A DNA stretch of 64,000 nt from Gammaproteobacteria bacterium (GTDB lineage Bacteria; Pseudomonadota; Gammaproteobacteria; Steroidobacterales; Rariloculaceae). The notes under the pieces are model-generated. The model ran no database searches. It saw only the letters and a program-made list of their open reading frames with translations, and had not been told where the DNA came from. This document shows, in pieces, positions 1-64,000 of the stretch. Location of the stretch: positions 7,470-71,469 of the forward strand of contig JAJDVG010000037.1 of the NCBI GenBank assembly GCA_022826245.1. Reading direction: 5' to 3'. Within the stretch, counting starts at the first letter, position 1, and every line of letters starts with the position of its first letter. The position numbers and the translations under genes are program-made.

Positions 1-91
1 CTATCTCGAGTTCGATCCGGACGCGGACGCGGCGGCACTCGCGCGGCGCCGGGCGTGGCTCGGCGAATAGGGGCTCGCTAATATCGGGAAC

Positions 92-733
92 ATGCTCGAA
101 CTCGGACTCAAATTCACCGTGGCGTTCTGTCTGGGATCGATCCTGGGCAGCCTGCTTCTCGGGCATTTTCACAGCGGTGCGGACCTGCGCGATGTTGGCA
201 GCCGCAATCCCGGCGCGACGAACGCGTTGCGCACGCACGGCAAGGTGTTCGCGCTCGGCGTCATGATCGTCGATGTCGGCAAGGGCATCGCGGCCGTCCT
301 GATCATCCCCGGACTCGCGCTGCCGGGCATCGGAATCGATCCTGAAATCAACCGGGCATGGATCGTCTATTCGGTCGCGTTCGCCGCCATTCTCGGCCAC
401 GTGTTTCCGGTCTGGTACGACTTCCGCGGCGGCAAGGGCGGCGCAACCGCAGCCGGAATCATCTGCTGCCTCGCGCCGCTGATCGCGGGTCCCGTCATCG
501 GCTTGTGGGTGCTGCTCATCCTGCTGACCGGACTCGTCGGACTCGCGACGGTGCTTGCGACCATCGGCGCGGCCGCGCTGATCGGCGCGACGCGCTTGCC
601 CGCGGAGCCGGGCCTGTTCGTGTTCGCCTGCCTCGTCGCGGTACTCATCACCTACACGCACAGGAGCAATATCCGCCGCATGCTCGACGGCACCGAGGCG
701 ATCGTCGGCCGGCCGCTATTGCGCCGCAAGTAG
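92..733 (+). CDS. plsY: Glycerol-3-phosphate acyltransferase PlsY
   Basis: 213-aa polytopic membrane ORF with SRNPGATN and GKG motifs typical of PlsY. Confidence 0.9.
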   Translation: MLELGLKFTVAFCLGSILGSLLLGHFHSGADLRDVGSRNPGATNALRTHGKVFALGVMIVDVGKGIAAVLIIPGLALPGIGIDPEINRAWIVYSVAFAAILGHVFPVWYDFRGGKGGATAAGIICCLAPLIAGPVIGLWVLLILLTGLVGLATVLATIGAAALIGATRLPAEPGLFVFACLVAVLITYTHRSNIRRMLDGTEAIVGRPLLRRK

Positions 734-739
734 CCGCAC

Positions 740-1720
740 ATGGAAGCCCGTGCCCTGTTGCAGCGGCTCGCCGACGGACGCCCGCACTCCGGCGAGAACC
801 TCGCACGGCACTTCGGCGTTTCGCGCACCGCCGTCTGGAAGCAGATCGACAAGATCGAACAATGGGGGCTCGCCGTCGAGCGAGCGCCCGGTTCGGGATA
901 TCGGCTGAGCCAGGCTGTCGATCTGCTCGACCGGGCAGCCCTGAGCGAATACGCGAACACGCGCCCCGGCACGCGGCTCGAAGTGTTTACCGAACTTCAA
1001 TCGACCAACCGCCATCTGCTCGAGAGGCCGGCGCCCGCGCCGGGCGAACTCGCCGCCTGCATCGCCGAATACCAGAGCGCCGGACGCGGCCGGCGCGGCC
1101 GAAGCTGGCATGCGCCGTTCGGTATGGGACTCTGCCTCTCGGCGGCGTGGAGCTTTCGCGAGACGCCGCCCGAACTCGCGGCGCTGAGTCTCGCCGTCGG
1201 CGTGGCGGTGCGGCGCGTGCTCAGGCGCGAGGCGGGCATCGACATCGACCTGAAGTGGCCGAACGACCTCGTCCGGGACGACCGCAAACTCGGCGGGATT
1301 CTCGTCGAGTTCACGGCCGAGGCTCAGGGCCGCTGTCACGTGGTCGCCGGACTCGGCATCAACGTTGCGATGCCGCCGGAGCTCCTTCGGCACGTCAGCG
1401 ACTGGCCCGCGGGCGCTGTCGATCTCAGGCAGGCCACCAATGGCCGCGAGCCTAGGCGAACCGAGCTCGCAACCGCGCTCCTGGATGCCCTGAGAGCGCT
1501 CTTCGCCGACTACGAGCGGCACGGCTTCGAGCCGTATCGGGACGAATGGCGCAGCGCCGATTACCTCAATGGAAAGGCGGTTCGCGTCGACGAGGCGTCG
1601 GGGTCGGTGCACGGTACGGCCCGCGGGATCGATGCGGACGGCGCCCTGCTCATCGAGACCGGCGCAGACCGTTCAAGGCGTATCATTTCCGGCGACGTCA
1701 GCGTGCGGACGGCGAGATGA
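740..1720 (+). CDS. birA: Bifunctional biotin-[acetyl-CoA-carboxylase] ligase / biotin operon repressor BirA
   Basis: N-terminal HTH (LARHFGVSRTAVWKQI) plus biotin ligase motif GRGRRGRSW; stop overlaps the coaX start (ATGA at 1717-1720). Confidence 0.9.
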   Translation: MEARALLQRLADGRPHSGENLARHFGVSRTAVWKQIDKIEQWGLAVERAPGSGYRLSQAVDLLDRAALSEYANTRPGTRLEVFTELQSTNRHLLERPAPAPGELAACIAEYQSAGRGRRGRSWHAPFGMGLCLSAAWSFRETPPELAALSLAVGVAVRRVLRREAGIDIDLKWPNDLVRDDRKLGGILVEFTAEAQGRCHVVAGLGINVAMPPELLRHVSDWPAGAVDLRQATNGREPRRTELATALLDALRALFADYERHGFEPYRDEWRSADYLNGKAVRVDEASGSVHGTARGIDADGALLIETGADRSRRIISGDVSVRTAR

Positions 1721-2475
1721 CGTTCGTAATCGACATCGGCAACACGCGCATCAAGTGGGGCCGCGCGAAGTCCGGAGAGCTCGGCGCGACTGGCAGCGCG
1801 CTGCACATCGAATCGATGGACGGTGCGATGGACGCACTGTTTTCTTCATTGCCCGAGCGCGTCGACGAGGTGCTCGTGTCGAACGTCATGGGCGAAACCG
1901 CGGGTTCGCAGCTCAGCGCTCGGCTGCGTGAGCGGTGCGGCGTGCCACCGCGATTCGCAGCGACCGCGCCTGAACAGTTCGGCGTCCGCTGCGGTTACGC
2001 CGAACCGGCGCAGCTCGGCGTCGATCGCTGGGTGGCGATCATCGCGGCCAGGCGGGCCGCCGCCGGTGCGGTATGCGTCATCGACGCGGGCACGGCCGTG
2101 ACTTTCGACGCAATCGACGCCGCCGGCAATCACCTCGGCGGACTCATACTCGCCGGACCGCGAATCATCGCCAATGCGCTCGACCGAGGCACACAGCGGA
2201 TCGGCTCGACAGCGCCGGCGCGCTCGCGCCCACAAGGGCTCGACCTGCTCGGTACTGAGACCGACGACGCCGTGGGCCGCGGCGCGATGCTCGGTCTGGC
2301 GGCGGCGCTCGACGCAGCCGTTGCGTCCGTCGCGTCGGGACTCGGCGAGGCGCCGAAGGTCGTGTTAACGGGCGGGGATGCCGAACTTGTACGGGCGTGG
2401 CTCGAAACGGAAGTGGAACTCAGACCCAACCTCGTTCTCGAAGGCCTCGCATTCATGGCGAGCCACGGAGCCTAG
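1717..2475 (+). CDS. coaX: Type III pantothenate kinase CoaX
   Basis: Starts MTFVIDIGNTRIKWG (typical CoaX N-terminus). The ATG at 1717 overlaps the birA stop. The upstream part of track ORF 1546..2475 overlaps birA and is not used. Confidence 0.9.
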   Translation: MTFVIDIGNTRIKWGRAKSGELGATGSALHIESMDGAMDALFSSLPERVDEVLVSNVMGETAGSQLSARLRERCGVPPRFAATAPEQFGVRCGYAEPAQLGVDRWVAIIAARRAAAGAVCVIDAGTAVTFDAIDAAGNHLGGLILAGPRIIANALDRGTQRIGSTAPARSRPQGLDLLGTETDDAVGRGAMLGLAAALDAAVASVASGLGEAPKVVLTGGDAELVRAWLETEVELRPNLVLEGLAFMASHGA

Positions 2476-2481
2476 GGCGCC

Positions 2482-2904
2482 ATGCGCAATCTGTTTCTCG
2501 TGCTCGTGCTCGCGAATCTCGGCTTCGCCGCGTGGCACTTCTGGTTCGCCGACACCTCCGAACCGATCCGAGCTGCCGAACCCGACACTCCGACGATCAC
2601 GCTGCTCGAAGAACTTGAGGATTCCGGTGCGACCCCCGCGAGCGTGCAACGCTGCATCAGCGTTGGCCCGTTCGCCGAACTTGCGCTCGCAGACGCCGCC
2701 GCGGCGATCCTGCGCGCGGTCGGCCTCGACCCGGCGATTAAGGAGCCGGCGGACATCGACGAAGCCTACTGGATTGACGTCACCGTCGATGGTCCGGAGA
2801 CACCCGAGACACCCCAGTTGCGGGTCTCGGACGCCGATGCGTCAGAGTCGCCGACGACCGAATCGCTCCTCACGCAACGCCCTTGCGAAAGCGCTGCCGA
2901 TTAG
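2482..2904 (+). CDS. Membrane-anchored SPOR-like domain protein (hypothetical)
   Basis: N-terminal TM helix (LFLVLVLANLGFAAWHFW) followed by a SPOR-like segment (CISVGPFAELALADAAAAILRAVGL); lies after coaX as in other gammaproteobacteria. Confidence 0.5.
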   Translation: MRNLFLVLVLANLGFAAWHFWFADTSEPIRAAEPDTPTITLLEELEDSGATPASVQRCISVGPFAELALADAAAAILRAVGLDPAIKEPADIDEAYWIDVTVDGPETPETPQLRVSDADASESPTTESLLTQRPCESAAD

Positions 2905-2927
2905 GCGTCATCGCCTTACCCTGCCGA

Positions 2928-2950
2928 CTGCGGCGCGCCGATCGCCGCAG
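2928..2950 (+). terminator. GC-rich hairpin downstream of the coaX/SPOR operon (possible terminator, no U-tract)
   Basis: CTGCGGCG-cgccgat-CGCCGCAG, perfect 8-bp stem, 24 nt after the stop at 2904. Confidence 0.3.
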
Positions 2951-3337
2951 AAGCCCGACAGCCCGCTTTCGGAGTGCGCAGATTTCAGATGCCAAAAACG
3001 TGAAGTTCTCGGTTGCCATTGACAGACCGGCTCCGCGATGCCTTCGCCGCGGCGAAAAAGGCGAGGCGCCCGCATTGCGCAGGCGCCTCAAGGGATCGGC
3101 AAGTCATGCGTGCCGGGGGAAAGCACCTGCCACGAATTGCCGCGTCGAGAACCGGTCTGCAACCGGCTGCACACCACTCCGTTCATCAGGGGGATGACGG
3201 TCAGCGCCGCAGGGAATCCGACCTCCCCGATCCTGTCGAAAACCAGTGCGTTCGCGCCCGTCCATGGCTCGCATTGTCGCGCCCCAATCTGGCACGACGG
3301 TGGCGCAATTGCGGCAAATGATGGCAGAGCGCCCGGC

Positions 3338-3343
3338 TATAAT
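3338..3343 (+). promoter_or_regulatory. Perfect TATAAT -10 hexamer upstream of tRNA-Thr
   Basis: TATAAT lies 10 nt before the mature tRNA 5' end at 3354; no convincing -35 was found. Confidence 0.35.
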
Positions 3344-3353
3344 GGCCGCCAGT

Positions 3354-3426
3354 GCCGGTATAGCTCAGTTGGTAGAGCAGGGGTTTTGTAAACCTCAGGT
3401 CCGCGGTTCGAGTCCGTGTGCCGGCA
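3354..3426 (+). tRNA. tRNA-Thr (anticodon UGU)
   Basis: 73-nt cloverleaf: acceptor GCCGGTA/TGCCGGC, D-arm GCTC-AGTTGGTA-GAGC, anticodon loop TTTGTAA, T-arm CGCGG-TTCGAGT-CCGTG; CCA not encoded. Confidence 0.9.
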
Positions 3427-3474
3427 CCGTATCGTGCTCCGACACGTTCCGAGTCGGATACCCCCTTGGATGTC

Positions 3475-3600
3475 AGGCGAGCGACCCGCGTCGGGGTCGA
3501 CTTTGACGAACGTGTCTGGCAAATCCCGGGCGAGCGCAAAAAAGCCGGTACCGAGCATCGCGTACCACTTGGCGATGCGGCGACCGCGGTGCTGGACGAG
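3475..3600 (+). pseudogene. Fragment of a P4-type tyrosine integrase (internal about 42 codons only)
   Basis: Translation RRATRVGVDFDERVWQIPGERKKAGTEHRVPLGDAATAVLDE matches the conserved ARWSEIDL..WTIPAERMKxxxxHRVPLS..A..L region of tRNA-associated integrases. No N- or C-terminal parts remain. It lies immediately 3' of tRNA-Thr. Confidence 0.55.
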
Positions 3601-3620
3601 CCCCGCGCCGTAAATGTCCG

Positions 3621-5327
3621 CTACTGCGGACGCTGAGTCTCGCGCAAGGCCCGAAACTCGCTGGTTTCGCTCCAGGCGGGCCAGTCGTCACCGTCGGCCA
3701 GCGTCCTGCCCATCAGGTAGACAAACGCCAGGTCCTCCACCGCGCCGGTCATATCCCAGTCCGGCTTCACCTCGTCGCTGACCTTGTGGTAGTCGTTGGT
3801 GGTGTACTCGTTGCGCTTCTGCAGCCCGTATCCCTCCGGCTTGTCGATGTACTCCACGCCCGGGTCCGCATAGAACGCCGGAATGCCGGCCCTGGCGAAG
3901 GCGAAATGGTCAGAACGGTAGTAGAAGCCCTTTTCCGGTTCCGGATCGGGCGCGAGCGTGCGGCCAAGCTCCCGGGCTACCTCGGCGCCGATGTCGTCGA
4001 GTTCCGACTGACCGAGGCCGACGATGGTCAGGTCGCGAGTCCGTCCCCACTGGTTGAGCACGTCCATATTGAGCGCGGCTACGGTCTGGGCGGCCGGATA
4101 CAGCGGGTTGCGGGCGTAGTGAAGTGATCCGAGCAGCCCCTGCTCTTCCGCCGTGACGGCCAGGAACAGCACGGATCGGCGGGGTGGCTCAGGTGACAGG
4201 CTGTAGGCGCGCGCCAGTTCGATGAGTCCCGCGGTTCCGGTGGCGTTGTCGGCCGCGCCGTTGAAGATCTGGTCGCCCTCGAGACTTTCGTCGCGGCCGA
4301 GATGGTCCCAGTGGGCGACATGGATGACGACTTCGTCCGGCGCCTCGCTGCCTTCGACCTTGGCGACGACATTGCGCGAGTCGATACGGCGTATCTCGTT
4401 GCGGATTTCGATCGATCCCGTCAGGCCCAACGGGATCGGCTCGAAACCCCGGACCGCCGCCTGCTGTTTGGCGGCCTCGAAATCGAGCCCGGCCATCCCG
4501 AAGATCGTCTCGGCCGTGGCCCGCCGCACCCAACCCTCGAAGGCGGCCCGGCCCAGGTTGTCGTCCTGCGCAGCCAGGTCGAATGACTCGCCGAACGGCG
4601 TCGCGCCGATCACCTCCCACGGATAACCGGCCGGTCCGGTTTCGTGAATGACCAGCGCACCCGCGGCGCCCAGTTCCGCGGCGATCTCATGCTTGTACAC
4701 CCAGCGGCCGTAGTAGGTCATGGCCGGCCCGCCGAAGATGTCGTCGATCGGCGGATCGTTGACCAGGAACAAGAGAATCTTGCCGCTGAGATCCGCGTCG
4801 CCGAAATCATCCCAGTCGTATTCGGGCGCGCGGGCGCCGTATCCCACGAAAACGAACTCGGCGCCGTCGACGGTCACGGAATCGACCACGTGCTTGCTTA
4901 CAGCGACATAGTCCGCGGCGGGTTCCAGAGCGAGCGTCTCGGCGCCGTTGGAGACCACGAGATTCTGGGGTGGACGCGCGGTGATCCCCACCAGCGGCAC
5001 ATCCTGCACCCAGGTACCGTCCGGGTTGCCGGGTACCGCTCCAAGCGCGCTGAACCGCTCGATGAGGTAGCTCACGGTCAGTTCCTCACCCGCCGTCCCG
5101 GGCGCGCGGCCTTCGAATTCGTCCGATGACAGTATCAGAGTCTCGGCAAGCAGCGTCTCGGCGCCGATCCCTACCGCGGATACCGTCGCAGCCTCAGCCG
5201 CCGCCCCCGTGCTTGCGTTCGCCTCACCCGCATCGTCCGTCACGGATCCCGCCGTGTCATCCGGCGGGCTACCTCCGCCACACGCCACCACCAGCGTTAC
5301 ACCACCCGCCCATAACCATCGATACAT
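3621..5327 (-). CDS. M28-family metallo-aminopeptidase with PA domain, lipoprotein signal
   Basis: Motifs HWDHLG, NGAADNATGTAGLIELAR, AVTAEEQGLLGS and SDHFAFARAGIP. Start chosen at MYRWLWAGGVTLVVAC (lipobox), with GAGGA 6 nt upstream. Confidence 0.85.
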   Translation of the reverse strand: MYRWLWAGGVTLVVACGGGSPPDDTAGSVTDDAGEANASTGAAAEAATVSAVGIGAETLLAETLILSSDEFEGRAPGTAGEELTVSYLIERFSALGAVPGNPDGTWVQDVPLVGITARPPQNLVVSNGAETLALEPAADYVAVSKHVVDSVTVDGAEFVFVGYGARAPEYDWDDFGDADLSGKILLFLVNDPPIDDIFGGPAMTYYGRWVYKHEIAAELGAAGALVIHETGPAGYPWEVIGATPFGESFDLAAQDDNLGRAAFEGWVRRATAETIFGMAGLDFEAAKQQAAVRGFEPIPLGLTGSIEIRNEIRRIDSRNVVAKVEGSEAPDEVVIHVAHWDHLGRDESLEGDQIFNGAADNATGTAGLIELARAYSLSPEPPRRSVLFLAVTAEEQGLLGSLHYARNPLYPAAQTVAALNMDVLNQWGRTRDLTIVGLGQSELDDIGAEVARELGRTLAPDPEPEKGFYYRSDHFAFARAGIPAFYADPGVEYIDKPEGYGLQKRNEYTTNDYHKVSDEVKPDWDMTGAVEDLAFVYLMGRTLADGDDWPAWSETSEFRALRETQRPQ

Positions 5328-5540
5328 GATCACGTCCTCACTGACGCCTGGCGCACATCCGACCGGCGCAAAATCGACCTTGGTCAAACCGGCGACAGAG
5401 TAGCATTGCCTGGTTCGGCGACGCGACGCGCAGCGCCCCGGCCTGTGGCACGGCGCTGAGCGTTTGCTTGTCCATGGAAGTCCAACCCATCGAAGGCATG
5501 TTCAAGAATCACACACAGTCTGGTCATGTACAGGCCAATT

Positions 5541-5570
5541 GAAGTATGCTTTGCATCACTTCATATATGA
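5541..5570 (+). promoter_or_regulatory. Palindromes upstream of vapB-1 (candidate antitoxin operator / -10 region)
   Basis: GAAGTATGC-ttt-GCATCACTTC imperfect inverted repeat followed by the perfect palindrome TCATATATGA, in an AT-rich stretch just 5' of the likely start at 5579. Confidence 0.3.
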
Positions 5571-5578
5571 TGACCACG

Positions 5579-5818
5579 ATGCCTCGAACCACAATCTCGA
5601 TGCCGCAAGACTTGGCTGACATGGCACAACGCGAGGCGCATCGCCGTGGCGTGAGTCTGTCGGCGGTGGTTCGCCAGGCGCTGGAGCAACATCTCTATCG
5701 ACACCGGGGGCGCAAGCTGCCGTGGCAGGGTCTGGTGGATCGCGACGGCCCTGCTGCGCGGGACCTCGATGCCGAACTGAATCGCGACTGGCCGACCGAC
5801 ATTGCTCGCGATCGCTGA
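5579..5818 (+). CDS. vapB: Ribbon-helix-helix (CopG/VapB-type) antitoxin
   Basis: MPRTTISMPQDLADMAQREAHRRGVSLSAVVRQALEQHL is a typical RHH N-terminus; the 3' end overlaps the PIN gene by 17 nt. The start could be as early as 5546. Confidence 0.75.
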   Translation: MPRTTISMPQDLADMAQREAHRRGVSLSAVVRQALEQHLYRHRGRKLPWQGLVDRDGPAARDLDAELNRDWPTDIARDR

Positions 5819-6209
5819 CAGCGGCCCGTTGGTAGCGTCGGTCAACGTTGCAGACCCCGATCATGCAGCGTGCGTCAAGGCCTTGTCAGGTGGCGGAATC
5901 GACATCGTCATACCGGCATTGTGCGTGGCCGAAGTCGCCTGGTTTCTTGGCAAACGCCACGGCGCGGACATCGAAGCCGTTTTTCTGGAAGGGTTGACGG
6001 ATTTCCCGGTGATTGCGCCTGACCCGGATGACTGGATGCGCATTGCAGGCCTCGTTCGCCGGTACGCGGACTTGCCGCTGGGCACCGTGGACGCGTCCGT
6101 GGCCGTGTTGGCGATGAGGCTCGGCACCGACCATATCATCACGCTCGACCGCCGGCACTTCACCGTCCTTCGCAATGCACAGGGCAAGCAATTCCAGCTT
6201 TCCCCCTGA
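5802..6209 (+). CDS. vapC: PIN-domain ribonuclease toxin VapC
   Basis: 135 aa with the conserved acidic residues in the expected places (LAIADSG, CVAEVAWF, TVDASV, TLDRRHF). Confidence 0.85.
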   Translation: MLAIADSGPLVASVNVADPDHAACVKALSGGGIDIVIPALCVAEVAWFLGKRHGADIEAVFLEGLTDFPVIAPDPDDWMRIAGLVRRYADLPLGTVDASVAVLAMRLGTDHIITLDRRHFTVLRNAQGKQFQLSP

Positions 6210-6397
6210 CAGCCTCCAGGACTGTGCCCGGGCATGTGTTTCGTCCGCTAACACCGGAAACTGTATCGAGTGGCGGCAAGACCCGCACAAGGAGAGGGAC
6301 GGCAGCACCAGGACGACCTGGCCGAGCACAAATTGGTGTCGTGCAGATAATGCTCTATGCTAGCTTTAGAGATCAGGACGACACTACGGAGTCATCG

Positions 6398-6859
6398 ATG
6401 CACCGCTCGAAATCCTTCTTCAAGACGGTAGCCCTCCTCGGCCTCGCAGTACCGGGCATCGTCATGGCGCACCATACCTGGGTCGTTGAATATGACCGCG
6501 AAGATGTCATCATCCTCGAAGGGACGGTCACCGAGGTCCAGTTGACGGCCCCGCACAGCCGGATTTTCTTCGCGGTGGAAGGGGTTGACGGAACCGCCAT
6601 CTGGGCGGGCGAATCCTGGCCGCTTGGGGCACTGTATCGGCGCGGTTTGACGAACAGCAGCCTGTCGGTGGGCGATGTGGTCCGGGTTACCGGCGAACGC
6701 GCCCGGGGCGGCCGCCTGGGCTTGCACCTCAGAAGCATCTACCGGCCCGCCGATGAATGGAGGGTCTGGATAGGACTTCGCCAGGACACGGGCGAAAATT
6801 CGTCCGCCGGGATCGGCGAAGGGGTGAATCAGGTTCAGCTTGAAGACGAGTCGGTCTAG
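6398..6859 (+). CDS. Secreted small protein, DUF6152-like (module copy 1)
   Basis: Signal peptide ends VMA|HH. Shares HHxxxxxYD...GTVTxV...PH...GDxVxVxG with ORFs 11760..12179 and the N-terminal part of 43198..44211. ATG at 6398 has ACGGAG upstream. Confidence 0.7.
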   Translation: MHRSKSFFKTVALLGLAVPGIVMAHHTWVVEYDREDVIILEGTVTEVQLTAPHSRIFFAVEGVDGTAIWAGESWPLGALYRRGLTNSSLSVGDVVRVTGERARGGRLGLHLRSIYRPADEWRVWIGLRQDTGENSSAGIGEGVNQVQLEDESV

Positions 6860-7572
6860 TGTTTGGTCAAATGGAATTCAGTCGCGTCGGCGGGTCCCGG
6901 AGGCTGATTCGGATGTGTGGAAAATCGCTCGGCCTCGCGCTTGGCCTGCTTGTGCTTCTGCCCGCGTGGGGCCATGAACCGCGACCCGCCCGAGACCAGA
7001 TGACGGATGTCTGGGTCCGGGCCGTCGGCGGCGTCGATCTCCCCGACATTTCAAATGTCACGCCTGCAGGCCAGGCTGTCATGGACGCTTACGATCATCT
7101 CACGGACGACATTCAGCGTTGCCTCATGGACTGGGGTCGTGTGAACACCGTCGCCCGGTTTCCCATGGAACTCATCGTCGCGGAGAACCAGGTCACCATC
7201 CTCTACGAATACAACCATACGGTGCGCCGTGTTTACCTCGATCAGACCGAATTTCCCGACGATTACCCTCCAAGCCTGGTCGGGTACTCCATCGGTCGTT
7301 GGGACGGCGACACGCTGGTGGTGGAAACGCGCAATCTGCTGCCGGGCTGGATCAACATGGAGGGCGTTGCGCCCTATTCGGGCGCAGCGGTGGCGACGGA
7401 ACGGTTCACGCTGGATCCTGAACAGCAAGTGCTGACGGTCGAACGCACGGTGACAGACCCGGATTACTACTCGGGCCCGGTCACATGGACAACCGTGTAC
7501 ACGCCGTCCGAGTTTCCGATCTATCCGTACGATTGCACTGTCGGTTCCTACGGGTCCAATCCTGAAGGCTGA
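6859..7572 (+). CDS. Secreted partner protein of unknown function (module copy 1)
   Basis: Signal-like LGLALGLLVLLPAWG. Motifs RCLMDWG, GYSIGRWDGDTLVVETR, ERFTL, VTDPDYYSGP and DCT are shared with 12237..13112 and the C-terminal part of 43198..44211. The GTG at 6859 overlaps the upstream stop; ATG 6913 is an alternative start. Confidence 0.7.
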   Translation: MFGQMEFSRVGGSRRLIRMCGKSLGLALGLLVLLPAWGHEPRPARDQMTDVWVRAVGGVDLPDISNVTPAGQAVMDAYDHLTDDIQRCLMDWGRVNTVARFPMELIVAENQVTILYEYNHTVRRVYLDQTEFPDDYPPSLVGYSIGRWDGDTLVVETRNLLPGWINMEGVAPYSGAAVATERFTLDPEQQVLTVERTVTDPDYYSGPVTWTTVYTPSEFPIYPYDCTVGSYGSNPEG

Positions 7573-7573
7573 G

Positions 7574-8770
7574 GTGCCCACGAACCGTTCCGGCGCCAGG
7601 ATTGCCGGCCTCGCCACGGCCGTGTTCGCAGCTTGCGTCATGCTGTCCGTTGCTCGGGCAGCGGAGTACTCGTGGGAGGTGGCCGGCAGCCATGTCGACG
7701 GCGATTCCGGCAGCGCCGTGCAAACCAACCATTCGGCGCTGCACGCGACCTGGTACCCGTCCGCGGTCGATGACGCGGTCGGTCCTTTTGAACTCGCGCC
7801 GTTTCTTAACCGCAGCAGCTATGTGACGGTCGTGGCGGGGCGCACGAAACTGCGCGAACCTTTGCTCTGGTCCTCGTTTGCAAGCGATCCCTTTTCCCGG
7901 CCGGCGGATCTGGTCGGCATGGGCATACCCGCCGAGGACGTGTTTCCGGTCTTCGGTGCGCCGTTTCCCGCGGAATCCGGTGTCGATTCATCGGAGTACG
8001 CCGTGGCCGGGCGCTACGTATGGCCGGACACCGGCTGGTACGCCGGCGCCCAGGTCCAGCAGAGCGGCGGCGATCTGCTGCCGGGTTTCTGGCTCGCACG
8101 ATCCACACTCGACCAGGACAGCAGCGAAGTGTTCGCCGGCAGGTATTTCGGTTCGCGAACCACGCTGGAACTGGCTCTCGGCTCGGGAGACGTGGACCAG
8201 GAATCGCGGACGACGCTGTCGTTGGGCATCGATCCCTTACCCGATTTCTCGCCCTTTCCCCCCGCAGTCGAACCCCTGGACTTCCGCATCGGAACGCGCG
8301 TCGAGTCGGAGAGCGCGCGGCTGTCGGTTCGCCACGCAGGCGATTTCGGCGACTCGGCCTTTGCGGTGTCGGCAAGCGTACGTCACAGCCGGTCGGAAAC
8401 ACGACTGTTCGGACTCTCGCCATTCGAGGATTTTCCTCCGGCAATCTCCATGGACCCGCCGGACCGGTTCTTCGTCGGCTCCGGCGCGCCATTGACGGCG
8501 ATCGGGTTTTCACAGACCGAACGTGAGCGTGAATTGCGTCTGTCGGGTACGTTGTTCCCGACCGACGCCCTGGGGGTACGCTTGGCGTTCTCAAGCTCGG
8601 ACCACGATACGTACGGAACCGGCGACACGGTCGACTTGTCGGCAACATGGTTTTTCGTTCGAAACGCGGCCCTGGAAATCGGGCTGAGCCGCACGGATTC
8701 CAGCCGCCCGTACGGTTCCGATTCGCGCGACATGGATTCGATCGCCGTGCGCCTGCTCGGCCGGTTCTGA
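7574..8770 (+). CDS. Outer-membrane porin-like beta-barrel (putative general porin family)
   Basis: Signal peptide, alternating beta-strand pattern, C-terminal ...AVRLLGRF ending in Phe. The GTG start lies 1 nt after the upstream stop. Confidence 0.6.
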   Translation: MPTNRSGARIAGLATAVFAACVMLSVARAAEYSWEVAGSHVDGDSGSAVQTNHSALHATWYPSAVDDAVGPFELAPFLNRSSYVTVVAGRTKLREPLLWSSFASDPFSRPADLVGMGIPAEDVFPVFGAPFPAESGVDSSEYAVAGRYVWPDTGWYAGAQVQQSGGDLLPGFWLARSTLDQDSSEVFAGRYFGSRTTLELALGSGDVDQESRTTLSLGIDPLPDFSPFPPAVEPLDFRIGTRVESESARLSVRHAGDFGDSAFAVSASVRHSRSETRLFGLSPFEDFPPAISMDPPDRFFVGSGAPLTAIGFSQTERERELRLSGTLFPTDALGVRLAFSSSDHDTYGTGDTVDLSATWFFVRNAALEIGLSRTDSSRPYGSDSRDMDSIAVRLLGRF

Positions 8771-8795
8771 GGCAGGCTCTCGTCGGGTCTTCCCC

Positions 8796-8816
8796 CTGAC
8801 CGGACAGTTCGGTCAG
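8796..8816 (+). terminator. Hairpin after the porin gene
   Basis: CTGACCG-gacagtt-CGGTCAG, located between convergent genes. Confidence 0.35.
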
Positions 8817-8819
8817 CGA

Positions 8820-8838
8820 GAACACCGCCCCGGTGTTC
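8820..8838 (-). terminator. Hairpin after the aldolase-like gene
   Basis: GAACACCG-ccc-CGGTGTTC perfect 8-bp stem, located between convergent genes. Confidence 0.35.
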
Positions 8839-8844
8839 GTCGCT

Positions 8845-9783
8845 TCACGGCATCTCCCGCCCGGTGTACTCGCGCCCCACCCGCGAGCCTCCCGTGCAGA
8901 TCATGACCCCTTCGTCGATCATCTCGGCCACGTTGTCGTCGTTGCAACTGTTCAGGAAGTAGATATCCGCATCGCGGGTGGCGTTGAAGACGCGCTCGCG
9001 CGCGGCTGCCATCTCCGGCTCCGCTTGACTGTTGACGCCGGGTTCGGGAAGTCCGCGGAGCCAGAACTGCATGTCGGACGGCCCCCACTCGGCGAAACCG
9101 ATTCCCGGGACCTGGGCAGTCGCTTCGGCGTTCTCGAGCGCGTAGCTGTCCTCGATCTTGACGCCGAAGAACAGCTCGCCGTCCGGGTTGAGCGGCCAGG
9201 GATCGGCGCGCCGCAGGTATTCGGTCCCGCTTACGCCCCAGATGCGCGCGGCGAAACCCTGGCTGCCGGCGCCCCGGAACCCCTGATCGAGCTCGGCGGC
9301 CTCGGGCGCAAACGGGTAGCGGCTGGCCTCGATCATGACGCGGACGGCTTCCGGGTCGCGCGCGTGGCAGAGCAGGATTCCGTGGACGCCTGCCGCCAAC
9401 ACCTGCTGGACGAGCCAGGCGTTGGCGCGCATGCTGGCCTCGTCGAGCCCCGTCACGGGCAACGTCGCGATGACGGGCGGCGTCCGGTGCCCCGTCGGCG
9501 TCGGCCCGCCATCGACGAGCCCCTGCATGAAGGCACGAAGCTCGGTCATGTTGAATACGCCGTGCTCCATGTCGTAGGTGATGTAGTCGGCGTCGGTCTG
9601 CGAAAGCCGCATCCCCTCGTCGTAACCGCCGCCCGCGGTCTGGGTGTAGTAGATGGGCTGACCGTCCATGAGCAGCTCGATGGCGCGGTTGATGCGCGGC
9701 TCGGCGTCGGTCGCCGTCTGCGCCGCCGAACGCGATGAGATCATTGCCGCAGCCAACGCGGCGATCAGAAAGAGTCTGTACAT
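8845..9783 (-). CDS. HpcH/HpaI aldolase-family protein with N-terminal signal peptide
   Basis: DYITYDMEHG, AGVHGILLCHARDPEAVRVMIEASRYPF and GFRGAGSQ resemble HpcH/HpaI class II aldolases. The N-terminus MYRLFLIAALAAAMISSRSAAQ is signal-like. Confidence 0.65.
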   Translation of the reverse strand: MYRLFLIAALAAAMISSRSAAQTATDAEPRINRAIELLMDGQPIYYTQTAGGGYDEGMRLSQTDADYITYDMEHGVFNMTELRAFMQGLVDGGPTPTGHRTPPVIATLPVTGLDEASMRANAWLVQQVLAAGVHGILLCHARDPEAVRVMIEASRYPFAPEAAELDQGFRGAGSQGFAARIWGVSGTEYLRRADPWPLNPDGELFFGVKIEDSYALENAEATAQVPGIGFAEWGPSDMQFWLRGLPEPGVNSQAEPEMAAARERVFNATRDADIYFLNSCNDDNVAEMIDEGVMICTGGSRVGREYTGREMP

Positions 9784-9894
9784 TGCCCCGCCTCCCGGAA
9801 AACTCCTGCGCGTTTGCGTGTCTGCGCATTATGCATCGGTCGGCGGAGCCCGAAGCGTTGCGCTCGGCGCCACGCGGTGGGCGGAGATTGTGGA

Positions 9895-9917
9895 CGGAGG
9901 GGCGCACGGCCCCTCCG
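9895..9917 (-). terminator. GC hairpin downstream of the VOC gene
   Basis: CGGAGGGGC-gcacg-GCCCCTCCG, 9-bp stem, no U-tract. Confidence 0.3.
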
Positions 9918-9937
9918 GTGCAAGGACTTGAATTCAG

Positions 9938-10567
9938 TTAAGCGGCAGCCTTTGGCTGTTCCGCCGGCACCTGCCAGTCCTCCGGCATGCGCCTGAAATC
10001 GAAGAACGGTTCGGTATCGCCCTGGTCGATCGCTTCCTGAACCTGCCGGTAGAACTCGCCGCCGGCCTTCTTCGAGAAGGTGATCTCGACATCCTGCCGT
10101 TCATCGCCCGTGCGGGGACGTTGGCAGTATTCGGGAAACGTCGCTTCGCCGGCGTGCCCTGAGGCGTAGCCCTTGGCGAACATCTGGCGCAGTATTCCGA
10201 AACCGTCGTCCTGGACCAGCACTTCGCCGCGGGGATGTCCGCCCATCGATTTCATGTGATCGATAAAACGATCGAGGTCGTGGCAGTCGTAGGCAACGTG
10301 CTGGCAGGCATGATCGCCGTGTTTCTCGACGAAACTGGTCACCTGCGACGTCTCCGCCCTGTCGATGCCCTCGACGAGCGCGATTCCGAAGTCGCCGTAA
10401 TCGATGCACCAAATCTTCATGCTGCTGTTCGGATCATTGGGGCGTGCGTCGTCGATGCGCTTGATGAGCTTGCCGCCTTCCACTTCGATGTGAAACCAGG
10501 CCCACTTCTCGATGTTGCCGGCCGCGACCGCATAGGTCACATGGTCGATTTTTTTCAGGTATGACAT
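9938..10567 (-). CDS. VOC (glyoxalase/dioxygenase) superfamily protein, HPPD-like
   Basis: IDHVTYAV at the N-terminus, QHVAY, and a fold pattern like 4-hydroxyphenylpyruvate dioxygenase-related VOC proteins. Confidence 0.65.
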   Translation of the reverse strand: MSYLKKIDHVTYAVAAGNIEKWAWFHIEVEGGKLIKRIDDARPNDPNSSMKIWCIDYGDFGIALVEGIDRAETSQVTSFVEKHGDHACQHVAYDCHDLDRFIDHMKSMGGHPRGEVLVQDDGFGILRQMFAKGYASGHAGEATFPEYCQRPRTGDERQDVEITFSKKAGGEFYRQVQEAIDQGDTEPFFDFRRMPEDWQVPAEQPKAAA

Positions 10568-10707
10568 GTCGAATCTCCCGCGGAACTCGGCGATGGAACC
10601 AGTTTACTCCCGTGGGCTCGTCAAGAGTCTGCAAAATACTGCGTGCAATGCCTCATTCGCGCATGAACTGATACACTAAGCGCCAGTTATCGCAGGAATC
10701 GTGCAGC

Positions 10708-11142
10708 ATGGACAAATTCGACGCAGCAATTATCGATGCGCTTCAGGCGAACTCGCGCCAGAGCTGGGTGCGGCTAGGTGAACAGGTCAACCTCTCGCCC
10801 AGCGCCTGTCAACGACGCGTCGAGGCTCTGCAGAATGCCGGTGTGATCGAACGTTTCACATTGACCCTCAACGAGAAGGCGCTCGGACACAAGGTGAAGG
10901 CTTTCGTGGCGGTGACCGTCGATCGCCAGAACCCGAAGCTCGCCGAATCGTTCCGCCGTTGGGCGGTCGTTCATCGGCAGGTCAAGGCCTGCCATATGAT
11001 CTCCGGAATCAGCGACTATATGCTCGAAGTGGTGGCGACCGACCTGGAGGCCCTTGGCCACTTTCTCGAATCGGAACTCCTGGACCTCGAGTCGGTGAAA
11101 GACGCCTCTTCATCCATTGTGTTGGGGCGAATCAAATCATGA
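10708..11142 (+). CDS. Lrp/AsnC-family transcriptional regulator
   Basis: MDKFDAAIIDALQANSRQSWVRLGEQVNLSPSACQRRVEALQNAGVI plus a C-terminal RAM-like domain; divergent from the VOC gene. Confidence 0.9.
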   Translation: MDKFDAAIIDALQANSRQSWVRLGEQVNLSPSACQRRVEALQNAGVIERFTLTLNEKALGHKVKAFVAVTVDRQNPKLAESFRRWAVVHRQVKACHMISGISDYMLEVVATDLEALGHFLESELLDLESVKDASSSIVLGRIKS

Positions 11143-11166
11143 AAACCACGGCCGAAACGGCACCGG

Positions 11167-11196
11167 TTGAAAACGATTTTCCCGCGTGAATATAAT
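11167..11196 (+). promoter_or_regulatory. Near-consensus sigma70 promoter for the H-NS-like gene
   Basis: TTGAAA (11167-11172), 18-nt spacer, TATAAT (11191-11196); 43 nt upstream of the ATG at 11240. Confidence 0.5.
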
Positions 11197-11239
11197 TTGA
11201 ATCGCTCCTGAAAACCCCACGACGAGGAAATCCCCGATC

Positions 11240-11662
11240 ATGTCAGCTCTCCAGGAACTCGCGAGGTCGCGCACGAAGGCCAAGGCCGCTGCAAAAAAAC
11301 TTGATGTTGCAGCGCTCAAGAAACTCATCGAATCCTTGACTATCGCGTTGCAAGCAGAAGAAAAACGCCTGAAAGACAAGGCAGAGCGCGAAAAACAAAA
11401 CAAGATAAAGAAAATCAATCAATTGTTGGCCGAAAGCGGTCTTTCCGTCGCTGACCTGCAGAAAGCCCCTGCGGGCCGTGGGCGCCGCAAGACAAGGACG
11501 CGGCGACGCGTCACCAAGCGCCGCAAGGTGCCGCCGAAGTACCGCCTGGTCGTGGCCGGCGTGGAGCATCTCTGGAGCGGCCGCGGGCGCGCGCCAAGGG
11601 TATTTGCCGATCACTTCGCCGCGGGCAACAGCCGCGAGAGTGTCGAGATTCCCAAGGATTGA
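11240..11662 (+). CDS. H-NS-family nucleoid-associated protein
   Basis: Lys/Glu-rich coiled-coil N-terminus, basic linker, C-terminal KYRLVVAGVEHLWSGRGRAPRVF matching the H-NS TWxGxGRxP DNA-binding motif; the gene is AT-richer than its surroundings. Confidence 0.8.
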   Translation: MSALQELARSRTKAKAAAKKLDVAALKKLIESLTIALQAEEKRLKDKAEREKQNKIKKINQLLAESGLSVADLQKAPAGRGRRKTRTRRRVTKRRKVPPKYRLVVAGVEHLWSGRGRAPRVFADHFAAGNSRESVEIPKD

Positions 11663-11759
11663 TTCCCCGCACTCCAGAGCCCGGCATTAACGGCTGCACG
11701 GGCCGTCGGCTCTGAATTCAGGGCCAATGTGACGTAGCGATTCCCGCCACCGCGTGGCG

Positions 11760-12179
11760 CTATTGCCCTCTGCTCGACCCGGCAAGCATCCGCTGGCCCG
11801 TTGCGGTCATTATGATCGTCTCCGCGTTCGCGAGCGGGCTGCCGTCTCTCGCATGACTGCCCTCAACGGTAATCTCGTCTCCGGGTTGCAGGGAATCGCG
11901 TTTCCAGCCCAGGCGCAGCAATGAATTCGGACCCCCCATCTCGAGCGCCCAGTTCACGACTTCGCCGCTCTCTTCATCGGCCACGTCGATATAGATGAAG
12001 ATGTGCGGATTGGTCCACTCGACATCGGTGACCGTTCCCGTCAAGTGAACGGGTTTCGATTCATCGTATTGCGCCGGAAAGGAATGGTGAGCGGATGCCG
12101 GCAGCGCGGCCGCGAGCGTCGCAAGCGGCAACGCGATCGCGACGGCGCGGATGGTCGTGTTTGCTGTGAGCGTCTTCAT
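11760..12179 (-). CDS. Secreted small protein, DUF6152-like (module copy 2)
   Basis: Signal peptide ends ASA|HHSF; HHSFPAQYD...LTGTVTDVEWTNPHIFIYIDV...PGDEITVEG. Confidence 0.75.
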   Translation of the reverse strand: MKTLTANTTIRAVAIALPLATLAAALPASAHHSFPAQYDESKPVHLTGTVTDVEWTNPHIFIYIDVADEESGEVVNWALEMGGPNSLLRLGWKRDSLQPGDEITVEGSHARDGSPLANAETIIMTATGQRMLAGSSRGQ

Positions 12180-12236
12180 TTTTCGTCCTTTGGATTTGTT
12201 GCGCCGACGGTATCGATCGCACCGACAGCCGAAAAA

Positions 12237-13112
12237 CTAGAACGGAAGTTTCATTCGCTCGACGAACTGTTCGTTTTCCAGACAGATTTCATCGATCAGC
12301 TCTGCATCGATGACGATACGCTGCCGCAGCGTAACCGACCAGGGTTCGGTATAGGCTCTTGGATCATCAACGGTAATTCGAATATCAAGGTGGCCGAAGT
12401 CCGGACGGCTGATCTCTTCCCTGACCCTGGCCGCCTCGGTAACCACGCTGCCGTTCCAGTCGATCCAGGTGTCGTCGCGTATGCCGATCGTATCGATGAC
12501 GAGCGTATCGCCCGACCATTGCGCGGATGAAAACCCCTGCCACGAGGGCGTCGGCTCGTCCGGCAATTCGCGGCCGTCGACAAATACCTGCCGGTATCCG
12601 GCGTTCATCTCGTTCAAAACGACCAGCAGTTCCGGCGTGTGCACGAACTTCAACATGTGCGGAAGCCCGTAGGCGCGAACGAAATTGTCGGGCAGACAAC
12701 GAATGTGCGGATCCTCTATGGCCATGTTGGCGGTGCGTTCCGCGACGATCGGCAACTGCCACTCCTGGTAGGGCAAGCCGTCCGGCATGTCGGCGCCCAT
12801 ATCCGCCATGAAGCGGGAGGAACCGAGGTTGAAACCGTCGCTGGGCGACTCCTCGCCTTCGGGCGTGTTGTCGGATATCCAGATCCCGGAAAGATCGGGT
12901 CTGCCGTCGGGCATCCGCGGCGCCGGCGCCGTCATGTCGACCGAGCCGTCGGCCCTGCGCGGTACGTTCGCCGTCGGGTAGCCTATCCACTGGGCGGTGG
13001 AAGGTGTCGCGAGCAGCAACGTCCCGACCACGATCGCAGAAAGAGAAACGAACCGTGAACCATTTCGACTTCTGCAAAGCAGCACGGCTCGGAACGGGCG
13101 GGAGTAAAGCAT
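12237..13112 (-). CDS. Secreted partner protein of unknown function (module copy 2)
   Basis: Signal-like N-terminus; motifs IRCLPDNF, QGFSSAQWSGDTLVIDTIG, VDDPRAYTEPW and ICLE shared with the other two copies. Confidence 0.7.
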   Translation of the reverse strand: MLYSRPFRAVLLCRSRNGSRFVSLSAIVVGTLLLATPSTAQWIGYPTANVPRRADGSVDMTAPAPRMPDGRPDLSGIWISDNTPEGEESPSDGFNLGSSRFMADMGADMPDGLPYQEWQLPIVAERTANMAIEDPHIRCLPDNFVRAYGLPHMLKFVHTPELLVVLNEMNAGYRQVFVDGRELPDEPTPSWQGFSSAQWSGDTLVIDTIGIRDDTWIDWNGSVVTEAARVREEISRPDFGHLDIRITVDDPRAYTEPWSVTLRQRIVIDAELIDEICLENEQFVERMKLPF

Positions 13113-13274
13113 ATGCGCTCCCCTTTTCGGCTCGCCAGGGCGGTGAAAACGGCTAAAAGCGACTATCTACCGAGAGTAGATTGCCATCCTTGGGGGGTCA
13201 AGCGGAGTTCGGTCGGATCGGGCTGAGGCGCATCGGGCCGCTATGATATGAACCGGAAAGCGGAGGTATCTGCT

Positions 13275-14366
13275 ATGGATACGAGAACAAACCGGATCCT
13301 CCTGCCGTTGCTGACGGCCGTACTTGCGGCCTGGGCGGCCGCAGCCTTTGCACAGCACGGCAATGGCAATCCGGACATGGCGCCGACCAACGACCTGCCG
13401 AATCCCTTCTCCGACAGGGCGGTCATGCCGCTGCCCGACGGCCGAAGCTGGGGGTCGACCGCCGGCGTCGATGCCGCGAAGGGCCGGGACGACATCTGGG
13501 CCATCGACCGCTGCGGCAGCAACGGCTGCGTGGGATCGGACGCCGACCCCCTCATGCACTACGACGCGAACGGCAACCTCATCGGCCAGATGGGAGCGGA
13601 TCTCTTCGCCTTTCCGCACGGCATTCACGTCGACGCCGAGGACAACGTGTGGGTCACCGATCCGCTGCCGCCCGACGGCCGCGGCGCCGGCGGCGATGTC
13701 GGGCAACAGGTCACGAAGCTCAGTCCGGATGGCGAGATTCTGCTTCAGCTCGGTACGCTCAAGGTGACCGGCGACGGCCCCAACGAGTTCAGTTCCCCGT
13801 CCGATGTCGTCGTCGGCGACGATGGCGACATCTTCGTCGCCGACGGCCACGGCGAGGGCACCAACGAGCGCATCATGAAGTTCGACCGCAGCGGCAACTT
13901 CATCATGGCGTGGGGCCGGCCGGGCAACGGCCCGTGCGGAGCGGGCGAGTTCTCGAGCCTGCACGCGCTCGCGATCGATTCGCGGGGACGTCTCTTCATC
14001 GGCGATCGCGACAACAACCGGATCCAGATCTACGACCAGGACGGCAATTACCTCGATTGCTGGTACCAGTTCAGCCGCCCGAGCGGGATATACATCGACG
14101 CCGACGACAGGCTGTTCGTCGCCGATTCCGAGTCCCGAGACGGCGCCGACGACGGCATGGACCTTGCCCACCCCGGATGGCAGCGCGGAATCCGGATCGG
14201 CAGCGCCCGCGACGGCATCGTCAGGTATTTCATCCCCGATCCCGACCCGCGGGGCGGCAGCAGCGCGGCCGAGGGCGTCGCGGCCGTCCGGGGCGGCGCC
14301 GTCGTCTACGGCGCCGAAGTGGGACCGCGGGCCTTCGTCCGCTACGACCGGCGCCGATCGCCTTGA
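13275..14366 (+). CDS. Secreted NHL-repeat beta-propeller, peptidyl-alpha-hydroxyglycine alpha-amidating lyase (PAL)-like
   Basis: FAFPHGIHVDAEDNVWVTD, FSSPSDVVVGDDGDIFVADGHG..RIMKFDRSGNF and FSSLHALAIDSRGRLFIGDRDNNRIQIYD resemble PAL/NHL blades. Signal peptide present; GGAGG lies 8 nt before the ATG. Confidence 0.7.
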   Translation: MDTRTNRILLPLLTAVLAAWAAAAFAQHGNGNPDMAPTNDLPNPFSDRAVMPLPDGRSWGSTAGVDAAKGRDDIWAIDRCGSNGCVGSDADPLMHYDANGNLIGQMGADLFAFPHGIHVDAEDNVWVTDPLPPDGRGAGGDVGQQVTKLSPDGEILLQLGTLKVTGDGPNEFSSPSDVVVGDDGDIFVADGHGEGTNERIMKFDRSGNFIMAWGRPGNGPCGAGEFSSLHALAIDSRGRLFIGDRDNNRIQIYDQDGNYLDCWYQFSRPSGIYIDADDRLFVADSESRDGADDGMDLAHPGWQRGIRIGSARDGIVRYFIPDPDPRGGSSAAEGVAAVRGGAVVYGAEVGPRAFVRYDRRRSP

Positions 14367-14473
14367 CCAACAAGGCCGATACGCTTGCTCGGACCGCGAC
14401 GGCGCTTGCGCTCCGCGGCATCGGGCTTACGGTGTAGACTTGCGGCATGAATCTTCTTTCGGGAGAAACGAAC

Positions 14474-14989
14474 ATGAAACGGCTGGTACTCGGCCTCGTG
14501 ACCATGCTGCTCGCGGCGCAACTGCAGGCACAGGCGCTCGGACCCGGCGACACTCCACCGAACTGGACCGGCCGGGACTTTTCCGGGCAGATGCTCGAAT
14601 ATCCCGAGGTTCTCGACGGCAATCCGGCCGTCATGGTGTTCTGGGCGACCTGGTGCGGCTATTGCCGGGCCTTCATGCCCTACCTCAAGGACATTTCCGC
14701 CGACTATGCCGCGCAGGGCGTCAGCATCGTCGCGGTCAATGCCAAGGAGGACGGCTCGGGCGATCCCGTTGCCTACGTCCGCGGCCTCGGCTTCGATCCC
14801 GTCGCGGTCGCCGACGGCGATGCCATCGCCGACGCCTGGGGCATCCGCTTCATCCCGGGCCTGCTGATCGTGAACGGCGACGGGACGGTCGCCTGGCAGC
14901 GGGACTGGACCGACCTGCCGGCCGGCCGCACGGTCGCGGAGCTATGGGACGGCCAGGTGCGCGAGCAGCTCGATCGTCTATTGCTCTGA
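14474..14989 (+). CDS. TlpA-like periplasmic thioredoxin-fold protein
   Basis: Signal peptide plus the FWATWCGYCR active site. Confidence 0.8.
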   Translation: MKRLVLGLVTMLLAAQLQAQALGPGDTPPNWTGRDFSGQMLEYPEVLDGNPAVMVFWATWCGYCRAFMPYLKDISADYAAQGVSIVAVNAKEDGSGDPVAYVRGLGFDPVAVADGDAIADAWGIRFIPGLLIVNGDGTVAWQRDWTDLPAGRTVAELWDGQVREQLDRLLL

Positions 14990-15081
14990 GTTCAGGCCGC
15001 CGTGGAGCTTGGCGCGGCAAGCAACATGACGACGTTTACGCAGTCTGGTTTCGGGCGCACGCCCGCTTCAGGCGCATTCTG

Positions 15082-15840
15082 TCAGGGGCTGCGATAGGCC
15101 CGTTCTAACACGCGCCAGCCTTCGGCATCGAAGCGCCGGTCGCGCTCACGCGCGACTTTCCCGAGCGAGCGCTCGAGCCTTGCGAGGCCGTTCTCTGCCC
15201 AGGCGCCCACGGCTCTGAGCCTGGCCTTGTCGAAATCGACGAGAAACACACCGCCGGCGTCATCGAGCAGGATGTTGTGCGCATTGAGGTCCGGATGATC
15301 GACGCCCGCGTCGTGGAATTGCCGGACCGTCCTTCCGATAGCCGCCCAGTGCTCGGGATCTGCGTCGCCATGCTCCAGGTACGCGGCCAGCGAACGCGTG
15401 GCGGGAAGGTATTCGGTCACGATGTCCGCCCGATAGGCAGGCCCCAGGCGAACGGCTCGCGCGGCGACCGGGCGCGGCACGGGCAGACCGGCGCCGCGCA
15501 GGCGGGCGAGCAGGCGCCACTCGCGGATGGAACGTGTCCGCTCCCACCCGGTCCAGACATAGCGGTCGTCGACGAAGCGCGCGACGAAGCCGCCGCGGTG
15601 ATAGTGACGCAGGACCCAGCTTCCGTTCCCGCGATCGAGCCTGAGCACCGAGCCGCGCTCCTGCGAGCTGTCGAGCGGCGCGCCGTGCTGCTGCCAGTAG
15701 CCCCTGTCGAACCAGGTCGGATCGTAGCCTGTCCCGAGTCCGGCATCGTAGAGCGCGACCAGGCCCGGCGCCCGGTAGACCGCCGCGTCAACCATCGAGC
15801 GCAAGGGGCGGGCGGGCCTGGTCGCTTTCGCGGTCGGCAC
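15082..15840 (-). CDS. kdkA: 3-deoxy-D-manno-octulosonic acid kinase
   Basis: WVLRHYHRGG and HPDLNAHNILLD motifs; lies downstream of and overlaps waaF (alternative start at 15795). Confidence 0.85.
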   Translation of the reverse strand: MPTAKATRPARPLRSMVDAAVYRAPGLVALYDAGLGTGYDPTWFDRGYWQQHGAPLDSSQERGSVLRLDRGNGSWVLRHYHRGGFVARFVDDRYVWTGWERTRSIREWRLLARLRGAGLPVPRPVAARAVRLGPAYRADIVTEYLPATRSLAAYLEHGDADPEHWAAIGRTVRQFHDAGVDHPDLNAHNILLDDAGGVFLVDFDKARLRAVGAWAENGLARLERSLGKVARERDRRFDAEGWRVLERAYRSP

Positions 15841-16861
15841 GGGGTTGAAGCACGTTCATCGCCGCCTCGAACACGGCGTCGACCTCGATCCGGCGCAGGC
15901 AGTTCAGGTGTCCGAGCGGACAGTGCCGCTCGAAGCAGGGGCTGCACGAGAGATGCTCGTAGCAGATGGTCTTCGCATCGGTAAGCGGCGGCGTGAAATC
16001 GGGCGACGTGGATCCGTAGATCGCAACGACGTGCGCACCGACGGCTGCGGCGATGTGCATGAGTCCTGAGTCGTTGCTGACGGCAACGGTCGAGGCGGCG
16101 AGCAGATCGACCGCGTCGACGAGCGTTGTGGCGCCGCAGAGGTCGTGGACGTTCGGATCGGACGTCAACTCCCTTACGCGCTCCCCGAGCGGCTTTTCGG
16201 CGGCGGAGCCGAGCACCCATACCGCGGCGCCGGCGCCGGCAAGCCGTCCGGCGAGCGCGCTGAAATTCTCGATGGGCCATTGCTTGGCCGGGCCGTACTC
16301 GGCGCCAGGCAGCAGCGCGACGACAGGCCGCTCCGAGGCGAGCCCGAGGCGGTCTGCAAGCACGCCCCGGTCGTCCGGATCGCTTGCGAGTTGCGGCGGC
16401 AGCACCGATGGCCGTCGGTCCGGGTCGGTGGAGCCGAGCGCGACGTAACGCAATACCGTCCGGTCGAGCCGGTCCGGATCGAACTCCCTCATGTCGTTGA
16501 TGAGCCCGTAGCGCCACTCGCCGCGGAACCCCGTACGCAGCGGAATGCGGGCGAGGAACGGCACGAGCGCCGCCTTGAACGAGCGCGGCAGAACGATCGC
16601 CTGGTCGTAGCCTTCCGCGCGCAGGCGCAGGCCGAGCGCGCGCCGCTTCGCAAGGCCGAGTTCGCCGTGGGCGACATCGAGCTCGACGGCACGCGCCACT
16701 TCAGGCATGCGGCCGACCAGCGGCAGCGACCAGCCTGGAGCAAGGACGTGAATCTCGACGCCCGGGCGCTGTGCTGCCAGGCTCCGGTAGAGCGACTGCG
16801 CCATGACCATGTCGCCGACCCAGGCGGGGCCGACGACCAGGACCTTGCTTGCGGTGCTCAC
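15788..16861 (-). CDS. waaF: ADP-heptose--LPS heptosyltransferase II
   Basis: [23 protein letters not shown]...[33 protein letters not shown] is collinear with E. coli WaaF. The GTG start at 16861 overlaps the hldD stop (GTGA). The rest of the 681-aa track ORF is read-through of the hldD antisense frame. Confidence 0.85.
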
Positions 16862-17823
16862 GACCGGCCGTGGATGGCGCTCAGGTACGCGGCGACTCCG
16901 GCTTCGACATCGAGAAACGGTTCGCTGAAGCCTGCCGCGCGCAGCGCACCGATATCCGCCTCGGTGAAGCTCTGATAAGCGGACTCGAGTTCGTCGGGAA
17001 ACGGTATGTAACGAACGCTGCCCTGACCGTGCCACGCGATCACGGCCCGGGCCAGTTCGTTGAAGCTCGCACTCCGGCCCGTTCCGACATTGAAAACGCC
17101 GCTGATGTCGGGATGCTCGAGCAACCAGAGATTGACCTTGACGACATCCTCGACGTGGATGAAGTCGCGCCGCTGCTCGCCGGCCGCGTAGCCGCCGCTG
17201 CCCTCGAACAGGCGAACCTCGCCCGTTTCCCTGAGTTGCCGGTCCCAGTGCAGCGCAACGCTCGCCATCGGCCCCTTGTGCGCCTCGCCGGGACCGTAGA
17301 CGTTGAAGTAGCGCAATCCGGCGACCTGCGACTGTGCCTCCGACAGACGCCGGCGCACGTAGCGGTCGAACAGCAGCTTCGAATAACCGTAGACGTTGAG
17401 CGGCCGTTCGGCGCTCTCGCTCGTTTCCTCGAACACCGTACTCGCGCCGTAGACCGCGGCGGAGGAGGCATAGATGAGCGGCACGCGCGCGTCGAGGCAA
17501 TACTCGAGCAGGTCGACGGAGTACCGGTAGTTCGTCTCCATCATGAAGCGGCCGTCGCGTTCCGTCGTGACGGAGCATGCGCCCTGGTGGAACACGGCCG
17601 TCGGACGGGTCGGCAGGCCCTCGCGCAGGAGTTCGGCGAATCGCTCCTTGTCCCAGTAGTCGCCGATGCGGCAATCGACGAGGTTGCGGAACTTGCTCCC
17701 GTCGGTCAGGTCGTCCACGCACACGATGTCGTCGATGCCGGCGCGATTGAGGCCGCGAATCAGATTGCAGCCGATGAATCCGGCGCCCCCGGTTACGACG
17801 ATCACCGCTGCCCCCTCGCGCAA
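16858..17823 (-). CDS. hldD: ADP-L-glycero-D-manno-heptose 6-epimerase
   Basis: [20 protein letters not shown] Rossmann motif and overall collinearity with RfaD. Confidence 0.9.
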
Positions 17824-17944
17824 ACGGCGTCAAGCTCCGCGCGGACCGGAGTCGCTGTCGGCCGGGCGCGGATCGATTTCATTGTAGAGTTCAGGATGGC
17901 GCTCGGCCATGACGGCTCCGGTGTCGGCCGCCTCGGGCAGGCAT

Positions 17945-18169
17945 TCATTGAGAGTCGTCGTCGGCAACCAGTTCGTAGCTCGCGCTGCAGTAGGGACACT
18001 TGGCTTCGCCGCTGGCCTCGATGGGCAGGTAGACCTTCGGGTGCGAGTTCCACAGGTACATTTCCGGAGTCGGGCAGTGCAAGGGCAGATCGGCGCGCGT
18101 CACGCGATAGACACGCTCGGCGTTCGGCGAGTCGAGGTTTTCCCGCACTGTTCCCGAGCGTTCGCGCAC
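17945..18169 (-). CDS. Small zinc-finger (CHCC / NDUFS6-like) protein
   Basis: 74 aa containing HCP...CPYC. GTG start. A perfect TATAAT on the minus strand at 18208-18213. Confidence 0.55.
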   Translation of the reverse strand: MRERSGTVRENLDSPNAERVYRVTRADLPLHCPTPEMYLWNSHPKVYLPIEASGEAKCPYCSASYELVADDDSQ

Positions 18170-18231
18170 AGCCTTTGGTCTCCGTTCAGCCGGACTGGCC
18201 GGCGCCCATTATAGAGACAGCCGCAAGCCAT

Positions 18232-18320
18232 TGGCCGTCTTCGGTCAGCGTTTCGTCCATCGGCTGTCCTCGGCGAGGCGTTTCGCCGATCGGCCGTCTT
18301 CGGCCAGGCGTTTCGCCTCA
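18232..18320. repeat. Three tandem copies of a 30-bp unit (29+30+30 nt)
   Basis: Units tggccgtcttcggtcagcgtttcgtccat / cggctgtcctcggcgaggcgtttcgccgat / cggccgtcttcggccaggcgtttcgcctca. Units 2 and 3 carry the mini-palindrome GGCGTTTCGCC. The array abuts the glnE stop at 18321-18323. Confidence 0.85.
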
Positions 18321-21152
18321 TCAGCCTGCGAAAACTTCCTCCCAGATCGACACGATCCAGTCGCGCAACTCGCGAAACTCTGTGTCGGGTACGACCCGTC
18401 CCGCGTCATCGAGCGCGAGTTCGTGCGTGCGCTGCCTGAGCTCGAGATAGCCCGCCGTGAGCGCGCGGCAACGCGCGGCGTCTACGAGCCCGCTCTGTTC
18501 GAGCGCTTCGAGTTGGCGCACGTTGTCCGGATACTTCACGAGTTCCGGATACTCGCGCGAGTGCGACAGGACCCAGTAGTCGACGAGAAACTCGATGTCC
18601 GCGAGTCCGCCCGCATCCTGCTTGATATCGAACGTGCCGGCGCCGCTTCGCGAAAGCTCCTTGCGCATGCGCTTGCGCATCGCCTGGACCTCCTCCTTCA
18701 GACGCCGGCGATCCACGTGGTCGACAAGCACATCGAGGCGCTCACGCTCGAACGCTTCGCCCACCTCGGGAGTGCCCGCGACCGCGCGGCTACGCAAGAG
18801 TGCCTGGTGCTCCCAGGTCCAGGCATCCTTTCTCTGGTAGCGGCGGAAACTGTCGAGACTCGTCACGAGCAGCCCCGCGCCGCCGTCGGGCCTCAGGCGC
18901 ATATCGATCTCATACAGGCGCCCCGTACCTGTCTGCACCGACAGAACATGCACGAGGCGTTGCACGAGCCTCGCAAAAAACCTTGCATTGTCGAGCGGCC
19001 TGGGCCCGTTCGTTTCCTGGTTCGGCCCGCTGCAATCGTGAATGAACACCAGGTCGAGGTCCGAGCCGTAGCCCAGTTCCAGACCGCCGAGCTTGCCGTA
19101 ACCGACGATGCTCAAGCCCGAGGCGCGCGGCGGTGCACCGTGCATGGGCACGCCGTGCCGCGCCACGAGTTCGCGCCAGGCGGTATCGAGCGCGAAGTCG
19201 AGCAGGATTTCCGCCGTATCGGTCAGCCGGTCGCTGACCTTCATCAGCGGCAGGTGCCCGAAGCGGTCGGCGACCGCGATCCTGAACATCGCAGCACGCT
19301 GGAACTGGCGCATGGCTTCAAGCGCGGCTTCGATATCCTCGGTATCGAGCCTGCGGACCTGCTCGGCCATGAGCCCGTTCAGCTCCTGGCGCGTCGGCGG
19401 CGACTCGAACAGTCGCGCATCGAGCAACTCGTCCAGCAGCAAGGGGTATTCGGAGATCTGCCGGCTCAGCAGCGCGCTCGAACTTGCGAGATTCAGCAGT
19501 TGCTCCAGCGCAGCGGGATTCTCGTTGAGCAGCGCCAGATAGGCGCTGCGCCGGCAGACCGAGCGCAGGACCGGCAACAGCCTGGCAAGCGTTCTCGCAG
19601 GATGGGGATCCGCATCGAGCATCGGCACGAGGTCCGCAACGACATCGGCCAGGCGCTGCCTGCCGGGCTCGTCCATGCGCAGATACAGCCCGCTCGTTCG
19701 GAAATCGTGGAGCAGTCCGAGCACATCCGGATCGGCGCCGAGGGGCGTGTGTTCCAGCGAATCCGCGAGCGTGCCCGCTTCCCACGCGGCCTTGATGGCC
19801 GCCGAACCGGCACCTTCCGCAACCTCGCTGTCCGTGGTCCAGGTCAGGCGATCGAATTCCGCCTGAACATGCCCGCGGTGCCGTGCGACACGTTCTTCCA
19901 GGGCGGGCCAGTCAGGCTCGCCGAGGGCATACGCCAGGCGCTCGCGCAGCTCCGGCTGGGACGGCAACTCCTGGGTCTGACGGTCATCCATCGCCTGCAG
20001 CCGGTTCTCGACCGTGCGCAGGAACCGGTAATCCTCGCCGAGCGATCGCGTGACCGCCTCGTCGTAGCCGGCGTGGCTGGCAAGCAGCGGCAGGACGGTG
20101 AGCAAGGACCGCGCTCGGAGCAGGGGTTCCTGACCGCCTCTGAGGATCTGCATGGTCTGGGCGATGAATTCGATCTCCCGAATACCGCCCGGGCCGAGCT
20201 TGATGTTGTGCGCGATATCCTTGCGCTCGACGCGCGCACGAAATGCGCTCTTCATCTCCCTGAGCGCCTCGAGCACGCCGAAATCCATATAGCGCCGGTA
20301 CACGAACGGCGACAGCACCTGGTCGAACAACTCCGATCCGCCGTCACCGCCCGTAATCAGCCGCGCCTTGACGTAGGCGTAACGTTCCCAGTCCCGGCCG
20401 TGCCGCGCGAGATAGGACTCCAGCGCCGGCACGCTGACGGCGAGCGGGCCGCTCGACCCGAAGGGCCGAAGCCGCGTGTCCACCCGAAACACGAAGCCGT
20501 CCGCGGTGACCTGGTCGAGCAGCCGGATCAGGCACTGGACGATCCGCCGAAAGTAGTCCTCGACTTCGACAGCCCTGGACCCGGTGAGCGTGAGCCCGTC
20601 CGGATACACGAATACGAGGTCGATGTCGGAGGAAAAATTGAGTTCCCGTCCGCCGAGCTTGCCCATGCCGAGCACGAGCAGTTCGCCCGGCTTCCCGTCG
20701 CCGTCCACGGGCCTGCCGTAGCGCGGTTCGAGAGCCTTTACCGCATAGCGCACGGCCGCGTCGATCATCGCATCGGCGAGCGTCGACAGATCCCGGACAC
20801 AGTCCTCGAAGCTCTCCCAGCCGACGAGGTCCCGCCAGGCGAGCCGCGCGAGCTCGACGTTGCGGCGGCGCCTGAGCACGGCCATCGCCTCGGGCTCGGG
20901 CAGACCTTCGATGTCGATGGTGGCGAGCACGGCATCGCGCTCAAGAGCTGCGTCGTCTTCGAGTCTCTCAAGCAGTTCCGCGCAGTGCCTGACGAGAACT
21001 CCCAGCACGAAATCGCTGATGACGGCGACGCGCGCGGCGGTCGCGGCGACCCTGGCGTCCGGCGTGACATCGAGTCCCGCGAGGCGTTCGTCGACAAAGC
21101 GATATCGGTTCTCAAGAGCGGGAGGCAAACGCGGGGGCGGCGGCAACTTCAC
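18321..21152 (-). CDS. glnE: Bifunctional glutamine synthetase adenylyltransferase / adenylyl-removing enzyme
   Basis: 943 aa with two nucleotidyltransferase domains (GMGKLGGRELNFSSDIDLVFVY and GYGKLGGLELGYGSDLDLVFIH). Confidence 0.95.
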   Translation of the reverse strand: MKLPPPPRLPPALENRYRFVDERLAGLDVTPDARVAATAARVAVISDFVLGVLVRHCAELLERLEDDAALERDAVLATIDIEGLPEPEAMAVLRRRRNVELARLAWRDLVGWESFEDCVRDLSTLADAMIDAAVRYAVKALEPRYGRPVDGDGKPGELLVLGMGKLGGRELNFSSDIDLVFVYPDGLTLTGSRAVEVEDYFRRIVQCLIRLLDQVTADGFVFRVDTRLRPFGSSGPLAVSVPALESYLARHGRDWERYAYVKARLITGGDGGSELFDQVLSPFVYRRYMDFGVLEALREMKSAFRARVERKDIAHNIKLGPGGIREIEFIAQTMQILRGGQEPLLRARSLLTVLPLLASHAGYDEAVTRSLGEDYRFLRTVENRLQAMDDRQTQELPSQPELRERLAYALGEPDWPALEERVARHRGHVQAEFDRLTWTTDSEVAEGAGSAAIKAAWEAGTLADSLEHTPLGADPDVLGLLHDFRTSGLYLRMDEPGRQRLADVVADLVPMLDADPHPARTLARLLPVLRSVCRRSAYLALLNENPAALEQLLNLASSSALLSRQISEYPLLLDELLDARLFESPPTRQELNGLMAEQVRRLDTEDIEAALEAMRQFQRAAMFRIAVADRFGHLPLMKVSDRLTDTAEILLDFALDTAWRELVARHGVPMHGAPPRASGLSIVGYGKLGGLELGYGSDLDLVFIHDCSGPNQETNGPRPLDNARFFARLVQRLVHVLSVQTGTGRLYEIDMRLRPDGGAGLLVTSLDSFRRYQRKDAWTWEHQALLRSRAVAGTPEVGEAFERERLDVLVDHVDRRRLKEEVQAMRKRMRKELSRSGAGTFDIKQDAGGLADIEFLVDYWVLSHSREYPELVKYPDNVRQLEALEQSGLVDAARCRALTAGYLELRQRTHELALDDAGRVVPDTEFRELRDWIVSIWEEVFAG

Positions 21153-21220
21153 GGCGGGAACGGGTCCAATTCAAGCGCAGGAACGGGTCGTAACGATAAA
21201 CGCGGGTGCGCGGCCGAAGC

Positions 21221-21250
21221 AAAAAAAGGCCCCGCACGGGGCGGGGCCTT
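21221..21250 (-). terminator. Rho-independent terminator of groEL
   Basis: Minus strand AAGGCCCCGC-cccgt-GCGGGGCCTT (10-bp stem) followed by T7; 26 nt after the groEL stop. Confidence 0.85.
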
Positions 21251-21275
21251 GTGAGGTCGCGCGACGCGGGCGAAC

Positions 21276-22940
<1,665 letters not shown>

Positions 22941-22961
22941 TCAAACGGTGCGCGCGACGTG

Positions 22962-23252
22962 TCAGCCTTCGATCACGGCCATGATGTCGTCTTCGCGCAT
23001 GACCACCAGGTCCTCGCCCTCGACCTTGACTTCGGTCCCGGAGTATTTGCCGAACAGCACCTGGTCGCCGACCTTGAGGTCGAGCGCGCGGACCTCGCCG
23101 CTGTCGAGGATCTTGCCGTTGCCGACGGCGACCACTTCGCCGCGAATCGGTTTTTCGGCCGCCGTGTCGGGAATCACGATGCCGCCGGGGGACGTTCGCT
23201 CTTCCTCGGTGCGCCGGATTACGACGCGATCATGCAAAGGACGAATGTTCAT
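22962..23252 (-). CDS. groES: Co-chaperonin GroES
   Basis: [14 protein letters not shown]...[15 protein letters not shown]. Confidence 0.98.
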
Positions 23253-23316
23253 GGATGGGGCTCCCTTTCCAAACCTTTGATTTGACTAATACAATCGCTT
23301 CACGGTCGAAAAATTG

Positions 23317-23343
23317 TCAGCACTCGACCGGAGCGAGTGCTAA
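23317..23343 (-). promoter_or_regulatory. CIRCE element (HrcA operator)
   Basis: Minus strand TTAGCACTC-gctccggtc-GAGTGCTGA versus consensus TTAGCACTC-N9-GAGTGCTAA (one mismatch); 64 nt upstream of the groES ATG. Confidence 0.85.
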
Positions 23344-23373
23344 TGATAGGGCCGGCGTCGAGGATTTCAAGGG
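23343..23373 (-). promoter_or_regulatory. groESL promoter, sigma32-like (also readable as sigma70)
   Basis: Minus strand CCCTTGAA, 14 nt, CCCTATCAT (sigma32 consensus CCCTTGAA-N13-17-CCCCATNT). Alternatively TTGAAA, 16 nt, TATCAT. The -10 abuts the CIRCE element. Confidence 0.5.
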
Positions 23374-23486
23374 CCGGCAGCGTTTTGGCACAAGCCCGCG
23401 GCGCGCGGATATCGCGCCCGGCCATGACATGGGCGGCCCGCGGGCGGTATCCTATCGGTTTGGATCGGCCGAGGAGTGCGGGCAGC

Positions 23487-23810
23487 GTGAATCCTGAGCC
23501 GTTACTGGTGCTGACGACCTGCGAAAGCGAAGGCGATGCGCAGGAACTCGCCGACGCGCTCGTCGCGGCCCGGCTCGCGGCCTGTGTGAACACCGTGGAC
23601 AACGTTTCGTCCACTTACCGCTGGGCCGGCAAGGTCGAACGCGGCAGGGAGTTCCTGCTGCTGATCAAGACGACGGACGATCGACTCGACGCGATAGAGG
23701 AGCGGATCAGGACCCTCTCGGCTTATGAACTGCCCGAGGTCCTGGCGGTCAGAATCCAGACGGGGTCCAGCGACTACCTGGAGTGGCTCAACGCGTCCGT
23801 TCGGGAGTGA
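23487..23810 (+). CDS. cutA: Divalent-cation tolerance protein CutA
   Basis: LLVLTTCESEGDAQELADALVAARLAACVN...YRWAGKVE...LLIKT...YELPEV. GTG start with GAGGAG 10 nt upstream. Confidence 0.85.
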   Translation: MNPEPLLVLTTCESEGDAQELADALVAARLAACVNTVDNVSSTYRWAGKVERGREFLLLIKTTDDRLDAIEERIRTLSAYELPEVLAVRIQTGSSDYLEWLNASVRE

Positions 23811-23820
23811 GGAAATAGCA

Positions 23821-26040
23821 ATGCATCCGCGGTCATCGCCATTTGCGCTGCTTGTCGCCGTAATCGCCGGCGCATTTCCGCTTGCCCTGGCTGCCCAGGA
23901 TCAGGAGGTCCTGCATCCGCGCGACGCGTTCCCCTACACGGCCGAAGCCACCGCGGACCGCGTGCTGCTCAGCTTCGACGTTCCCGACGGCTATTACCTG
24001 TATCGCGAACGGTTCGGCTTCGAGAGCGCCACGAGCGTCGTGACGCTCGGCCCGGCCGAATTCCCGCCGGGCAAGATCTACGAGGACGAGTTCTTCGGCG
24101 TACAGGAAATCTACCGCGGCGAGTTCGAGGTCGCCGTGCCGTACTCGCGAAGCGGCGCCGTGCGGCAGATGGAACTCGAACTCAGGCTGCAGGGTTGCGC
24201 CGACATTGGGCTCTGCTATCCGCCGCAGCGCTGGACCAGCCTCGTGGAGCTCCCGCCGGGCGGACCCGCGGGCGGCGGAGTTTCAAGCCTGCTCCTCGGC
24301 GGGGCCGAAGACAACCTGCTGCCGGTCGACGAAGCCTTCGTCATGAACGCGCGCTTCGACGGCGCCAACGAACTCGTCGTGGCCTGGCAGATCGCGCCGG
24401 GCTATTACCTTTACAGCGACAAGCTCGGTTTCGAGGTCGACGGCGGGCTCGGACTGGGCGCGGCGCGCCTTCCCGAGGGCGAGCCTCACTACGACGAGAA
24501 CTTCGGCGACGTCGAAGTGTTCTACGACTACGTCGAGGCGACGATCCCGTTCTCGCGCTCGAGCCCCGAGGAGATGCCGGTCACGGTCCGCGGGCAGTTT
24601 CAGGGTTGCCGGGAAAACAGCATCTGCTATCCGCCCGGCGAACAGATCATGGCGCTCGTGTTGCCCCCGGCAAGCGAGTTCGCGCCGGCTGCCGGCGGCG
24701 GCGGCGGCGGCGGCGGCGAGATCATGGTCTCGGAACAGGATCGTCTGGCCGCCCTCGTGCTCAGCGATTCCTGGCTCATCGTGCTCGGCACCTTCTACGG
24801 CCTTGGCCTGCTGCTGGCTTTCACGCCGTGCGTGCTGCCCATGGTGCCGATCCTGTCGGGAATCATCGCCGGGCAGGAAAAGGTCACTGCCGGCCGCGGT
24901 TTCGCGCTCTCGTTCAGCTACGTGATGGGCATGGCGGTCACCTACACCGCCGCCGGCGCGCTCGCCGCACTCGCCGGCGAGCAGATCCAGGCGATTTTCC
25001 AGAAACCGTGGATCATCTCGCTGTTCGCCGGGCTCTTCGTCGTTTTGGCGCTCGGCATGTTCGGCCTGTATGAGCTGCAGGTCCCGGCCGCGATCCAGAC
25101 GCGCTTGAACAGGCTCGCGAGTCGCCAGAAGGCCGGCACCTTCGCCGGCACGGCAGTCATGGGAGCGCTGTCGGCGCTCATCGTCACGACCTGTGTCGCG
25201 CCGCCGCTCGTCGCGACGCTGGCGGTCATCGGCCAGAGCGGCGACGTCGTGCGCGGCGGCGCTGCGCTCTTCGCGCTCAGCCTCGGCATGGGCTCGCCGC
25301 TGCTGCTGGTCGGCGCATCCGCCGGCAAGCTGTTGCCGCACGCGGGCCCGTGGATGAACGTCGTCAAGTCCGCCTTCGGCGTCATGATGATCGGCCTTGC
25401 GATCTGGATGATGGAGCGAATCCTGCCGGGCAGCCTGACGCTGACGTTGTGGGCCCTGCTCGTATTCCTGACGGGCGTGTTCCTCGGCGCGTTCGAGCCG
25501 TTGCCGCAGGAACCCGCGGCGACGAGGCGTCTGGCCAAGGGGCTCGGCGTGCTCGCCTGTCTGTACGGCGCGCTCATGCTCATCGGCGCGACGCTCGGCG
25601 GCGAGAATCCGCTGCGGCCGCTGCCGCGCGGCGCCTTGCTGGCCATGAACGGACTCTCTGCCCCGACGGAGCAACTCGACTTCGAGGATGTCGAGACGGT
25701 CGCGCAGCTCGATGGCCTGCTCGCCGATGCCCGCGCCGCCGGCCGGCCCGTCATGGTCGATTTCACGGCCGAGTGGTGCGTCTCGTGCAAGGAGATGGAG
25801 GAGTACACCTTCCCGGATGCGAGCGTCGTCGCGGCGCTCGAGCCGTTCACGCTGCTGCGCGCGGATGTCACGGCGAACGACGATGACGATCAGGCACTGC
25901 TCGACCGCTTCAACAGTTTCGGGCCGCCGACCATCGCTTTCTTCGACCGGCAGGGGCTCGAGCGGGACCCGTACAAACTCGTCGGCTACGTGCCGGCCGA
26001 AGAGTTCTCGGCTCACGTCCAGCAACTCGCGGCGCTGTAG
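23821..26040 (+). CDS. dsbD: Thiol:disulfide interchange protein DsbD with two tandem N-terminal alpha domains
   Basis: Signal peptide, two nDsbD-like repeats (QGCADIGLCYPP and QGCRENSICYPP), a TM core with CVLPMVP, and a C-terminal thioredoxin domain (EWCVSCKEME). Confidence 0.9.
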   Translation: MHPRSSPFALLVAVIAGAFPLALAAQDQEVLHPRDAFPYTAEATADRVLLSFDVPDGYYLYRERFGFESATSVVTLGPAEFPPGKIYEDEFFGVQEIYRGEFEVAVPYSRSGAVRQMELELRLQGCADIGLCYPPQRWTSLVELPPGGPAGGGVSSLLLGGAEDNLLPVDEAFVMNARFDGANELVVAWQIAPGYYLYSDKLGFEVDGGLGLGAARLPEGEPHYDENFGDVEVFYDYVEATIPFSRSSPEEMPVTVRGQFQGCRENSICYPPGEQIMALVLPPASEFAPAAGGGGGGGGEIMVSEQDRLAALVLSDSWLIVLGTFYGLGLLLAFTPCVLPMVPILSGIIAGQEKVTAGRGFALSFSYVMGMAVTYTAAGALAALAGEQIQAIFQKPWIISLFAGLFVVLALGMFGLYELQVPAAIQTRLNRLASRQKAGTFAGTAVMGALSALIVTTCVAPPLVATLAVIGQSGDVVRGGAALFALSLGMGSPLLLVGASAGKLLPHAGPWMNVVKSAFGVMMIGLAIWMMERILPGSLTLTLWALLVFLTGVFLGAFEPLPQEPAATRRLAKGLGVLACLYGALMLIGATLGGENPLRPLPRGALLAMNGLSAPTEQLDFEDVETVAQLDGLLADARAAGRPVMVDFTAEWCVSCKEMEEYTFPDASVVAALEPFTLLRADVTANDDDDQALLDRFNSFGPPTIAFFDRQGLERDPYKLVGYVPAEEFSAHVQQLAAL
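24694..24717 (+). repeat. (GGC)8 trinucleotide run encoding Gly8 in the DsbD linker
   Basis: Direct reading of the sequence. Confidence 0.9.
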
Positions 26041-26068
26041 CGCGGCGCTTTGACGTAACGTTCCCGCG

Positions 26069-26680
26069 ATGGCCAGGCTTTCAGGACCGACCGGATTGAC
26101 GCTCGCGCTGAGCGTTGCGGCGTTGCTCGCCTATGCCGGTCTCAGGCTTTTCGCGACCGGATCCATGGAGCAGGCGCCCGCACAAACCGCGGCGGCCGGG
26201 GAAACACTCGCGGACCGCTTGCCCGAGTTTGCGCTTCCAGACCTGCACGGCGACAGGCGCTCGATCCGGAGCTGGCCCGGCAAACCGCTGCTCGTCAACT
26301 TCTGGGCGACCTGGTGCGCGCCATGCCGCAGGGAAATTCCGATGCTGAAGGAATTTCAGACCGGCAATGCGTCGCTTCAGGTGGTGGGTATCGCCATCGA
26401 TCGCCTGGAGCCCGTGCACGCGTTTGCCGACGAGATGCAATTCAACTATCCGGTGCTGATTGGCGAGGCCGAAGCGATGGCCGCCGCTTCGGCTTTCGGC
26501 GTGCAATTCCTCGCACTGCCGTTCACGGTTTTCACGGGCGCCGACGGCGCCGTGCTCGGCGTGCACACGGGCGAGGTTCACGCGGAGCATCTCGAGCGCT
26601 TCGTTGCCGTGCTGGACGAACTCGCGGCCGGCAGCATCGACAACGCCGCAGCGCGGACACGGCTCGCAGACGCGATCTAG
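26069..26680 (+). CDS. TlpA/ResA-family thiol-disulfide oxidoreductase
   Basis: N-terminal membrane anchor plus the FWATWCAPCRRE active site; lies immediately after dsbD. Confidence 0.8.
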   Translation: MARLSGPTGLTLALSVAALLAYAGLRLFATGSMEQAPAQTAAAGETLADRLPEFALPDLHGDRRSIRSWPGKPLLVNFWATWCAPCRREIPMLKEFQTGNASLQVVGIAIDRLEPVHAFADEMQFNYPVLIGEAEAMAAASAFGVQFLALPFTVFTGADGAVLGVHTGEVHAEHLERFVAVLDELAAGSIDNAAARTRLADAI

Positions 26681-26835
26681 CAGCCTGGCATGAGGCTCCG
26701 TGCCGCGTGCCGCCGGCGCGCCGGGACTCGAGCGCTTGCGCGTCCGCCATCCCTCAAGTATCCAAAATTCATGAACATGCTGCCTCGTGCAGCGAAATAC
26801 AGTAATCTTGCTACCAAATTCGGAAAACTTGCGCG

Positions 26836-27282
26836 ATGGCCAATCTCCTTCTACTCAACGGCCCGAACCTCGGCCTGCTCGGAAGGCGTGAACCGGAGGT
26901 CTACGGCACCACGACGCTTGCCGACATTGAAGCGCGGCTTCGGGAGCAGGCGGCGGAACTCGGTCACACGCTCGAAGCGTTTCAGAGCAACGCCGAGCAT
27001 GAGCTGATCGAACGCGTCCATGCCGCCCGCGGATCGGTCGATTACATACTCTTCAACCCGGCCGCATTCACGCATACGAGCGTGGCGCTGCGCGATGCGC
27101 TGCTGGCCGTCGAGATACCGTTCGTGGAAGTCCACCTGTCCAACGTCGCATCGCGTGAGGACTTTCGTCAGCGGTCGTTCTTCGCCGACATCGCCGTCGG
27201 CACGGTCTCCGGATTCGGCGTTGCGAGCTACGAACTCGCGCTGACGGCGGCCCACCGTTACCTGACCGGCGAGGCGCAATAG
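26836..27282 (+). CDS. aroQ: Type II 3-dehydroquinate dehydratase
   Basis: [35 protein letters not shown] and VEVHLSN. Confidence 0.95.
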
Positions 27283-27284
27283 CC

Positions 27285-27737
27285 ATGGACATTCGCAAGC
27301 TCAGAAAACTCATCGAACTCGTCGAGGCTTCGGGAATTGCCGAACTCGAGATTACCGAAGGCGAGGAGTCCGTCCGGATCAGCCGCCAGGCGTCCGTATC
27401 GGCTGCCGACGTCGAACCGGAACCGTCGGCGACGTCTGCCGAGTCCGAGCACAAAGCACCGCCAGAGGCTGCGCCAGAGCAACCGGAACCGCCGCCCCCC
27501 GGTCACGAAGTCACAGCGCCGATGGTCGGGATCTTCTACGCCGCACCGAGTCCGGGCGCCAAGCCGTTCGTGGAGATCGGCAGCACGGTCGCTCCGGGCG
27601 ACACGCTGTGCATCATCGAAGCGATGAAGATGATGAACCAGATCGAGTCCGACGCGGCCGGACGTGTCGTGCGCATCCTCGTCGAGAACGGCAGCCCGGT
27701 CGAATACGGGCAGACCTTGTTCGTCATTGAGGAATAG
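27285..27737 (+). CDS. accB: Biotin carboxyl carrier protein of acetyl-CoA carboxylase
   Basis: Pro/Ala-rich linker and the EAMKMMN biotinylation motif. Confidence 0.95.
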
Positions 27738-27743
27738 GCACCC

Positions 27744-29087
27744 GTGCTCGACAAGGTGCTGATCGCCAACCGCGGCGAGATTGCGCTGCGTGTTCTGCGT
27801 GCCTGCCGCGAACTCGGCATCAAGACCGTGGCCGCCTACTCCTCGGCCGATGCCAACCTCAAGCACGTATTGCTTGCCGACGAGACCGTGTGCATCGGTC
27901 CGGCGCCGTCTCAGGACAGCTACCTGAACATGCCGTCGATCATCGCGGCGGCCGAAGTAACCGATGCCGTCGCCATTCATCCGGGCTACGGCTTTCTTGC
28001 CGAAAGCGCCGACTTCGCCGAGCAGGTCGAGGAGAGCGGTTTCGTGTTCATCGGCCCGAAACCGGAAACCATCAGGCTCATGGGCGACAAGGTCTCGGCG
28101 ATCGGCGCCATGCGCGAGGCCGGCGTGCCTTGCGTTCCCGGTACGGGCGCCCTGAAGCTCGAGGACGCCGACCGGAACATGCGCATCGCGCGCGAACTCG
28201 GCTATCCCGTCATCATCAAGGCGGCCGGAGGGGGCGGCGGCCGCGGCATGCGCGTCGTGCACAGCGAAGCGACGCTGCTCAACGCCATCACGATCACGCA
28301 GAGCGAAGCGCTTGCGACCTTCGGCAACGACCAGGTCTACATGGAGAAATACCTGGAGCGGCCGCGGCATATCGAGTTCCAGGTCCTCGCCGACGGGCAT
28401 GGCAACGCGATCCATCTCGGGGAGCGCGATTGCTCGATGCAGCGGCGCCATCAGAAAGTCGTCGAGGAAGCGCCCGCGCCCGGCATCACGGCAGAACTTC
28501 GAGCGGAGATGGGCATGCGCTGCGTGGATGCCTGCCGGAAGATCGGCTACCGCGGCGCCGGCACGTTCGAGTTTCTCTACGAGGACGGCGCCTTCTTTTT
28601 CATCGAGATGAACACGCGCGTTCAGGTGGAGCACCCGGTGACGGAGATGGTCACCGGCATCGATATCGTCAAGGCACAGCTCGCGATCGCGGCCGGCGAC
28701 GCGCTGCCGTACACCCAGGAGGACATCGGGATGCACGGCCACGCGATCGAGTGCCGCATCAATGCGGAGCATCCGTCGACGTTCATGCCGTCGCCGGGCA
28801 CGGTGTCGCTCTGGCATCCGCCGGGCGGTCCCGGCATCCGGGTCGACAGCCATGTGTACAGCGGCTACGCGGTGCCGCCGCATTACGACTCGCTGCTGGC
28901 CAAGATCATCGCCCAGGGCGAGGATCGCCCGACAGCGATCGCGAGGATGACATCGGCACTCGGCGAGATCGTCGTCGACGGCATCCAGACCAACGTGCCC
29001 CTGCATCAGGAGATCTTCCACCATTCGGCTTTCAGGGCGGGCGGCACGGACATCCACTACCTCGAGAAGCGGCTCGGCCTGAAGTAG
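27744..29087 (+). CDS. accC: Acetyl-CoA carboxylase biotin carboxylase subunit
   Basis: 447 aa, [23 protein letters not shown]..., ATP-grasp fold, GTG start. Confidence 0.97.
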
Positions 29088-29092
29088 CGCGC

Positions 29093-29980
29093 GTGGCCCG
29101 GCAACGCTTCAGGTTCAGGCTCCGGGCCGCTGAAGTTCCCGCTGCCGAAGCACTGCTGGAACTCGCCGGCGCCGAGGCCCTGTCGCTGTGCGACGCCGGG
29201 GACACGCCGGTACTGGAACCTCCGGTCGGCGAAACACCGCTTTGGCCTGAAGTCGAACTCAGCGCCCTGTTTGCCGCCGACGCGGATCTTGAGCCCCTGG
29301 CGGCAACGCTTGGCGATATGATTGCCGGCGGCGCCGATATCGACATCGCCCGTCTCGAGGACGAGGACTGGCAGCGTGGGGGCTCGCAACGCATCGAGCC
29401 ACGCCGTTTCGGCCGCTTGTGGCTCACCTCGGCCGACGCAGCGGACCGCTCCCGCGGCACCCGCCAGCTCAGGCTGCACATGGGACTGGCCTTCGGGACG
29501 GGCCGGCATCCGACGACCGCGTTGTGCCTGCAATGGCTCGGCGAGAACCCGCCGCTCGACCGGCGCGTGCTCGATTACGGCTGCGGTTCGGGAGTCCTCG
29601 CGCTCGCGGCACACACCCTCGGCGCCGCCCATTGCTGGGCGGTCGACAACGATCCGCAGGCGCTGACGGCGACTGCCGAAAACGCACGGCTAAACGGCAT
29701 CGAGCAGGCGTTGTGGATCGGTCCGCCGGAGGCGTTGTTCGACATCGAGGTCGAGATCGTCATGGCCAACATCCTGGCGGGTCCGCTCGAACGACTGGCG
29801 AAGAGGTTCGCGGATTGTCTGGTTCCGGGAGGCACTGTGGTATTGAGCGGAATCCTCGCGGCGCAACGCGATCGGGTCGAGGCCGCCTATGCGCCCGGCT
29901 TCCGCGATTTCGACTGCGAAACGCTCGGGGACTGGATTCGCCTGGTGGGCACGCGGCGGGACCAGGAGCCTGCGCCGTAG
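29093..29980 (+). CDS. prmA: Ribosomal protein L11 methyltransferase
   Basis: GLAFGTGRHPTTALCLQWL and VLDYGCGSGVLALAA SAM motifs. Read from an in-frame GTG at 29093 inside the merged track ORF 27890..29980. Confidence 0.85.
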   Translation: MARQRFRFRLRAAEVPAAEALLELAGAEALSLCDAGDTPVLEPPVGETPLWPEVELSALFAADADLEPLAATLGDMIAGGADIDIARLEDEDWQRGGSQRIEPRRFGRLWLTSADAADRSRGTRQLRLHMGLAFGTGRHPTTALCLQWLGENPPLDRRVLDYGCGSGVLALAAHTLGAAHCWAVDNDPQALTATAENARLNGIEQALWIGPPEALFDIEVEIVMANILAGPLERLAKRFADCLVPGGTVVLSGILAAQRDRVEAAYAPGFRDFDCETLGDWIRLVGTRRDQEPAP

Positions 29981-30109
29981 CAATTCACGACAGCGAAAAT
30001 CCGATATCGCCGTCCCTTCGACCGATCGATTGAGGGGAATATCGAGTCATATTTGACGAAATCGATCGGTCGAAGGCGCGGATGAGAGAGGATTTGCAGC
30101 CGTGAATTG
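29981..30109. repeat. 129-nt imperfect long inverted repeat (extended hairpin; MITE-like or structured RNA)
   Basis: Outer arms CAATTCACG/CGTGAATTG. Middle arms GAAAATCC/GGATTTGC. Perfect 17-bp inner arms CCTTCGACCGATCGATT (30015-30031) and AATCGATCGGTCGAAGG (30060-30076), with a 28-nt AT-rich loop. Confidence 0.8.
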
Positions 30110-30164
30110 CTGCGGTGCAGGTTCCTTCCTCTACAATTGCGTTGCCCAGGGCTATCGAGACGCC

Positions 30165-30896
30165 ATGCTCTACACGCGCTGCCCGGCCTGCAGGACGACG
30201 TTTCGGATCACGGCCGACGCGCTTCGCGAGGCCGACGGAAACGTCCGTTGCGGCCGTTGTGAGACCGTCTTCAATGCCCATCGCGCCGAAGCCGGAAACG
30301 AAGCGGCCGGGCAGGACAACGACGCCGACAGCACAACGGCCGGGCTGAACTGGCCGGCAGAGCCGGGAGATCGATGGCGCAGCTTGTGGCCTTATGCGGC
30401 GCTGGCAGCGACGCTCGTACTCGCCGGGCAGGGCGTTCACCACTTCCGCGCGGAACTCGCCTCCCAGGATGCGATCGGTCCCGCGCTGGCGCGCGTCTAT
30501 GACTACATCGGCGCGCCGCTCACGCCGCGCTGGGACCTGACGCAATACGAAATTACCGACTGGTCCGCACGATCGGGGCCCGATACGGCGCCGCGCAACA
30601 GTCTCGTCATCGTGGCCGGCGTCCATAACGGCGGTCCGCGGGCGCAACCGTATCCGCATGTTCGTCTGCGGCTCAACGACCGTTGGGGTGCGAGCGTCGG
30701 CAGCCGCACGTTCCGGCCGGACGAATACCTGGCGGCGAACGTTGCGGTCGATACGCTCATGCCCGCCGGCGAGACGGCGCAATTGCAGCTCACGGTGGTC
30801 GATCCCGGACCCGAGACCTACGGCTTCGAACTTGATCTGTGTATCGAGCCCGAACCCGGGCAATCGAGCTGCCAGTCGGACATGATTTTCCGCTGA
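30165..30896 (+). CDS. Zinc-ribbon (MJ0042-type) plus DUF3426-like membrane protein
   Basis: MLYTRCPACRTTFRI...VRCGRCETVFNA zinc ribbon, one TM helix, C-terminal DUF3426-like beta-rich domain; same position after prmA as in Pseudomonas. Confidence 0.7.
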   Translation: MLYTRCPACRTTFRITADALREADGNVRCGRCETVFNAHRAEAGNEAAGQDNDADSTTAGLNWPAEPGDRWRSLWPYAALAATLVLAGQGVHHFRAELASQDAIGPALARVYDYIGAPLTPRWDLTQYEITDWSARSGPDTAPRNSLVIVAGVHNGGPRAQPYPHVRLRLNDRWGASVGSRTFRPDEYLAANVAVDTLMPAGETAQLQLTVVDPGPETYGFELDLCIEPEPGQSSCQSDMIFR

Positions 30897-30955
30897 GCGG
30901 CGCCCCCGGAGGCGCGCAGTGAACCCTCCCCCGCGTGCTATCATCCGCCGCCGAA

Positions 30956-32506
30956 ATGAGCGCCTCCCGCCGAGCCCTGTTGAGCGTATCCGACAAACGC
31001 GGCGTGGCGGATTTCGCCCGGCGGCTTTCCGAACTCTCGTTCGAGCTCGTATCGACCGGCGGCACCGCGCGGGTGCTGCGCGAGGCGGGGCTCCGCGTCA
31101 CCGGCATCTCCGAAATCACCGGTTTTCCGGAGGTCATGGACGGCCGCGTCAAGACCCTGCATCCGGCCGTCCACGGCGGTCTGCTCGCGCGCCGCGGCAT
31201 TGACGAGGAGACGCTCGACGAGCACGGCATCGGGATGATCGACGTGCTTGTCGTCAACCTGTATCCGTTCGAACAGGTCATCGCGAACCCCCAATCGAGC
31301 GTCGCCGACGCGATCGAGAACATCGACATCGGCGGACCGGCGATGTTGCGCGCCGCCGCCAAGAATCACGAGCGCGTCGCCGTGGTCGTCGATGCCGGCG
31401 ACTACGACGAAGTCATCGAGAGCTATCGCAATGGCCAGCCCGATGACGGACTCAGACGCCGCTTGGCCGTCAAGGCCTACGCCCACACCGCGCGCTACGA
31501 CACGGCGATCAGCGGCTATCTCGGCGGGCTTTCGGAACCCGCCGATAACGTGCCCGATCCGCTCATGTTGTCGCTCGCCAGAACTGCGGAACTGCGTTAC
31601 GGGGAAAATCCGCACCAGTTCGCGGCCCTGTACGTCGACCCGGCTGCGCCGACGGGAACCGTAGCGCAGGCGCGGCAGCGTCAAGGCAAACCCCTGTCGT
31701 TCAACAATCTCGCCGATGCCGACACGGCGCTCGAATGTGTGCTCGCGTTCGACGAGCCTGCCTGCGTGATCGTCAAGCATTCCAACCCATGCGGCGTCGC
31801 GACCGCAGACTCGCCGATGGCCGCATACGATCTGGCCTGGCAAGGCGATCCGACCTCGGCCTTCGGCGGTGTGATCGCCTTCAACAGGACTCTGCCTGCG
31901 GATGTCGCAAGCGCAATCATCGACCGGCAGTTCGCCGAGGTCATCGTCGCGCCCGAGGTCGAAGACGCGGCGTTGGGCGCACTTGCCGCGAAACCCAATA
32001 TACGCGTCCTTGCCTGCGGTGCGCCGTCGGCCGGGTCCGATACGCCGGACATCAGAACGATTGCCGGCGGAGTGCTTCTGCAGTCACGCGACCGCGGCGA
32101 CCCGGGCTCGACGGCGGCGAGAACCGTGACCGAGCGGCAACCCACCGATACGGAACTCGCGGACCTCATGTTCGCCTGGCGCGTCGCGCGATTCGTCAAG
32201 TCGAACGCGATCGTGTTCGCGCACGGCGGCAGGACCGTCGGCATCGGCGCGGGCCAGATGAGCCGCGTCGTCAGCACGCGAATCGCCGCATTCAAGGCCG
32301 AGGAAGAGGGGCTGCCCGTCGCAGGCGCGGTGATGGCGTCGGACGCCTACTTCCCCTTCCGCGACGGCATCGACGGCGCCGCGCAACACGGCATCCGCGC
32401 CGTGATCCAGCCGGGCGGTTCGATTCGGGATGACGAAGTCATCGCGGCGGCAAACGAGCACGATATCGCGATGGTATTCACCGGTGTGCGCCACTTCCGC
32501 CACTAG
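30956..32506 (+). CDS. purH: Bifunctional AICAR transformylase / IMP cyclohydrolase
   Basis: [13 protein letters not shown]..., full-length collinear PurH ending FTGVRHFRH. Confidence 0.95.
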
Positions 32507-32566
32507 CGGCCCGTGGCGAAAGTCGCGCGCGGAGGCTCGTCGCGAACGCATGCGCGGGGTGCGTCG

Positions 32567-33865
32567 ATGAACGTTCTTGTCGTCGGTGGCGGCGGGCGCG
32601 AACACGCGCTCGCATGGAAGGCGGCCCGCTCGCCGCTCGTCTCCGAAGTGCTGTGCGCGCCGGGCAACGCGGGCACCGCGCTCGAGCCGAACGTTCGCAA
32701 TGTCGGAGTCGGCGCCGGGGACATTGACGGGCTCGTCAGGCTCGCGAAGGACGAATCGGTCGAACTCAGCATCGTCGGACCCGAGCAACCGCTCGTGGAC
32801 GGTATTGCCGATCGCTTCGCAGCCGAGGGGCTCAAGTGTTTCGGACCCGGAGCCCGCGCGGCGATGCTCGAAGGATCGAAATCGTTCGCCAAGGATTTCT
32901 TCGCCCGCCACGCCATCCCGACAGCCGCCTACGAGACGTTTACGGACCTCGGCGCCGCGCGCCGCCATCTCGCCGGTCAAACGCTGCCCGCGGTCATCAA
33001 GGCGGACGGGCTCGCGGCCGGCAAGGGCGTCATCATCGCGCACACGGCGGAGGAAGCCGATCGGACGCTGGGCGGCATGCTCCAGCGGCACGAGTTTGGC
33101 GACGCCGGCAAGAAGGTCGTGATCGAGGAGTTCCTGCGCGGCGAGGAAGCGAGTTTCATCGCGCTCGTCGACGGCACGCGCATCCTGCCGCTGGCGAGTT
33201 CCCAGGATCACAAGGCCCGGGACGACGGCGACCGTGGCCCGAATACGGGCGGCATGGGCGCCTATTCGCCCGCGCCCGTGGTCAGCGGCGACGTCAACGA
33301 CAGGATCATGAACGAGGTGATGCGTCCCGCCGTCGAAGGGCTCGCCGCCGACGGCATCGACTACCGCGGTTTCCTGTATGCCGGCCTCATGATCGACGAA
33401 CACGGCGCACCGCGAGTGCTCGAGTTCAACTGCCGCTGCGGGGATCCCGAAACCCAGCCGATCCTGTTCAGGCTACGCTCCGATCTCGTCGCTGTCTGTC
33501 TCGAAGGCTGCGGCGGCGCGCTCGATGCCGTCGAACTTGACTGGGACCCGCGCGCCGCGGTCGGCATCGTCATGGCGGCGGGCGGATACCCGGGCAGTTA
33601 CGAGAAACAGAAGCCAATATCGGGCCTCGAGGGCCTCGACAGCGACACGGTCAAGGTGTTTCACGCCGGCACCGAGCTCCACGACGGCCGCGTCGTGACC
33701 AACGGCGGCCGCGTCCTTTGTGCGGTTGCGCTCGGCGAAAGCGTCAGTGAGGCGCGCGAGCGCGCCTACGAAGCCGTCGGCAGGATCGAGTGGGAGGGCG
33801 CGTTCAGTCGCAGCGATATCGGCTACCGCGCAGTCGCCCGGGAACGCGGCACGGGTCAGGGTTAA
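32567..33865 (+). CDS. purD: Phosphoribosylamine--glycine ligase
   Basis: MNVLVVGGGGREHALAWK..., ATP-grasp fold. Confidence 0.95.
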   Translation: MNVLVVGGGGREHALAWKAARSPLVSEVLCAPGNAGTALEPNVRNVGVGAGDIDGLVRLAKDESVELSIVGPEQPLVDGIADRFAAEGLKCFGPGARAAMLEGSKSFAKDFFARHAIPTAAYETFTDLGAARRHLAGQTLPAVIKADGLAAGKGVIIAHTAEEADRTLGGMLQRHEFGDAGKKVVIEEFLRGEEASFIALVDGTRILPLASSQDHKARDDGDRGPNTGGMGAYSPAPVVSGDVNDRIMNEVMRPAVEGLAADGIDYRGFLYAGLMIDEHGAPRVLEFNCRCGDPETQPILFRLRSDLVAVCLEGCGGALDAVELDWDPRAAVGIVMAAGGYPGSYEKQKPISGLEGLDSDTVKVFHAGTELHDGRVVTNGGRVLCAVALGESVSEARERAYEAVGRIEWEGAFSRSDIGYRAVARERGTGQG

Positions 33866-33893
33866 TGCTTGCCGGCGCTTTCCGAAACAGGCT

Positions 33894-35150
<1,257 letters not shown>

Positions 35151-35358
35151 CGCGTTCCTGCTGAGCTCGAGTTCGGCAGCCGGGATCACGTCAAAATTCT
35201 CGTCGTCCGGAAATTCTTCCCGGGCGGGCTTCTTGCGGCGCGGGCCGCGTTTGCCGTTTCCGTCCCGCCCCTGGCGTGAACCGCCCTTGGGACGGGTGCG
35301 TGCTGAATTACCCAAGTATCCCCTCACGAACGTTTACCGGGGTTGCCTGACATTAGGT

Positions 35359-35700
35359 TTAACTCCCTTGTGCACCGAGATGCGGCTCAAGGAACGACTC
35401 GAGCCGTGCCTTTGGAACCGCCCCGACGACCTGGTCCACGACCGAGCCGCCACGGAAGAGCAGAAGCATGGGAATGCTGCGCACGTTGTATTGCATCGGT
35501 GTGCGCGGATTCTCGTCGATGTTGAGCTTCACGACCCGGAGGCGGCCTTCCTGCTCGGCCGCGATCGTGTCCAGGATCGGCGCGATCATCCTGCATGGCC
35601 CGCACCATTCCGCCCAAAAGTCGAGCAGCACGGGCTGGTCCGACTGCAGGACGTCTGCCGCGAAATCGGCATCGGTCGTATGTACGATCTGATCACTCAC
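35359..35700 (-). CDS. trxA: Thioredoxin 1
   Basis: [13 protein letters not shown]...[18 protein letters not shown] start with GGAGGAAG upstream. Lies upstream of rho as in E. coli. Confidence 0.95.
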
Positions 35701-36102
35701 CGTTATGACTTCCTCCGGACCTTGCGTATTTCCCTTCGGGACGCCCTGCGCGCTCGCTTGCGTACGGTCAGCGTTGCTGGAAAGACGGAAAGTGACGGCC
35801 CCGGCCGGAAAGGCGCAATGTCGAAGCTGGTCGCTTTCTACGAGACTCGCGGGAGTATTGCTGGGTGTCTGAGAGAGCGAGAGCGCTCGCCTGCGGACTA
35901 TTGTGAACCGTGCACGAGACAATTTGCAAGTGGTTCCGGTACAGCGGCCGGAACGGAACAAGCGGAACCGTCCGGCCACGCCGCCGCCGCCCGAAGCCTC
36001 CCGACACGGGCTGTGCTAAGATCGGAGTACGCGCGAACACGATCCCTCACGACCTCGTGCCTCGCGCGAGAACGTAGACCAACAACAAACGGGGGAAGAC
36101 TT

Positions 36103-36417
36103 ATGAGCGCAGCGAAGATTGTGCGTATCGTCGGCCTGATCGTAGTTCTGATCGCCGCATTTGCACCGACCATCCCTTATATCGGCGTCGCCGTGGCGAT
36201 CGTCGGTCTGGCGGTCGGCTACTACGTCAGTACCGACAACCGCGGTACGCTGTTTCTGGTGGCCATCGCGTTGGCCACGGGCGTAGCCGAAGCGCTCGGG
36301 GGCATACCGGCTATCGGGATGTATCTGACGGCCATACTCAGCAGCGTTGGCGACCTTGTAGCCGCCGCGGCAGTGACGGCTGTCGTGATGATCTCGTACG
36401 AAAGACTGACGGAATAG
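36103..36417 (+). CDS. Small hydrophobic membrane protein (hypothetical, 104 aa)
   Basis: 3-4 predicted TM helices; GGGGGAAG Shine-Dalgarno 6 nt before the ATG. This is the only plausible part of track ORF 35131..36417. Confidence 0.5.
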   Translation: MSAAKIVRIVGLIVVLIAAFAPTIPYIGVAVAIVGLAVGYYVSTDNRGTLFLVAIALATGVAEALGGIPAIGMYLTAILSSVGDLVAAAAVTAVVMISYERLTE

Positions 36418-36502
36418 GTCTTTCCGTCAGCGAACCCGGTTACGCCGTTTCAGCAGAGTCCGATGAGCTGAACTCGCGGCGTCGACCGGGTTGGCACTTA
36501 CA

Positions 36503-36538
36503 GGGGGCTGGCCGCGCCGTTCGGCGCGGCACTCCCCC
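36503..36538. terminator. Bidirectional GC hairpin between convergent genes
   Basis: GCCGCGCC-gttc-GGCGCGGC, extended by GGGGG/CCCCC. Confidence 0.4.
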
Positions 36539-36601
36539 GCTCCCTTTCCTCCGACGCGCGCTCACGGACGCACGCGCCAGGAGTGAAGCCTCAAGCGCTC
36601 C

Positions 36602-39600
36602 TCAGAAGCTGAATCGCGCTCCAAGCGTGTAGCGCCGGCCGATCAGGTCGTGGAACGCGTTCGTCTGCGTCGCGTTGGCGCCGAAGTAGCCGAAGTTCGC
36701 CGAGATCGGCGGATCCTCGTCGAACAGGTTCTGCACATTGCCGTACAACTCCAGCGTCCCTTCTCCCACAGCGAGGTCATAGCGCAGGTTTGCGTCGACA
36801 TAACTCACCGACTCGATCGTGTTGTTGTCGATGTGTACGCCTTCGGTCTCGAGCACGTCACGCACGCCCCCGTCGATCCAGCGCGCCTGGATGAACGCCC
36901 GGAACGCCCCCCTGCGATAGTTGAACTGCGCCGTGATCTTTTCGGTCGGCAGGTCGAAGCCGCCGTATATCTGGCCCGCGCGATCGATCCTCGGCGAGTC
37001 GAAACCCTGGAACGAGTTTTCGGCGAGGTGAGTCGCGAGCAGGCGAATGCCCAGTTGCTCGCCGCCGCCGAACCAGTCGACGTCGGAGCGGTAGCTGACC
37101 TCGAAATCCGCGCCCTCGACGGTCGCGTTGGCGACATTGAGGAAGTTGGCCGAGACGACGTTGATGGCGCCGGGCGTGCCGTCGGGAAGGTCCGGCTGAC
37201 GGGTGATCAGCGGGCAAAGCGACACGTCGCCGATGTGACATTGGTCGACGATCTGCTGAGGCGTCAACTCCGCGATCGCATCGACGAGATCGACCTGGAA
37301 CCAGTCGATGGACACGGACAATCCGGGCGTCCCGGTCGGCTGAATCACGAACCCCATGGTGACCGTATCGGCTTCCTCGGGGCGAATGTTCGGGCTACCG
37401 CCGGTCGTGCGGAAGATCTGGAAGCGCTCGTTGTTTCTGGCCGGATCCTGCACCGAGGAAGCGCCGCCCGTCTGGTCGAAACGCTCCGAGAGCGTCCCGG
37501 CCCTGACGTCGCGCGAGCGCGTAGCCCTTAGACGCAGCGCATCGGTGAGCTGCGAATCGACGCCGGCCTTCCAGACCCACACGCCGCCCGAACCGGAGTA
37601 GTCCGCCCAGCGCGCGGCAACCGGGATATTGAGCCTGTTGTCGGCAAGCACGGGTACGAAAACCTCGCCGAACACCTCGGAAACATCCCTTGCGCCGGTG
37701 ACGTTCGGTACCTTCGAGTACTGGATGACGACCGAATTGTTCAAGTCGCCGCGAGGCATCCCCCGTATGCCGGCCGGGGCGTAGTTCATCGGCACCGGCC
37801 GCCCGGAATCGTGGTTGCCGTCGAGAATCCCCGCGCTCAACTGCGTGCCGTCGGGCGCGAAATACGGCCCGACCGGCGTGCGCGCGATCTGGTTCATCGA
37901 CTCTTCGCGCCAGCCGGCGCCGAACGCGACGCCGATCGCGCCAACCTCGCGGTCGTCGAAGAGCTCGCCGGTCATCGAGAACTCGATGACATCCTGTTCG
38001 ATCCACGAGCGGGTGATCCGGCCTTCTTCGGTGACGTAAGTGTCCGTCACGCCGAGATCGAAACCCTGCTGGGCGTAGTAGATGGGCGTCGTGACTGTCT
38101 GACCCGGGTCGAAACCCGTGACCCAGTCGATCGCGGCGTCGGACATGTTGCCCCGGCCGAAGGGATTCATCGGCACGCAGTCGGGGAACATTGCCCCCTG
38201 AGTCACGAGCGTGACGTTACAGACGATCTGGCCCGTCGCAGGATCGACCACGGCATCGTGAGCCAGGTGGATGCGGTCGAGGCGGATGCCGCCGAGTTGC
38301 CTGATCAGCGTCGTGGTTTCGCCCTGCTGAACGAAGGCGTCGACGCTCCAGCCGTCGAAGACGCCGCCACCGGACAGTTCCGCCTCAAGTCCAAGCGTCG
38401 TCGACTCGAACTCGACGTCGAGCGCGAGCGCAGCGCCGCCGCGCTTGAGGTCGGACGAATGGCCCATGCGATTGAGGTTGAAGCACGGTACCGCGTCCGG
38501 CGCAGCGGATGGCTGGCCGTTGATGCCGCAACGCCTGGAGTAGCCCGGGTCGTCCAGCACCGCCTGAATCTCCGGCGGCAGGAAGGCATTGCCGCTGTAG
38601 ATGACCATCGGCGAGAACGGCCCGTGGAACTGCCCGGCGATGTTCAGTTGCGTTCTGAACGACTCCCCGCGCAGTGCCTGCGCAAAGAGCGTGACATTGT
38701 CGCCCGCGTCGTAACTCAACCGCAGGAACTGGTTTTCCCGATCATAATCCGTCGTCAGATTCGGCAAATCCGCACCCATGTCATCGCCTTCGCCGACACC
38801 GCCGGCGATCGACTGCGACAGCCCCGGTTGTCCCGGAACGAGTCCGAACGGCGATACCGCCGTGCCCGCGGAATTGAAATTGTGATTGTGCAGCGGCGTG
38901 CCGGGCGCGAAGATGAGGCCGTCGAAGGTCGCCGTCCTCGATACGACATTGGGACGTACCAGTTCTCTCGGCCCGCTCGGGTCCGGATTGATGATGATGC
39001 CCCAGTTCTGGTACCAGTCCCGCCCTTCGTAAGTATGGATGCCGTCCTGAGTGTAGGTATCGACCGAAAAGAGCAGGTGCATGCGCTCGCCGATCGCGAA
39101 GCCGCCCGCAAATGAGGCTTCCCAGTTGTCGCCGTCGCCTTGGGCCGACTGGCCCGATTGGGCGTGGCCCCTGAGCCCCTCGAGATCCGTATCGAGGATG
39201 AAGTTCACGACGCCGGTGACGGCGTCCGTGCCGTAGGCGGCCGATGCTCCGCCCGTTACGGTCTCGACCGAGCGGAGCAATGCTTCCGGAAACGCGCTGA
39301 TGTCGGTGCCGCCGAATCGCGTCGAGGACACGACCCGCCGCCCGTCGAGCAGTACGAGCGTCCGCTTCGTACCGATGCCGCGCAGGTCCAGGTTTCCGGA
39401 ACCCGGGCTCGAGAAGAATCCGCCGGGATCGTTCGGCGTTCGATTGTTGTAGAACAGGGGCAACTGGCTAAGCGCTTCGATCACGTTGCCGGGCGCCATG
39501 AGATCGATATCCTCGCGGCCGACGACCGTCACCGGCGTGGGCGTATTCATGCCCGATGTCTGCTGGATGCGGGAGCCGGTTACCGTGACTTCCTCAAGCT

Positions 39601-39736
39601 GCGCGTCCTGGGCCATGCCGGTCGTGTGGCCGAGCCCGAGCGCAGTAAGGCAGGCAAATGCCAGCGGTTTGAGAACTGGTGTGGGCCGAGTCATTGAAAT
39701 ACTGCCAATAGGCAAACGTCGCATCGTATGCGTCAT
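36602..39736 (-). CDS. TonB-dependent outer-membrane receptor (large, about 1040 aa)
   Basis: Signal peptide, EEVTVTGSRI plug start, long beta-barrel ending ...YTLGARFSF. The start is uncertain (39736, 39724 or 39694). Confidence 0.85.
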   Translation of the reverse strand: MTHTMRRLPIGSISMTRPTPVLKPLAFACLTALGLGHTTGMAQDAQLEEVTVTGSRIQQTSGMNTPTPVTVVGREDIDLMAPGNVIEALSQLPLFYNNRTPNDPGGFFSSPGSGNLDLRGIGTKRTLVLLDGRRVVSSTRFGGTDISAFPEALLRSVETVTGGASAAYGTDAVTGVVNFILDTDLEGLRGHAQSGQSAQGDGDNWEASFAGGFAIGERMHLLFSVDTYTQDGIHTYEGRDWYQNWGIIINPDPSGPRELVRPNVVSRTATFDGLIFAPGTPLHNHNFNSAGTAVSPFGLVPGQPGLSQSIAGGVGEGDDMGADLPNLTTDYDRENQFLRLSYDAGDNVTLFAQALRGESFRTQLNIAGQFHGPFSPMVIYSGNAFLPPEIQAVLDDPGYSRRCGINGQPSAAPDAVPCFNLNRMGHSSDLKRGGAALALDVEFESTTLGLEAELSGGGVFDGWSVDAFVQQGETTTLIRQLGGIRLDRIHLAHDAVVDPATGQIVCNVTLVTQGAMFPDCVPMNPFGRGNMSDAAIDWVTGFDPGQTVTTPIYYAQQGFDLGVTDTYVTEEGRITRSWIEQDVIEFSMTGELFDDREVGAIGVAFGAGWREESMNQIARTPVGPYFAPDGTQLSAGILDGNHDSGRPVPMNYAPAGIRGMPRGDLNNSVVIQYSKVPNVTGARDVSEVFGEVFVPVLADNRLNIPVAARWADYSGSGGVWVWKAGVDSQLTDALRLRATRSRDVRAGTLSERFDQTGGASSVQDPARNNERFQIFRTTGGSPNIRPEEADTVTMGFVIQPTGTPGLSVSIDWFQVDLVDAIAELTPQQIVDQCHIGDVSLCPLITRQPDLPDGTPGAINVVSANFLNVANATVEGADFEVSYRSDVDWFGGGEQLGIRLLATHLAENSFQGFDSPRIDRAGQIYGGFDLPTEKITAQFNYRRGAFRAFIQARWIDGGVRDVLETEGVHIDNNTIESVSYVDANLRYDLAVGEGTLELYGNVQNLFDEDPPISANFGYFGANATQTNAFHDLIGRRYTLGARFSF

Positions 39737-40109
39737 TATCTGTTCCCCCCGAGGTGTTGCGGCTTCGATGCAGCGCCCCTCCATGCCGCCCGAAGCTTCG
39801 TTGTAATCCTGCGCTGTAGCGCGGTTCATGTTGTTGTATCGAGCATACGCTCTTGCCCACGCCAGTCAAGTTAGCGGCCGGCCTGCCACCTGCGGGGTGT
39901 CGATAGCCATGTTCCGGAGCCTGCCGATGAGTACAATCTGCGAATCCCCGAACGAACTGCCGTTACGAAGAAACACCAACTGAAGTGCGTTCGCGGCCTG
40001 GGACTGCGTTCTGACTTCGGCGCGCGGGGGAGCGCGGCGATGGCGCCGCGTACCAGGCAACATTTGTAAACCGCGAACCGGCTCACATGCCGGTTTGCAG
40101 GAGATGCCG

Positions 40110-41465
40110 ATGACCCGACTCGCAACCGCCTTCGCAAGCGCTTTGCTGTGCCTTGCGGCCTTGCAGGGATCGACCTCGCCGTCTGTCTATCCGACCGGTA
40201 CGACAATCTACGATCCGGAGCGTGCCTGGAACGGCTACACCGTGCTCTCGCCGCTTTCGGCCGGGGCCGCCGTCGTCATCGACATGAACGGCAACGTCGT
40301 CAAGCGCTGGGACGATTACAACAACGCGGCCGGGGGGCCTGCGCGGGTACTGCCGGGAGGCGGGATCGTCGCAGCCTCAGGCGCACGACCGCCGCACCAG
40401 GAAGCGCTCGAACTCGTGCAACGCGATTTCTACGGCGAGACGGTCTGGAGTTTCGGCCGGAACGAGCAGGTCGAAACACACGACGGCGAGACGGTCTGGT
40501 CGTCACGCCAGCACCATGACTGGCAGCGCGCCGACTTTCCGGCCGGCTACTACTCGCCCGAAGCCGAACCTGCAACGACGGGCGCCAACACACTCCTGCT
40601 GACCCACACCAACCGCGTCGAGCCCAACGTGTCCGACGTGCTGCTCGAGGACGACCGCATCATCGAGGTGTCGCCCGACGGCGAGATCGTCTGGGAATGG
40701 ATCGCGAGCGAACACATCGACGAACTGGGTTTCGACGCGGCGGCGCGTGCCACGATCGCCACGGCACCGGGCTTCAGCGCGGCGCGCGGCTCCTTCGACT
40801 GGCTGCACATCAACTCCGTGACCTACGTCGGACCCAACCGCTGGTTCGATGCGGGCGATCAACGGTTCGCGCCCGACAACGTGATCGTCAGCGGCCGTGA
40901 GGGCAACCTGATCGCCGTGATCGCGCGCGACGGATCGATCGTCTGGCGCCTCGGCCCTGAATTCGACGAATCCGAGGAACTGCTCGCCATCGGCCAGATC
41001 ATCGGCCAGCACAAGCCCCATATCATCCCGAAGGGTCTGCCCGGGGCCGGCAATGTGCTCGTCTTCGACAACGGCGGTGCGGCGGGCTACGGCGTTGCGA
41101 GCCCGGTTGCTCCGGACGGCGACAACATCTATGCACGGACGTCGTCGCGCGTGCTCGAAATCGATCCGCTGACGCTCGAACTCGTCTGGTCCTACGCGTC
41201 AGCCAGCTTCCTGAGTTGGAACATCAGCAGCGCGCAGCGGCTCGCCAACGGCAATACGCTCATCACCGAAGGCGCGAGCGGACGCCTCTTTGAGGTGACG
41301 AGCGACGGAGACATCGTATGGGAGTACATGTATCCGCACGATGAAGGGGGGCGCAACGACGTCTATCGGGGCTACCGCCTGCCCTACGGGTGGATCCCGC
41401 AACTCGACCGGCCGGAAGAACTCTCCGTGACGCCACCGCCGCCCGGTGAGTTCCGGGTACCGTAG
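40110..41465 (+). CDS. Secreted arylsulfotransferase (ASST)-family beta-propeller protein
   Basis: Signal peptide; FDWLHINSV, NVLVFDNG and repeated IVWEW/IVWEY blades typical of aryl-sulfate sulfotransferase-like proteins. CAGGAG lies before the ATG at 40110. Confidence 0.65.
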   Translation: MTRLATAFASALLCLAALQGSTSPSVYPTGTTIYDPERAWNGYTVLSPLSAGAAVVIDMNGNVVKRWDDYNNAAGGPARVLPGGGIVAASGARPPHQEALELVQRDFYGETVWSFGRNEQVETHDGETVWSSRQHHDWQRADFPAGYYSPEAEPATTGANTLLLTHTNRVEPNVSDVLLEDDRIIEVSPDGEIVWEWIASEHIDELGFDAAARATIATAPGFSAARGSFDWLHINSVTYVGPNRWFDAGDQRFAPDNVIVSGREGNLIAVIARDGSIVWRLGPEFDESEELLAIGQIIGQHKPHIIPKGLPGAGNVLVFDNGGAAGYGVASPVAPDGDNIYARTSSRVLEIDPLTLELVWSYASASFLSWNISSAQRLANGNTLITEGASGRLFEVTSDGDIVWEYMYPHDEGGRNDVYRGYRLPYGWIPQLDRPEELSVTPPPPGEFRVP

Positions 41466-41550
41466 CTTGCCGTTCGTTTGCGCTCGGGGGCGGGTGAACG
41501 ATGGTAGCGGAAACGAGGTCCGACCGCCTGTTCGTTAGTATTGGAGTGAC

Positions 41551-43164
41551 GTGAACTACGATCTCAGGACTTTCCGGGGCGATCTCTTCGGCGGTCTCAC
41601 CTCAACCGTCGTCGCGCTGCCCGTGGCACTGGCGTTCGGAATCGCGTCGGGCCTCGGGGCAGCCGCGGGCCTGTACGGCGCGATCGCTGTCGGCTTCTTC
41701 GCCTCGGCCTTCGGCGGCACCCGCTCGCAGATATCAGGTCCCACACCATCGATGACCGTCGCCATGGCGGTCATCGTCACGTCCCACGCGACGACGTTGA
41801 CCGAAGCCCTGACGGTGGTCGTCATGGGCGGCTTGCTCCAGGTGCTGCTCGGTCTCTTCAGGTTCGGCCGCTACATCGTCTATACGCCCCATGTCGTCAT
41901 CTCCGGGTTCATGTCGGGCATCGGCATCATCATCATGCTCATCCAGGTGTTGCCGTTCATCGGGGCGCCTACGTCTCCCGAGGGGCCCATGGGCGCAGTT
42001 CGCGACCTGCCGGCGGCGCTCGGCAACATCAACGCGAGCGCCGTGGCGATCGCCCTCGTGACGCTCGGGATCGGTATCGTCTGGCCGGCCCGGTTGTCGC
42101 GCCTGCTGCCGGCGCCGATCGTAGGCCTGATCGCGGGCACGCTGCTCGGCGTGCTGTGGCTCACCGATGCGCCGGTCATCGGCCAGATCCCGGCCGGACT
42201 GCCCGCGCTCCGGTTCGAGTTGCCCTCGTTCGCCTTCCTGATCGCCGCGATCCATCCTGCGATCATTCTTGCCCTGCTCGGCTCCGTCGACAGTCTGCTG
42301 ACTTCGCTGATCGCCGATTCGCTGACCGGAACGCGCCACAATCCGGACCGGGAACTCGTCGGGCAGGGGCTCGGCAACATGGTCGCGGGACTGTTCGGAG
42401 GGCTGCCCGGCGCGGGCGCCACGATGGGCACGGTGACCAATATCCGGGCCGGCGGCCGGACCCAGGTATCGGGGATCCTCAGGGCCGTCCTGCTGCTCGC
42501 CCTGCTGCTCGGACTCGGCCGGCTCGTCGAACCGATTCCCCATGCCGCACTTGCGGGGATCCTCATGAAAATCGGCTGGGACGTCATCGACTGGCGGATG
42601 CTCCGCCGCACGCACCGAATTCAGGCGCACTACATGTTCATCATGGTGACGACGCTGTCTCTGACCGTGTTCGTGGATCTCGTCACGGCCGTTGCCATCG
42701 GGCTCATCGCCGCGGGACTTGCCCATGCGCGGCAACTCGAGGGTCTGGAACTCGACAGCGTGGTCTCGGTACCGATGCTCGATCAGACGTTCTTTGCCGG
42801 CATGGAGCGGATGGCGAACGACGACCCGCTCGCGGCGCGAGTGGGCCTGGTGGCGCTGCGCGGAACCTTCACCGTGGCGTCGTCACACAAACTGGTCACG
42901 GTCATGAGCGTGGACATTCGCGATCACGATGTCGTCATCTTCGATTTCTCGGGAGCAACCCACCTGGACGACAGCGCGGCCATGGTCATAGAGCAACTCA
43001 TCGACGTAGCGCGCAGGGCGGACACCGAGATCATCATCATCGGGCTGTCGGGCACCGTGGGCCATACGCTCGAAACGCTCAACGTCCTGCGCAAGGTGCC
43101 GACGGAACGCATCGTCGACACGCTCGATGAGGCGCGGGAGATCGCCGCGGATCTGCTTGATTGA
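41551..43164 (+). CDS. SulP-family anion (sulfate/bicarbonate) transporter with C-terminal STAS domain
   Basis: DLFGGLTSTVVALPVALAFG, multiple TM helices, and a STAS-like C-terminus (VVIFDFSGATHLDDSA). Confidence 0.9.
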   Translation: MNYDLRTFRGDLFGGLTSTVVALPVALAFGIASGLGAAAGLYGAIAVGFFASAFGGTRSQISGPTPSMTVAMAVIVTSHATTLTEALTVVVMGGLLQVLLGLFRFGRYIVYTPHVVISGFMSGIGIIIMLIQVLPFIGAPTSPEGPMGAVRDLPAALGNINASAVAIALVTLGIGIVWPARLSRLLPAPIVGLIAGTLLGVLWLTDAPVIGQIPAGLPALRFELPSFAFLIAAIHPAIILALLGSVDSLLTSLIADSLTGTRHNPDRELVGQGLGNMVAGLFGGLPGAGATMGTVTNIRAGGRTQVSGILRAVLLLALLLGLGRLVEPIPHAALAGILMKIGWDVIDWRMLRRTHRIQAHYMFIMVTTLSLTVFVDLVTAVAIGLIAAGLAHARQLEGLELDSVVSVPMLDQTFFAGMERMANDDPLAARVGLVALRGTFTVASSHKLVTVMSVDIRDHDVVIFDFSGATHLDDSAAMVIEQLIDVARRADTEIIIIGLSGTVGHTLETLNVLRKVPTERIVDTLDEAREIAADLLD

Positions 43165-43197
43165 GCCGCACCCTGACCTGTCCAACGGCCGGGGCCG

Positions 43198-44211
43198 CTA
43201 TTGCCTGTCGGCGGGAAGCTCGCAGTTGAACGGCATGACCTGCTGGCCGGGAATCCAGGTCCAACGGACTTCCATGGGTACGGGTTCGGTGAAGTTCACC
43301 GGATCGACTACTTCTCCCTCCCAGACAAGATCCGTACCGTCCTCGCTCAGGATGAACCGTTCGTTGATGACCACATCCTCGCTTTGCGGCGTGCCGATGT
43401 CGTCGACGTAGCGCCAATCGATGTCCCGGGTTTCCACGACAAGCGTATTGCCCTCCCAACGACCGACGGAGCGCCCCATCCGCGGCTGCGACGGCTCCCC
43501 GTCGCCATCGAGATGGATCACCCGTTCGCCGTCCCACTCCTCCAGCCGCATGAGGATGGCCCCGCCCCGGTCTTCGAAGGACACGGGATACGGGTTGGCC
43601 ATGACGGTCGGCATCCCCGGCGGAATGCACTCGAGCGCCGGGTCCTCCTCCGGATCCCACAGGGCCTGAACGGCCCGCCCGGCCTCGGTCAGCGGATAGC
43701 CGGAACCGCCGTCCATGGACAGGGCATTCCTGAACGTAACCGGCACCCAGACCCGGAAGATGTCCGCACGCAAGGACGCGTCGGCAGTGTCGGCCTCGCG
43801 CTGCGCGTTCTCCGTGATGTTGTAGCGGCGGTCGGTCTCCGCCTGCAGGGCCACTTCCCGACCGTCGGGCAGGACGATCCCGGTCGCGAACATGGCCGTC
43901 AGTCCGTTGCGTCCCATGCTCCCGGAAACGGACACGCGGTCGCCTACAGCCAACAGATCCCTGGAGACGCCGAGGCGCACGACCGTATTGACCGAACCGA
44001 ACTCGATCTCCCACTCCTCGTCTTGCCCGCCTTCGCCGCTGCGGCTCAAGAGCAGGCGCACGTGGGGATTTCGCCAGAAGACGTCGGTGATCTCGCCCTC
44101 TATCGTCCCCTGGTCGTTGGGATCGTAGCGCCCGATCTCCGCGTGATGCGCCGTTGCAGCGATGGCCGCCAGGGAAGCCGCCAGAAGCAAGCCGATTTGA
44201 AGGCCGCGCAT
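43198..44211 (-). CDS. Secreted fusion protein: DUF6152-like N-domain plus partner-family C-domain (module copy 3)
   Basis: Signal peptide ATA|HH. N-terminal part: HHAEIGRYD...IEGEITDVFWRNPHVRLLL...VGDRVSVSG. C-terminal part: LECIPPGM, GRSVGRWEGNTLVVETRD, NERFIL, VVDPVNFTEP and NCE. Confidence 0.7.
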   Translation of the reverse strand: MRGLQIGLLLAASLAAIAATAHHAEIGRYDPNDQGTIEGEITDVFWRNPHVRLLLSRSGEGGQDEEWEIEFGSVNTVVRLGVSRDLLAVGDRVSVSGSMGRNGLTAMFATGIVLPDGREVALQAETDRRYNITENAQREADTADASLRADIFRVWVPVTFRNALSMDGGSGYPLTEAGRAVQALWDPEEDPALECIPPGMPTVMANPYPVSFEDRGGAILMRLEEWDGERVIHLDGDGEPSQPRMGRSVGRWEGNTLVVETRDIDWRYVDDIGTPQSEDVVINERFILSEDGTDLVWEGEVVDPVNFTEPVPMEVRWTWIPGQQVMPFNCELPADRQ

Positions 44212-44223
44212 GTTCGCTCCCGG

Positions 44224-44640
44224 CTACAGGCGAACGATCCGGCGGGAATTCATCGGCGCCAGAACGAACGATTCGAGCGAATCCGCGGTCAGTGGCAGAA
44301 AATCGCGTTGAGCGGCGAAGTAGAGCACGTTCTCGCCGAACATCCTGAGTTCGTACGCCCGCTGCCGGTCGATGAGGCCCGCAACGGGAGGCCGGACATC
44401 GGCGGTGCAAATGCCTTTCAATGACCGGTACCACAACGCGTCGGTACGCCCGCTGAACTCCACGACCGTTGCTCCCCGGACCCCGAGTTTCCCGGCAAAG
44501 GCCATGGATTCGGAGTGTTTGGGGTCCGCGAGTACGACCCAGCCGTTCAGGTCGTTCGTGCGCGCAGCCAATGTAGCCGGCACGGCGCCGAATGCCACCG
44601 AAAGGCCCGCGGATTTAATCAGGTCACGCCGAGTGAGCAT
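44224..44640 (-). CDS. Small Tat-signal protein of unknown function
   Basis: MLTRRDLIKSAGLSVAFGAVPATLAA twin-arginine motif; ends 12 nt upstream of the fusion gene. Confidence 0.55.
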   Translation of the reverse strand: MLTRRDLIKSAGLSVAFGAVPATLAARTNDLNGWVVLADPKHSESMAFAGKLGVRGATVVEFSGRTDALWYRSLKGICTADVRPPVAGLIDRQRAYELRMFGENVLYFAAQRDFLPLTADSLESFVLAPMNSRRIVRL

Positions 44641-44801
44641 GCGGTCACCTCAAGTTGTGTCCGCAGATCATACACGAAGGCCAGCTACGGATACGCCAGC
44701 GCGCGAACGATCTTGCAGTGCGGATTCCCGCCTGCGACACTCGGCCCCTGCCGGCGCGTGCGCCGTGCAGATTGGACGAATTCACTCGAAGGACGATTCC
44801 A

Positions 44802-46424
44802 ATGGCTCTACCACCCGGCTTGACCGAATCCCGGTTTTCCGAAGCGCTCGAGCAATTCGCCTCGGCCGTCGGCTCCGACTGGGTATTCAGCTCCGACGAA
44901 GATGTTGCGCTCTACCGGGACTCGTATTCGGTCTACTGGGGCGAAGAAGAAGAACGCGTCGCTTCTGCGGCCGTAGCGCCGGCCAACGTCGAACAAGTGC
45001 AACAGGTCGTGCGGATAGCCAATCGCTACGGGATACCGCTGTACCCGATCTCGACCGGCCGCAATCTGACCTACGGCGGTTCGGCGCCGACGCTGAGCGG
45101 AAGCGTCGTTGTCGATCTCAAGAGGATGAATCGCATCCTCAAGGTCGACGACGAACGCAATTTTGCCCTTGTGGAACCGGGCGTCTCGTACTACGACCTC
45201 TACAACTACATCCGGGACAACGATCTGAGGGTCATGCTCGACGTGCCCGACCCGGGCTGGGGCAGCCCCATCGGCAACAGCCTCGACCACGGCTGCGGGT
45301 ACACGCTGTCGCCGTTTCGGGATCACTTCGGATCGCACTGCGGCATGGAGGTGGTGACGCCCGAAGGCGATGTCGTTCGTACCGGCGCGGGCGCGGTGCC
45401 CGGCTCCGACGCCTGGCAGGACTTTCACTACGGCGCCGGCCCCACCATAAACGGCCTGTTCGCCCAGTCCAATTTCGGCATCGTCACGAAGATGGGTTTC
45501 TGGCTGATGCCGTTGCCGGAGGCTTTCCTGATCGGTACCGTGACCGTACCGCGCTACCGCGATTTCGCCGCGCTGATACGGGAAGCCAGCTATCTCGAGG
45601 ATTTGTACCTGATCGGCATGCCGTGGTACACGAGCCCGGCCAGTGGCGGCGCCTTCATCGGGACGCCGCCGGAGCTTGCCGCGCTCATGCAGGACGGCTG
45701 GCCGTCGACCGGTCAACTCGAGGAGTTCGTTCGCGCGAAGGGCGTTCCGGCCTGGTCGCTCGATCTGCGATTCTACGGACCCGAGGAAACGGTCCGCGCG
45801 AACTGGGCGGCGGCCCGACGGCGTCTCGCGGCCGCGATACCCGATGCCGCGTTCGAGGATCATGACCTGGTCGAATTGCCGATACCGCGTGACGAGGAAA
45901 CGAGCTTTTCACACAAACCGGAAGTGGGCATCCCGGCGCTCGACGCCTTCATGCTCGTTGCGCGGAACCCCGGGACGACAGACGACCCTCCGGACGGGCA
46001 TGCCGACTTCTTCGCCATGCTGCCGAGAACCGCCGACGCCGTTCACTCCGCGGCCCGGGTCTTTGCCGAAACGTACGCGGAAGTCGGGTTCCCGCCGTTG
46101 CACCATCCGTTCTCGATACCGGTCAGCTACTATTCCCGCTGCTTCATCATGGGCACGGTGGTGCCGACATGGCGAGATGCGGAGAGGAACGCGCGCTCGC
46201 GGACCCTCTACGAACGTCTCGTTGCGCGGTGCGGCGAGAACGGCTGGGGCTGCTACCGTACCGCGCCGGCGTTTCAGGACCTGGTAGTCAGCCAGTACTC
46301 CTTCAACGACAACGCACTGTTGAAGTTCCAGGAGAAGCTGAAGGACGGGATCGATCCCAACGGGATCATTTCTCCGGGCCGTTACGGCATCTGGCCTGCC
46401 AGCATGAGGAACAACCGCGCATGA
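44802..46424 (+). CDS. FAD-linked oxidase of the VAO/PCMH family (4-cresol dehydrogenase / eugenol hydroxylase-like flavoprotein subunit)
   Basis: PCMH-type FAD-binding domain (IPLYPISTGRNLTYGG, VVDLKRMNRIL, EPGVSYYDLY) and C-terminal DPNGIISPGRYGIW. No signal peptide. Confidence 0.8.
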   Translation: MALPPGLTESRFSEALEQFASAVGSDWVFSSDEDVALYRDSYSVYWGEEEERVASAAVAPANVEQVQQVVRIANRYGIPLYPISTGRNLTYGGSAPTLSGSVVVDLKRMNRILKVDDERNFALVEPGVSYYDLYNYIRDNDLRVMLDVPDPGWGSPIGNSLDHGCGYTLSPFRDHFGSHCGMEVVTPEGDVVRTGAGAVPGSDAWQDFHYGAGPTINGLFAQSNFGIVTKMGFWLMPLPEAFLIGTVTVPRYRDFAALIREASYLEDLYLIGMPWYTSPASGGAFIGTPPELAALMQDGWPSTGQLEEFVRAKGVPAWSLDLRFYGPEETVRANWAAARRRLAAAIPDAAFEDHDLVELPIPRDEETSFSHKPEVGIPALDAFMLVARNPGTTDDPPDGHADFFAMLPRTADAVHSAARVFAETYAEVGFPPLHHPFSIPVSYYSRCFIMGTVVPTWRDAERNARSRTLYERLVARCGENGWGCYRTAPAFQDLVVSQYSFNDNALLKFQEKLKDGIDPNGIISPGRYGIWPASMRNNRA

Positions 46425-46786
46425 AACGGAGCCTTCTACTGCTTGTCCTTCTCGCCGCCTCCCAGGGTGCGCTTGCGCAGACCACGCCTTCGGCCGAGAA
46501 CGGCAGGACCGTATTCGCGAAGTGGTGTACACCCTGTCATGGCGCCGACATCGTCACGGGAGAACTCTGGGGGCGCGCCCCGGCTCCGGGCACCGCGGCG
46601 CTGCAGCTCAAGTACAGGGGCGAGCTGCCGGCAGTACTCGAGGAACGAACCGACCTCACTGGGGAGTTCATCGAGACCGTTGTTCGGGGCGGCCTGTTCG
46701 GAATGCCGATCACCAGGAAGACCGAAATCAGCGACTCCGAACTGGAAGACATCATCGCCTATCTGACGAAGGGCGACGCGGGCTGA
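46421..46786 (+). CDS. Class I c-type cytochrome (flavocytochrome c small subunit-like)
   Basis: Sec signal peptide, CTPCH heme motif, distal Met (GLFGMP). The ATG overlaps the flavoprotein stop (ATGA). Confidence 0.8.
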   Translation: MKRSLLLLVLLAASQGALAQTTPSAENGRTVFAKWCTPCHGADIVTGELWGRAPAPGTAALQLKYRGELPAVLEERTDLTGEFIETVVRGGLFGMPITRKTEISDSELEDIIAYLTKGDAG

Positions 46787-46856
46787 GCGGGTTGGGCGGC
46801 TGCAACCGCAGGGGCGGCTCCGCAGGCTGGTAAGCTGCTGCGCGCTGAATACCTCG

Positions 46857-47825
46857 TTACTGCAGGTTTTCCGCCAGCGTGACGTGACGGTCGAGCGCTT
46901 CGGCTTCGAGCAGGTCTGCCTGCCTGGCGATCCAGAGACCGACATTGCGGTGGGGTAACAGGCCGGTCTGATCGGCCCGATAGTCCAGATCGCCCAGCAC
47001 GCGGCCGTACGGACCGAATCCCTGAACGCGGTACGGGATCACGATCGGAGTCAGCCCTTGCGAATTCGCCTGAGCGACGTAGTCGCGAATTTCCTGCTCC
47101 GCCGCGTTCCTGCGGTCCGGCCAATCCTCCCGCAAGGTGAAAACGCGGATATCCCTCGGGCCCAGAGCTTCACGTGCGTCACCCGTCCGCTCGGTGATCT
47201 TTGCGATCCAGCGCTCGTTCTCGGCGTCATCGCCCGGACCATGAGCGATCACGGCAACGACTTCGTTCGCCGGATCTGAACTGAGTGCGCGAATGCGAGC
47301 GGTCACCACTTCGTCCATTTCAACGGCATCGGCCAGACCGTCACCGCTGACATGGAACGCCAAATCCGTATCGACTTTCCAGAACCCCATGGGCATCGGC
47401 ATGTTGGCGGCTTCCGCAGACGAGTGGTCGTGCTCGCCCCTGGGCGGGGCGCCATCCTGAACGCCGAGAATCTGCAGCGTCCGGTCGTACCAGCTCTCGC
47501 CGGAGATGAACACGCGCACGACACCGACGTGACTGACGCCTCGGGATTCGAGCCTGCGAACGGCCGCTTCCATGGAACCGGCATCTGCCATCCCCAACGC
47601 CACTTCCACGGGAACGCTCTCCTGCAGCGGTTCTACCGCCTCCACCAGGTGCGCGTTCCATTCATCGCTGCCGCCATGCGCCATGACCATCACGCCGAAG
47701 TTGAATTCTTCGCCGGAGTTCCGGCTTTCCAGGACGGCAGTCGACGCGCATGCCGAAAGGGCCAGGCCAATCGCGCAAGTCGAAATCAAACGGGTCGACC
47801 GAGTCGCATATTCATGAATTCTCAT
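46857..47825 (-). CDS. CbiX/SirB-like double-domain protein with lipoprotein signal
   Basis: Lipobox LALSAC. Two chelatase-like halves: GVMVMAHGGSDEWN and VVAVIAHGPGDDAE. Confidence 0.6.
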   Translation of the reverse strand: MRIHEYATRSTRLISTCAIGLALSACASTAVLESRNSGEEFNFGVMVMAHGGSDEWNAHLVEAVEPLQESVPVEVALGMADAGSMEAAVRRLESRGVSHVGVVRVFISGESWYDRTLQILGVQDGAPPRGEHDHSSAEAANMPMPMGFWKVDTDLAFHVSGDGLADAVEMDEVVTARIRALSSDPANEVVAVIAHGPGDDAENERWIAKITERTGDAREALGPRDIRVFTLREDWPDRRNAAEQEIRDYVAQANSQGLTPIVIPYRVQGFGPYGRVLGDLDYRADQTGLLPHRNVGLWIARQADLLEAEALDRHVTLAENLQ

Positions 47826-47850
47826 CGTTATTTCCCGTATGCGGATCGAG

Positions 47851-50139
47851 TCAGATGTCGATGTGGAAACTGACGCGGAAGTTGGTTCCGGGTTGCTGCG
47901 CGTTTGCGATCGCGGACGTCGCCTCGGCGTTCATGCTGCTGATATTGATCCAGCGCGCGTAGAGTTCGTCAAAGACATTGAACACGCCGAAGCGCAGGCG
48001 TGCGGACTCGGAAAAATTGTAGTTACCGACGAGGTCAACCACGTTGTAACTGCCGGCCGTCACGTGCTCCGGTGTCGAAACGCGATCCTTCCTGCCGACC
48101 GCCGTAAGCAGTGCTTCACCGCCCCAGCGGCCCGAAGCCGCGTCGAACCTGAGACCCGCCACCAGGGTGAGCGGATCGACCGAATCGAGCGGCGTTGACG
48201 CGCTCAGGTTGTCCCCGCGAGCGTAGGCAAGCGCAGTGCGTGCCTGCCAACGATCGTTGAGAAAGAACCAGGCGTTGAACTCGGCGCCTTCGATCTCCAC
48301 CTTGCCGACGTTTCGATTCTGAAACAGGCTGATCGGCCCCCTGACTCCGGCGAACGCGTTCTCGATGAAGTTCGTGTAGCGGTTGTGGTAGGCGGCGATG
48401 CTCAGAAAAGCGTTCGGGAAACTTGCCCTCAGTCCAAGCTCCAGGCCTTCGCTGTTTTCGGCCCCGAGTTCCGGATTGGGTACCGTTGCGTACTGAAAGC
48501 CGAGGTTCACGAACGACTGGTTCGCTTCGGCGAAATTCGGCGGGCGATAGCCTTGGGCGTATTGGCCGAACACGGACCAGACATCGTTGACGTCGTAAAC
48601 CAGCCCCATGCTCAGCGAAGTCGCGCTTTCGTCGATCGACTCCACAGCGAAACCGTAGCCGCTGACTTGCCCGGTGCCATCGAGCGACGGATCCGGTATG
48701 GCGTTCATCCGGTAGCGGTCGTAACGCGCTCCCGGTATCAGGCTGAGCCCGCTCTCACCGAAGGCGATCTCGTCCTGCAGGTACAAGCCGGAGCGTTCGG
48801 TGGACGTGTCCGGAATGGTCTTGTTCGGAAACACTTCCGGCGGTGCAAACGGATACTCTGAAATCCGGCAGGTAACATCGCCGCCGGCGAGGTTCTCTTC
48901 GCAGCGATTCCGGGGCCTTTGCGTATCGGTTTCCTCGACACTCGCGCCGTAGGCCAGCGAATGGGTCACCGAGCCGGCGGCGACCGTCTTGCGCAGGTTC
49001 AGATTCAGGGCCTGCGTCTGCTGATCGAAGCCCAGGGTGGATTGCCTGAGTGCGCTCGTGCCGCGATACGTGCGGGGGTCGCGAGGATTGATGAACGAAT
49101 AGCTCGTGCGCGTCTGCTCCGTATATTGCGAGGAGTCGATCGTCTGATCGTTCAGGTCGATTTCAAGTTCGTCGAACAGGGCGAGTTCGGCGTCCCACAG
49201 GTAGCGCAGCCCGAAGCGCAGCCGTTCGGTCTCGTCGAGACCCATGGAGCCTGAAACCGTCCGGCCGATCTCGGAGTCCAGTTGCGTCGCAACTTCCTCG
49301 ACGAAACTGTCCACGCTGAATCGCAGTTGGTGGCCGGGAGACGCGTCCCAGAACAACTGCAGAAACAGGCTGTCGGAGTCGCCGTCCTGCGGATTCAAGG
49401 TGCCCGGGCCGTTCACGTCCTGTTCCGCGAACTCCCTGTGGGTGTACTGGGCCAAAAAGCCCACATCGCCGCCCTCGAACGCGGCCGTGAATCCGCCGCG
49501 ATACTGGTCGTCCGCATCGGCGGCGGACGCGCGCACGTTGAAGGCGAGCCGATCCCCTCGAAGGTAATCGCCCGGTTCCTTGCTGGTTACGATGACCGCC
49601 CCGCCGATGGCGTCGGCGCCGTAGAGAACCGACGCCGGACCGCGAATCAGTTCGACGGCCTTGATGTTGTCCGTGTCGAAATTGTCCCTGCCATAAGAAG
49701 ACGGGCCGGCGTTGTAGATGTCGTTGCTGCGAATGCCGTCGACGACCGTGAGCACGCGGTTGCCGCCGATTCCACGAATGGCGAAACCCTCGTTGCCGCC
49801 GCGGCTGGCGGTGGCCATCGATACACCCGGTTGGAAGCGGACCAGGTCGTCGAGGTCCTCGGCCAGTTCCCTTTCGATGTCCTCGGCGGTAACGAGTGAG
49901 ACGGTGCCGGCGATGTCTACGATAGTGCGCGGGAGCCGGGTTGCGTTAACGATGAGTTCTTCGATCCGGTCGTTGGCTTCCTGCGCCGCCGCGGGTCCAA
50001 CCGGAACGACGGCCGCGCTTACCGCCAACAGCGATGTCAAAGCTACCCGCAACCTGCCGTACTGAGATACCGGCGCGTCCGGTCTTGCTCCGCTCATGAC
50101 TTGCTTCATCCAGATCAGTTGGCGTACCGAACCCGTCAC
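47851..50139 (-). CDS. TonB-dependent receptor (heme/hemoglobin-transferrin-type family resemblance)
   Basis: Plug (GFAIRGIGGNRVLTVVDG), barrel, YRPPNFAE...VPNPELGAENSEG resembling the FRAP/NPNL region. The start is uncertain (50139 GTG, 50109 or 50097). Confidence 0.85.
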   Translation of the reverse strand: MTGSVRQLIWMKQVMSGARPDAPVSQYGRLRVALTSLLAVSAAVVPVGPAAAQEANDRIEELIVNATRLPRTIVDIAGTVSLVTAEDIERELAEDLDDLVRFQPGVSMATASRGGNEGFAIRGIGGNRVLTVVDGIRSNDIYNAGPSSYGRDNFDTDNIKAVELIRGPASVLYGADAIGGAVIVTSKEPGDYLRGDRLAFNVRASAADADDQYRGGFTAAFEGGDVGFLAQYTHREFAEQDVNGPGTLNPQDGDSDSLFLQLFWDASPGHQLRFSVDSFVEEVATQLDSEIGRTVSGSMGLDETERLRFGLRYLWDAELALFDELEIDLNDQTIDSSQYTEQTRTSYSFINPRDPRTYRGTSALRQSTLGFDQQTQALNLNLRKTVAAGSVTHSLAYGASVEETDTQRPRNRCEENLAGGDVTCRISEYPFAPPEVFPNKTIPDTSTERSGLYLQDEIAFGESGLSLIPGARYDRYRMNAIPDPSLDGTGQVSGYGFAVESIDESATSLSMGLVYDVNDVWSVFGQYAQGYRPPNFAEANQSFVNLGFQYATVPNPELGAENSEGLELGLRASFPNAFLSIAAYHNRYTNFIENAFAGVRGPISLFQNRNVGKVEIEGAEFNAWFFLNDRWQARTALAYARGDNLSASTPLDSVDPLTLVAGLRFDAASGRWGGEALLTAVGRKDRVSTPEHVTAGSYNVVDLVGNYNFSESARLRFGVFNVFDELYARWINISSMNAEATSAIANAQQPGTNFRVSFHIDI

Positions 50140-50444
50140 AAGCCGCCTTGTCCATATCGGAAACGCGATGTCGGGCGACCGGTTGGTCTTTCAGTCGGGG
50201 AGCGAGCATATAGGAATGATTTTTGTTTGTAAACGCGAATCGTTCGTATTTGCATTTGAAGCAATCGAGGCGGCGCAGCTTCCGGGCCCAGAGCTTGCGC
50301 GTGCGTTACGGATATCCGGGTGGAGCCGGGCGAGCGCCGCGGAGTGCAGCGCCGATGATCGGACACAGTGTCGGAGCGTACCGGCACTATCTGTCGGGGC
50401 TACCAAAGTTTGATTTACGGCACCATAAAAAATACCATTCTGGC

Positions 50445-50711
50445 ATGAACACTACCATTGACGGCGCCGGACGACTCGTCATACCGAAAAAGCTCCGCGA
50501 CCGGTTCAACCTGACCCAGGGCTGCGCGGTCGAGATCAGCGCCGGCGCGAACGGCATAACGATTCGCAAGGCCGGCCAGGAACCGGCGCTGATCCGCAAA
50601 CACGGCATCCTCGTGCACCATGGCATGGAGCGCACCGGGCTTGACATCGGCGAATTCGTCCGCGCCGAACGCAATGCCCGGCACGCCCGTTTCGGGGTGG
50701 ACGCCGGCTAA
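50445..50711 (+). CDS. vapB: AbrB/SpoVT-fold antitoxin
   Basis: MNTTIDGAGRLVIPKKLRDRFNL is the swapped-hairpin AbrB motif; lies upstream of a PIN gene. Confidence 0.75.
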   Translation: MNTTIDGAGRLVIPKKLRDRFNLTQGCAVEISAGANGITIRKAGQEPALIRKHGILVHHGMERTGLDIGEFVRAERNARHARFGVDAG

Positions 50712-50791
50712 GCCCGAATCGACCCCCGCTCGTGAACGGTTTCGTTGCAAACGCCACGCGGCGTCCCCGTCCACGGTCGATTTCCGGATAG

Positions 50792-51223
50792 ATGCGCACG
50801 CTGTTCGACACGTCCGTCATCGTGGCCGCACTGGTGGATCAACTGGGCAGTCACCGGCCGGCCTTCAACGCATTCCGGCAATTCACGGAAGGAGACCACG
50901 TCGGCTGGTGCTCGACGCACGCGCTCGCCGAGTGCTACGCGACGTTGACCGCTCTGCCTTTGGCGCAGCGCATCACGCCGGAGCAAGCCCGTCTCCTCAT
51001 CGAGGACACGGTCCTCGGCAGGCTCACCGTCATACCGCTGACTGCGGCCGACTACCGGGCGGTGCTCCGCGAAGTCGCGACCATCGGGCTCGGCAGCGGC
51101 GCCGTCTACGATGCGCTGCATGTCCGTTGCGCGCGCAAGAAGCGCGTCGACCGAATCCTGACCTACAACGTGTCGGATTTCGAGCGGTTCGACCTCGGCG
51201 AAGTGCTTCTCGCGACGCCTTGA
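50792..51223 (+). CDS. vapC: PIN-domain toxin VapC
   Basis: MRTLFDTSVIVAAL, LAECYATL, VYDALHV and YNVSDFERF acidic-residue pattern. Confidence 0.85.
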   Translation: MRTLFDTSVIVAALVDQLGSHRPAFNAFRQFTEGDHVGWCSTHALAECYATLTALPLAQRITPEQARLLIEDTVLGRLTVIPLTAADYRAVLREVATIGLGSGAVYDALHVRCARKKRVDRILTYNVSDFERFDLGEVLLATP

Positions 51224-51409
51224 CGCCTACGGATCGAACTTCGAGTCAGGGACCCGTCGCCTGCGTCATCGAGCGGGCTCAGGTCCGATCGGGACGCTTA
51301 CGTCACCTGCGGGTTCACTCGCTCGCCGATCGCTACAGGCGGGTCCAGTCGGCGTGGACCGTGCAGGCATCCGAGAACGTGTCGAGCTTCGCCTTGAGTT
51401 GGTCAAGCG

Positions 51410-52333
51410 TCACTTGCCGAGTATCCGGCGTTCAATGAGATCGGAGAATGCAGGGTTGAGCTCGATGCCCACCCACCGCCTCCGCAGACACTCGGCAGCG
51501 AGCAAAGTCGTGCCCGAGCCCGCGTACGGATCCAGAACGACGTCATCAGGAGCGCTGGTTATCGAAACACAGCGTCGCGCAAGCGTGAGAGGCATCATGG
51601 CCGGATGGTCGTCAACCTCGCCGTTTTTGCGCTTGACGGGCTCCGTGGGTATCTACCAGACGGTACGCAGCCTCCTGTTGTTGGGGCCGACAACCGCACT
51701 CGTGTCGTAGTAATAGTCCTGTTCCTTCGAGAGCAGGAACACTGTTTCGTGAGCCTTGGTGGGCCGATCCCGCACCGATTCGGGATGGGCGTTGGGTTTG
51801 TGCCAGACAACTTCGCTACGGATCCACCAGCCGGCATCCTGGAGCGCAAGTGCCAGGCGCCACGGAACGCCAATGAGGTCCTTGGGCTTCAGTCCGTCCG
51901 GCGTACGCGGTCGAACGCCCATGGCTCGCACACGGTTCTTGCGGTCCGGCGCGCGATAGCGCCTGTTGCCGGACGTATAGGAATCGCCGACGTTGAGCCA
52001 CACCGTCCCGTCTCGCCGAAGCACGCGACGCAACTCGTCGAAGGCTTCGACGATGCTGTCGATGTAGGAGCGCAAGGTGTCGTCACGCCCGATCTGATCA
52101 TCGACCTGGTAGTCCCTGAGGGACCAGTACGGCGGCGAGGTCACGACAGTTTGCACGGACTCCGTCGGCAGCAGGCTCAGCGCGCTCCGGGCATCGCCAC
52201 AGATCAACAGGGATTCCGAGATTTCAGTCAGTTGGCGGGAACTGTCCGTAAGGCGCCGGTAGGGACCTGGAGCGAACAGCGCGGGCGTCGGCAATGCGCT
52301 GTCGACGTCCGGCTTGGTGGGTGCGTCGCTCAT
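51410..52333 (-). pseudogene. Beta-class DNA methyltransferase (SPPY motif IV, N4-cytosine-like) interrupted by one in-frame TAG
   Basis: Track ORFs 51653..52333 and 51410..51598 are in the same frame. Across the TAG at 51653-51655 the translation reads ...RRLRTVW*IPTEPVKRKNGEVDDHPAMMPLTLARRC...VLDPYAGSGTT. Motif IV (TSPPYW) precedes motif I. Confidence 0.8.
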
Positions 52334-52528
52334 CCGAAGAGTGTCGTGCGCTTCGTGGTCGAATCATACTTGAACTGGACGCGCCTCGGCGAAGCGACGA
52401 AACGGCGCATATTTCACGGTTTCGCGCGCCCGAGGTGCGTAAAATCGTTCGCACTACGGACGCGATTGAAAGCCTGCGCAGCCAAGCCCGCAGTGCGATT
52501 CGCAACTTGGGGCTCTTCCGGATGGGGC

Positions 52529-52619
52529 TGGCGGAGAGGGAGGGATTCGAACCCTCGAAGGGCTATCAACCCTTACTCCCTTAGCAGGGGAGCGCTTTCA
52601 GCCACTCAGCCACCTCTCC
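52529..52619 (-). tRNA. tRNA-Ser (anticodon GCU)
   Basis: 91 nt, acceptor GGAGAGG/CCTCTCC, anticodon loop CTGCTAA, long variable arm, T-loop GGTTCGAATCC, CCA encoded. Confidence 0.9.
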
Positions 52620-52631
52620 GTTCGGTCTCGC

Positions 52632-52689
52632 GCCAACGGCACTTCGTCGGCAGCGTGATTCTAGCCGCTGCGGACGCAAATGGGGACCG
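52632..52689 (-). repeat. Upstream (promoter-like) segment of tRNA-Ser, copy A
   Basis: 49 of 58 positions identical to 53400..53457. Contains a minus-strand TAGAAT at 52658-52663 and the inverted repeat GCAGCG-N10-CGCTGC. Confidence 0.8.
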
Positions 52690-52694
52690 CGAAC

Positions 52695-53297
52695 TCATCG
52701 GCCGCACTCGGCCTCGACGCCCGCTGCAAACCGATCGACTTCACGAGCCGAGCTTAGCGTAACGAAGCGTATGTGCGCCCAGCGCGGGTCTTTCGTCGCG
52801 GCGCGCATCGACTTCCGCCAGCGGCGCTGGTTGATGAGGATCCAGTAGACGAGCGAGTCTTCCTTGCGCCAGAAAGCGAGTTGCGGCCAGAACCGTTCGA
52901 CGTTGGTGCCCCACAGCAGTTCCCTGGTGCGCGCGCGCTGCCACGAACGTCGCAGCGCCCGCCAGATGAGCTGCGGCAGCGGCAAGTCCAGCCAGATTAC
53001 CGTGTCAATGCGCGGCCAGAACGCTTGTTGCGTGAAGCGCTTGTAGTTGCCGGCGACAACCCATGCGTCGCCGTACGTCGCCTGCTCGATGCGGCGCAGC
53101 AACTCGTCCGGGTTCGTCTCATTGAGACCCACCCAATCGGGCAGCCAGTTGAGCGCGTCGAGTTCGACGAACTCCGCATCGAGCGCCTTGGCCAGTCGCC
53201 TGGCGAGCGTGCTCTTGCCGGTGTTGCTGTTTCCCATCACCTGGATGCGACGGCCGATCGGCGCTCTCGACGGACACTTGATGGACGTGGATTTCAT
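52695..53297 (-). CDS. P-loop NTPase / adenylate-kinase-like (topology modulation FlaR-like) protein
   Basis: Walker A GNSNTGKSTLARRLA; about 200 aa, a typical small kinase-fold size. Confidence 0.65.
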   Translation of the reverse strand: MKSTSIKCPSRAPIGRRIQVMGNSNTGKSTLARRLAKALDAEFVELDALNWLPDWVGLNETNPDELLRRIEQATYGDAWVVAGNYKRFTQQAFWPRIDTVIWLDLPLPQLIWRALRRSWQRARTRELLWGTNVERFWPQLAFWRKEDSLVYWILINQRRWRKSMRAATKDPRWAHIRFVTLSSAREVDRFAAGVEAECGR

Positions 53298-53387
53298 GCG
53301 CTGGAGATCGGGGCGAACCGTCGCAAGGCCATGGACCTTTATTGCATTGGCAGGAGGGGCGCTTTCGAGAACTCGGTCACGTTACCG
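53298..53387 (-). pseudogene. Decayed copy of tRNA-Ser (pseudo-tRNA)
   Basis: Aligns along its whole length with the tRNA-Ser at 52529..52619, for example GTGACCGAG/GTGGCTGAG, CGAAAGCGC/TGAAAGCGC, CCTGCCAA/CCTGCTAA and GGTTCG. The acceptor and anticodon stems no longer pair. It ends directly at the kinase ATG. Confidence 0.55.
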
Positions 53388-53399
53388 GCCGGGGTGTTT

Positions 53400-53457
53400 G
53401 CCAATAGCAACTCGCCGGCAGCGTGATTCCAGCCGCTGCGGAAACAAACGGGGACCG
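53400..53457 (-). repeat. Upstream (promoter-like) segment, copy B
   Basis: 49 of 58 positions identical to 52632..52689; TGGAAT replaces TAGAAT. Confidence 0.8.
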
Positions 53458-53474
53458 GCAGCCCCCATGTGACG

Positions 53475-53690
53475 CTATTGAGCCGTTCCGCCGACGAGCT
53501 TCGGACGTTCGGATTCCTTCTCCGCCTGTTCGCGTTTGATTCGCTCGTAGATCTCTTCGCGGTGCACCGCCACGTCGCGCGGCGCGTTGATGCCGAGACT
53601 CACCTGATTGCCCTTCACGCCGAGCACGGTCACGGTGACGTCATCGCCGATGATCACCGTCTCTCCAACCCTGCGGGTCAAGATCAGCAT
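53475..53690 (-). CDS. csrA: Carbon storage regulator CsrA
   Basis: [48 protein letters not shown]. Confidence 0.95.
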
Positions 53691-54010
53691 AGCCAAACTC
53701 CTTCTCGGTCTCCGCCGCCCGTCCCTTCTTCGCGCATCCGAGCGCGACACGCCCATAGGGGGGGTCGGGCGACCACCTTTCAGACCCGGAATCATCACAG
53801 GCATGCGCAGTCGGAACACGCCGGACTCCGGGATGTCCTTGGCAAGGCCGGCCGCTGTTTTCATTGTTATAAATCGCAGCCGGTCCCCCTGTGAAGCGCC
53901 CTTCCGAGAGCGCACTTCACTTCAGGCTATGGTAATGCTTTTCGGCACGCAGTGACCGGATTTGCGTGTTGATCGTTGCGTCGACCCGGATTCGGGCCGT
54001 GACGGAAGGT

Positions 54011-56689
54011 TCAGATCAGCGTCCGAACGAGCGCGAGTGCCTCGTCGAGCTTGTCGGGCAGCGTACCGCCGGCCTGCGCGAAGTCGGGCCGGCCGCCGCC
54101 GTTACCGCCCACGCACTCGGCAACGGGCTTGATGAGCTTGCCGGCGTGGAGCCGGTCGGTCAGGTCCTTTGTGACGCCGGCCACGAGATAGACCTTGTCC
54201 GCCTCGACGCTGCCGAGCACGACGACCCCGGAACGGAGCTTGTCCTTGAAACGGTCGGCGGCACTACGCAGTGCCTTGACGTCGGCGCCGTCAAGCCGTG
54301 CGACTAGCAGTTGCACGCCGTTGACCTCCTCGGTCTCGTCGAGCAGATCCCGGCTTCCACCGGTCGCGAGGCTGCTCTTGAGCTTCGCGACCTCGCGTTC
54401 GAGATTCCTTGCGCGCTCGATGAGCTGGACGACCTTGTCGCTGACATCGTCGCGGCTGCCCTTGACGAGTCCGGCCACTTCCCTGAGCACGGTTTCGCCG
54501 GCGTTGACCCAGGCGAGCGCTCCGCGTCCGGTCACGGCTTCGATACGGCGTTGACCCGCGGCGATGCCCGACTCCGACGTGATCTTGAAGAGCCCAATAT
54601 CGCCGGCGCGGCTGACGTGCGTGCCGCCGCAGAGTTCCGTCGAGAACTCGCCGAGGGTCAGCACTCTAACGTCGTCGCCGTACTTGTCGCCGAAGAACGC
54701 GATCGCACCGGCAGCAATCGCTTCGTCGAAGGGCAGCACGCGGGTTTCGGCCGCCGTATTCAGGCGGATCTGCTCGTTGACGAGCGCCTCGATCTCTGCG
54801 AGTTCGTCGTTGGCGACGGGCTCGTAATGCGAAAAGTCGAAGCGCAACCGGTCTGGAGCAACGAGCGAGCCCTTCTGCTGCACATGCGAGCCCAGGACCT
54901 CGCGCAGCGCGGCATGCAGGAGATGCGTAGCGGAATGGTTCAGGACGGTGGCCGCGCGGCGCTTAGCATCGACCGACGCGGTAATCTTGGCGCCGACCAC
55001 AAGCTCGCCCAAGGTAAGCGAACCGAAGTGTCCGTGTGCCGCGTCGAGCTTTCGCGTGTCGGTGACGCGAAACTCGGCCGCCGCGCCGAACAGCTCGTGG
55101 GGGGTGTCCGACAAGCGGCCAGTGTAGCCCGACATGCGTGTCATGTCGTCAGCGAAACGGCCAGGCTCGGCCAACAAACGACCTGTATCACCGACCTGCC
55201 CGCCGCTCTCGGCATAAAACGGCGTACGATCGAGCACGACGATCCCGGTATCCCCCTCCCCGAGCCGCTCGACCGGATTCGCCTCGGCATCGAAGAGCGC
55301 CACAATCTCGCCATCGGCTTCAAGGCACTCGTACCCCAAAAACTCCGTCTCTTCACTCAGCGACGGCAAATCATGCGCCAGCGCCTCAAAGCGGCTCGCC
55401 TGCCTCGACCGCGTCCGCTGCCCCTTCATCGCCCGCTCAAACCCATCGCGGTCCACGCTGAGCCCCCGCTCCCTCGCGATGTCGGCGGTCAGATCCTCAG
55501 GGAATCCATAGGTATCGTAGAGTTTGAACACCGTCTCGCCCGGCAACGCCGCCCCACTCGGCAGATCGGCAATGGCGCCCTCAAGCAGCCGCATGCCCTT
55601 GTCGAGGGTCTCCGCGAACCGCTCTTCCTCTTGCAGCAGCACGCGCTCGACGTGCTCGCGATGTTCCGTGAGTTCGGGATACGCCTGCCCCATCTCGGCA
55701 TTGAGGCTCGCCACGAGTGAATGGAAGAATGGCTCCTCGACGCCGAGCTTGTAGCCGTGCCGCAGGGCGCGGCGGATGATCCGGCGCAGCACGTAGCCGC
55801 GGCCCTCATTGCCGGGTAGAACGCCGTCGACGATCAGGAACGAGCAGGCGCGGATGTGATCGACGATGACTCTGAGAGAATTGCTGCTGAGATCCTGAGC
55901 CCCGGTCGCCGCGGCCGCCGCTCCGATGAGACTCCGGAAGAGATCCGTATCGTAGACCGAATGCACGCCCTGCATGACAGCCGAAAGCCGCTCGAGCCCC
56001 ATGCCCGTGTCGACCGACGGCTTCGGCAGCGGCACGAGTTCGCCTTCGGCATTGCGGTCGAACTGCATGAACACGAGGTTCCAGACCTCGACATAGCGGT
56101 CGCCGTCGTCGTCACCCGAGCCCGGCGGCCCGCCGGCAACGCCGTCGCCGTGGTCGTAGAATATTTCCGAACAGGGGCCGCACGGCCCCGTGTCGCCCAT
56201 CGACCAGAAGTTGTCGTCCTCGCCCAGTCGGGCGAAGCGGCGCTTGTCGAGGCCGATGTCGTCGAGCCAGATGGACGCGGCTTCGTCGTCGTCGAGATAG
56301 ACGGTGCCCCAGAGGCGCTCGGCCGGCAGACCGAGCACGTCGGTCATGAACTCCCAGGCGTAGCGGATCGCGTCGCGCTTGAAGTAGTCGCCGAAACTGA
56401 AGTTGCCGAGCATCTCGAAGAAGGTGAGATGCCGGTCCGTGTAGCCGACGTTTTCCAGGTCGTTGTGTTTGCCCCCGGCCCGCATGACGCGCTGTGCCGT
56501 CACCGCCCGCCTTGAGGCGCGCGACTCGCGACCGAGGAAAACGTCCTTGAACTGCACCATCCCGGCATTGGTAAACAGCAGGGTCGGATCGTTGGCCGGG
56601 ACGAGCGGCGAACTCGGCACGATTTCGTGATCGCGCGCGGCGAAGTATTCGAGAAAAGCCTTGCGCAGTTCGTTGCTTGAGTGATTCAT
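54011..56689 (-). CDS. alaS: Alanine--tRNA ligase
   Basis: 892 aa, full-length AlaRS ([19 protein letters not shown] editing motif). Confidence 0.97.
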
Positions 56690-56719
56690 GTCGACAACGC
56701 AATCGGAGTGTGGGGCACG

Positions 56720-57178
56720 CTAATCGGAATCGGCGCCAATATCCAGTGCCGCGTCGATCTGGCCCATGTCGAAACCGCGGTACTGCAGGAACCGCGCCTG
56801 CCTGGCGCGTTCGGCATAGTTCGCCGGGGCGCCGGCGCCGAAGCGTTTGACCCGCGCCCGCCGTGCGATCGCGTTCCAGTCGATCGTGCCGTCGTGCAGC
56901 AGGTCGTCGAAGACCCCGGAATTCACGCCGCGGCGCGTCAGTTCCGATCGAATGCGCACCGGACCCTGCCCCTTGGCGGCCCGCGTGCTCACGAAGCTCT
57001 CGGCGAAGCGCCGCGCGGACAGCGCACCGGACTCTTCGAGCTCATCGAGGATTTCGTCGATCAGGCCGCCGCTGAACGCACGCCTGGCGAGCTTGCGCTC
57101 GAGTTCGGGGCGACTGTGCTCGCGGCGCGCGAGCAGGTCAAGAGCGGTTTTTCTGCACGCGGGCCGATCCAGTGCCAT
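56720..57178 (-). CDS. recX: Recombination regulator RecX
   Basis: 152 aa helical-repeat protein starting 1 nt after the recA stop; LLARREHSRPELERKL. Confidence 0.9.
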   Translation of the reverse strand: MALDRPACRKTALDLLARREHSRPELERKLARRAFSGGLIDEILDELEESGALSARRFAESFVSTRAAKGQGPVRIRSELTRRGVNSGVFDDLLHDGTIDWNAIARRARVKRFGAGAPANYAERARQARFLQYRGFDMGQIDAALDIGADSD

Positions 57179-57179
57179 C

Positions 57180-58226
57180 TCAGGCTTGCTTGCGCGCGGC
57201 TCCCCCTTCGGTGCTCGGGACAGCGGTCGGTTTTCTACCGGGCAGCAGCCTGTCCCTGATCTGCGTCTCGATGTCGGCGGCGATGTCGCGATGCTCGATC
57301 AGAAACTCGCGCGCATTCTCCTTGCCCTGGCCCACGCGATCGCCGTTGTAGCTGTACCAGGAACCTGACTTCTCGACGATGCCGAGCTCGACGCCGCGGT
57401 CGATGATCTCGCCCTCGCGGGAGATACCGTGGCCGTACAGAATCTCGAACTCGGCCTTTCTGAACGGCGGCGCCATCTTGTTCTTGACGACCTTGACCCG
57501 CGTGTCGTTGCCCAGAATCTCATCGCCCTTCTTGATGGCGCCGATGCGGCGGATATCGAGCCTGACGGACGAGTAGAACTTGAGCGCGTTGCCGCCGGTC
57601 GTGGTTTCGGGATTGCCGAACATCACGCCGATCTTCATTCGAATCTGGTTGATGAAGACCACGAGGCAATTCGAGCGCTTGATGTTCGCCGTGAGCTTGC
57701 GCAACGCCTGCGACATCAATCGCGCCTGCAGACCCACGTGCGTATCGCCCATTTCACCCTCGATCTCGGCCTTGGGCGTCAGCGCCGCGACCGAATCGAT
57801 GACGACGACCTCAACGGCCCCGGACCTGACGAGCATGTCGGTGATCTCGAGCGCCTGTTCCCCCGTATCGGGCTGGGAGATCAGCAGATCGTCGACATTG
57901 ACGCCGACCTTTTCGGCATAGACCGGGTCGAGCGCGTGCTCGGCGTCGACGAACGCCGCGGTACCGCCGCCGCGCTGGACTTCGGCAACCGCATGCAGCG
58001 CCAGTGTCGTCTTGCCGGAGGACTCCGGCCCGTACACTTCGACGACCCGTCCGCGCGGCAAACCGCCGATCCCGAGCGCGACATCGAGGCCCAGCGAGCC
58101 GGTAGAGACGACATCGAACTCGCGCGTCGCGATCGAGTCGCCGAGTCGCATTACGGACCCCTTGCCGAACTGTTTTTCGATCTGGCCAAGGGCGGCGGAG
58201 AGCGCCCGTTTGCGGTTTTCGTCCAT
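57180..58226 (-). CDS. recA: Recombinase RecA
   Basis: [10 protein letters not shown] Walker A; full collinearity with RecA. Confidence 0.98.
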
Positions 58227-58386
58227 AGTTTGTTGTCCGGTTCGTGTCGCCGGCGGGTCGCAGCGAAAGCACTCAGATTATTTCACAGAACTGCCGCCCA
58301 ATCAGCCGGAAATTTGTCGCCAAACGTACCAGTTTCGCGGCCGAAAAAGTCGGGCCGGAAGGACAGCCGAAGCCGTACCCGCTCGT

Positions 58387-58944
58387 TCACAGCGGCCAGT
58401 CGCCAATGGGTTCGTAACGAACGCCCCGGTCGACGGGCACCGACTCGAGAAGCGTCAGTCGCTCGGCCGCCCAGCGCACCGGTTTCACCGTCGCGTTGAC
58501 TGCGCGGGCGCGCCGGCTGAGCGTCACATGCGGCATGAAAACCTTCCGTTCGCGTTCGAATCCCTGCGCTGCGAGCCCGTCCCACAACGCGCGTTCAAGC
58601 TCACCGAGCGCATCGGGTTGTCCGGACGGCGACAGCCAGAGAATTCGCGGCCGAGCCCAGTACCCAAGCGTATCGAGCGTCAGCTCGAACGGACCCGTCC
58701 GGATCGGCGGGACATCGCGGGCGCGGTCGAGTTCGTCCGGTTCAAGCCCGCCGAGGAACGCGATGGTGATGTGCAGGTTTTCGCGAGGCGTCGGCCGACC
58801 GCCGGCGGCATGCACGGCGCGCCGCGTGGTTTTGACGAGCGCGGCGCGTGTCGATTCGTCCGGCCACAGGCCAAAGAACACCCGGCGCCGGCGCGGGCCT
58901 TCCGGCCGCGGCCTGTTTCGGGGCGCATCGCGCGCACTACTCAC
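58387..58944 (-). CDS. thpR: RNA 2',3'-cyclic phosphodiesterase (2H family, ThpR/LigT)
   Basis: Two HxT motifs (HITIAF and HVTLSR). Confidence 0.8.
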   Translation of the reverse strand: MSSARDAPRNRPRPEGPRRRRVFFGLWPDESTRAALVKTTRRAVHAAGGRPTPRENLHITIAFLGGLEPDELDRARDVPPIRTGPFELTLDTLGYWARPRILWLSPSGQPDALGELERALWDGLAAQGFERERKVFMPHVTLSRRARAVNATVKPVRWAAERLTLLESVPVDRGVRYEPIGDWPL

Positions 58945-59009
58945 GGCATGTCCCGGCGATGACGCGCCTTGCCATGCAGAACGCAGCGCACGATCGCGAG
59001 GGCGGCATG

Positions 59010-59510
59010 CTACTGTCCCGCTACCGCGTCATTCAGGAGCCCCTCGAGCGCGCATTCCACCGAAAGCCTGCGAATCCGCTCGCGGTTGCCTTCAAAGAAT
59101 CGCTGCGCGGTGCGCACACGATCCGCAGCGGCCCAGGCAAACCAGACCGTGCCGACGGGTTTTTCGACCGTGCCGCCGCCGGGCCCGGCAACGCCGCTGA
59201 CCGCAACGGCGAATTCGGCGCCGGTGCGCGACTGCGCCGCGTTCGCCATAGCGATGACGACCGGCTCGCTTACCGCGCCGTGTGCCTCGAGCAGCGTGTC
59301 CGGCACGTCGAGCAGGCCCGCCTTGGCTTCGTTCGCGTACGTCACGAACCCGGCCGCGAACCAGCGGCTGCTGCCGGGCACGTCGGTCATGACCTTGGCG
59401 ACCCAGCCGCCCGTACAGGACTCAGCCGTGCACGCGGTCCGGTTGCAAGCGAGCAGCGCCTCCCCGAGCCGGGCTGCGAGCGCCTCAAGTTCCCGATCGG
59501 AAGGTTGCAT
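59010..59510 (-). CDS. pncC: Nicotinamide-nucleotide amidohydrolase (CinA C-terminal domain)
   Basis: TAESCTGGWVA, GFVTYANEAK and AVAVSGVAGPGGG. Confidence 0.85.
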   Translation of the reverse strand: MQPSDRELEALAARLGEALLACNRTACTAESCTGGWVAKVMTDVPGSSRWFAAGFVTYANEAKAGLLDVPDTLLEAHGAVSEPVVIAMANAAQSRTGAEFAVAVSGVAGPGGGTVEKPVGTVWFAWAAADRVRTAQRFFEGNRERIRRLSVECALEGLLNDAVAGQ

Positions 59511-59597
59511 GTGCGTCCTTGACGAGATCGCGCCTCGGCGGATGACAGCGAGACCGATGTAACCGTTCCATTTTCACCGGCGAAGGATTGGCCGCGG

Positions 59598-60779
59598 TCA
59601 CGGAAGAGCTTCCACGCCTTGCCGGGTTGTCTGCAAGCCCACGAGGATTTCACGATAGAGCCCGAGATAGCGTTCGGCCATGAGTTCCACGGATAAGTCC
59701 CGCCGCACTCGCACCCTGCCGGCCATGCCCATGTGCTTGCGCAGACAGGTATCGCCGATGAGCCGTTCGAGCGCGGCGCCAAGTTCGGCGGGATTGTCGG
59801 GCGGAACGAGCAAGCCCTCGACGCCCGACTCCACAACGTCGACGATGCCACCGACGGCCGAGGCGACGATCGGCACACTCGAACTCATGGCCTCGAGCAA
59901 TGCGACGCCGAGCCCCTCGCGCCGCGCCGGATGCACGAGCACGTCGACGCCGGGCAGAAGCGCGGGGAGGTCGCGGCGGAAACCCGTGAACAGCACATGA
60001 CGCCCAAGCCCGAGCGCGGCAGTTCTGCGCCGCAGATGCCGCTTCAGCGGCCCGTCACCGAAACACACGACCCTGAGTTCCGGATGGCGTTGTACGAGCT
60101 CCGGCAGACAGGCCAGCAGCACATCGTGTCCCTTGCGCCTGATGAGTTGCGCCGAGACCGCGGCGACGAACGCGTCTTCCGGTAACGCGAACTCCGCGAG
60201 CAGCCGCGCGCGTGCGGTTCGGTCCGGAAGGAATTCATGCGCATTCACGGCGCTTGGAATCCTCCTGATGCGCGCCTGGTCGAGTCCGGCGCTGCCGGTC
60301 AGCTCCACCTCGACGGCGCGCGAGATCGCAACGATAGCGCGGTAGGGCCGGTACTTGAACCGCGCCCAGAACGCGGGCTCGGGATTGTCGACCCGGCGCG
60401 TCAGGACCGCCGGCAAGCCCTCGGCAAGACAGGCGCGACCGGCGAAGAGATCGGCGCCGCGCCGCGAATGCACGTGCACGATATCGGGTCTGACGCTTCT
60501 GAATACGGCGCGAAGCCGCCGCGCGAGCCCGAAGTCGAGGTCGCCGCCCATCGGCAATACGATCGTCCCATCTCCGGCAGGCCATACCCACGCGGTTTCA
60601 TCCTGACCGGCGAATCCGGCCGTGAAACGCAACCCGTGAATCCGCGCCCCCGCGATATCCCCCGGCGGACACACGAGCACATTGGCCACGCCTCTACCGC
60701 GCAGTCCCTGTACCAGACTGCGGACCTGATTTGCGCCGCCCAACATGCGCCGGCCCGCTTCGACATGAAGGATTTTCAC
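59598..60779 (-). CDS. Glycosyltransferase family 4 (GT-B, group 1)
   Basis: C-terminal EGLGVALLEAMSSSVPIVAS...E motif; 393 aa. Confidence 0.8.
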   Translation of the reverse strand: MKILHVEAGRRMLGGANQVRSLVQGLRGRGVANVLVCPPGDIAGARIHGLRFTAGFAGQDETAWVWPAGDGTIVLPMGGDLDFGLARRLRAVFRSVRPDIVHVHSRRGADLFAGRACLAEGLPAVLTRRVDNPEPAFWARFKYRPYRAIVAISRAVEVELTGSAGLDQARIRRIPSAVNAHEFLPDRTARARLLAEFALPEDAFVAAVSAQLIRRKGHDVLLACLPELVQRHPELRVVCFGDGPLKRHLRRRTAALGLGRHVLFTGFRRDLPALLPGVDVLVHPARREGLGVALLEAMSSSVPIVASAVGGIVDVVESGVEGLLVPPDNPAELGAALERLIGDTCLRKHMGMAGRVRVRRDLSVELMAERYLGLYREILVGLQTTRQGVEALP

Positions 60780-60849
60780 GCGGCAATCATAGCGTTCGAC
60801 GAAACGCTTATGCGTCTAGAATGGTCACCGCCCGGACGCAGCACATCTA

Positions 60850-63429
60850 ATGACCCGATCCCACACCCCCGTAATGCAGCAGTACCTGGCCATCAAGGCC
60901 GAGCATCCCGATGCGCTGCTCTTCTTCCGCATGGGCGACTTTTACGAGCTCTTCTACGAGGACGCGCGCCGCGCTGCGGCGCTCATCGACATCGTGCTGA
61001 CCAAACGCGGGCAATCGGCCGGCGAACCGATCCCGATGGCGGGCGTGCCGTATCACGCCGTCGACACCTACCTCGCGAGGCTCGTCAAGCTCGGCGAATC
61101 GGTCGCGATCTGCGAGCAGATCGGCGATCCGGCGAAGAGCAAGGGCCCGGTGGAACGGCGTGTCGTCAGGATCGTCACGCCCGGAACGCTGACCGACGAA
61201 GCCTTGCTCGAGGCCGGCGAGACGCGCCACGTCGCGGCGCTCGAGCCCGGCTCGCCGGGCTCCGGGGGCTCCCCCGGCGCTCCGGCCGGACTCGCGTGGC
61301 TCGATCTCGCGGGCGGACGGCTGGCCGTGGCCGAAACCGCCGACGACGAGGCGCTCGCCGGCGAACTCGAGCGTCTCGCTCCGGCGGAGATCCTGCTGCC
61401 CGAGGACGCCGCGGCCTCGAACGGGCTCGCGAGCCACGCGCAGGTTCGCCACCGGCCGCCATGGCACTTCGACGTCGAGACCGGCAAGCGGCTGCTTTGC
61501 GCCCAGTTCAACACCATCGACCTCAAGGGATTCGATGCCGAGGACCTGTCATCGGCCATCGGCGCTGCGGGCTGTCTGATCCAGTACGTCAAGGAAACGC
61601 AACGTTCGGAATTGCCGCACGTGCGCACCCTCACGCGCGAACGCCACGACGACGCGCTGATTCTCGACGCGCAGACCCGCCGCAACCTCGAGATCGAGTC
61701 GAGCCTCGGTTCGACGCGGGAATTCACGCTCGCCGGAATCATGGACCGCTGCGCGACGCCAATGGGCAGCCGGCTCATCCGGGCCTGGCTCGGTCGACCG
61801 ATCCGGGCGCGCGAGCCGCTCAAGAAACGCCAGCAGGCAATCGAGACGCTCTGCGAGCGCGGACTTGCCGGCGCCCTCGCCTGGGCGCTGAAAGAGATCG
61901 GCGATCTCGAACGCATCCTGACTCGTGTCGCCTTGCGCTCCGCCCGGCCTCGCGATCTCGCGCAACTCAGGGACGGCCTCGCAATGATCCCGGGGATCAA
62001 GACGCAGCTCGACGGGATCGACTCGCCGCGGCTCGAAGAACTCGACCGATCCTGCTCCGAGCACACCGAGGAGCGCAGCCTGCTCGAGCGCGCACTCGTC
62101 GAGACGCCGCCGGCGCTCGTGCGCGACGGCGGCGTCATCGCCGACGGCTACGACGCCGGACTCGACGAGCTGCGCGCCGCAAGCACCAACGCGAGCGAGT
62201 TTCTCGACCGATACGAGGCGGCGCAACGCGAGCGCACGGGCCTGCCGAAACTCAAGGTCGGCTACAACAGGGTGCATGGCTTCTACATCGAGATCAGCAA
62301 GGCCCAGGCCGCCTCGGCGCCGCCGGACTACATACGCCGGCAGACGCTCAAGGGCGCCGAGCGCTTCATCACGCCCGAACTCAAGGAATTCGAAGACAGG
62401 GTTCTCGGAGCGCGGGAACGCGCCCTCGCGCGCGAGCGCACGCTATACGACGAACTGCTCGATCGCCTCGCCGAACGGCTGGCGGACCTGCAGCTCACGG
62501 CCTCGGGCATCGCGGAAATCGATGCGCTGACAAATCTCGCCGAGCGCGCCTCGACACTCGGTTTCTCGCGGCCCGAACTCGTCGACGAACCACGGATCGA
62601 GTACCGTGCCGGGCGGCATGTCGGGGTCGAGCAATCGTCGCCCGAACCGTTCGTGCCGAACGATCTCACGCTCGACGAACACCGCCGAATGCTCATCATC
62701 ACGGGCCCGAACATGGGCGGCAAATCGACTTACATGCGCCAGACAGCGCTGATCGTCATCCTGGCGCATATCGGCAGCTTCGTGCCGGCTGAGGCCGCGA
62801 TCATCGGTCCGGTGGATCGCATATTCACGCGCATCGGCGCCGCCGACGACCTGACGGGCGGACACTCGACGTTCATGGTCGAGATGACCGAAACTGCCAG
62901 GATCCTGAACAATGCAACGCGCTCGAGCCTCGTGCTCATGGACGAGGTCGGGCGCGGCACGAGCACGTTCGACGGGCTGTCTCTCGCCTGGGCCGCGGCT
63001 CGCCACATCGGCCGCGAACTCGACGCGTTGACGCTCTTCGCGACCCACTACTTCGAACTCACGAGCCTGCCCGACGACCTGCCCGGCTGCGCGAACGTCC
63101 ACCTCGACGCGACCGAACACGGCCGCGAACTCATTTTCCTGCACAGCGTGAAGGCCGGTCCCGCGAATCAGAGCTACGGCCTGAACGTCGCGGAACTCGC
63201 CGGAGTGCCGCACCGCGTCATCGACGACGCGAGGAGCTATCTCAGCTTGCTCGAGCGCGAGCAGCAGGCGCTCGCCGAACCGAACCGGCAACAGTCTCTC
63301 GGCTTCGAGACGGCGCCGGCCAAACCCGACCGGCTGCGGCGCCGACTCGAGTCGCTCGATGCCGACAGCCTGTCGCCGCGCGAGGCGCTTGAACTGCTTT
63401 ACGAACTCGTGCAACTCACCAGAGACTGA
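60850..63429 (+). CDS. mutS: DNA mismatch repair protein MutS
   Basis: [30 protein letters not shown] and [13 protein letters not shown]. Confidence 0.97.
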
Positions 63430-63503
63430 CGCGCGATCGGCTTGAGCCCGGCCTTGCCCATGGGGGCAACCCGCCTGGCGCGTGAACCGGAACCGGGAGC
63501 CGC

Positions 63504-63971
63504 TCAGCCGGGCGTTGCCGCGAGGCGCTCGAGGCCTTCGCGGTTCGTCCAGGACCGCACGCGTTCGATTGCTTCGGCAACGGGCAACCAGCAGTAGCGG
63601 CGATGCTCGAGAACGTTGAGTTCGATCTCGACGGCGTCCGGGATCTCGAGGTACCAGAGGTGCTCCACGTTCTCGCTGACCCCAGGGGCGAACTTCGCGC
63701 GCCACTCGGGCAGGATCGGGAAGGTTCGCCGCACGCCGGCGTCGCGCAGTCCCGCAGGGTCCAGGCCTGTCTCTTCGCGAACCTCGCGGGCGGCGGCCGC
63801 GGCGGCGGATTCGCCCCATTCGAGGCTGCCCGTGACCGATTGCCAGAATCCCGGCGGGCTCACGCGCTCCAGCAGCAGACACTCCAGCGCGGGCGTATGG
63901 ACCACGACGAGGACTGACTCCGGGCGCTTGAACGCGCGCTCGGCGGGAGTGTCGCCCGGAGCTACGGTCAC
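63504..63971 (-). CDS. nudB: Dihydroneopterin triphosphate diphosphatase (NUDIX)
   Basis: FKRPESVLVVV..., FWQSVTGSLEWGESAAAAAAREVREETG Nudix box; collinear with E. coli NudB including APGVSEN and the SWTNR tail. GTG start. Confidence 0.8.
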   Translation of the reverse strand: MTVAPGDTPAERAFKRPESVLVVVHTPALECLLLERVSPPGFWQSVTGSLEWGESAAAAAAREVREETGLDPAGLRDAGVRRTFPILPEWRAKFAPGVSENVEHLWYLEIPDAVEIELNVLEHRRYCWLPVAEAIERVRSWTNREGLERLAATPG

Positions 63972-64000
63972 CCGCCTAGCCTCGCGAGCGACCCGTCGGC

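Follow-up and report, generated by a model that had tools for sequence, protein, structure and literature searches.

A DUF6152 gene and its predicted barrel-type partner as a recurrent pair and candidate periplasmic module, followed locally by a porin gene, in a gammaproteobacterium of the Rariloculaceae

We have analysed a three-gene locus in a 64,000-nucleotide stretch of DNA (the window) from a gammaproteobacterium of the Rariloculaceae (GenBank assembly GCA_022826245.1, contig JAJDVG010000037.1). The locus is composed of ORF1, which encodes a DUF6152 protein, ORF2, which encodes a partner protein, and ORF3, which encodes a predicted porin; further copies of the ORF1-ORF2 pair are present in the same window (Table 1). 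Sequence comparison confirms that all three are real genes and not chance ORFs, since ORF1 matches the Pfam family PF19649 and ORF2 and ORF3 have 1,266 and 106 homologues, respectively.

Table 1. Features of the three-gene locus and of the related copies in the window
Feature	Coordinates	Strand	Remarks
ORF1 (DUF6152)	6398..6859	+	153 aa; GGAG at 6388-6391
ORF2 (partner)	6913..7572	+	most likely span, 219 aa from ATG 6913
ORF2 alternative starts	GTG 6859, ATG 6871	+	
ORF3 (predicted Porin_7 / Omp33-36-type porin)	7574..8770	+	398 aa; GAAGG at 7564-7568
Paralogous DUF6152 gene	11760..12179	-	139 aa; downstream of its own partner; PF19649 E=4.6e-31
Paralogous partner gene	12237..13112	-	291 aa; 29% identity; partner HMM E=7e-56
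Fused DUF6152-partner ORF	43198..44211	-	337 aa; both domain HMMs match the one ORF
AT-richer block 5' of ORF1, TATGCTAGCTTTAGAGATC	6340..6385	+	candidate promoter or 5' UTR element

The original prediction described three ORFs packed with almost no spacing, and their coordinates and the letters at their junctions are as it gave them: the ORF1 stop codon TAG (6857-6859) shares G6859 with a GTG, and the ORF2 stop codon TGA (7570-7572) is followed by one base and then by the GTG of ORF3 at 7574. The tight spacing itself holds for the second junction, where the 1-nt gap is upheld by an ACG at the position at which the porin homologue of 71% identity starts; it probably does not hold for the first, where an overlap had been proposed. 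The GTG at 6859 is merely the mechanical longest-ORF start of ORF2. The ATG at 6913 has a GGAGG (6899-6903) 9 nt upstream and gives a protein of the same length as the 219-aa orthologues and as the 219-aa call on an 88.6-kb NCBI/ENA contig; with this start ORF1 and ORF2 are probably separated by 53 nt, a spacing which resembles that in orthologous loci. The 1-nt gap makes it plausible that ORF2 and ORF3 are co-transcribed in this species. The AT-richer block ahead of ORF1 is partly conserved 5' of its orthologues (alignment A7), and its reading as a promoter is weak because the consensus promoter scan was negative: across 6100-9000 no promoter-like site was found, and terminator-like sites occurred at chance level only. 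GC content across 5000-13500 gave no indication that the porin gene had been inserted from a foreign source. A role in anti-phage defence, suggested by the adjoining VapBC genes, was rejected because all three proteins are secreted and PADLOC returned no match.

All three products carry Sec-type signal peptides, as had been predicted and as can be read directly from the sequence (...GIVMA/HH in ORF1, ...LLPAWG/HEP in ORF2 and ...CVMLSVARA/AEY in ORF3). The view of ORF1 as DUF6152-like was likewise correct, its match to PF19649 scoring 55.1 bits (E=8e-15), above the gathering threshold of 27 bits, with 107 bits for the paralogue at 11760..12179. Nothing beyond DUF6152 and weak OB-fold families was found for ORF1 in Pfam, nothing credible was found by sequence and profile searches of the PDB, and the literature searches found no paper on DUF6152, PF19649, DUF6644, Rariloculus, or a histidine brace with an OB-fold. 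The predicted mature N-terminus of ORF1 is His25-His26 (codons 6470-6475), and its invariant residues include Pro52-His53 (6551-6556) and Glu72 (6611-6613); in DUF6152 alignments the P-H, the E and a D are invariant. The His-His doublet lies behind an AxA-type predicted cleavage site in 169/169 unique DUF6152 domains, the residue at -1 to it being Ala, Gly or Ser in 167 of 168 and a hydrophobic run being present upstream in 163 of 169. ORF1 itself belongs to a divergent DUF6152 clade, in which TAPH replaces NPH and the C-terminal tail (about residues 118-153) is clade-specific. This tail (…ADEWRVWIGLR…) was also considered as a leftover of the first strand of the partner or a fusion linker, an idea that was dropped because its match to …ADIFRVWVPVT… in the fused paralogue is insignificant (E about 1-7). 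The AlphaFold2 model of ORF1 (pLDDT 81) predicts an OB-fold. The Foldseek matches for it are led by the OB-folds of LysRS and SSB; they are weak and unspecific (E between about 1e-3 and 1e-4, target TM 0.5-0.6).

Both secreted families had been described as uncharacterised, and for the partner this is borne out by Pfam, NCBIfam and PDB searches, which place it in no known family. None of 44 partner-family members matched Pfam, NCBIfam and PADLOC gave no match, and the sole PDB match below E=0.01 by sequence and profile searches, a capsid protein at E=0.0011, was judged spurious. ORF2 has two invariant cysteines, Cys70 (7120-7122) and Cys208 (7534-7536), as well as invariant Trp, Arg and Glu residues and the motifs Asp-Pro and GxSxGxW-GDTLVV. 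The invariant polar residues of the family are Arg, Ser, Glu and Asp, and it conserves neither His nor Met, and no Cys beyond the likely disulfide pair; the paralogue at 12237..13112 has the N-terminal AQW...PDLSGxW motif common in the family. The ORF2 model (pLDDT 85.8) consists of a helical N-terminal region followed by 8-9 strands, predicted to form a calycin/FABP-like beta-barrel, with CRBP, CRABP and FABP as weak top Foldseek matches (E about 1e-3; TM(target) 0.5-0.62). An antiparallel beta-barrel preceded by helices would liken ORF2 to these proteins, to bacterial lipocalins and to ZinT/YodA; its best structural matches bind retinol, retinoic acid and fatty acids, and the GxW motif of the family lies ahead of the first strand, as it does in lipocalins. 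The similarity to calycins is weak (E about 1e-3, query TM 0.4, 8-15% identity in the structural alignment) and is accompanied by no significant sequence match. ORF2 also differs from the calycin binders in being about 60 residues larger, in its invariant Cys pair and in its coupling to an OB-fold subunit.

The pair formed by ORF1 and ORF2 was originally said to recur twice more in the window. The homology stands (27-32% identity); the arrangement is different, since the third copy is not a pair of genes but a single fused 337-aa ORF and the second has its gene order reversed, partner first and then DUF6152. The expected co-occurrence of the two families is also found beyond the window. In 80 metagenome loci sampled through DUF6152, 62 of the 71 assessable DUF6152 genes were either fused to the partner or had it on the same strand at most 400 bp away; in 80 species sampled through the partner, a DUF6152 domain was fused or adjacent to 64 of 135 partner genes. 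It should be noted that these are not unbiased percentages, because the loci are short-motif matches, the best 80 of >600. For the DUF6152 scan the family alignment A5 was too divergent as a seed and the narrower alignment A6 was used, so that the scan drew on the WTNPH clades rather than on the clade of ORF1 itself. Many of the 1,266 ORF2 homologues also contain PF19649 in the same protein, and the order of fusion is DUF6152 followed by partner in 32/32 cases. The trees of the two families mirror each other (r=0.74 over 107 pairs, permutations reaching 0.16 at most), orthologous pairs stay together though their flanks differ completely, and several copies per genome as well as tandem arrays occur. 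No obligate third gene emerged from clustering of the neighbours. There is thus strong support for DUF6152 and the partner being associated much more often than chance would give, with frequent fusion and co-divergence. Soil and marine bacteria carrying the pair, often as one fused protein, number in the thousands. The partner also functions without DUF6152, as 36 of the 80 loci sampled through it have no DUF6152 within 8 kb.

ORF3 was correctly described as porin-like and, judging from its homologues, most likely belongs with the Porin_7 / Omp33-36-type porins of the outer membrane, with a predicted barrel. Its C-terminus reads ...VRLLGRF, with the final Phe, and it scores 24.0 bits against Porin_7 (PF16956), just below the gathering threshold of 26.6; most of its homologues (32-71% identity) are annotated as PF16956, and the family profile matches PDB 6GIE at E=4.9e-9. 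The likeness to this protein, Omp33-36 of Acinetobacter baumannii, extends to the signal peptide, the C-terminal Phe and the profile match, whereas ORF3 is about 100 residues longer and the alignment is confined to about the N-terminal 105 residues; with 21.5 bits against a cutoff of 400 for the NCBIfam Omp33-36 equivalog NF033382, ORF3 is not an Omp33-36 orthologue. The original prediction made this porin the private outer-membrane channel of both periplasmic proteins in a dedicated three-component envelope system. Such a system would fit the 1-nt distance on the same strand, the GAAGG ahead of the GTG of ORF3 and the conservation of the arrangement in two near-identical contigs (about 97%; L008 and L009), and a Porin_7 homologue lying 2 nt behind the gene of a small SnoaL-like protein in L011 hints that the porin family can couple with small binding proteins. 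However, the porin follows the pair only in L008 and L009; it is missing from five orthologous loci of 62-81% identity (L001, L002, L003, L006 and L012), and no Porin_7 relative was near the pair in any of the 160 loci sampled via either family (sets of 80, the best of >600 matches). The closest porin homologue (71% identity) is free-standing, the other homologues have unrelated neighbours, and the family is multi-copy within genomes. The dedicated channel is therefore not conserved and a three-component system is unlikely; the porin is a local, species-level add-on and not part of the conserved module. As the three-gene operon is a species-level arrangement, effort shifts to its two-gene core.

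For this two-gene core the N-terminus of DUF6152 is of particular interest. Cleavage by signal peptidase would leave the invariant His-His of the OB-fold protein at a free N-terminus, and this doublet would most likely build a mononuclear metal site together with the loop His (NPH), the Glu and the Asp. The putative site would be histidine-brace-like, with copper as a first guess. Known histidine-brace proteins have other folds, a beta-sandwich in LPMOs and a cupredoxin-like fold in CopC. The brace is defined by an N-terminal His that chelates the metal through its NH2 and imidazole groups, and every known example is a secreted protein (PMC10952591). Like the members of this group (LPMOs; CopC, PmoF1, YcnI/DUF1775 and X325/Bim1), DUF6152 is a secreted protein in which cleavage is predicted to expose an invariant N-terminal His, and it also offers another invariant His and a carboxylate. 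On sequence grounds, the candidates for the second brace His, the tau-N of which would complete a T-shaped Cu coordination, are the invariant His2 and the equally invariant His in NPH. Like DUF6152, the bacterial members other than LPMOs are small periplasmic or extracytoplasmic proteins (PMC10952591). Homology of DUF6152 to AA9-17, CopC, PmoF1, YcnI or X325 was detected neither by Pfam or PDB sequence search nor among the top Foldseek matches. DUF6152 differs from these families in its predicted OB-fold, in a second invariant His right after His1 and in its obligate barrel partner or fusion, to which they have no counterpart, and copper in DUF6152 is putative.

OB-folds and calycin folds are both known from metal-handling proteins: CusF is a periplasmic OB-fold chaperone for Cu(I)/Ag(I) which passes its cargo to a partner protein and binds the metal with one His, two Met and one Trp, and the zinc protein ZinT has a calycin fold. 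With these folds as precedent, the OB-fold could act as a periplasmic metallochaperone in the manner of CusF, with the barrel as a ZinT-like accessory, the pair serving pure metal trafficking with no organic ligand. DUF6152 is, like CusF, small and periplasmic (signal peptide), with a predicted OB-fold and a putative metal site; the invariant HH at its N-terminus, along with the invariant His, Glu and Asp, would suit such a function, as would the position of the pair directly behind RND pump genes in L001 and the TlpA-like thioredoxins which recur in 6 loci. In contrast to CusF, DUF6152 has the N-terminal HH instead of a conserved Met pair (alignment A5), no linked cusCBA and no Pfam or PDB sequence match to it. 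In the partner, moreover, neither His nor Met nor a free Cys is conserved as a ligand for a metal, none of the metal-homeostasis genes copA, cus, znu or cop lies near the pair in the loci examined, and multiple copies and tandem arrays suit substrate diversity better than the handling of a single metal, so that pure metal trafficking appears improbable. It is also conceivable, by analogy with LPMOs, that the two proteins form a two-subunit oxidative enzyme in which a histidine-brace copper on the OB-fold would oxidise a small hydrophobic substrate held by the barrel. Histidine-brace sites sustain oxygenase and peroxygenase chemistry (PMC10952591), the invariant Arg, Ser, Glu and Asp of the partner could make an active site, and the neighbourhoods are rich in oxidoreductases. 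However, the bacterial non-LPMO histidine-brace proteins CopC, PmoF1 and YcnI are tied to copper transport and not to catalysis (PMC10952591), no electron-donor gene is linked consistently and the reading is entirely inferential; we regard such an enzyme as quite unlikely.

The neighbourhoods of the pair contain genes of uptake and catabolism. In Sphingobium xanthum a P450, a Baeyer-Villiger-type flavin monooxygenase, an esterase, a short-chain dehydrogenase and a TonB-dependent receptor lie near it; the loci of relatives contain P450, LigB, aldehyde dehydrogenases, arylsulfotransferases and sulfatases, and the fused copy in the window is flanked by an arylsulfotransferase, a VAO-type flavoprotein and TonB-dependent receptors. 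PQQ dehydrogenases are the commonest real neighbour (14 loci, some at 4-85 bp), and TonB-dependent receptors are present in about 21 loci and directly adjacent in several; these counts are raw, and the host taxa are rich in both kinds of gene anyway. Each recurrent neighbour occurs in <10% of loci. The frequency of these two neighbours could point to a scavenging or chaperone module for a cofactor (PQQ or haem) imported by the receptors, a role which is very improbable given that the neighbours are inconsistent, the counts are raw and the copies in the window are not beside PQQ enzymes.

The reading which we prefer, and hold with moderate confidence, is that of a two-protein periplasmic complex with a putative N-terminal metal site and a small-molecule barrel, set in uptake and catabolic neighbourhoods and with the porin as no conserved part of it. 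ORF1 and ORF2 would form a widespread, self-contained periplasmic module and would act as a physical complex, the formation of which is strongly implied; the metal site of DUF6152, the ligand pocket of the partner and the physiological role we infer. The fixed order of fusion, DUF6152 first, keeps the N-terminus of DUF6152 free. ORF2 would be a disulfide-stapled FABP/lipocalin-like barrel, with a small molecule of hydrophobic or aromatic character as its most likely ligand. Once past the outer membrane, such compounds are probably captured or processed by the module within the periplasm, and the module probably feeds the neighbouring catabolic or uptake genes; in this species the general porin ORF3 may be co-expressed and give entry through the outer membrane. 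More tentatively, DUF6152 might represent a new class of metalloproteins with a histidine-brace-type centre on an OB-fold, in obligate heterodimer or fusion with a very large and hitherto unrecognised calycin-like family; in Acidobacteriota, Gammaproteobacteria and Alphaproteobacteria the two together would bind and oxidise, or shuttle, periplasmic compounds of hydrophobic or aromatic nature.

The partner family comprises about 18,000 clusters at 50% identity without a Pfam model or a solved structure, and its coupling to DUF6152 is among the cleaner unexplained gene pairs of environmental bacteria. The processed, invariant His-His suggests a concrete hypothesis that would be cheap to examine: that a different fold carries a new metal site of the histidine-brace-like kind. 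With Sphingobium xanthum NL9 as a cultured carrier, genetics are feasible; this strain has a partner-DUF6152-DUF6152-partner cluster, and Caulobacter and Phenylobacterium also include carriers. The periplasmic steps that follow TonB-dependent or porin entry are poorly known in the lineages bearing the module, and it is in such lineages, abundant in soil, sediment and symbioses, that the module occurs among genes for taking up and degrading aromatic, sulfated and hydrophobic compounds.

The three ORFs were found on the sequence where the original prediction had placed them (see table). ORF1, the DUF6152 (PF19649) gene, scores 55 bits against its profile (cutoff 27), and ORF2, the partner gene, and ORF3, the porin gene, have 1,266 and 106 homologues respectively; all three are thus genuine genes. 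Direct reading also bore out a Sec-type signal peptide at the start of each, with cleavage predicted, and the gap of 1 nt between the TGA of ORF2 and the GTG of ORF3. The start of ORF2 is uncertain, its product being called as 219, 233 or 237 aa on related contigs. While the GTG at 6859 has one base in common with the ORF1 stop codon, the ATG at 6913 is preceded at 9 nt by GGAGG and agrees with the 219-aa orthologues, which start 53 nt past their DUF6152 gene, so that the overlap of ORF1 and ORF2 proposed originally is probably not real. The spacing fits an operon even with the later start. Both of the predicted further copies in the window are present; the one at 43198..44211 is not a pair but one 337-aa protein in which the two domains are fused, and the pair at 11760..13112 has the opposite gene order to ORF1-ORF2.

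The association of the two families was analyzed in 80 metagenome loci carrying a DUF6152 motif and 80 species-level loci carrying a partner motif, the latter from Gammaproteobacteria (including Rariloculaceae and Steroidobacteraceae), Acidobacteriota, Caulobacteraceae, Sphingomonadales and Gemmatimonadota. Both sets were located through short conserved motifs, each limited to the 80 top-ranking among more than 600 hits, and the DUF6152 motif covers clades other than that of ORF1, which has TAPH in place of NPH. All ORFs, defined stop to stop, were searched with HMMs built here, and genes were scored as adjacent when fused or on the same strand within 400 bp, an arbitrary cutoff. By this measure 62 of the 71 DUF6152 genes away from a contig edge have a partner; from the other side, DUF6152 is fused or adjacent for 64 of 135 partner genes, and in 36 of the 80 partner-sampled loci no DUF6152 gene lies within 8 kb. 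The dependence thus runs one way, DUF6152 being nearly always found with the barrel, whereas the barrel family is broader. The order of separate pairs varies, while DUF6152 is N-terminal in all 32 fusions, which is the order needed to keep its N-terminus free. Distances in the two families correlate in a mirror-tree comparison (r = 0.74 over 107 pairs, shared phylogeny included; permutation maximum 0.16), and orthologues of ORF1 and ORF2 (62-81% identity) remain adjacent where all flanking genes differ. The ORF1-ORF2 pair is a unit, and the recurrence of the pair noticed originally extends to a general co-occurrence of the two families.

This is not the case for the porin. ORF3 alone scores slightly under the Porin_7 cutoff, a domain found in most of its homologues; its family profile hits 6GIE, the structure of the Acinetobacter porin Omp33-36 (E = 4.9e-9), its C-terminus reads ...LLGRF, and its closest named relatives are in Candidatus Rariloculus, a gammaproteobacterium. 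By these matches ORF3 would join the Porin_7 group as a new but unremarkable member. The rival reading, that of the original prediction, is a three-component system with the porin as dedicated channel of the pair. The arrangement is limited to contigs that share about 97% identity with the window (L008 and L009), it is absent from the five orthologous pair loci L001, L002, L003, L006 and L012, and relatives of ORF3 occur in none of the 160 sampled loci. The nearest distinct homologue (71% identity, L172) is free-standing behind a ParE toxin-antitoxin pair, and further homologues of this family, multi-copy per genome, adjoin unrelated genes. The porin is thus not a conserved component of the module. 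With 1 nt between the two genes, ORF2 and ORF3 could plausibly be co-translated in this species, and local co-use is hence possible. A VapBC-type pair (RHH antitoxin, PIN toxin) lies immediately 5' of ORF1, and toxin-antitoxin pairs beside both this locus and the L172 porin suggest rearrangement-prone spots. A second tight coupling was seen in L011, where the gene of a SnoaL/NTF2-like small, putatively ligand-binding protein is followed after 2 nt by the start of a Porin_7 homologue with 52% identity to ORF3.

DUF6152 is known as a Pfam entry, and no paper on it was found in the literature searched. In the ORF1 model (pLDDT 81) five strands form a barrel, with a helix inserted between the third and the fourth. 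Its best structural matches are OB-folds, those of lysyl-tRNA synthetases and of single-stranded-DNA-binding proteins, which would tell only the fold and nothing on function. Among 169 unique DUF6152 domains from the 160 loci, His-His is present in all, preceded by Ala, Gly or Ser in 167 of 168 and by a hydrophobic upstream run in 163 of 169, and usually followed directly by Ser; the mature N-terminus, with cleavage predicted from these patterns, should be His-His-Ser. An Asp eight residues past His-His, the Pro-His of an NPH loop that comes behind strand 1, and a Glu within strand 3 are invariant as well. Residues ~118-153 of ORF1 form a low-confidence C-terminal tail shared with 42 close relatives and absent from other DUF6152 proteins; its ...EWRVWIG... 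resembles the first strand of the partner in the fused paralogue, a similarity that is not significant.

The partner family is without a Pfam model (matches in 0 of 44 members), and its sequences gave no match in NCBIfam or PADLOC and no credible one in PDB, in agreement with the original view of a protein with no known function; the pair is a member of no characterised family. A profile search of 1.84 billion cluster representatives gave 18,471 relatives at E <=1e-3 and 11,331 at E <=1e-10. Many of the top-scoring relatives (P0269-P0291 and others) are 450-530 aa long with two barrels in tandem, so the family also duplicates internally. In the ORF2 model (pLDDT 85.8) the N-terminal region is helical and leads into an antiparallel barrel of eight strands, and its best PDB matches are weak (E ~1e-3, TM 0.5-0.62 on target): cellular retinol-, retinoic-acid- and fatty-acid-binding proteins. 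Conserved are Cys70 and Cys208 (219-aa numbering), a GxW ahead of the first strand, an Arg, GxSxGxW-GDTLVV, Glu-Arg and Asp-Pro.

The window is chromosomal (GlnE, GroEL, DsbD, AccC, PurH, PurD, Rho and AlaS genes), and the pairs sit amid uptake and catabolic genes. The fused copy is flanked by an arylsulfotransferase, a SulP permease, a VAO-type flavoprotein and two TonB-dependent receptors (47851..50139 and 36602..39829). Neighbours in relatives include P450, LigB, aldehyde dehydrogenases, a molybdenum hydroxylase, sulfatases and arylsulfotransferases. In the cultured Sphingobium xanthum NL9 the genes of a TonB-dependent receptor and of two membrane proteins of the DUF6644 family diverge from partner-DUF6152-DUF6152-partner, past which lie an esterase, a TetR regulator, a P450, a Baeyer-Villiger-type monooxygenase, a short-chain dehydrogenase and an AraC regulator. 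As raw counts over all loci, the commonest genuine neighbours are PQQ dehydrogenases (14), ABC-2 ATPases (14), TonB-dependent receptors (about 21) and DUF6644 (7), and none of these is an obligate neighbour in the sampled loci. The small DUF6644 proteins, many of them encoded in tandem and some beside a TonB-dependent receptor, come from different taxa (L080, L068, L073, L153, L087, L148 and L084) and are a possible inner-membrane companion of the pair. TlpA-like thioredoxins lie near pairs in six loci besides the window, L002 has a 139-aa ORF without Pfam hit followed by FAD_binding_4 and cytochrome c, and L001 has two more DUF6152 genes within 16 kb.

Features of the window and of related loci
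Feature	Position	Strand	Remarks
VapBC-type antitoxin and toxin	5546..5818, 5802..6209	+
ORF1	6398..6859		GGAG 6 nt 5' of ATG
ORF1 tail	6749..6856
ORF2	from GTG 6859 (longest) or ATG 6913		TGA stop
ORF3	7574..8770		GTG start, GAAGG ahead
Lrp/AsnC regulator	10708..11142	+	between first and second DUF6152 loci
Lower-GC stretch	11000-11399		GC 0.52, around the Lrp/AsnC and H-NS-like genes
H-NS-like protein	11240..11662	+	between first and second DUF6152 loci
Second pair	11760..13112	-
NHL-repeat beta-propeller protein and TlpA/AhpC-like thioredoxin	13248..14989	+	divergent from second pair
Second TonB-dependent receptor	36602..39829		near fused copy
Arylsulfotransferase	40095..41465
SulP/STAS permease	41551..43164
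Fused copy	43198..44211	-
138-aa protein	44224..44640	-	twin-arginine-like signal, no Pfam hit
VAO-type FAD flavoprotein	44655..46424
TonB-dependent receptor	47851..50139
Putative ORF, 385 aa	51605..52762	+	no Pfam hit at E <=1e-5
Putative ORF, 851 aa	60237..62792	+	no Pfam hit at E <=1e-5
Pair ~100 nt past RND pump genes (membrane-fusion protein, ACR_tran), same strand	L001 3085..8672
DUF6644 locus	L080 2455..6045
Small protein and porin	L011 5507..7188

Recurrent fusion, adjacency and co-divergence argue strongly that the ORF1 and ORF2 proteins would form a periplasmic complex. Together with the His of the loop and the invariant Glu and Asp, the processed His-His N-terminus would make a putative mononuclear metal site on the OB-fold. 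The copper histidine brace is defined by an N-terminal His whose amine and imidazole chelate the metal, every known histidine-brace protein is secreted, and the bacterial non-LPMO examples that the review lists, CopC, PmoF1 and YcnI, are tied to copper transport (PMC10952591). DUF6152 has in common with these proteins the exposed, here predicted, N-terminal His, but its fold differs and there is no homology; with CusF it shares the OB-fold and compartment but lacks the Met-based site. The FABP-like fold of the barrel, modelled as resembling FABPs and lipocalins at the fold level only, and the catabolic neighbourhoods suggest that the barrel, putatively disulfide-stapled, may hold a small hydrophobic or aromatic molecule. 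Rival readings of the module as a whole, each rated less likely, are a pure metal chaperone, a two-subunit oxidase, cofactor scavenging and the three-component system with the porin. We consider it rather unlikely that the module is something more unusual than the known kinds of periplasmic metal- and ligand-binding proteins. Speculatively, the complex of ORF1 and ORF2 could capture, shuttle or oxidise hydrophobic or aromatic molecules once these have entered by way of a TonB-dependent receptor or, as an alternative in this species, of the ORF3 porin.

Follow-up and report, generated by a model that had tools for sequence, protein, structure and literature searches.

Three old, diverged copies of an exported module pairing DUF6152, a family with a predicted N-terminal His-His end, with a predicted calycin-like barrel

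It has been shown that a histidine exposed by signal-peptide cleavage binds metal whatever the fold, with His1 and His18 serving in DUF4198 and His1, His28 and His32 in DUF6702, and the "signal strapping" approach has found exported N-terminal-histidine metalloproteins of this kind, specifically DUF4198, DUF6702 and Ang-1/2 (PMC12537917). A separate system, SOQ1, combines thioredoxin-like and NHL parts and acts on the plastid lipocalin LCNP. Among the folds considered below, the OB-fold is able to carry a metal site, as exemplified by CusF, and the calycins include ZinT/YodA, a metal-binding lipocalin-like protein. No literature was found on DUF6152 (PF19649, IPR046150) or on a histidine brace in an OB-fold, and DUF6152 is absent from the signal strapping paper and its supplements (PMC12537917).

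The window (the whole 64 kb stretch of DNA analysed here) contains three old, diverged copies of an exported two-part module that consists of a DUF6152 protein and a barrel partner. The relevant features are the following:

6398..6859 (+): DUF6152 A; predicted cleavage between IVMA and HHTW; APH replaces NPH
6859..7572 (+): partner A, 237 aa from the GTG at 6859; abuts or overlaps DUF6152 A
7574..8770 (+): porin-like outer-membrane protein, one base downstream of pair A
11760..12179 (-): DUF6152 B, 139 aa, exported protein with a predicted OB-fold; predicted cleavage between PASA and HHSF
12003..12011 (-): codons of Asn57-Pro58-His59 in DUF6152 B; Pro58 and His59 invariant, Asn57 nearly so
12084..12089 (-): codons of His31-His32 in DUF6152 B; predicted mature residues 1 and 2, invariant
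12180..12236 (-): spacer of 57 nt from partner B to DUF6152 B, with an AAGGA ribosome-binding site inside
12237..13112 (-): partner B, 291 aa; Sec-type signal peptide with cleavage between ATPSTA and QW, followed by an N-terminal extension that contains the conserved strand DG.PDLSG.W, then by helices capping an 8-stranded calycin-like barrel (predicted layout)
12282..12284 (-): codon of Cys277 in partner B, motif E-I-C-L-E, the second invariant cysteine
12696..12698 (-): codon of Cys139 in partner B, motif R-C-L-P, the first invariant cysteine
13248..14366 (+): gene for an NHL-repeat beta-propeller, divergently oriented to pair B across a 135-nt intergenic region
43198..44211 (-): copy C, a single fused ORF of 337 aa

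In pair A, the DUF6152 gene precedes the partner gene, whereas the order is reversed in pair B; in copy C, the signal peptide is followed by the HH-bearing DUF6152 domain, a linker and the partner domain, which makes up the C-terminal half. A sequence-only reading of this DNA had placed the two genes of pair B 57 nt apart, in the order opposite to that of the first copy, and both ORFs and the exact spacer were found as described. No terminator-like sites were reported on the coding strand of this spacer, and partner B and DUF6152 B are probably co-transcribed. The ORF of DUF6152 A is open from position 6224, the ATG at 6398 being the likely start, and partner A has an alternative start at Met19 (position 6913). 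An ORF antisense to copy C (43201..44424, plus strand), which had been chosen by length alone, was rejected as a high-GC artefact given its GC3 of 0.68, compared to 0.82 for the true gene. The product of the ORF at 7574..8770 shows weak matches to Porin_7 and Omp33-36, both below the curated cut-offs, and a tie of this gene to the module is unproven.

The partner domains of the three copies are clearly related to each other in pairwise BLASTP comparisons (E = 1e-12 for B and A, 1e-8 for B and C, 4e-12 for A and C), and the relationship proposed in the sequence-only reading, which non-significant values would have contradicted, thus holds. The same reading considered the copies to be divergent paralogs of one pair, in agreement with the low identity among the three (26–28%, with an overall range of 26–35%) and the higher identity, up to 54%, to copies in other phyla. 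Recent duplication within this genome is ruled out by the same comparison, each copy being nearer to copies in other phyla than to the other two; old, diverged copies fit specialised variants of one mechanism. Arrays of up to ~5 copies occur in other genomes. The base composition of the module (0.60–0.63) is slightly lower than the window mean of 0.65, and such a small offset gives no clear sign of recent horizontal transfer.

All three small proteins or domains score above the 27-bit gathering threshold of Pfam DUF6152 (PF19649), at 107.2 bits for copy B (E = 4.6e-31), 72.7 for copy C and 55.1 for copy A; profile and structure-sequence scans of Pfam, NCBIfam, PHROGs and PDB returned nothing beyond PF19649 and a sub-threshold Pfam match to TOBE. 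The domain comprises ~110 residues and adopts an OB-fold in the AF2 model of fused copy C (pLDDT 85.7, pTM 0.82, with residues 17–23, i.e., the HH segment, below pLDDT 50); its Foldseek neighbours are the OB-folds of SSB, PriB and the N-terminal domain of LysRS. In all 70 complete DUF6152 sequences, HH preceded by A, G or S comes directly after the hydrophobic leader (a prediction at the level of sequence), and the spacing from HH to the (N/A/S)PH motif is fixed at 22–25 residues. After Met1, the sole invariant residues of the alignment are H31, H32, P58 and H59; conservation at position -1 (Ala30 of copy B) reaches at least 90%, and D39, W77 and E80 are conserved as well. There is no conserved Met, and the mature protein has no Cys. 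The HH dipeptide is predicted to form the first two mature residues in every complete homolog, which is the hallmark of N-terminal-histidine metal sites, and the His-His end of DUF6152 is probably a metal-binding site, for which His59 is a candidate third ligand.

Like DUF4198, DUF6702 and Ang-1/2, DUF6152 is a bacterial domain of unknown function with a histidine right after the signal peptide and a second conserved histidine ~17–30 residues further on, the histidines of the mature DUF6152 being His1, His2 and His29 (PMC12537917). The differences are that those families are beta-sandwich or Ig-like, whereas DUF6152 is predicted to be an OB-fold; that position 2 of DUF6152 is also invariantly His; and that DUF6152 is tied or fused to a second domain. 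The histidine is conserved in 65–79% of the members of those families compared to 100% in DUF6152, which thus has the most absolute N-terminal-His signature found here, with a second His at position 2. The combination of a predicted free N-terminal His with a distal invariant His is shared with the histidine-brace copper proteins (LPMOs, CopC and the CuB site of PmoB), and D39, W77 and E80 near the DUF6152 histidines recall sites of the CopC and YcnI type. Nevertheless, unlike the histidine-brace proteins, DUF6152 has no polysaccharide-binding surface, CopD partner or nearby copper genes, and its fold differs. Membership in the LPMO (AA9–AA17) or CopC families, which are characterised by an immunoglobulin- or cupredoxin-like beta-sandwich, was rejected given that the Foldseek neighbours of DUF6152 are OB-folds. 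With CusF and the BOF/YgiW family, DUF6152 shares the predicted architecture of a small periplasmic OB-fold; CusF and YgiW are absent from its top 50 Foldseek matches. The CusF site employs His/Met/Met/Trp for Cu(I), whereas DUF6152 has neither a conserved Met nor a cus operon context, and a CusF-type metallochaperone is ruled out by the lack of a conserved Met and of recurrent RND/Cus neighbours.

The partner domain is widespread. A search with partner B yielded 5,866 matches. Clustering at 50% identity leaves more than 14,000 representatives of the domain, which come from Acidobacteriota, Gamma- and Alphaproteobacteria, and soil and marine metagenomes; yet, no family model, solved structure or publication was found for it. 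Searches of Pfam, NCBIfam, PHROGs, PDB sequences and PDB profiles with the partner gave no match, and a comparison of 68 diverse partners with Pfam gave no recurrent match even at E <= 1, and no described lipocalin, FABP or lipocalin-like family. Every motif listed in the sequence-only reading recurs in the alignment of the three partner domains of the window, namely RCLPDNF, RCLMDWG or ECIPPGM near the first Cys, G.S.G.W.G(D/N)TLV(V/I).T, V.DP..(Y/F)(S/T)(G/E)P, and EICLE, YDCTV or FNCEL around the C-terminal Cys. That reading also had the proteins exported and the family defined by two conserved cysteines; signal peptides are indeed present, the family is large, and both Cys are invariant in a 68-sequence alignment with identity to copy B down to 21%, where they account for two of only four invariant columns. 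In a broader set, both Cys are found in 143 of 167 diverse partner domains, the others being truncated or fragmentary, and 174 of 207 partner domains (84%) contain exactly two Cys, the conserved ones. Because the Cys and His columns never vary, covariation is uninformative. The conserved polar core consists of W78, E168, R174, S195, W199, D218, E232, R233 and D250 (copy B numbering).

The partner domain (~200 residues) is predicted to be a calycin-like beta-barrel, in which a helical cap sits on eight strands. In the AF2 model of partner B (pLDDT 88.3), three short helices precede the strands, and one Cys ends the helix before the barrel, whereas the other is located ~10 residues past the last strand. 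The two Cys of fused copy C are C195 and C330. The closest PDB structures found with Foldseek are CRABP2, FABP, CRBP and streptavidin; these matches are weak, with a best E of 4.6e-3, TM of 0.38–0.57 normalised by target length, and no structural match at E <= 1e-3. The predicted 8-stranded antiparallel barrel after short helices recalls the calycins (iLBPs, lipocalins and avidins), and the Cys pair, with one member in the N-terminal cap and one in the C-terminal tail, is reminiscent of the disulfide of lipocalins. However, similarity to the calycins is weak (TM ~0.55 at the best E), there is no sequence relation to the Pfam lipocalin families, and the partner differs from them in its unusually large conserved charged set, its N-terminal extension and its DUF6152 companion.

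A structural disulfide joining the two conserved Cys, as suggested in the sequence-only reading, is plausible; the invariance of both Cys, the 174 of 207 domains with exactly these two and the signal peptides bear on it indirectly. Alternatively, the Cys could form a functional pair, redox-active or metal-binding. The partner would then be an enzyme that depends on thiols, or a lipocalin-like protein under redox regulation, on which thioredoxin-like and NHL proteins act in some loci as SOQ1 does on LCNP. We consider this highly improbable. It is compatible with the presence of the Cys in two of the few invariant columns and with the genes that adjoin pair B in the window and in close relatives, which encode a secreted CxxC redoxin and the NHL propeller; SOQ1 is among the PDB matches of the NHL gene and acts on a lipocalin, and NHL propellers recur beside fused modules. 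As in the SOQ1/LCNP system, thioredoxin-like and NHL genes in the window accompany a lipocalin-like protein with conserved cysteines. However, the redoxin–NHL pairing is confined to the close relatives of the window and one acidobacterial locus with a redoxin-like ORF, so that a SOQ1-like coupling at the level of the family was ruled out as local to this lineage. The NHL gene is a recurrent but non-universal neighbour, found in 14 of the 80 loci of the fused type and in 2 of the 80 seeded on the partner. Furthermore, periplasmic proteins whose only cysteines are one conserved pair typically carry a disulfide made by DsbA, which speaks against this alternative.

The two parts of the module are linked in several ways. 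Of 80 loci seeded on the partner, 36 contain a DUF6152 gene, which almost always abuts a partner gene, in both orders; conversely, in the DUF6152-seeded loci on sphingomonad plasmids, a partner lies directly beside 10 of the 12 DUF6152 genes. Fusions are common and occur in hundreds of lineages. The divergence of DUF6152 correlates with that of the partner, with a Spearman coefficient of 0.55 (0.00 +/- 0.03 after permutation), a value that is partly inflated by the shared species phylogeny and the split between the fused and unfused classes. These results show that DUF6152 and the partner are inherited and diversify as one unit. The pairing is facultative: about half of the sampled partner loci lack a DUF6152 gene in the flanks fetched (up to 6 kb), which indicates that the partner can do without the putative metal domain. 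The same polar core is kept in fused, paired and lone partners. In ~355-aa proteins with an N-terminal partner domain, the C-terminal domain is DUF3471 or OmpA instead of DUF6152, and the fusions with OmpA point to a periplasmic location. In the fused representatives, DUF6152 comes first in 30 of 30, and this order leaves HH at the processed N-terminus; the reverse order, partner then DUF6152, would have suggested that a free N-terminus does not matter, and no such fusion was found.

We infer, tentatively and at a little short of even likelihood, that the module consists of a metal site built on an N-terminal histidine and of a barrel, clamped by a disulfide, that binds a ligand and on which the metal site docks, and that it has diversified into ligand-specific paralogs. 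Under this scheme, signal-peptide cleavage would free the amino group and the imidazole of His1 of DUF6152, and these groups, probably together with His2 and the invariant (N)PH histidine, would chelate a transition-metal ion in a site of the histidine-brace type. The barrel, clamped by the C139–C277 disulfide, would bind a small molecule via its conserved polar residues, and docking of the metal domain on the barrel would allow metal and ligand to meet. The many paralogs could then have different ligand specificities and serve separate periplasmic catabolic or uptake loci. The partner might be able to act alone as well, given that lone partners retain the same conserved core.

The genomic neighbourhoods bear on two other explanations. 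The 148 immediate neighbours of the module spread over 110 Pfam families. Catabolic genes near the module are diverse and include MBL-fold proteins, SGL, NHL and YncE propellers, Amidohydro_2, PrpF, tannase, and an FAD oxidase with cytochrome c. Neither copper, nickel or zinc homeostasis genes nor metal regulators, P-type ATPases, Cus/Cop/Znu/Nik, RND or multicopper oxidases recur among these 148 neighbours, and this census leaves a metal-homeostasis gene context unsupported. It appears unlikely that the module is a pair for metal capture and trafficking, in which DUF6152 would sequester or chaperone metal in the periplasm (similar to DUF4198, DUF6702, CopC or CusF) and the partner would be a docking adaptor that hands the metal to outer- or inner-membrane transporters. 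The His-His signature itself would suit such a pair, and so would the precedents, which are non-enzymatic metal binders, one of them encoded beside TonB receptors (PMC12537917). TonB-dependent receptor or porin-like genes are indeed found beside some copies (7574..8770 in the window, C. atlanticum and Sphingobium), and in sphingomonads a pair of genes for small DUF6644 membrane proteins adjoins or directly precedes DUF6152. Nevertheless, three paralogs in the window and the arrays elsewhere are hard to square with a handful of metals, and the polar core of the partner is equally conserved without DUF6152.

The diversity of the catabolic neighbours could also fit a metal-free module, i.e., a protein that binds or shuttles, in the periplasm, hydrophobic or aromatic substrates taken in via outer-membrane receptors; HH and NPH would then contact the ligand, take part in catalysis or dock the domains. 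The calycin-like barrel is similar to carriers of fatty acids and retinoids, and the expansion of paralogs would suit many different substrates. We nevertheless regard this possibility as rather doubtful. Histidine is among the residues that are rarest after signal peptides (PMC12537917), yet positions +1 and +2 are invariantly His in every complete homolog here, and the fusion order always keeps the N-terminus free. Both the invariant HH and the preserved free N-terminus are difficult to account for if the amino terminus plays no part of its own.

If the metal site docked on the barrel is real, the OB-fold would be a new fold among the N-terminal-histidine metalloproteins, a recently opened class, and the module would be the first obligate two-domain architecture in that class; a large set of hypothetical proteins from bacteria that abound in soil and sediment would also gain a role. 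The metal hypothesis is cheap to test given the availability of cultured strains and plasmid-borne copies, in Croceibacterium atlanticum 26DY36, Sphingobium sp. TomTYG65, Novosphingobium humi and Novosphingobium sp. PP1Y.

A bolder proposal, which we consider very unlikely, is that the module is an unrecognised platform for periplasmic metallo-oxidases or peroxygenases. A Cu (or Ni) centre of the histidine-brace type on the OB-fold would be placed at the opening of a calycin barrel with a small organic substrate inside, and each of dozens of paralogs would be adapted to a substrate of its own. In some loci the oxidised product would be processed by PAL-like NHL lyases, lactonase-type propellers or MBL hydrolases, so that the module would mirror, for small molecules in bacteria, the PHM/PAL logic of peptide amidation. 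A PCMH-like FAD oxidase with cytochrome c is encoded beside copy C and in locus L088, but in 0 of 80 metagenomic fused-type loci, and was rejected as a family-level link. A residue-level comparison of the NHL gene product with a PAL sequence, taken as a lead, suggests only partial conservation of the catalytic and Zn residues. The NHL neighbour matches the PAL core (3fvz) with E = 1.5e-21 over ~170 residues.

The pair of DUF6152 and its partner domain is real, ancient and widespread, and no description of it was found in the searchable literature. Tblastn with both proteins of copy B, the pair under study, against the window yielded three modules (copies A, B and C), and the small protein of all three matches Pfam DUF6152 (PF19649; E = 4.6e-31, 8.2e-15 and 2.6e-20).

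Modules in the window
6398..6859, then 6859..7572 (+): copy A, DUF6152 followed by partner
11760..12179 (-): DUF6152 of copy B, small protein of 139 aa
12180..12236: 57-nt spacer between the two genes of copy B, with an AAGGA ribosome-binding site
12237..13112 (-): partner of copy B, 291 aa
43198..44211 (-): copy C, a single fused ORF, small domain N-terminal and partner domain C-terminal

The two ORFs of copy B and the gap between them are exactly as the sequence-only reading had them, in the reverse order to copy A; no terminator-like site was reported on the coding strand of the spacer. The partner motifs quoted in that reading all appear in the three-way alignment of the partner domains. 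The BLASTP comparison that it named as a possible refutation leaves the relationship standing, since the similarity is significant (pairwise E = 1e-12, 1e-8 and 4e-12). A 407-aa ORF antisense to copy C (43201..44424, +) was rejected as a high-GC artefact, with GC3 of 0.68 vs 0.82 in the real gene; in this region, homologs and a Pfam domain were found for the minus-strand product alone.

DUF6152 sequences were compared across the window, genomic loci and fused representatives. Of this diverse set of 74, 4 are fragments, and all 70 complete ones share one layout: a hydrophobic leader with A, G or S as its last residue, followed by HH, 22-25 residues and (N/A/S)PH. In an alignment of 34 sequences (29-84% identity), H31, H32, P58 and H59 (numbered along the copy B precursor) are the sole invariant residues after Met1, and conservation is 90% or more at A30 (the -1 cleavage position), D39, N57, W77 and E80. 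From this pattern and conservation, the mature protein is predicted to start with HH as its residues 1 and 2; it is Cys-free in 32 of 34 sequences. Sequence and profile searches retrieved no related solved structure; in the AF2 model of the fused paralog (pLDDT 85.7, pTM 0.82), the DUF6152 half is an OB-fold, with SSB, PriB and the N-terminal domain of LysRS as Foldseek neighbours.

Where signal-peptide cleavage leaves a His at the N-terminus, its amino group and imidazole chelate metal in any fold; this principle recently led to the discovery of DUF4198 (Ni; His1 and His18) and DUF6702 (His1, His28 and His32), in a study that also reports His to be among the least likely residues after a signal peptide (PMC12537917). 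DUF6152 is absent from that study and its supplements. Its His signature is stricter than those of the two families (100% conserved vs 65-79%), has a second His at position 2 and also includes an invariant His at mature position 29. Because of this precedent and the stricter signature, we propose a metal site in DUF6152. The pair can be classed as a putative metalloprotein of the N-terminal-His kind, built on a new scaffold and accompanied by a partner domain that has no name.

The partner has no match in Pfam, NCBIfam or PHROGs, even with 68 diverse members scanned at E <= 1, and no PDB relative by sequence or profile search. In the 90% cluster database, 5,866 of the 8,000 scored candidates matched it, and among clusters at 50% identity the family has 14,333 representatives with E <= 1e-3 (7,605 of them with E <= 1e-10), named 'hypothetical protein' wherever a source supplies a name. 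From the N-terminus, the AF2 model of partner B (pLDDT 88.3, pTM 0.81) has the leader, an extension containing a single conserved strand, three short helices and finally eight strands. The nearest folds are calycin-type barrels, namely CRABP2, FABP, CRBP, SAHS and streptavidin (best E 4.6e-3; TM of the best matches ~0.5-0.57, normalised by target length). Since the Foldseek matches are calycin-type, yet none reaches E <= 1e-3, the modelled domain is described as calycin-like and assigned to no described calycin family.

In 68 aligned sequences, whose identity to copy B goes as low as 21%, the only invariant partner columns are C139, G193, D250 and C277. The two cysteines singled out in the sequence-only reading are thus invariant in this set; both are present in 143 of 167 domains, the rest being truncated or fragmentary, and they are the sole cysteines in 174 of 207. 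In the partner B model, Cys139 is located at the end of a helix preceding the barrel and Cys277 ~10 residues past the last strand. The simplest reading is a putative clamp disulfide, Cys139-Cys277; the rival reading is a functional pair of cysteines. Other partner architectures include tandem partner-partner proteins (~480-530 aa) and fusions to DUF3471 or to an OmpA peptidoglycan-binding domain (e.g., P0242, P0246, P0283 and P0275 among protein representatives P0241-P0390).

The copies, previously described as divergent paralogs, represent old subfamilies. They are 26-28% identical to each other in the partner half and 31-35% in the DUF6152 half, vs 54% over the aligned domain between copy B and a Bryobacterales copy (63% in the best tblastn segment for copy B) and 51% between copy C and other fused proteins. 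Recent duplication is rejected because the copies are closer to outside relatives than to each other. The gene order and neighbours of copy B are conserved in relatives at 85% identity, and the order alone at 73%. Module GC is only a little lower than the window mean. Within the window, GC is lowest at 10001..12000 (0.585 vs 0.649), where an AsnC-type regulator (10708..11142), an H-NS-like gene (11240..11662) and DUF6152 B are located; synteny of this stretch is conserved in an 85%-identical relative (locus L089).

In a partner-seeded sample of 80 genomic loci, mostly from Acidobacteriota with some Gammaproteobacteria, a DUF6152 gene is present in 36, nearly always directly adjoining a partner gene; the pair set comprises 23 DUF6152-then-partner and 9 partner-then-DUF6152 arrangements, plus fusions. 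In the DUF6152-seeded sample of sphingomonad plasmid loci, a partner lies directly beside 10 of 12 DUF6152 genes. Fusion is widespread: of the 120 clusters listed, most are ~320-360 aa long, at 49-91% identity to copy C. Fused genes also occur in arrays, with 174 genes across 78 metagenomic loci. DUF6152 is N-terminal in 30 of 30 fused representatives, as expected if the processed N-terminus must stay free, and no protein that begins with the partner has DUF6152 at its C-terminus, where DUF3471 or OmpA is present instead. The two halves co-diverge (Spearman 0.55 for pairwise identities in 66 pairs, partly due to shared species phylogeny and the fused/unfused class split; 500 permutations gave a mean of 0.00, SD 0.03 and maximum 0.13). 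Pairing is facultative: 44 of the 80 partner-seeded loci have no DUF6152 gene in the flanks fetched (up to 6 kb), and 15 core positions are conserved alike in lone, paired and fused partners. Because lone partners keep the same core, we infer that the partner has an autonomous function and that, in a large share of cases, DUF6152 is an accessory to it.

We hypothesize that the N-terminal-histidine metal site would be carried on the OB-fold of DUF6152 and docked on the calycin-like barrel of the partner, which would be clamped by the disulfide and would bind a small molecule. The genomic context is heterogeneous, with the 148 genes immediately flanking DUF6152-containing modules falling into 110 Pfam families, most often MBL-fold (7), SGL, NHL and YncE propellers and RidA (6 each), and PrpF, Amidohydro_2, Thioredoxin-like and Cytochrome c (4 each). 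Genes for copper, nickel or zinc homeostasis do not recur among these neighbours; this absence, together with the many paralogs and catabolic neighbourhoods, weakly favours ligand-specific processing or capture over bulk metal trafficking. The module may instead be a metal sequesterase or a metal-free carrier. Cultured hosts exist, allowing direct tests.

Genes adjoining the modules
7574..8770 (+): exported protein of 398 aa, weakly similar to Porin_7 and Omp33-36 (both sub-threshold)
13248..14366 (+): exported NHL beta-propeller, divergent from pair B
14447..14989 (+): exported CxxC redoxin, after the NHL gene
44224..44640 (-): 138-aa protein with a Tat (twin-arginine) leader, MLTRRDLIK..., and no Pfam match, 12 nt upstream of copy C
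44802..46424 (+): FAD_binding_4 oxidase, divergent from the Tat-leader gene
~46316..46786 (+): CxxCH cytochrome c, with the oxidase a p-cresol-methylhydroxylase (PCMH)-like flavocytochrome

Of 80 fused-type loci, 14 contain NHL propellers homologous to the window gene (29-49% identity), 8 of them within 300 nt of a module gene and 7 of those on the same strand. The best long PDB match of the window protein is the PAL lyase core of PAM (3fvz, E 1.5e-21), and it also matches SOQ1; the succession of NHL and redoxin genes recalls the Trx-like plus NHL proteins SOQ1 and NHLRC2. This gene pair is kept beside module B in close relatives. The PCMH-like oxidase and cytochrome c flank copy C and a relative in locus L088, where they (48% and 35% identical) come after a fused DUF6152 gene; they were found in 0 of 80 metagenomic fused-type loci.

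TonB-dependent receptors or porin-like genes lie beside some module copies. The start of the porin-like gene one base past the stop codon of partner A suggests a DUF6152-partner-outer-membrane protein operon at copy A. In 5 of 6 distinct sphingomonad loci (plasmids, L171-L175), a tandem pair of genes encoding small DUF6644 membrane proteins is found along with the module. The pair also turns up sporadically elsewhere, in one acidobacterial and one marine locus (L084:3146-4269 and L136:4475-5675); a DUF6152 gene directly follows it in two cases, and the window has no DUF6644 genes.

In Bryobacterales, Vicinamibacterales and Terriglobia (L005-L084), partner genes often form arrays of 2-5, near which members of further families expanded in acidobacteria, DUF3738/TIGR03435-type genes (23 loci), OMP_b-brl_4 (10) and MacB/FtsX permeases (5), are found, an adjacency that may merely reflect the abundance of these families. 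An arylsulfotransferase-like beta-propeller and a SulP/STAS sulfate permease (40095..43164, +) immediately adjoin copy C, and in the Sphingobium locus L172 the module lies beside TauD, a sulfonate-binding protein and a luciferase-like monooxygenase; these neighbours hint at a candidate organosulfur context. Just upstream of copy A, two short overlapping ORFs (5546..6209, +) were recognized by eye as a putative toxin-antitoxin pair, the first product (90 aa) being ribbon-helix-helix-like and the second (135 aa) PIN/VapC-like.

Follow-up and report, generated by a model that had tools for sequence, protein, structure and literature searches.

Three DUF6152 paralogues with a predicted His-His mature N-terminus: a candidate amine-dependent metal site on an OB fold with a lipocalin-like partner

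Introduction

Secreted proteins with a histidine as the first mature residue have repeatedly proved to be important copper proteins, the LPMOs, CopC, PmoB and YcnI being examples. The window analysed here (the whole stretch of DNA, 64,000 nucleotides) encodes three paralogous proteins in which the signal peptide is predicted to end directly before a His-His pair. A preliminary description of this DNA had proposed that the pair, together with a third invariant histidine, forms a mononuclear metal centre, possibly of copper, as part of a periplasmic metal-handling or oxidative system. Does such an N-terminus build a metal site, and in what kind of protein would that site sit?

Two types of copper chelation by a free N-terminus are relevant to this question. 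In the known classes of histidine-brace proteins, removal of the signal peptide unmasks the amine, and the bacterial histidine-brace-like proteins are mostly tied to copper transport or to copper gene clusters (PMC10952591). A free NH2-Xxx-His terminus is a tight Cu(II) ligand: it coordinates the ion by its amine, by the first amide nitrogen and by the imidazole, and one equatorial site stays open (PMC11591581).

Results

The three paralogues

All three proteins match the Pfam family PF19649 (DUF6152), whose curated gathering threshold is 27 bits: paralogue B with 107.2 bits (E 4.6e-31), C with 72.7 bits (E 2.6e-20) and A with 55.1 bits (E 8.2e-15). None of them has a match in NCBIfam. They are ordinary members of a catalogued DUF. 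Their mutual identity in pairwise comparison is only 30-35%, and separate orthologues of each are found in related genomes; to judge from these sequences, they are old paralogues. The nearest named carrier of relatives is Candidatus Rariloculus, of the Gammaproteobacteria. The positions of the genes, their leaders, the histidines and the partner genes are listed in Table 1.

Table 1. Features of the DUF6152 paralogues and their partners in the window
Feature	Positions	Strand	Remarks
Paralogue A	6398-6859	+	153 aa; leader 6398-6469; His25-His26 6470-6475; His53 of APH 6554-6556
Partner gene of A	6859-7572	+	237 aa (longest ORF), own signal peptide; overlaps the A stop codon
Paralogue B	11760-12179	-	139 aa; subject of the preliminary description
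Paralogue B, signal peptide MKTLTANTTIRAVAIALPLATLAAALPASA	12090-12179	-	residues 1-30; read from the sequence
Paralogue B, His31-His32	12084-12089	-	predicted first two mature residues
Paralogue B, N57-P58-H59	12003-12011	-	turn between OB strands beta1 and beta2 (loop L12); third invariant His
Paralogue B, mature DUF6152 OB-fold domain and stop codon	11760-12089	-	PF19649, E 4.6e-31
Partner gene of B	12237-13112	-	291 aa, own signal peptide; directly upstream of B, same strand
Paralogue C	43198-44211	-	337 aa; DUF6152 domain fused to partner-type domain
Paralogue C, N-terminal part	43807-44211	-	leader 44149-44211; OB-fold DUF6152 domain
Paralogue C, His22-His23 and NPH	44143-44148; 44062-44070	-	sequence reading
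Paralogue C, C-terminal partner-type domain	43198-43764	-	residues about 150-337; lipocalin/FABP-like barrel, C195 and C330 conserved

Leader, predicted cleavage site and conserved histidines

The leaders of A, B and C begin with basic residues, continue with a hydrophobic core and end in small residues at positions -3 and -1. In paralogue B, K2 and R11 belong to the n-region, and the hydrophobic core is followed by a c-region reading P-A-S-A. His-His follows directly on V-M-A in A, on A-S-A in B and on A-T-A in C, the junctions being read as GIVMA/HHTWVVEYD...TAPH, LPASA/HHSFPAQYD...TNPH and IAATA/HHAEIGRYD...RNPH, respectively (the slash marks the predicted cut). Lipoprotein export was rejected, as the three leaders contain no Cys, and so was Tat export, as they contain no twin-arginine motif.

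The same arrangement extends through the family. In a set of 407 relatives, for which a leader of at least 12 residues was required, the residue at -1 is Ala 385 times and Gly 15 times; A, V, L, T or S occupies -3 in 392, and K or R occurs in the n-region of 392, the median length of the leader being 24 aa. A signal peptidase I site is predicted right before His-His in all three paralogues and in about 98% of the relatives. An alignment of about 140 diverse relatives that share 35-68% identity with B shows Ala(-1) in 130/140 and each of His31 and His32 in 138/140. His-His is always found at +1/+2, and the seven-residue tail ahead of strand beta1 is constant in length (406/407). The divergent A-type subfamily, too, keeps the pattern A/HHTW...SPH throughout. 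Cleavage before His-His is thus predicted on the -3/-1 rule and on family-wide conservation; on these counts, the coupling of the leader to His-His lies far beyond chance. A fixed position of His-His and a constant tail length are what one would predict for a protein that relies on the alpha-amine and on how far exactly the tail extends.

A third invariant histidine follows His1 at a distance of exactly 28 residues, both in the three paralogues and in 406 of the 407 relatives. Together with the preceding Pro58, it (His59 in B) is kept in 141/141 diverse relatives of the alignment, where Asn57 (136/141), Asp39 (134/141), Trp55 (133/141), Trp77 (136/141) and Glu80 (135/141) are also near-invariant; G91 and W92 are further near-invariant residues of paralogue B. 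Mature position 3 is more variable, with S in 107, A in 17 and P in 5 of the 141, and with T in A, S in B and A in C. The DUF6152 alignment contains no conserved Met or Cys ligands, which argues against a Cu(I) carrier.

The preliminary description had reported, for three small proteins, an AxA-type signal peptide end directly before HH and a third His about 30 residues later, and it had proposed checking whether HH at +1 is conserved in homologues. The junctions are confirmed, as a prediction from the -3/-1 rule, at the positions it gave, and the check, now run, came out clearly in favour (138/140 for each His, with A or G at -1 in 400/407). The third His is indeed present in all three proteins, at a spacing of 28 in place of about 30, and only A and B are small proteins, C being a fusion of a DUF6152 domain with a partner domain.

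Fold of the DUF6152 domain and covariation

AlphaFold2 models of paralogue C were obtained for the precursor (pLDDT 85, pTM 0.81) and for the mature form (pLDDT 88.6, pTM 0.86). In these models, the DUF6152 domain folds into an OB barrel of five strands, a helix separating beta3 from beta4. DSSP assigns, in the numbering of mature C, beta1 to residues 8-25, beta2 to 30-37, beta3 to 43-50, the helix to 53-58, beta4 to 71-79 and beta5 to 85-92; the NPH turn is at 27-29. A Foldseek search with the DUF6152 part returned SSB, PriB and the anticodon-binding (N-) domain of LysRS, with a probability of 1.00 and TM scores of 0.55-0.66. Weak Pfam matches to TOBE, DUF5666 and tRNA_anti-codon agree with an OB fold. 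By extension from the model of C, the DUF6152 protein B would have the same fold. No relative among solved structures was found by a single-sequence search or by two profile searches.

The N-terminal tail is the least certain part of the mature model. Residues 1-3 have pLDDT values below 50, the first ten average 66, and residues 1-7 are modelled as coil; this low confidence speaks against a pre-formed three-His site in the model. In OB folds, strand beta1 starts close to loop L45, which borders the same ligand face as loop L12. By analogy with this general geometry, a tail of seven residues could plausibly reach H59.

Covariation was analysed by mean-field DCA on 480 sequences (effective number about 300), and this recovered the beta2-beta3 and beta1-beta4 contacts. 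The pairs of the beta2-beta3 hairpin (F61-W77, Y63-V75 and I60-E80) place E80 and W77 next to the start of beta2, and these two and W55 beside H59 in the predicted domain. The DCA scores of the invariant His columns were discarded as artefacts: the values for H31 and H32 are identical, and invariant columns are uninformative. The one strong pair that involves the tail, 37-52 (E-K, Q-K, R-D), was considered as a sign of the tail folding onto the NPH turn and was also rejected, since it mostly reflects a difference between subfamilies.

In P0243 and in both domains of P0348, internal DUF6152 repeats without His-His still have the histidine of (N/D)PH, which for this reason may have a role of its own, structural or otherwise, that is independent of the N-terminus. 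This observation fits an explanation that involves no metal. The OB face formed by W55, H59, W77 and E80 could bind a glycan, a peptide, a phosphate- or sulfate-bearing compound or another organic or anionic ligand, the N-terminal His serving as binding or pH-sensing residues and the NPH His being mainly structural. The OB fold itself and the conservation of aromatic and acidic residues on beta1-beta3 point in the same direction, as do the genes found at low frequency nearby, which include PQQ dehydrogenases, NHL propellers, cytochromes c and TonB-dependent receptors. It leaves unexplained why both His stand exactly at the mature N-terminus on a tail of fixed length (406/407), and also why DUF6152 comes first in fusions and why His-His is lost in internal repeats (see below). 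We regard it as rather improbable.

A conserved partner with a lipocalin/FABP-like barrel

The partner of A, the partner of B and the C-terminal half of C are mutually homologous (E 1e-8 to 1e-12), and a partner HMM detects the partner of B at E 5e-14 and that of A at E 8e-22. Neither stand-alone partner, nor the C-terminal half of C, has a match in Pfam or NCBIfam. Foldseek aligned the partner domain of C with FABP1 and P2 myelin protein, at TM scores of about 0.55-0.63 normalised to the target, 8-12% identity and E about 1e-3, a likeness at the level of the fold only. The domain resembles the lipocalin/FABP (calycin) barrels in fold, and Pfam does not place it in any of their families. In the model, the barrel forms a cavity and is preceded by helices. 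Conserved residues of the partner are the pair C195/C330, which probably forms a disulfide, and R230, D235, S248, E284 and D303; its signature reads C...R.I..DG...G.S.G.WEGDTLVV.T.GF...ER...DDP..YT.P...C. The partner alignment shows no conserved His, Met or free Cys, so any metal site would belong to DUF6152.

To measure how regularly the two occur together, we used 80 loci from Acidobacteriota, Gamma- and Alphaproteobacteria and Acidimicrobiia, retrieved with a tight 13-sequence alignment and biased to AHHSFAAE-type members. With the partner HMM, a partner was found adjoining on the same strand, or fused, for 97 of 120 DUF6152 ORFs; this is at least 81%, as the gap limit was 400 nt and some unpaired cases are contig ends or gaps slightly above the limit. 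DUF6152 precedes the partner in 55 cases and follows it in 30, and the remaining 12 are fusions.

In all 12 fusions DUF6152 comes first, although both orders are frequent among the separate genes. A fusion with the partner in front would bury the leader and block the amine, whereas one that starts with DUF6152 keeps the N-terminus free. Internal second DUF6152 domains, in which no free amine is possible, lack His-His in five of six cases (P0243, P0275, P0342 and both P0348 domains), and only P0255 keeps HH in an internal domain. Fusion order and the loss of His-His in internal repeats together suggest that the free N-terminus matters. The pTM of the fused model (0.81-0.86) implies a defined interface between the two domains. 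The conserved pair of DUF6152 and partner is a two-part secreted (periplasmic) module; the preliminary description had spoken of a module and had missed its pairing with a lipocalin/FABP-like barrel.

This pairing opens an explanation in which DUF6152 has no autonomous metal site. The His-His tail could act as a probe or plug that enters the partner barrel, with the heterodimer as the functional form; there it would touch the cargo, act as acid or base, or ligate a cofactor such as haem, in a manner that recalls TIMP. Near-obligate pairing or fusion with the barrel is what such an arrangement calls for, and the fused model, in which the domain arrangement is confident and the tail is disordered without ligand, agrees with it. 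The fusion order would preserve a free N-terminal tail for this purpose just as well. Against it, the invariant polar residues of the partner (R230, D235, S248, E284, D303) include no conserved His, Cys or Met and outline no obvious cofactor site, and chelation by the alpha-amine accounts more simply for strict His-His at +1/+2. On balance, we consider an insertion of the tail into the barrel unlikely.

Family spread and gene neighbourhood

A full HMMER scan of clusters at 50% identity detected DUF6152 in 11,915 cluster representatives at E <= 1e-3. Bacteria of soils and sediments carry this uncharacterised family in abundance; our literature search for DUF6152 found no paper. More than one copy within about 16 kb was observed in 29 fetched loci, the window excluded, and the 64-kb window itself has three. 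Several tandem DUF6152 arrays were seen on the gene maps of the fetched loci. Such copy numbers would be less expected of a metal chaperone encoded once than of a family whose members differ in their ligands.

Within the window, the surroundings of the three paralogues differ. A and its partner are followed by the gene of a weakly Porin_7-like outer-membrane protein, which is absent from an A-type locus elsewhere. B faces an NHL propeller and a TlpA-like redoxin, and its context is the only one kept in a related genome, where a PQQ dehydrogenase-cytochrome c gene is added. C lies beside a Tat-signal protein and diverges from a FAD_binding_4 oxidase and a cytochrome c; these neighbours (the Tat-signal protein, the flavoprotein and the cytochrome c) are not kept, and C-type fused homologues stand alone among unrelated genes.

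Among 273 neighbours of modules in other phyla, the most frequent families were CytoC_RC (6), MFS (5), NHL (5) and PQQ (5), no family exceeding 6. No families for the homeostasis, regulation or transport of copper, zinc, nickel or other metals are enriched in these 273, nor are RND or MFP neighbours, and the most frequent families include none for copper. No copper family was seen in the window contexts or in the related loci, and no conserved neighbourhood was found beyond the partner. The proposal of a periplasmic metal-handling system is therefore not borne out by context, either in the window or among the 273 neighbours. The lack of metal-related genes counts in favour of both explanations given above, the tail inserted into the barrel and the OB face that binds a ligand other than metal.

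The same observation weighs on a third alternative, in which the metal site is real and serves capture, buffering or hand-over of Cu, Zn or Ni, in the way of CopC/YcnI, the tail of ZinT or CusF. An N-terminal His motif in a periplasmic protein would suit this role, and capture motifs typically have a tail that is disordered in the apo state. Most bacterial histidine-brace derivatives are moreover linked to copper transport (PMC10952591). The neighbourhoods contain no CopA/B/D, CusABC, Znu, Nik, multicopper oxidase or metal-regulator genes, multi-copy tandem arrays are unusual for chaperones, and an obligate barrel partner has no counterpart in the CopC/YcnI, ZinT or CusF systems.

CusF, the Cu(I)/Ag(I) carrier of the CusCFBA system, is one model for such a role. 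Like DUF6152, it is small and periplasmic, has a Sec leader and folds as an OB barrel; it has histidines near the mature N-terminus and a conserved beta3 Trp that aligns with W77. In an hhalign comparison with a sequence that we take to be that of CusF, the alignment without leaders had E 2.5e-3 and a probability of 12%, with a score of 21.2 against at most 15.5 for 20 shuffles. This weak similarity over the OB core, above shuffles for the sequence presumed to be CusF, can be cited for a metal carrier. Homology with CusF was rejected, as an initial probability of 56% came from alignment of the leaders and fell to 12% without them, which leaves a generic likeness between small OB folds. DUF6152 does not preserve the full ligand set of CusF (His, Met, Met and Trp), the cusCBA context was not found, and CusF has no barrel partner. 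A role in metal capture or delivery thus appears improbable to us, to about the same degree as an OB face that binds no metal.

Discussion

Comparison with proteins that bind metal at a free N-terminus

The histidine-brace proteins (LPMOs AA9-AA17, CopC/PmoF, PmoB site B, X325/Bim1 and the mono-His brace of YcnI) are secreted, as DUF6152 is predicted to be. They also share with it a His1 that is set free by removal of the leader and that is accompanied by further His (PMC10952591); in DUF6152 the His1 is predicted and the further His is invariant. In a histidine brace, a His distant in sequence puts its side chain beside His1 for T-shaped three-nitrogen coordination; the His at +28 of DUF6152 is a candidate for this place, residues 1-3 of the tail being modelled below pLDDT 50. 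The scaffold differs, being an Ig/FnIII-like or cupredoxin-like sandwich in the histidine-brace proteins and, according to Foldseek, an OB barrel in DUF6152. DUF6152 differs further in its additional invariant His2, its barrel partner and the lack of a copper gene cluster. The N-terminal His of LPMOs and CopC is part of an ordered core, whereas the N-terminus of DUF6152 is modelled as a flexible tail. Homology with LPMOs, CopC or DUF1775 found no support in Pfam at E <= 0.1. The likeness to histidine-brace proteins that had been proposed for this locus thus holds for the predicted mature His1 and for the presence, in the sequence, of a distal invariant His, and fails for the scaffold and the copper gene cluster.

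The predicted mature start, H-H with a residue 1 other than Pro, corresponds to the definition of the XH (NH2-Xxx-His) motif for Cu(II), provided that cleavage occurs as predicted. In GHK-type peptides this motif belongs to a short peptide with no fold context; DUF6152 adds an invariant His1, a tail of fixed length and a distal His. The ATCUN motif (NH2-X-X-His) does not apply, because position 3 of DUF6152 is S, A or T and not His.

Three other systems offer partial parallels. In the Ni-hook of NiSOD, the free amine of His1 binds the metal, and the hook is exposed by proteolysis and disordered without metal. The DUF6152 tail, disordered in the metal-free model, may recall this hook; NiSOD differs in its Cys2/Cys6 thiolates (the DUF6152 tail has no Cys), its four-helix bundle, its cytoplasmic location and its dedicated protease. 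TIMP is an OB-fold protein whose free N-terminal residue, a Cys, reaches into the active site of a metalloprotease. The periplasmic protein ZinT, a barrel of the calycin type whose mature N-terminus is rich in His, combines tail and barrel in one protein and is found in Zur-regulated contexts. Pfam gave no sequence relation of DUF6152 to the TIMP/NTR module or to ZinT.

A candidate metal site and its possible function

Our preferred explanation, to which we give a probability of roughly 0.4, is that the N-terminus of an OB-fold protein with an obligate lipocalin-like partner binds a metal, probably copper, by means of its amine. In such a mechanism, DUF6152 would be exported by Sec and cut by signal peptidase I after Ala(-1), and the mature OB barrel would begin with His-His on its short seven-residue tail of fixed length. 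One metal ion, for which Cu(II)/Cu(I) is the best guess, would then be bound by His1, through both its alpha-amine and its imidazole, and by the imidazole of His2, either as a histidine-brace-like chelate or as a three-nitrogen chelate of the NH2-Xxx-His type. The His of loop L12 (+28), backed by E80 and by W55/W77 on the ligand face of the OB fold, would be the likeliest fourth ligand or docking point. The partner barrel, separate or fused, would probably bind the target of the metal centre, a small ligand that is perhaps hydrophobic.

What the sequences and models show is membership of the family, the pattern of leader and predicted cleavage site, the conservation and spacing of the histidines, the two folds and the pairing; the binding of metal by DUF6152, the identity of the metal, the contact between the tail and the His of L12, and any chemistry on a ligand of the partner are inferred. 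The mononuclear metal site, possibly of copper, that the preliminary description had suggested gains from the invariant His at fixed spacing and the predicted free N-terminus; the missing metal gene context and the tail pLDDT below 50 tell against it.

A bolder version of the preferred metal site, which we consider a long shot, would make DUF6152 and its partner a two-component periplasmic copper enzyme, very widespread and previously unrecognised. It would contain the first histidine-brace or XH centre on an OB fold, which would activate O2 or H2O2 or pass electrons, and its substrates would be small hydrophobic molecules held in the partner. If this were true, the many paralogues of soil and sediment Acidobacteriota and Proteobacteria would differ in the substrates that they accept.

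Significance for the family

The family-wide His-His N-terminus, the OB scaffold and the partner appear to be undescribed: a literature search for a histidine brace on an OB fold found no paper, and a broader search on histidine braces and AlphaFold returned nothing relevant. If the His-His metal site is real, it would add a new scaffold (the OB fold) and a new architecture (the lipocalin-like partner) to the metalloproteins with an N-terminal His, and it would give a function to two families that now have none. Even without a metal, the pair of DUF6152 and its partner, with the strict constraint on the N-terminus, is a new periplasmic two-protein system worth annotating.

Genomic surroundings of the three DUF6152 paralogs

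The features flanking paralogs A, B and C are listed in the table below, along with two tRNA genes. Apart from these tRNAs, nothing in the window matches Rfam at the gathering threshold.

Features in the vicinity of the DUF6152 modules
Feature	Position (strand)	Remarks
tRNA genes (two)	3354-3426 (+), 52532-52619 (-)	Rfam
Small ORFs (two, overlapping)	5546-5818 (+), 5802-6209 (+)	Just upstream of A
398-aa protein	7574-8770 (+)	Directly after module A; signal peptide, C-terminal Phe
H-NS-like gene	11240-11662 (+)	Adjoins B
NHL-repeat beta-propeller gene	13248-14366 (+)	Divergent from B module
TlpA-like redoxin gene	14447-14989 (+)	Divergent from B module
Paralog C	43198-44211 (-)	Fused to partner
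Tat-signal protein, 138 aa	44224-44640 (-)	Adjoins C
FAD_binding_4 oxidase	44655-46424 (+)	Near C
Cytochrome c	46415-46786 (+)	Near C
Probable lipoprotein, 322 aa	46857-47825 (-)	LSAC lipobox; weak CbiX-like match
Partner domain copies	6859-7572 (+), 12237-13112 (-), 43198-43764 (-)	

Judged by sequence alone, the small ORF pair preceding A resembles an antitoxin of the ribbon-helix-helix type paired with a VapC-like toxin of the PIN-domain family. The 398-aa protein following the module is a possible outer-membrane barrel, with a sub-threshold match to Porin_7 (24 bits, cut-off 26.6); its gene is not kept beside the A-type module of L088, a related locus in another genome.

For paralog B, the NHL propeller/redoxin layout is conserved in a Ca. 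Rariloculus genome (L001/L002 3273-8873), where these genes are joined by one more NHL protein and by a fusion of PQQ dehydrogenase with cytochrome c. Among other phyla, NHL proteins account for 5 of the 125 neighbours flanking modules. The H-NS-like neighbour is likewise kept by the B orthologue in the related loci L001-L003 (annotated Histone_HNS).

The Tat-signal protein, oxidase and cytochrome c adjoining C are together flavocytochrome-like, comparable to p-cresol methylhydroxylase. This trio was also found about 4 kb upstream of an A-type module in another genome (L088 1-2354), and it is not beside C-type genes elsewhere. The probable lipoprotein, encoded about 2.6 kb from paralog C, has a His/Met-rich stretch (EHDHSS...MPMPMGF) that looks like a soft-metal-binding motif.

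Domain architectures and the partner family

Five DUF6152 relatives (P0243, P0255, P0275, P0342, and P0348) are two-domain tandem proteins. His-His is mostly lost from the internal domains, several of which retain the (N/D)PH histidine. P0348 is without any N-terminal His-His, its N-terminal region being of a different kind.

In paralog C, DUF6152 and the lipocalin/FABP-like partner barrel are naturally fused. Proteins of this fused type make up a conserved subfamily, 321-343 aa long (49-91% identity among the full-length homologues sampled), and in other genomes the fused gene stands alone. The partner domain belongs to a widespread family that neither Pfam nor NCBIfam models cover, and it merits a separate family definition. 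Two of its cysteines form a conserved pair, and its signature reads G.S.G.WEGDTLVV.T.GF...ER...DDP..YT.P.

Follow-up and report, generated by a model that had tools for sequence, protein, structure and literature searches.

A single-chain version of a DUF6152-barrel protein pair with a candidate metal site at its predicted mature N-terminus

The stretch of DNA analyzed here (the window, 64,000 nucleotides) carries three copies of a two-domain system within 64 kb, one as a single fused gene and two as pairs of stand-alone genes, and the split and fused forms are paralogues in one genome (Table 1). Each stand-alone component has a Sec-type signal peptide of its own, and the fusion has a single one. 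The fusion lies on the reverse strand directly downstream of a small gene with a twin-arginine (Tat) signal, and a flavocytochrome c resembling p-cresol methylhydroxylase (PCMH) is encoded divergently beyond that gene.

Table 1. Positions of the fusion gene, its parts, its split paralogues and the neighboring genes in the window
Feature	Position	Strand	Characteristics and basis
Stand-alone DUF6152 protein, copy 1	6398..6859	+	Signal peptide followed by HH; Pfam E 8e-15; N-domain HMM E 5e-11
Stand-alone barrel partner, copy 1	6859..7572	+	Own signal peptide; C-domain HMM E 3e-23
Porin-like gene adjoining split pair 1	7574..8770	+	Weak Porin_7 match, E 3e-5, below cut-off
Stand-alone DUF6152 protein, copy 2	11760..12179	-	Pfam E 4.6e-31; N-domain HMM E 5e-21
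Stand-alone barrel partner, copy 2	12237..13112	-	Own signal peptide; C-domain HMM E 3e-15
Fusion gene	43198..44211	-	337 aa plus stop; signal peptide, DUF6152 OB domain, linker, lipocalin/FABP-like barrel
Partner-type domain, residues 148-337	43201..43770	-	8-stranded barrel; BLASTP, profile HMMs, Foldseek
Inter-domain linker, residues 126-147	43771..43836	-	Short helices (model); poorly conserved (alignments)
DUF6152 domain, residues 22-125	43837..44148	-	OB fold; Pfam, alignments, Foldseek
Sec signal peptide, residues 1-21, MRGLQIGLLLAASLAAIAATA	44149..44211	-	Predicted cleavage before His22-His23
12-nt spacer, ccgggagcgaac	44212..44223	-	GGGAG Shine-Dalgarno sequence 7 nt before ATG
138-aa twin-arginine-signal protein, starts MLTRRDLIK	44224..44640	-	TRRDLIK...LAA|R; beside the fusion only in this lineage
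PCMH-like flavocytochrome c, divergent	44799..46786	+	FAD subunit 44799..46424, no signal peptide; cytochrome c 46400..46786; Pfam

The signal peptide of the fusion has a hydrophobic core and an A-x-A motif at positions -3/-1, and the N-terminal domain that follows it belongs to DUF6152 (PF19649; Pfam E 2.6e-20, 72.7 bits against a curated gathering threshold of 27 bits), a Pfam model that spans only ~95 residues. H22, H23, W67 and the stretch W46-R47-N48-P49-H50 never vary across 84 fused homologues, at least 90% of which also keep E70. Conserved residues of the barrel domain are C195/C330, E224, R230, G246-x-S-x-G-x-W252, E284-R285 and D303-P304; the first of the two cysteines is invariant and the second nearly invariant (at least 90%) in fused homologues, and they form a probable disulfide. 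AlphaFold2 gave a single compact two-domain model (pLDDT 86, pTM 0.82), with moderate confidence for segment 21-30 (mean pLDDT 65). Foldseek placed the DUF6152 domain among OB folds (the LysRS anticodon domain, SSB and PriB; TMt about 0.5-0.66) and the barrel domain with FABP1 (TMt 0.58, E about 3e-3). The PDB yielded no significant sequence match to the fusion, to the small protein or to the barrel profile, and a search of NCBIfam returned no matches. The barrel domain had no match in Pfam, its lipocalin model included, or in NCBIfam, and among PDB sequences only a weak match to ApoD (E 0.12).

The kinship of the two halves of the fusion to the stand-alone proteins was evident from several kinds of comparison. 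When the fusion was compared by BLASTP with all six-frame ORFs of the window, residues 21-115 matched ORFs 11763..12236(-) (E 1e-13) and 6032..6856(+) (E 1.5e-7), residues 174-332 matched ORFs 6844..7569(+) (E 2e-9) and 12240..13166(-) (E 4e-6), and the next match beyond these four was at E 0.64. Profile HMMs of the N- and C-domains, built from the 84 fused homologues, matched disjoint sets of ORFs in the window with E-values of 5e-11 to 3e-23, and matched no other ORF there better than E 0.05; the halves are related to the stand-alone proteins and are not homologous to each other. Both small proteins are members of Pfam DUF6152 (107.2 and 55.1 bits) and share with the fusion the signal peptide, the A|HH junction, the NPH motif and a conserved W and E. 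The motifs HHxxxxxYD, (E/T)(I/V)T(D/E)V, PH and GDxVxVxG occur in all three copies, the last as GDEITVEG in one of them. The claim of the initial annotation that the N-terminal ~125 residues are akin to the two small proteins is therefore borne out by BLASTP, by the profile HMMs and by every motif that it quoted. Its assignment of the remaining ~210 residues to the partner proteins was right as to homology and needs revision as to the boundary: homology to the partners sets in near residue 148, at a motif R-x-D-x3-(V/I)-W that both stand-alone partners likewise carry at the start of their mature form, so the division is ~125 residues, a linker of ~22 residues and a barrel domain of ~190 residues.

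The two split pairs differ in arrangement. In the first, the start of the barrel gene overlaps the stop of the small DUF6152 gene, and the adjoining porin-like gene is possibly the third gene of that operon; the porin-like gene did not recur as a conserved partner elsewhere in the neighbor census described below, which revealed no universal third gene. In the second pair the order is reversed, with the partner gene upstream of the small gene, and this barrel partner has more than 5,800 homologues, all of them unnamed.

Could the fused gene have arisen as an assembly or frameshift artefact that joined two adjacent genes? We found nothing in support of this reading, and we regard it as virtually excluded. 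More than 110 full-length homologues of ~335 aa, with identities of 49-91%, share the same architecture in independent assemblies that include contigs of 3-6 Mb, and an identical sequence of this fusion is present in the NCBI, ENA and Logan assemblies. The internal barrel domain lacks a signal peptide, unlike both stand-alone partners. Conservation across the linker was also counted against an artefact, although residues 126-147 are themselves poorly conserved. The artefact reading, named by the initial annotation as a possible refutation, was rejected on the strength of the shared architecture and the several assembly sources. Homologues of the fusion already bear the name 'DUF6152 family protein' in databases. 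A crude UPGMA tree with parsimony, used qualitatively, indicated one main fused clade and at least three origins of the fusion. The only frameshift-like case seen runs in the reverse direction, an ortholog at locus L009 that is split into 230 + 117 aa inside the barrel domain.

Rosetta-stone (domain-fusion) links, as Marcotte and Enright understood them, join proteins that are separate somewhere and fused elsewhere. The DUF6152 and barrel proteins resemble such cases in being a non-homologous pair that is fused in some loci and separate in others, and conserved adjacency provides independent support for their connection. A census of 151 barrel ORFs in 80 genome loci from several phyla found both fused and split architectures to be widespread: 17 barrels were fused to DUF6152 in the order N-C, 25 were adjacent in the order N then C, 30 were adjacent in the order C then N, and 38 stood in C..C-N arrays, in which one DUF6152 gene is accompanied by as many as five barrel paralogues. 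An adjacent barrel gene on the same strand, in either order, accompanied 52 of the 59 stand-alone DUF6152 ORFs across phyla, and the module ranges over many Proteobacteria, Acidobacteriota and other phyla. No DUF6152 gene was detected in the vicinity of the remaining 41 of 151 barrel ORFs, and the barrel can therefore also work by itself or with partners that escaped detection. The pair departs from the Rosetta-stone norm in that its split and fused forms coexist in one genome and in the promiscuity of the barrel, which is moderate: fusions with DUF3471, with OmpA and with a second barrel occur as well. The barrel family comprises 13,986 cluster representatives (clusters at 50% identity), and among the best 150 of these, 90 were solo, 46 were N-C fused (~30%) and 14 were C-C. 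Although the gene order C then N was as common as N then C, no C-N fusion was found in the 80 loci or among those best 150 representatives, an absence that would be expected if the N-terminus of DUF6152 has to stay free.

The initial annotation had anticipated that proteins fused at one locus and separate at others act together, and that expectation is strengthened by the adjacency across phyla and by the conserved fusions. The DUF6152 and barrel proteins very probably work as one unit, and we infer that the split proteins would form a complex. We have high confidence in the part of the interpretation that concerns architecture and evolution, namely that the fusion is genuine and conserved and unites in one chain a periplasmic module that otherwise consists of two proteins.

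What this module does is a separate question, and the conservation at the start of the DUF6152 domain suggests a possible answer. In 75 of 76 DUF6152 domains a hydrophobic signal peptide leads into A|HH, and the NPH motif never varies; all 74 family members compared have A, G or S at position -1. The secreted protein is thus predicted, from sequence only, to begin with a histidine once it is processed, and the invariant His50 of the NPH motif is a candidate for the other histidine that completes the T-shaped site of a brace. The histidine brace has been defined as a metal site that is unmasked by removal of the signal peptide (PMC10952591), and the histidine-brace proteins, including CopC-CopD, YcnI-YcnJ, PmoF and the LPMOs, are likewise secreted proteins with an unmasked mature N-terminal His and a second conserved His (PMC10952591). 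Because the His-His pair lies immediately after the cleavage site in nearly every domain and the NPH motif is invariant, one possibility is that signal peptidase exposes the N-terminal His-His of the mature protein, which, joined by the invariant Asn-Pro-His turn and perhaps by Tyr29 and Asp30, would form a brace-like metal site, most likely for copper. The barrel would supply a pocket for a ligand or substrate, and several barrel paralogues could share one DUF6152 subunit. We put this mechanism forward tentatively, as one suggested by sequence conservation.

Several observations weigh against a metal site. The known brace-bearing folds (LPMO, X325, CopC, PmoB/PmoF and YcnI) are beta-sandwich types, whereas Foldseek places the modeled DUF6152 domain among OB folds, so DUF6152 is, on the predicted structure, at most an analogue of the histidine-brace proteins and not a member of that group; we found no literature that combines the histidine brace with an OB fold. 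The lipocalin-like barrel, an obligatory partner in the DUF6152 module, is without counterpart in histidine-brace systems. Alignment of the barrel family revealed no conserved His or Met. A census of 130 flanking ORFs revealed no copper-handling genes and no universal third component, and only DUF6644 recurred (6 of 130). In favor of a metal role, tandem DUF6644 membrane proteins follow the arrays in ~12 of the 80 loci, an arrangement that recalls the pairings of CopC-CopD and YcnI-YcnJ (PMC8424229, PMC12362106); CopC is either paired with or fused to CopD (PMC12362106). The matches of DUF6644 were weak, to DUF2214 in 7 of 20 (best 2e-5), to CopD in 3 of 20 (best 0.0026) and also to UPF0093, and its similarity to CopD is below threshold. 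The window contains no DUF6644 or CopD-like ORF at E<=1, which sets it apart from the CopC-CopD arrangement.

An alternative is that the module is metal-free, with the barrel acting as an enzyme or as a binder of some small compound, either hydrophobic or aromatic, the OB domain serving as a lid, dimerization or docking subunit, and the His-His pair functioning in catalysis or recognition. The FABP/lipocalin-like fold of the barrel is consistent with such a role, as are its conserved charged residues of buried type (E224, R230, E284-R285 and D303) in the same family that lacks a conserved His or Met. The arrays of up to five barrels per DUF6152 gene suggest substrate-specific subunits, and the neighboring genes are mostly catabolic or concerned with uptake, encoding metallo-beta-lactamase-fold proteins, sulfatases, arylsulfotransferases, PCMH-like proteins, PQQ dehydrogenases, TonB receptors and TctA. 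A metal-free module would nevertheless leave the near-absolute N-terminal histidine of the mature protein and the absence of C-N fusions without a reason, and neither sequence nor fold matched an enzyme family. We consider this alternative possible and give it about the same weight as the brace-like mechanism. The explanation that we favor, and think somewhat probable, is a blend in which a conserved two-protein periplasmic module carries a candidate metal site.

Periplasmic proteins of comparable folds are known to handle metals. CusF is a periplasmic OB-fold copper chaperone, a precedent for metal binding by an OB fold in this compartment; ZinT (YodA), lipocalin-like and likewise periplasmic, handles metal and has an N-terminus rich in His; and the ZnuA-ZinT fusion in AdcA shows that a pair for metal acquisition can occur both fused and split. 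None of these proteins was found by sequence or among the 50 PDB matches listed by Foldseek, and the Met/Trp site of CusF and the His cluster of ZinT are both absent from the DUF6152-barrel fusion. Membership of the barrel among ZinT-like zinc-binding proteins was rejected, as it has no conserved His cluster.

The DUF6152 domain is already known, and the 190-residue C-terminal domain and its stand-alone partners are unnamed. The fusion and the family-wide adjacency tie the catalogued and unstudied DUF6152, for which we found no paper, to a family of ~14,000 clusters for which we found no name, Pfam model, solved structure or literature; neither family has an experiment or structure on record. 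The two families become one experimentally tractable unit, in which a single polypeptide can be expressed for tests of metal and ligand binding, and the conserved mature N-terminal His-His offers a sharp first hypothesis for function. If a metal site exists, the principle of the histidine brace would reach a fold new to it and a periplasmic system that is common; if the metal hypothesis fails, the pair still offers a clearly delimited subject for the discovery of function. A further-reaching proposal, which we consider unlikely, is that DUF6152 represents a new class of histidine-brace-type cuproproteins built on an OB fold and unmasked by cleavage, a common metal subunit for interchangeable barrels that are separate or fused N-C, coupled in some bacteria to a CopD-like DUF6644. 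Such a class would amount to a widespread periplasmic system for copper-dependent oxidation or trafficking in soil and marine bacteria.

The gene upstream of the fusion was thought by the initial annotation to add a co-transcribed, possibly cofactor-bearing component. That a 138-aa Tat-signal protein is encoded 12 nt upstream is correct, and the protein is real and conserved: it has 48 homologues, all of ~138 aa, in which R4, R5 and K9 are invariant, and after its good T-R-R-D-L-I-K motif come a hydrophobic stretch and a site resembling A-x-A (SAGLSVAFGAVPATLAA|R). It is conceivable that the exported protein works with the fusion at this locus as a third, cofactor-bearing subunit, given the short spacing on the same strand, the ribosome-binding site and the lack of any terminator-like site found between the genes, where promoter and terminator scans were uninformative. 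Co-transcription of the two genes in this genome is plausible. The arrangement is not conserved in relatives, and against a third subunit stands much of the comparative evidence. In a relative 93% identical in DNA, a 1.6-kb gene on the opposite strand separates the 138-aa gene from the fusion, and in one 84% identical, a metallo-beta-lactamase-fold gene lies upstream of the fusion in place of the 138-aa gene. The nearest full ortholog context (L002) has a Lactamase_B gene upstream of the fusion, and in L001, L003 and L090-L092 the 138-aa gene is absent beside it. In L005-L009 the 138-aa gene does have a DUF6152 fusion no more than 2 kb away, but that fusion is in L005-L008 a convergent paralogue on the opposite strand, with 29% identity and from another lineage, and in L009 an LVIVD-repeat gene on the opposite strand intervenes. 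The proximity to the convergent paralogue means that a loose functional link between the 138-aa protein and DUF6152 fusions may exist. The suggestion of a cofactor fares poorly, since the 48 homologues revealed no cofactor-binding motif, a single invariant Cys and no conserved His or Cys cluster, and the protein had no Pfam, NCBIfam or PDB match. Its AlphaFold2 model (pLDDT 46.7) was unusable. A third subunit is accordingly improbable in our estimation; the 12-nt juxtaposition is lineage-specific and stems from a recent rearrangement, and the 138-aa protein is not a conserved component of the module. The idea that the 138-aa ORF might be what is left of the Lactamase_B gene found upstream in relatives was rejected, as comparison showed the two to be unrelated.

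The more conserved neighbor of the 138-aa gene is the PCMH-like flavocytochrome c, from which it is divergently encoded in 4 of 6 informative contexts. As in flavocytochromes c of the p-cresol methylhydroxylase type, the gene for the FAD subunit (PDB 9h40_A, E 3e-167) is followed by one for a cytochrome c. The divergent Tat-signal protein differs in that it is no part of p-cresol methylhydroxylase as we found it described, and a literature search on pchX or on PCMH with twin-arginine found nothing relevant. Since the divergent partner that recurs is a signal-less FAD subunit with its cytochrome c, a role for the 138-aa protein as a Tat escort for the FAD subunit would suit the synteny better than a role as a third subunit of the DUF6152-barrel module.

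With the 337-aa fusion protein as query, BLASTP over all six-frame ORFs of the window returned four matches, two for each half (see table), and the next ORF reached only E 0.64. The first half is homologous to the two stand-alone small proteins and the second half to their partners in the split pairs (pairs 1 and 2), as the initial annotation had proposed in reading this ORF as a Rosetta-stone fusion. Profile HMMs of both halves, derived from 84 fused homologues, scored the small proteins at E 5e-21 and 5e-11 and their partners at E 3e-23 and 3e-15, and revealed no further copies of either half among the window ORFs. The motifs quoted in that annotation are all present on alignment, and its observation as a whole is borne out. 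The homology underlying its division into about 125 and 210 residues holds, but the start of partner homology shifts to about residue 148, at an R-x-D-x3-(V/I)-W motif with which both mature stand-alone partners likewise begin. Pfam assigns residues 15-105 to DUF6152 (E 2.6e-20), as it does both small proteins (E 4.6e-31 and 8e-15), while neither the C-terminal portion nor either of the stand-alone partners has a match in Pfam or NCBIfam. Each stand-alone partner has its own signal peptide but the fusion carries a single one, at its N-terminus, as would be expected if two exported proteins had genuinely been joined.

Features of the window and ORFs matched by the fusion protein
Feature	Coordinates	Strand	Remarks
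tRNA-Thr(TGT)	3354..3428	+	ARAGORN
Match to fusion residues 21-115 (pair 1)	6032..6856	+	BLASTP E 1.5e-7
Match to fusion residues 174-332 (pair 1)	6844..7569	+	BLASTP E 2e-9
Porin-like ORF	7574..8770	+	398 aa; Porin_7 E 3e-5, below cut-off
Match to fusion residues 21-115 (pair 2)	11763..12236	-	BLASTP E 1e-13
Match to fusion residues 174-332 (pair 2)	12240..13166	-	BLASTP E 4e-6
Arylsulfotransferase-like gene	40095..41465		Downstream of fusion
SulP/STAS transporter gene	41551..43164		Downstream of fusion
Fusion gene	43198..44211	-	337 aa ORF
Tat-signal gene	44224..44640	-	138 aa ORF, start MLTRRDLIK
FAD subunit, p-cresol methylhydroxylase-like	44799..46424	+	PDB 9h40_A, E 3e-167; no signal peptide
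Cytochrome c gene	46400..46786	+	After FAD subunit
tRNA-Ser(GCT)	52529..52619	-	ARAGORN

The suspicion that the fusion is an assembly or frameshift artefact can be set aside, since a search of 5.8 billion proteins found more than 110 homologues of the same architecture (330-340 aa, 49-91% identity), all with PF19649 and several on contigs of 3-6 Mb, and since the NCBI, ENA and Logan assemblies carry an identical fusion sequence. The only frameshift-like case runs in the reverse sense, with a fusion split rather than partners joined: in the 93%-identical relative L009 (4475..5487) the ortholog is called as two ORFs of 230 and 117 aa that break within the barrel domain, through either a sequencing frameshift or a pseudogene. 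The name 'DUF6152 family protein' is already in databases, and the fusion itself is not new.

In the 84-sequence alignment, H22, H23, W46-R47-N48-P49-H50, C195 and E224-E225-W226 are invariant and C330 is nearly so (at least 90%); in the linker motif R148-x-D-I-F-R-V-W-x-P, W155 and P157 are invariant and the rest nearly invariant. AlphaFold2 on this alignment predicted a compact two-domain protein (mean pLDDT 86, pTM 0.82) with no more than moderate confidence in the N-terminal segment. Foldseek against PDB, the domain comparison initially suggested, matched the N-domain to generic OB folds (LysRS anticodon-binding domain, SSB and PriB; TMt ~0.5-0.66) and the C-domain to generic FABP-type barrels (FABP1, TMt 0.58). 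No sequence relatives of either family were found among solved structures, and no mention of DUF6152 was found in the literature searched.

Other fused and split architectures are abundant. A profile of the three window barrels, searched against 1.84 billion cluster representatives, matched 13,986 of them at E<=1e-3, a number that falls to 7,392 at E<=1e-10; HMM classification of the best 150 gave 90 barrel-only proteins, 46 N-C fusions and 14 barrel-barrel tandems. A few other barrel proteins carry DUF3471 or OmpA at the C-terminus. Family members P0384, P0409, P0436, P0415 and P0289-P0295 are barrel+DUF3471 proteins, barrel+OmpA (peptidoglycan-binding) proteins or barrel-barrel tandems of 450-530 aa. 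We surveyed 80 loci from species-representative genomes of Gammaproteobacteria, Alphaproteobacteria, Acidobacteriota, Gemmatimonadota and Actinomycetota. Their 151 barrel ORFs comprised 17 fused N-C, 25 adjacent with DUF6152 first, 30 adjacent with the barrel first, 38 in multi-barrel arrays with a single DUF6152 gene at the end, and 41 with no DUF6152 detected nearby. A same-strand barrel neighbour accompanies 52 of the 59 stand-alone DUF6152 ORFs. Conserved adjacency, in addition to fusion, therefore gives good support to the functional link drawn from the gene-fusion principle. Fusions with the barrel ahead of DUF6152 were not observed, though separate genes in that order are as common as the reverse. 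A crude UPGMA tree of 324 barrel domains grouped 67 of the 78 fused copies into a single clade and points to at least three origins of the fusion. The pairing of DUF6152 with a huge unnamed barrel family, together with the conserved N-terminal His-His, appears to be undescribed so far.

How might the two domains work together? Every component is exported, and two barrel cysteines (97-98% conserved) probably form a disulfide, which places the module in the periplasm or otherwise outside the cytoplasm. In 75 of 76 divergent DUF6152 members a hydrophobic signal peptide with A (or G/S) at -1 is followed directly by His-His; across the 76, Asn-Pro-His is invariant, a Trp is shared by 89% and a Glu by 96%. 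In the copper histidine brace, signal-peptide cleavage makes a His residue 1, which acts with a second conserved histidine (PMC10952591); the predicted His at the mature DUF6152 N-terminus and the invariant Asn-Pro-His histidine resemble this arrangement. We infer that the OB domain may carry a metal site, with copper the likeliest metal, that would work with a barrel holding ligand or substrate, and that one DUF6152 subunit could be shared by several barrel paralogues. If the amino terminus has to be free, this would also account for the exclusively N-C order of the fusions. Counting against such a site, the model is only moderately confident in the N-terminal segment, the folds of all known histidine-brace proteins differ from the predicted OB fold, and no His or Met is conserved in the barrel. 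Nor did any copper gene or universal third gene occur among 130 flanking ORFs or around six fused orthologs. A plausible main rival is that the module is a metal-free ligand-binding protein or enzyme, consistent with the barrel's conserved residues (E224, R230, E284-R285 and D303) and with neighbour genes that are mostly catabolic or uptake genes. Interest in the module is moderate and would become high were the brace-like metal site confirmed.

One or two genes for DUF6644 membrane proteins come after the barrel..DUF6152 arrays at about 12 of the 80 loci; none is present in the window. All 20 membrane proteins tested were DUF6644, with an invariant His in the first helix; similarity to DUF2214 (7 proteins, best 2e-5), CopD (3, best 0.0026) and UPF0093 (3), which we take to be Pfam families of the CopD-like group, is weak. 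This arrangement recalls the CopC-CopD and YcnI-YcnJ pairings (PMC8424229 and PMC12362106). Tandem DUF6644 pairs lie directly downstream of barrel..barrel-DUF6152 at L025 7218..8527, L055 1995..3364, L087 7980..9122, L075 6544..7516 and other loci.

The Tat-signal gene is real: its product has 48 homologues, nearly all exactly 138 aa (63-99% identity), with invariant R4-R5 and K9, a hydrophobic stretch and an LAA|R site. The proposal that it is possibly cofactor-bearing found no backing, since it has no cofactor motif, a single invariant Cys and no family or PDB match; its AF2 model was unusable (pLDDT 46.7). The case for its belonging to the module is weak: the same-strand 12-nt spacer (ccgggagcgaac) stands, with a GGGAG ribosome-binding site inside and no terminator-like site found on scanning, but relatives do not keep the position, which is a lineage-specific arrangement. 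In L009 (93% DNA identity) a stretch of 1.6 kb carrying an LVIVD-repeat gene on the opposite strand sits exactly between the 138-aa gene stop and the fusion start, and in L002 (84% DNA identity) collinearity ends at the fusion ATG, upstream of which lies a 501-aa metallo-beta-lactamase-fold gene, unrelated to the 138-aa protein on comparison. The more regular neighbour is the divergently transcribed flavocytochrome c pair, found in the window, L004, L007 and L009; our guess from this gene order is that the protein might be a Tat escort for the signal-less flavoprotein. In L005-L008 a DUF6152-fusion paralogue (29% identity) sits behind cytochrome c and ricin-B-like genes, convergent to the 138-aa gene, and thus the gene may be loosely associated with the fusion class. 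L004-L008 (e.g., L007 5505..7923) share a recurring operon, convergent to the 138-aa gene, that encodes a di-haem cytochrome c together with a small ricin-B-lectin-like protein, with or without a DUF6152 fusion, and ricin-B-like genes also lie near a fused ortholog in L090 (5856..6940).

Elsewhere in the window, comparison of 39000..43200 with L002 and L009 shows that close relatives keep the arylsulfotransferase-like and SulP/STAS genes in synteny downstream of the fusion; in L009 the fusion and SulP genes are additionally separated by an FmdA/AmdA-containing insert. The porin-like ORF abuts pair 1 with a 1-nt gap, which hints at an outer-membrane component confined to that operon; just upstream of the pair lies a PIN-domain (VapC-type) toxin-like ORF (5802..6209, +), judged by sequence reading alone. 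The window has a G+C of about 65%, its proteins have identical or nearly identical counterparts in metagenome-assembled Gammaproteobacteria, and relatives are labelled Candidatus Rariloculus or Rariloculaceae.
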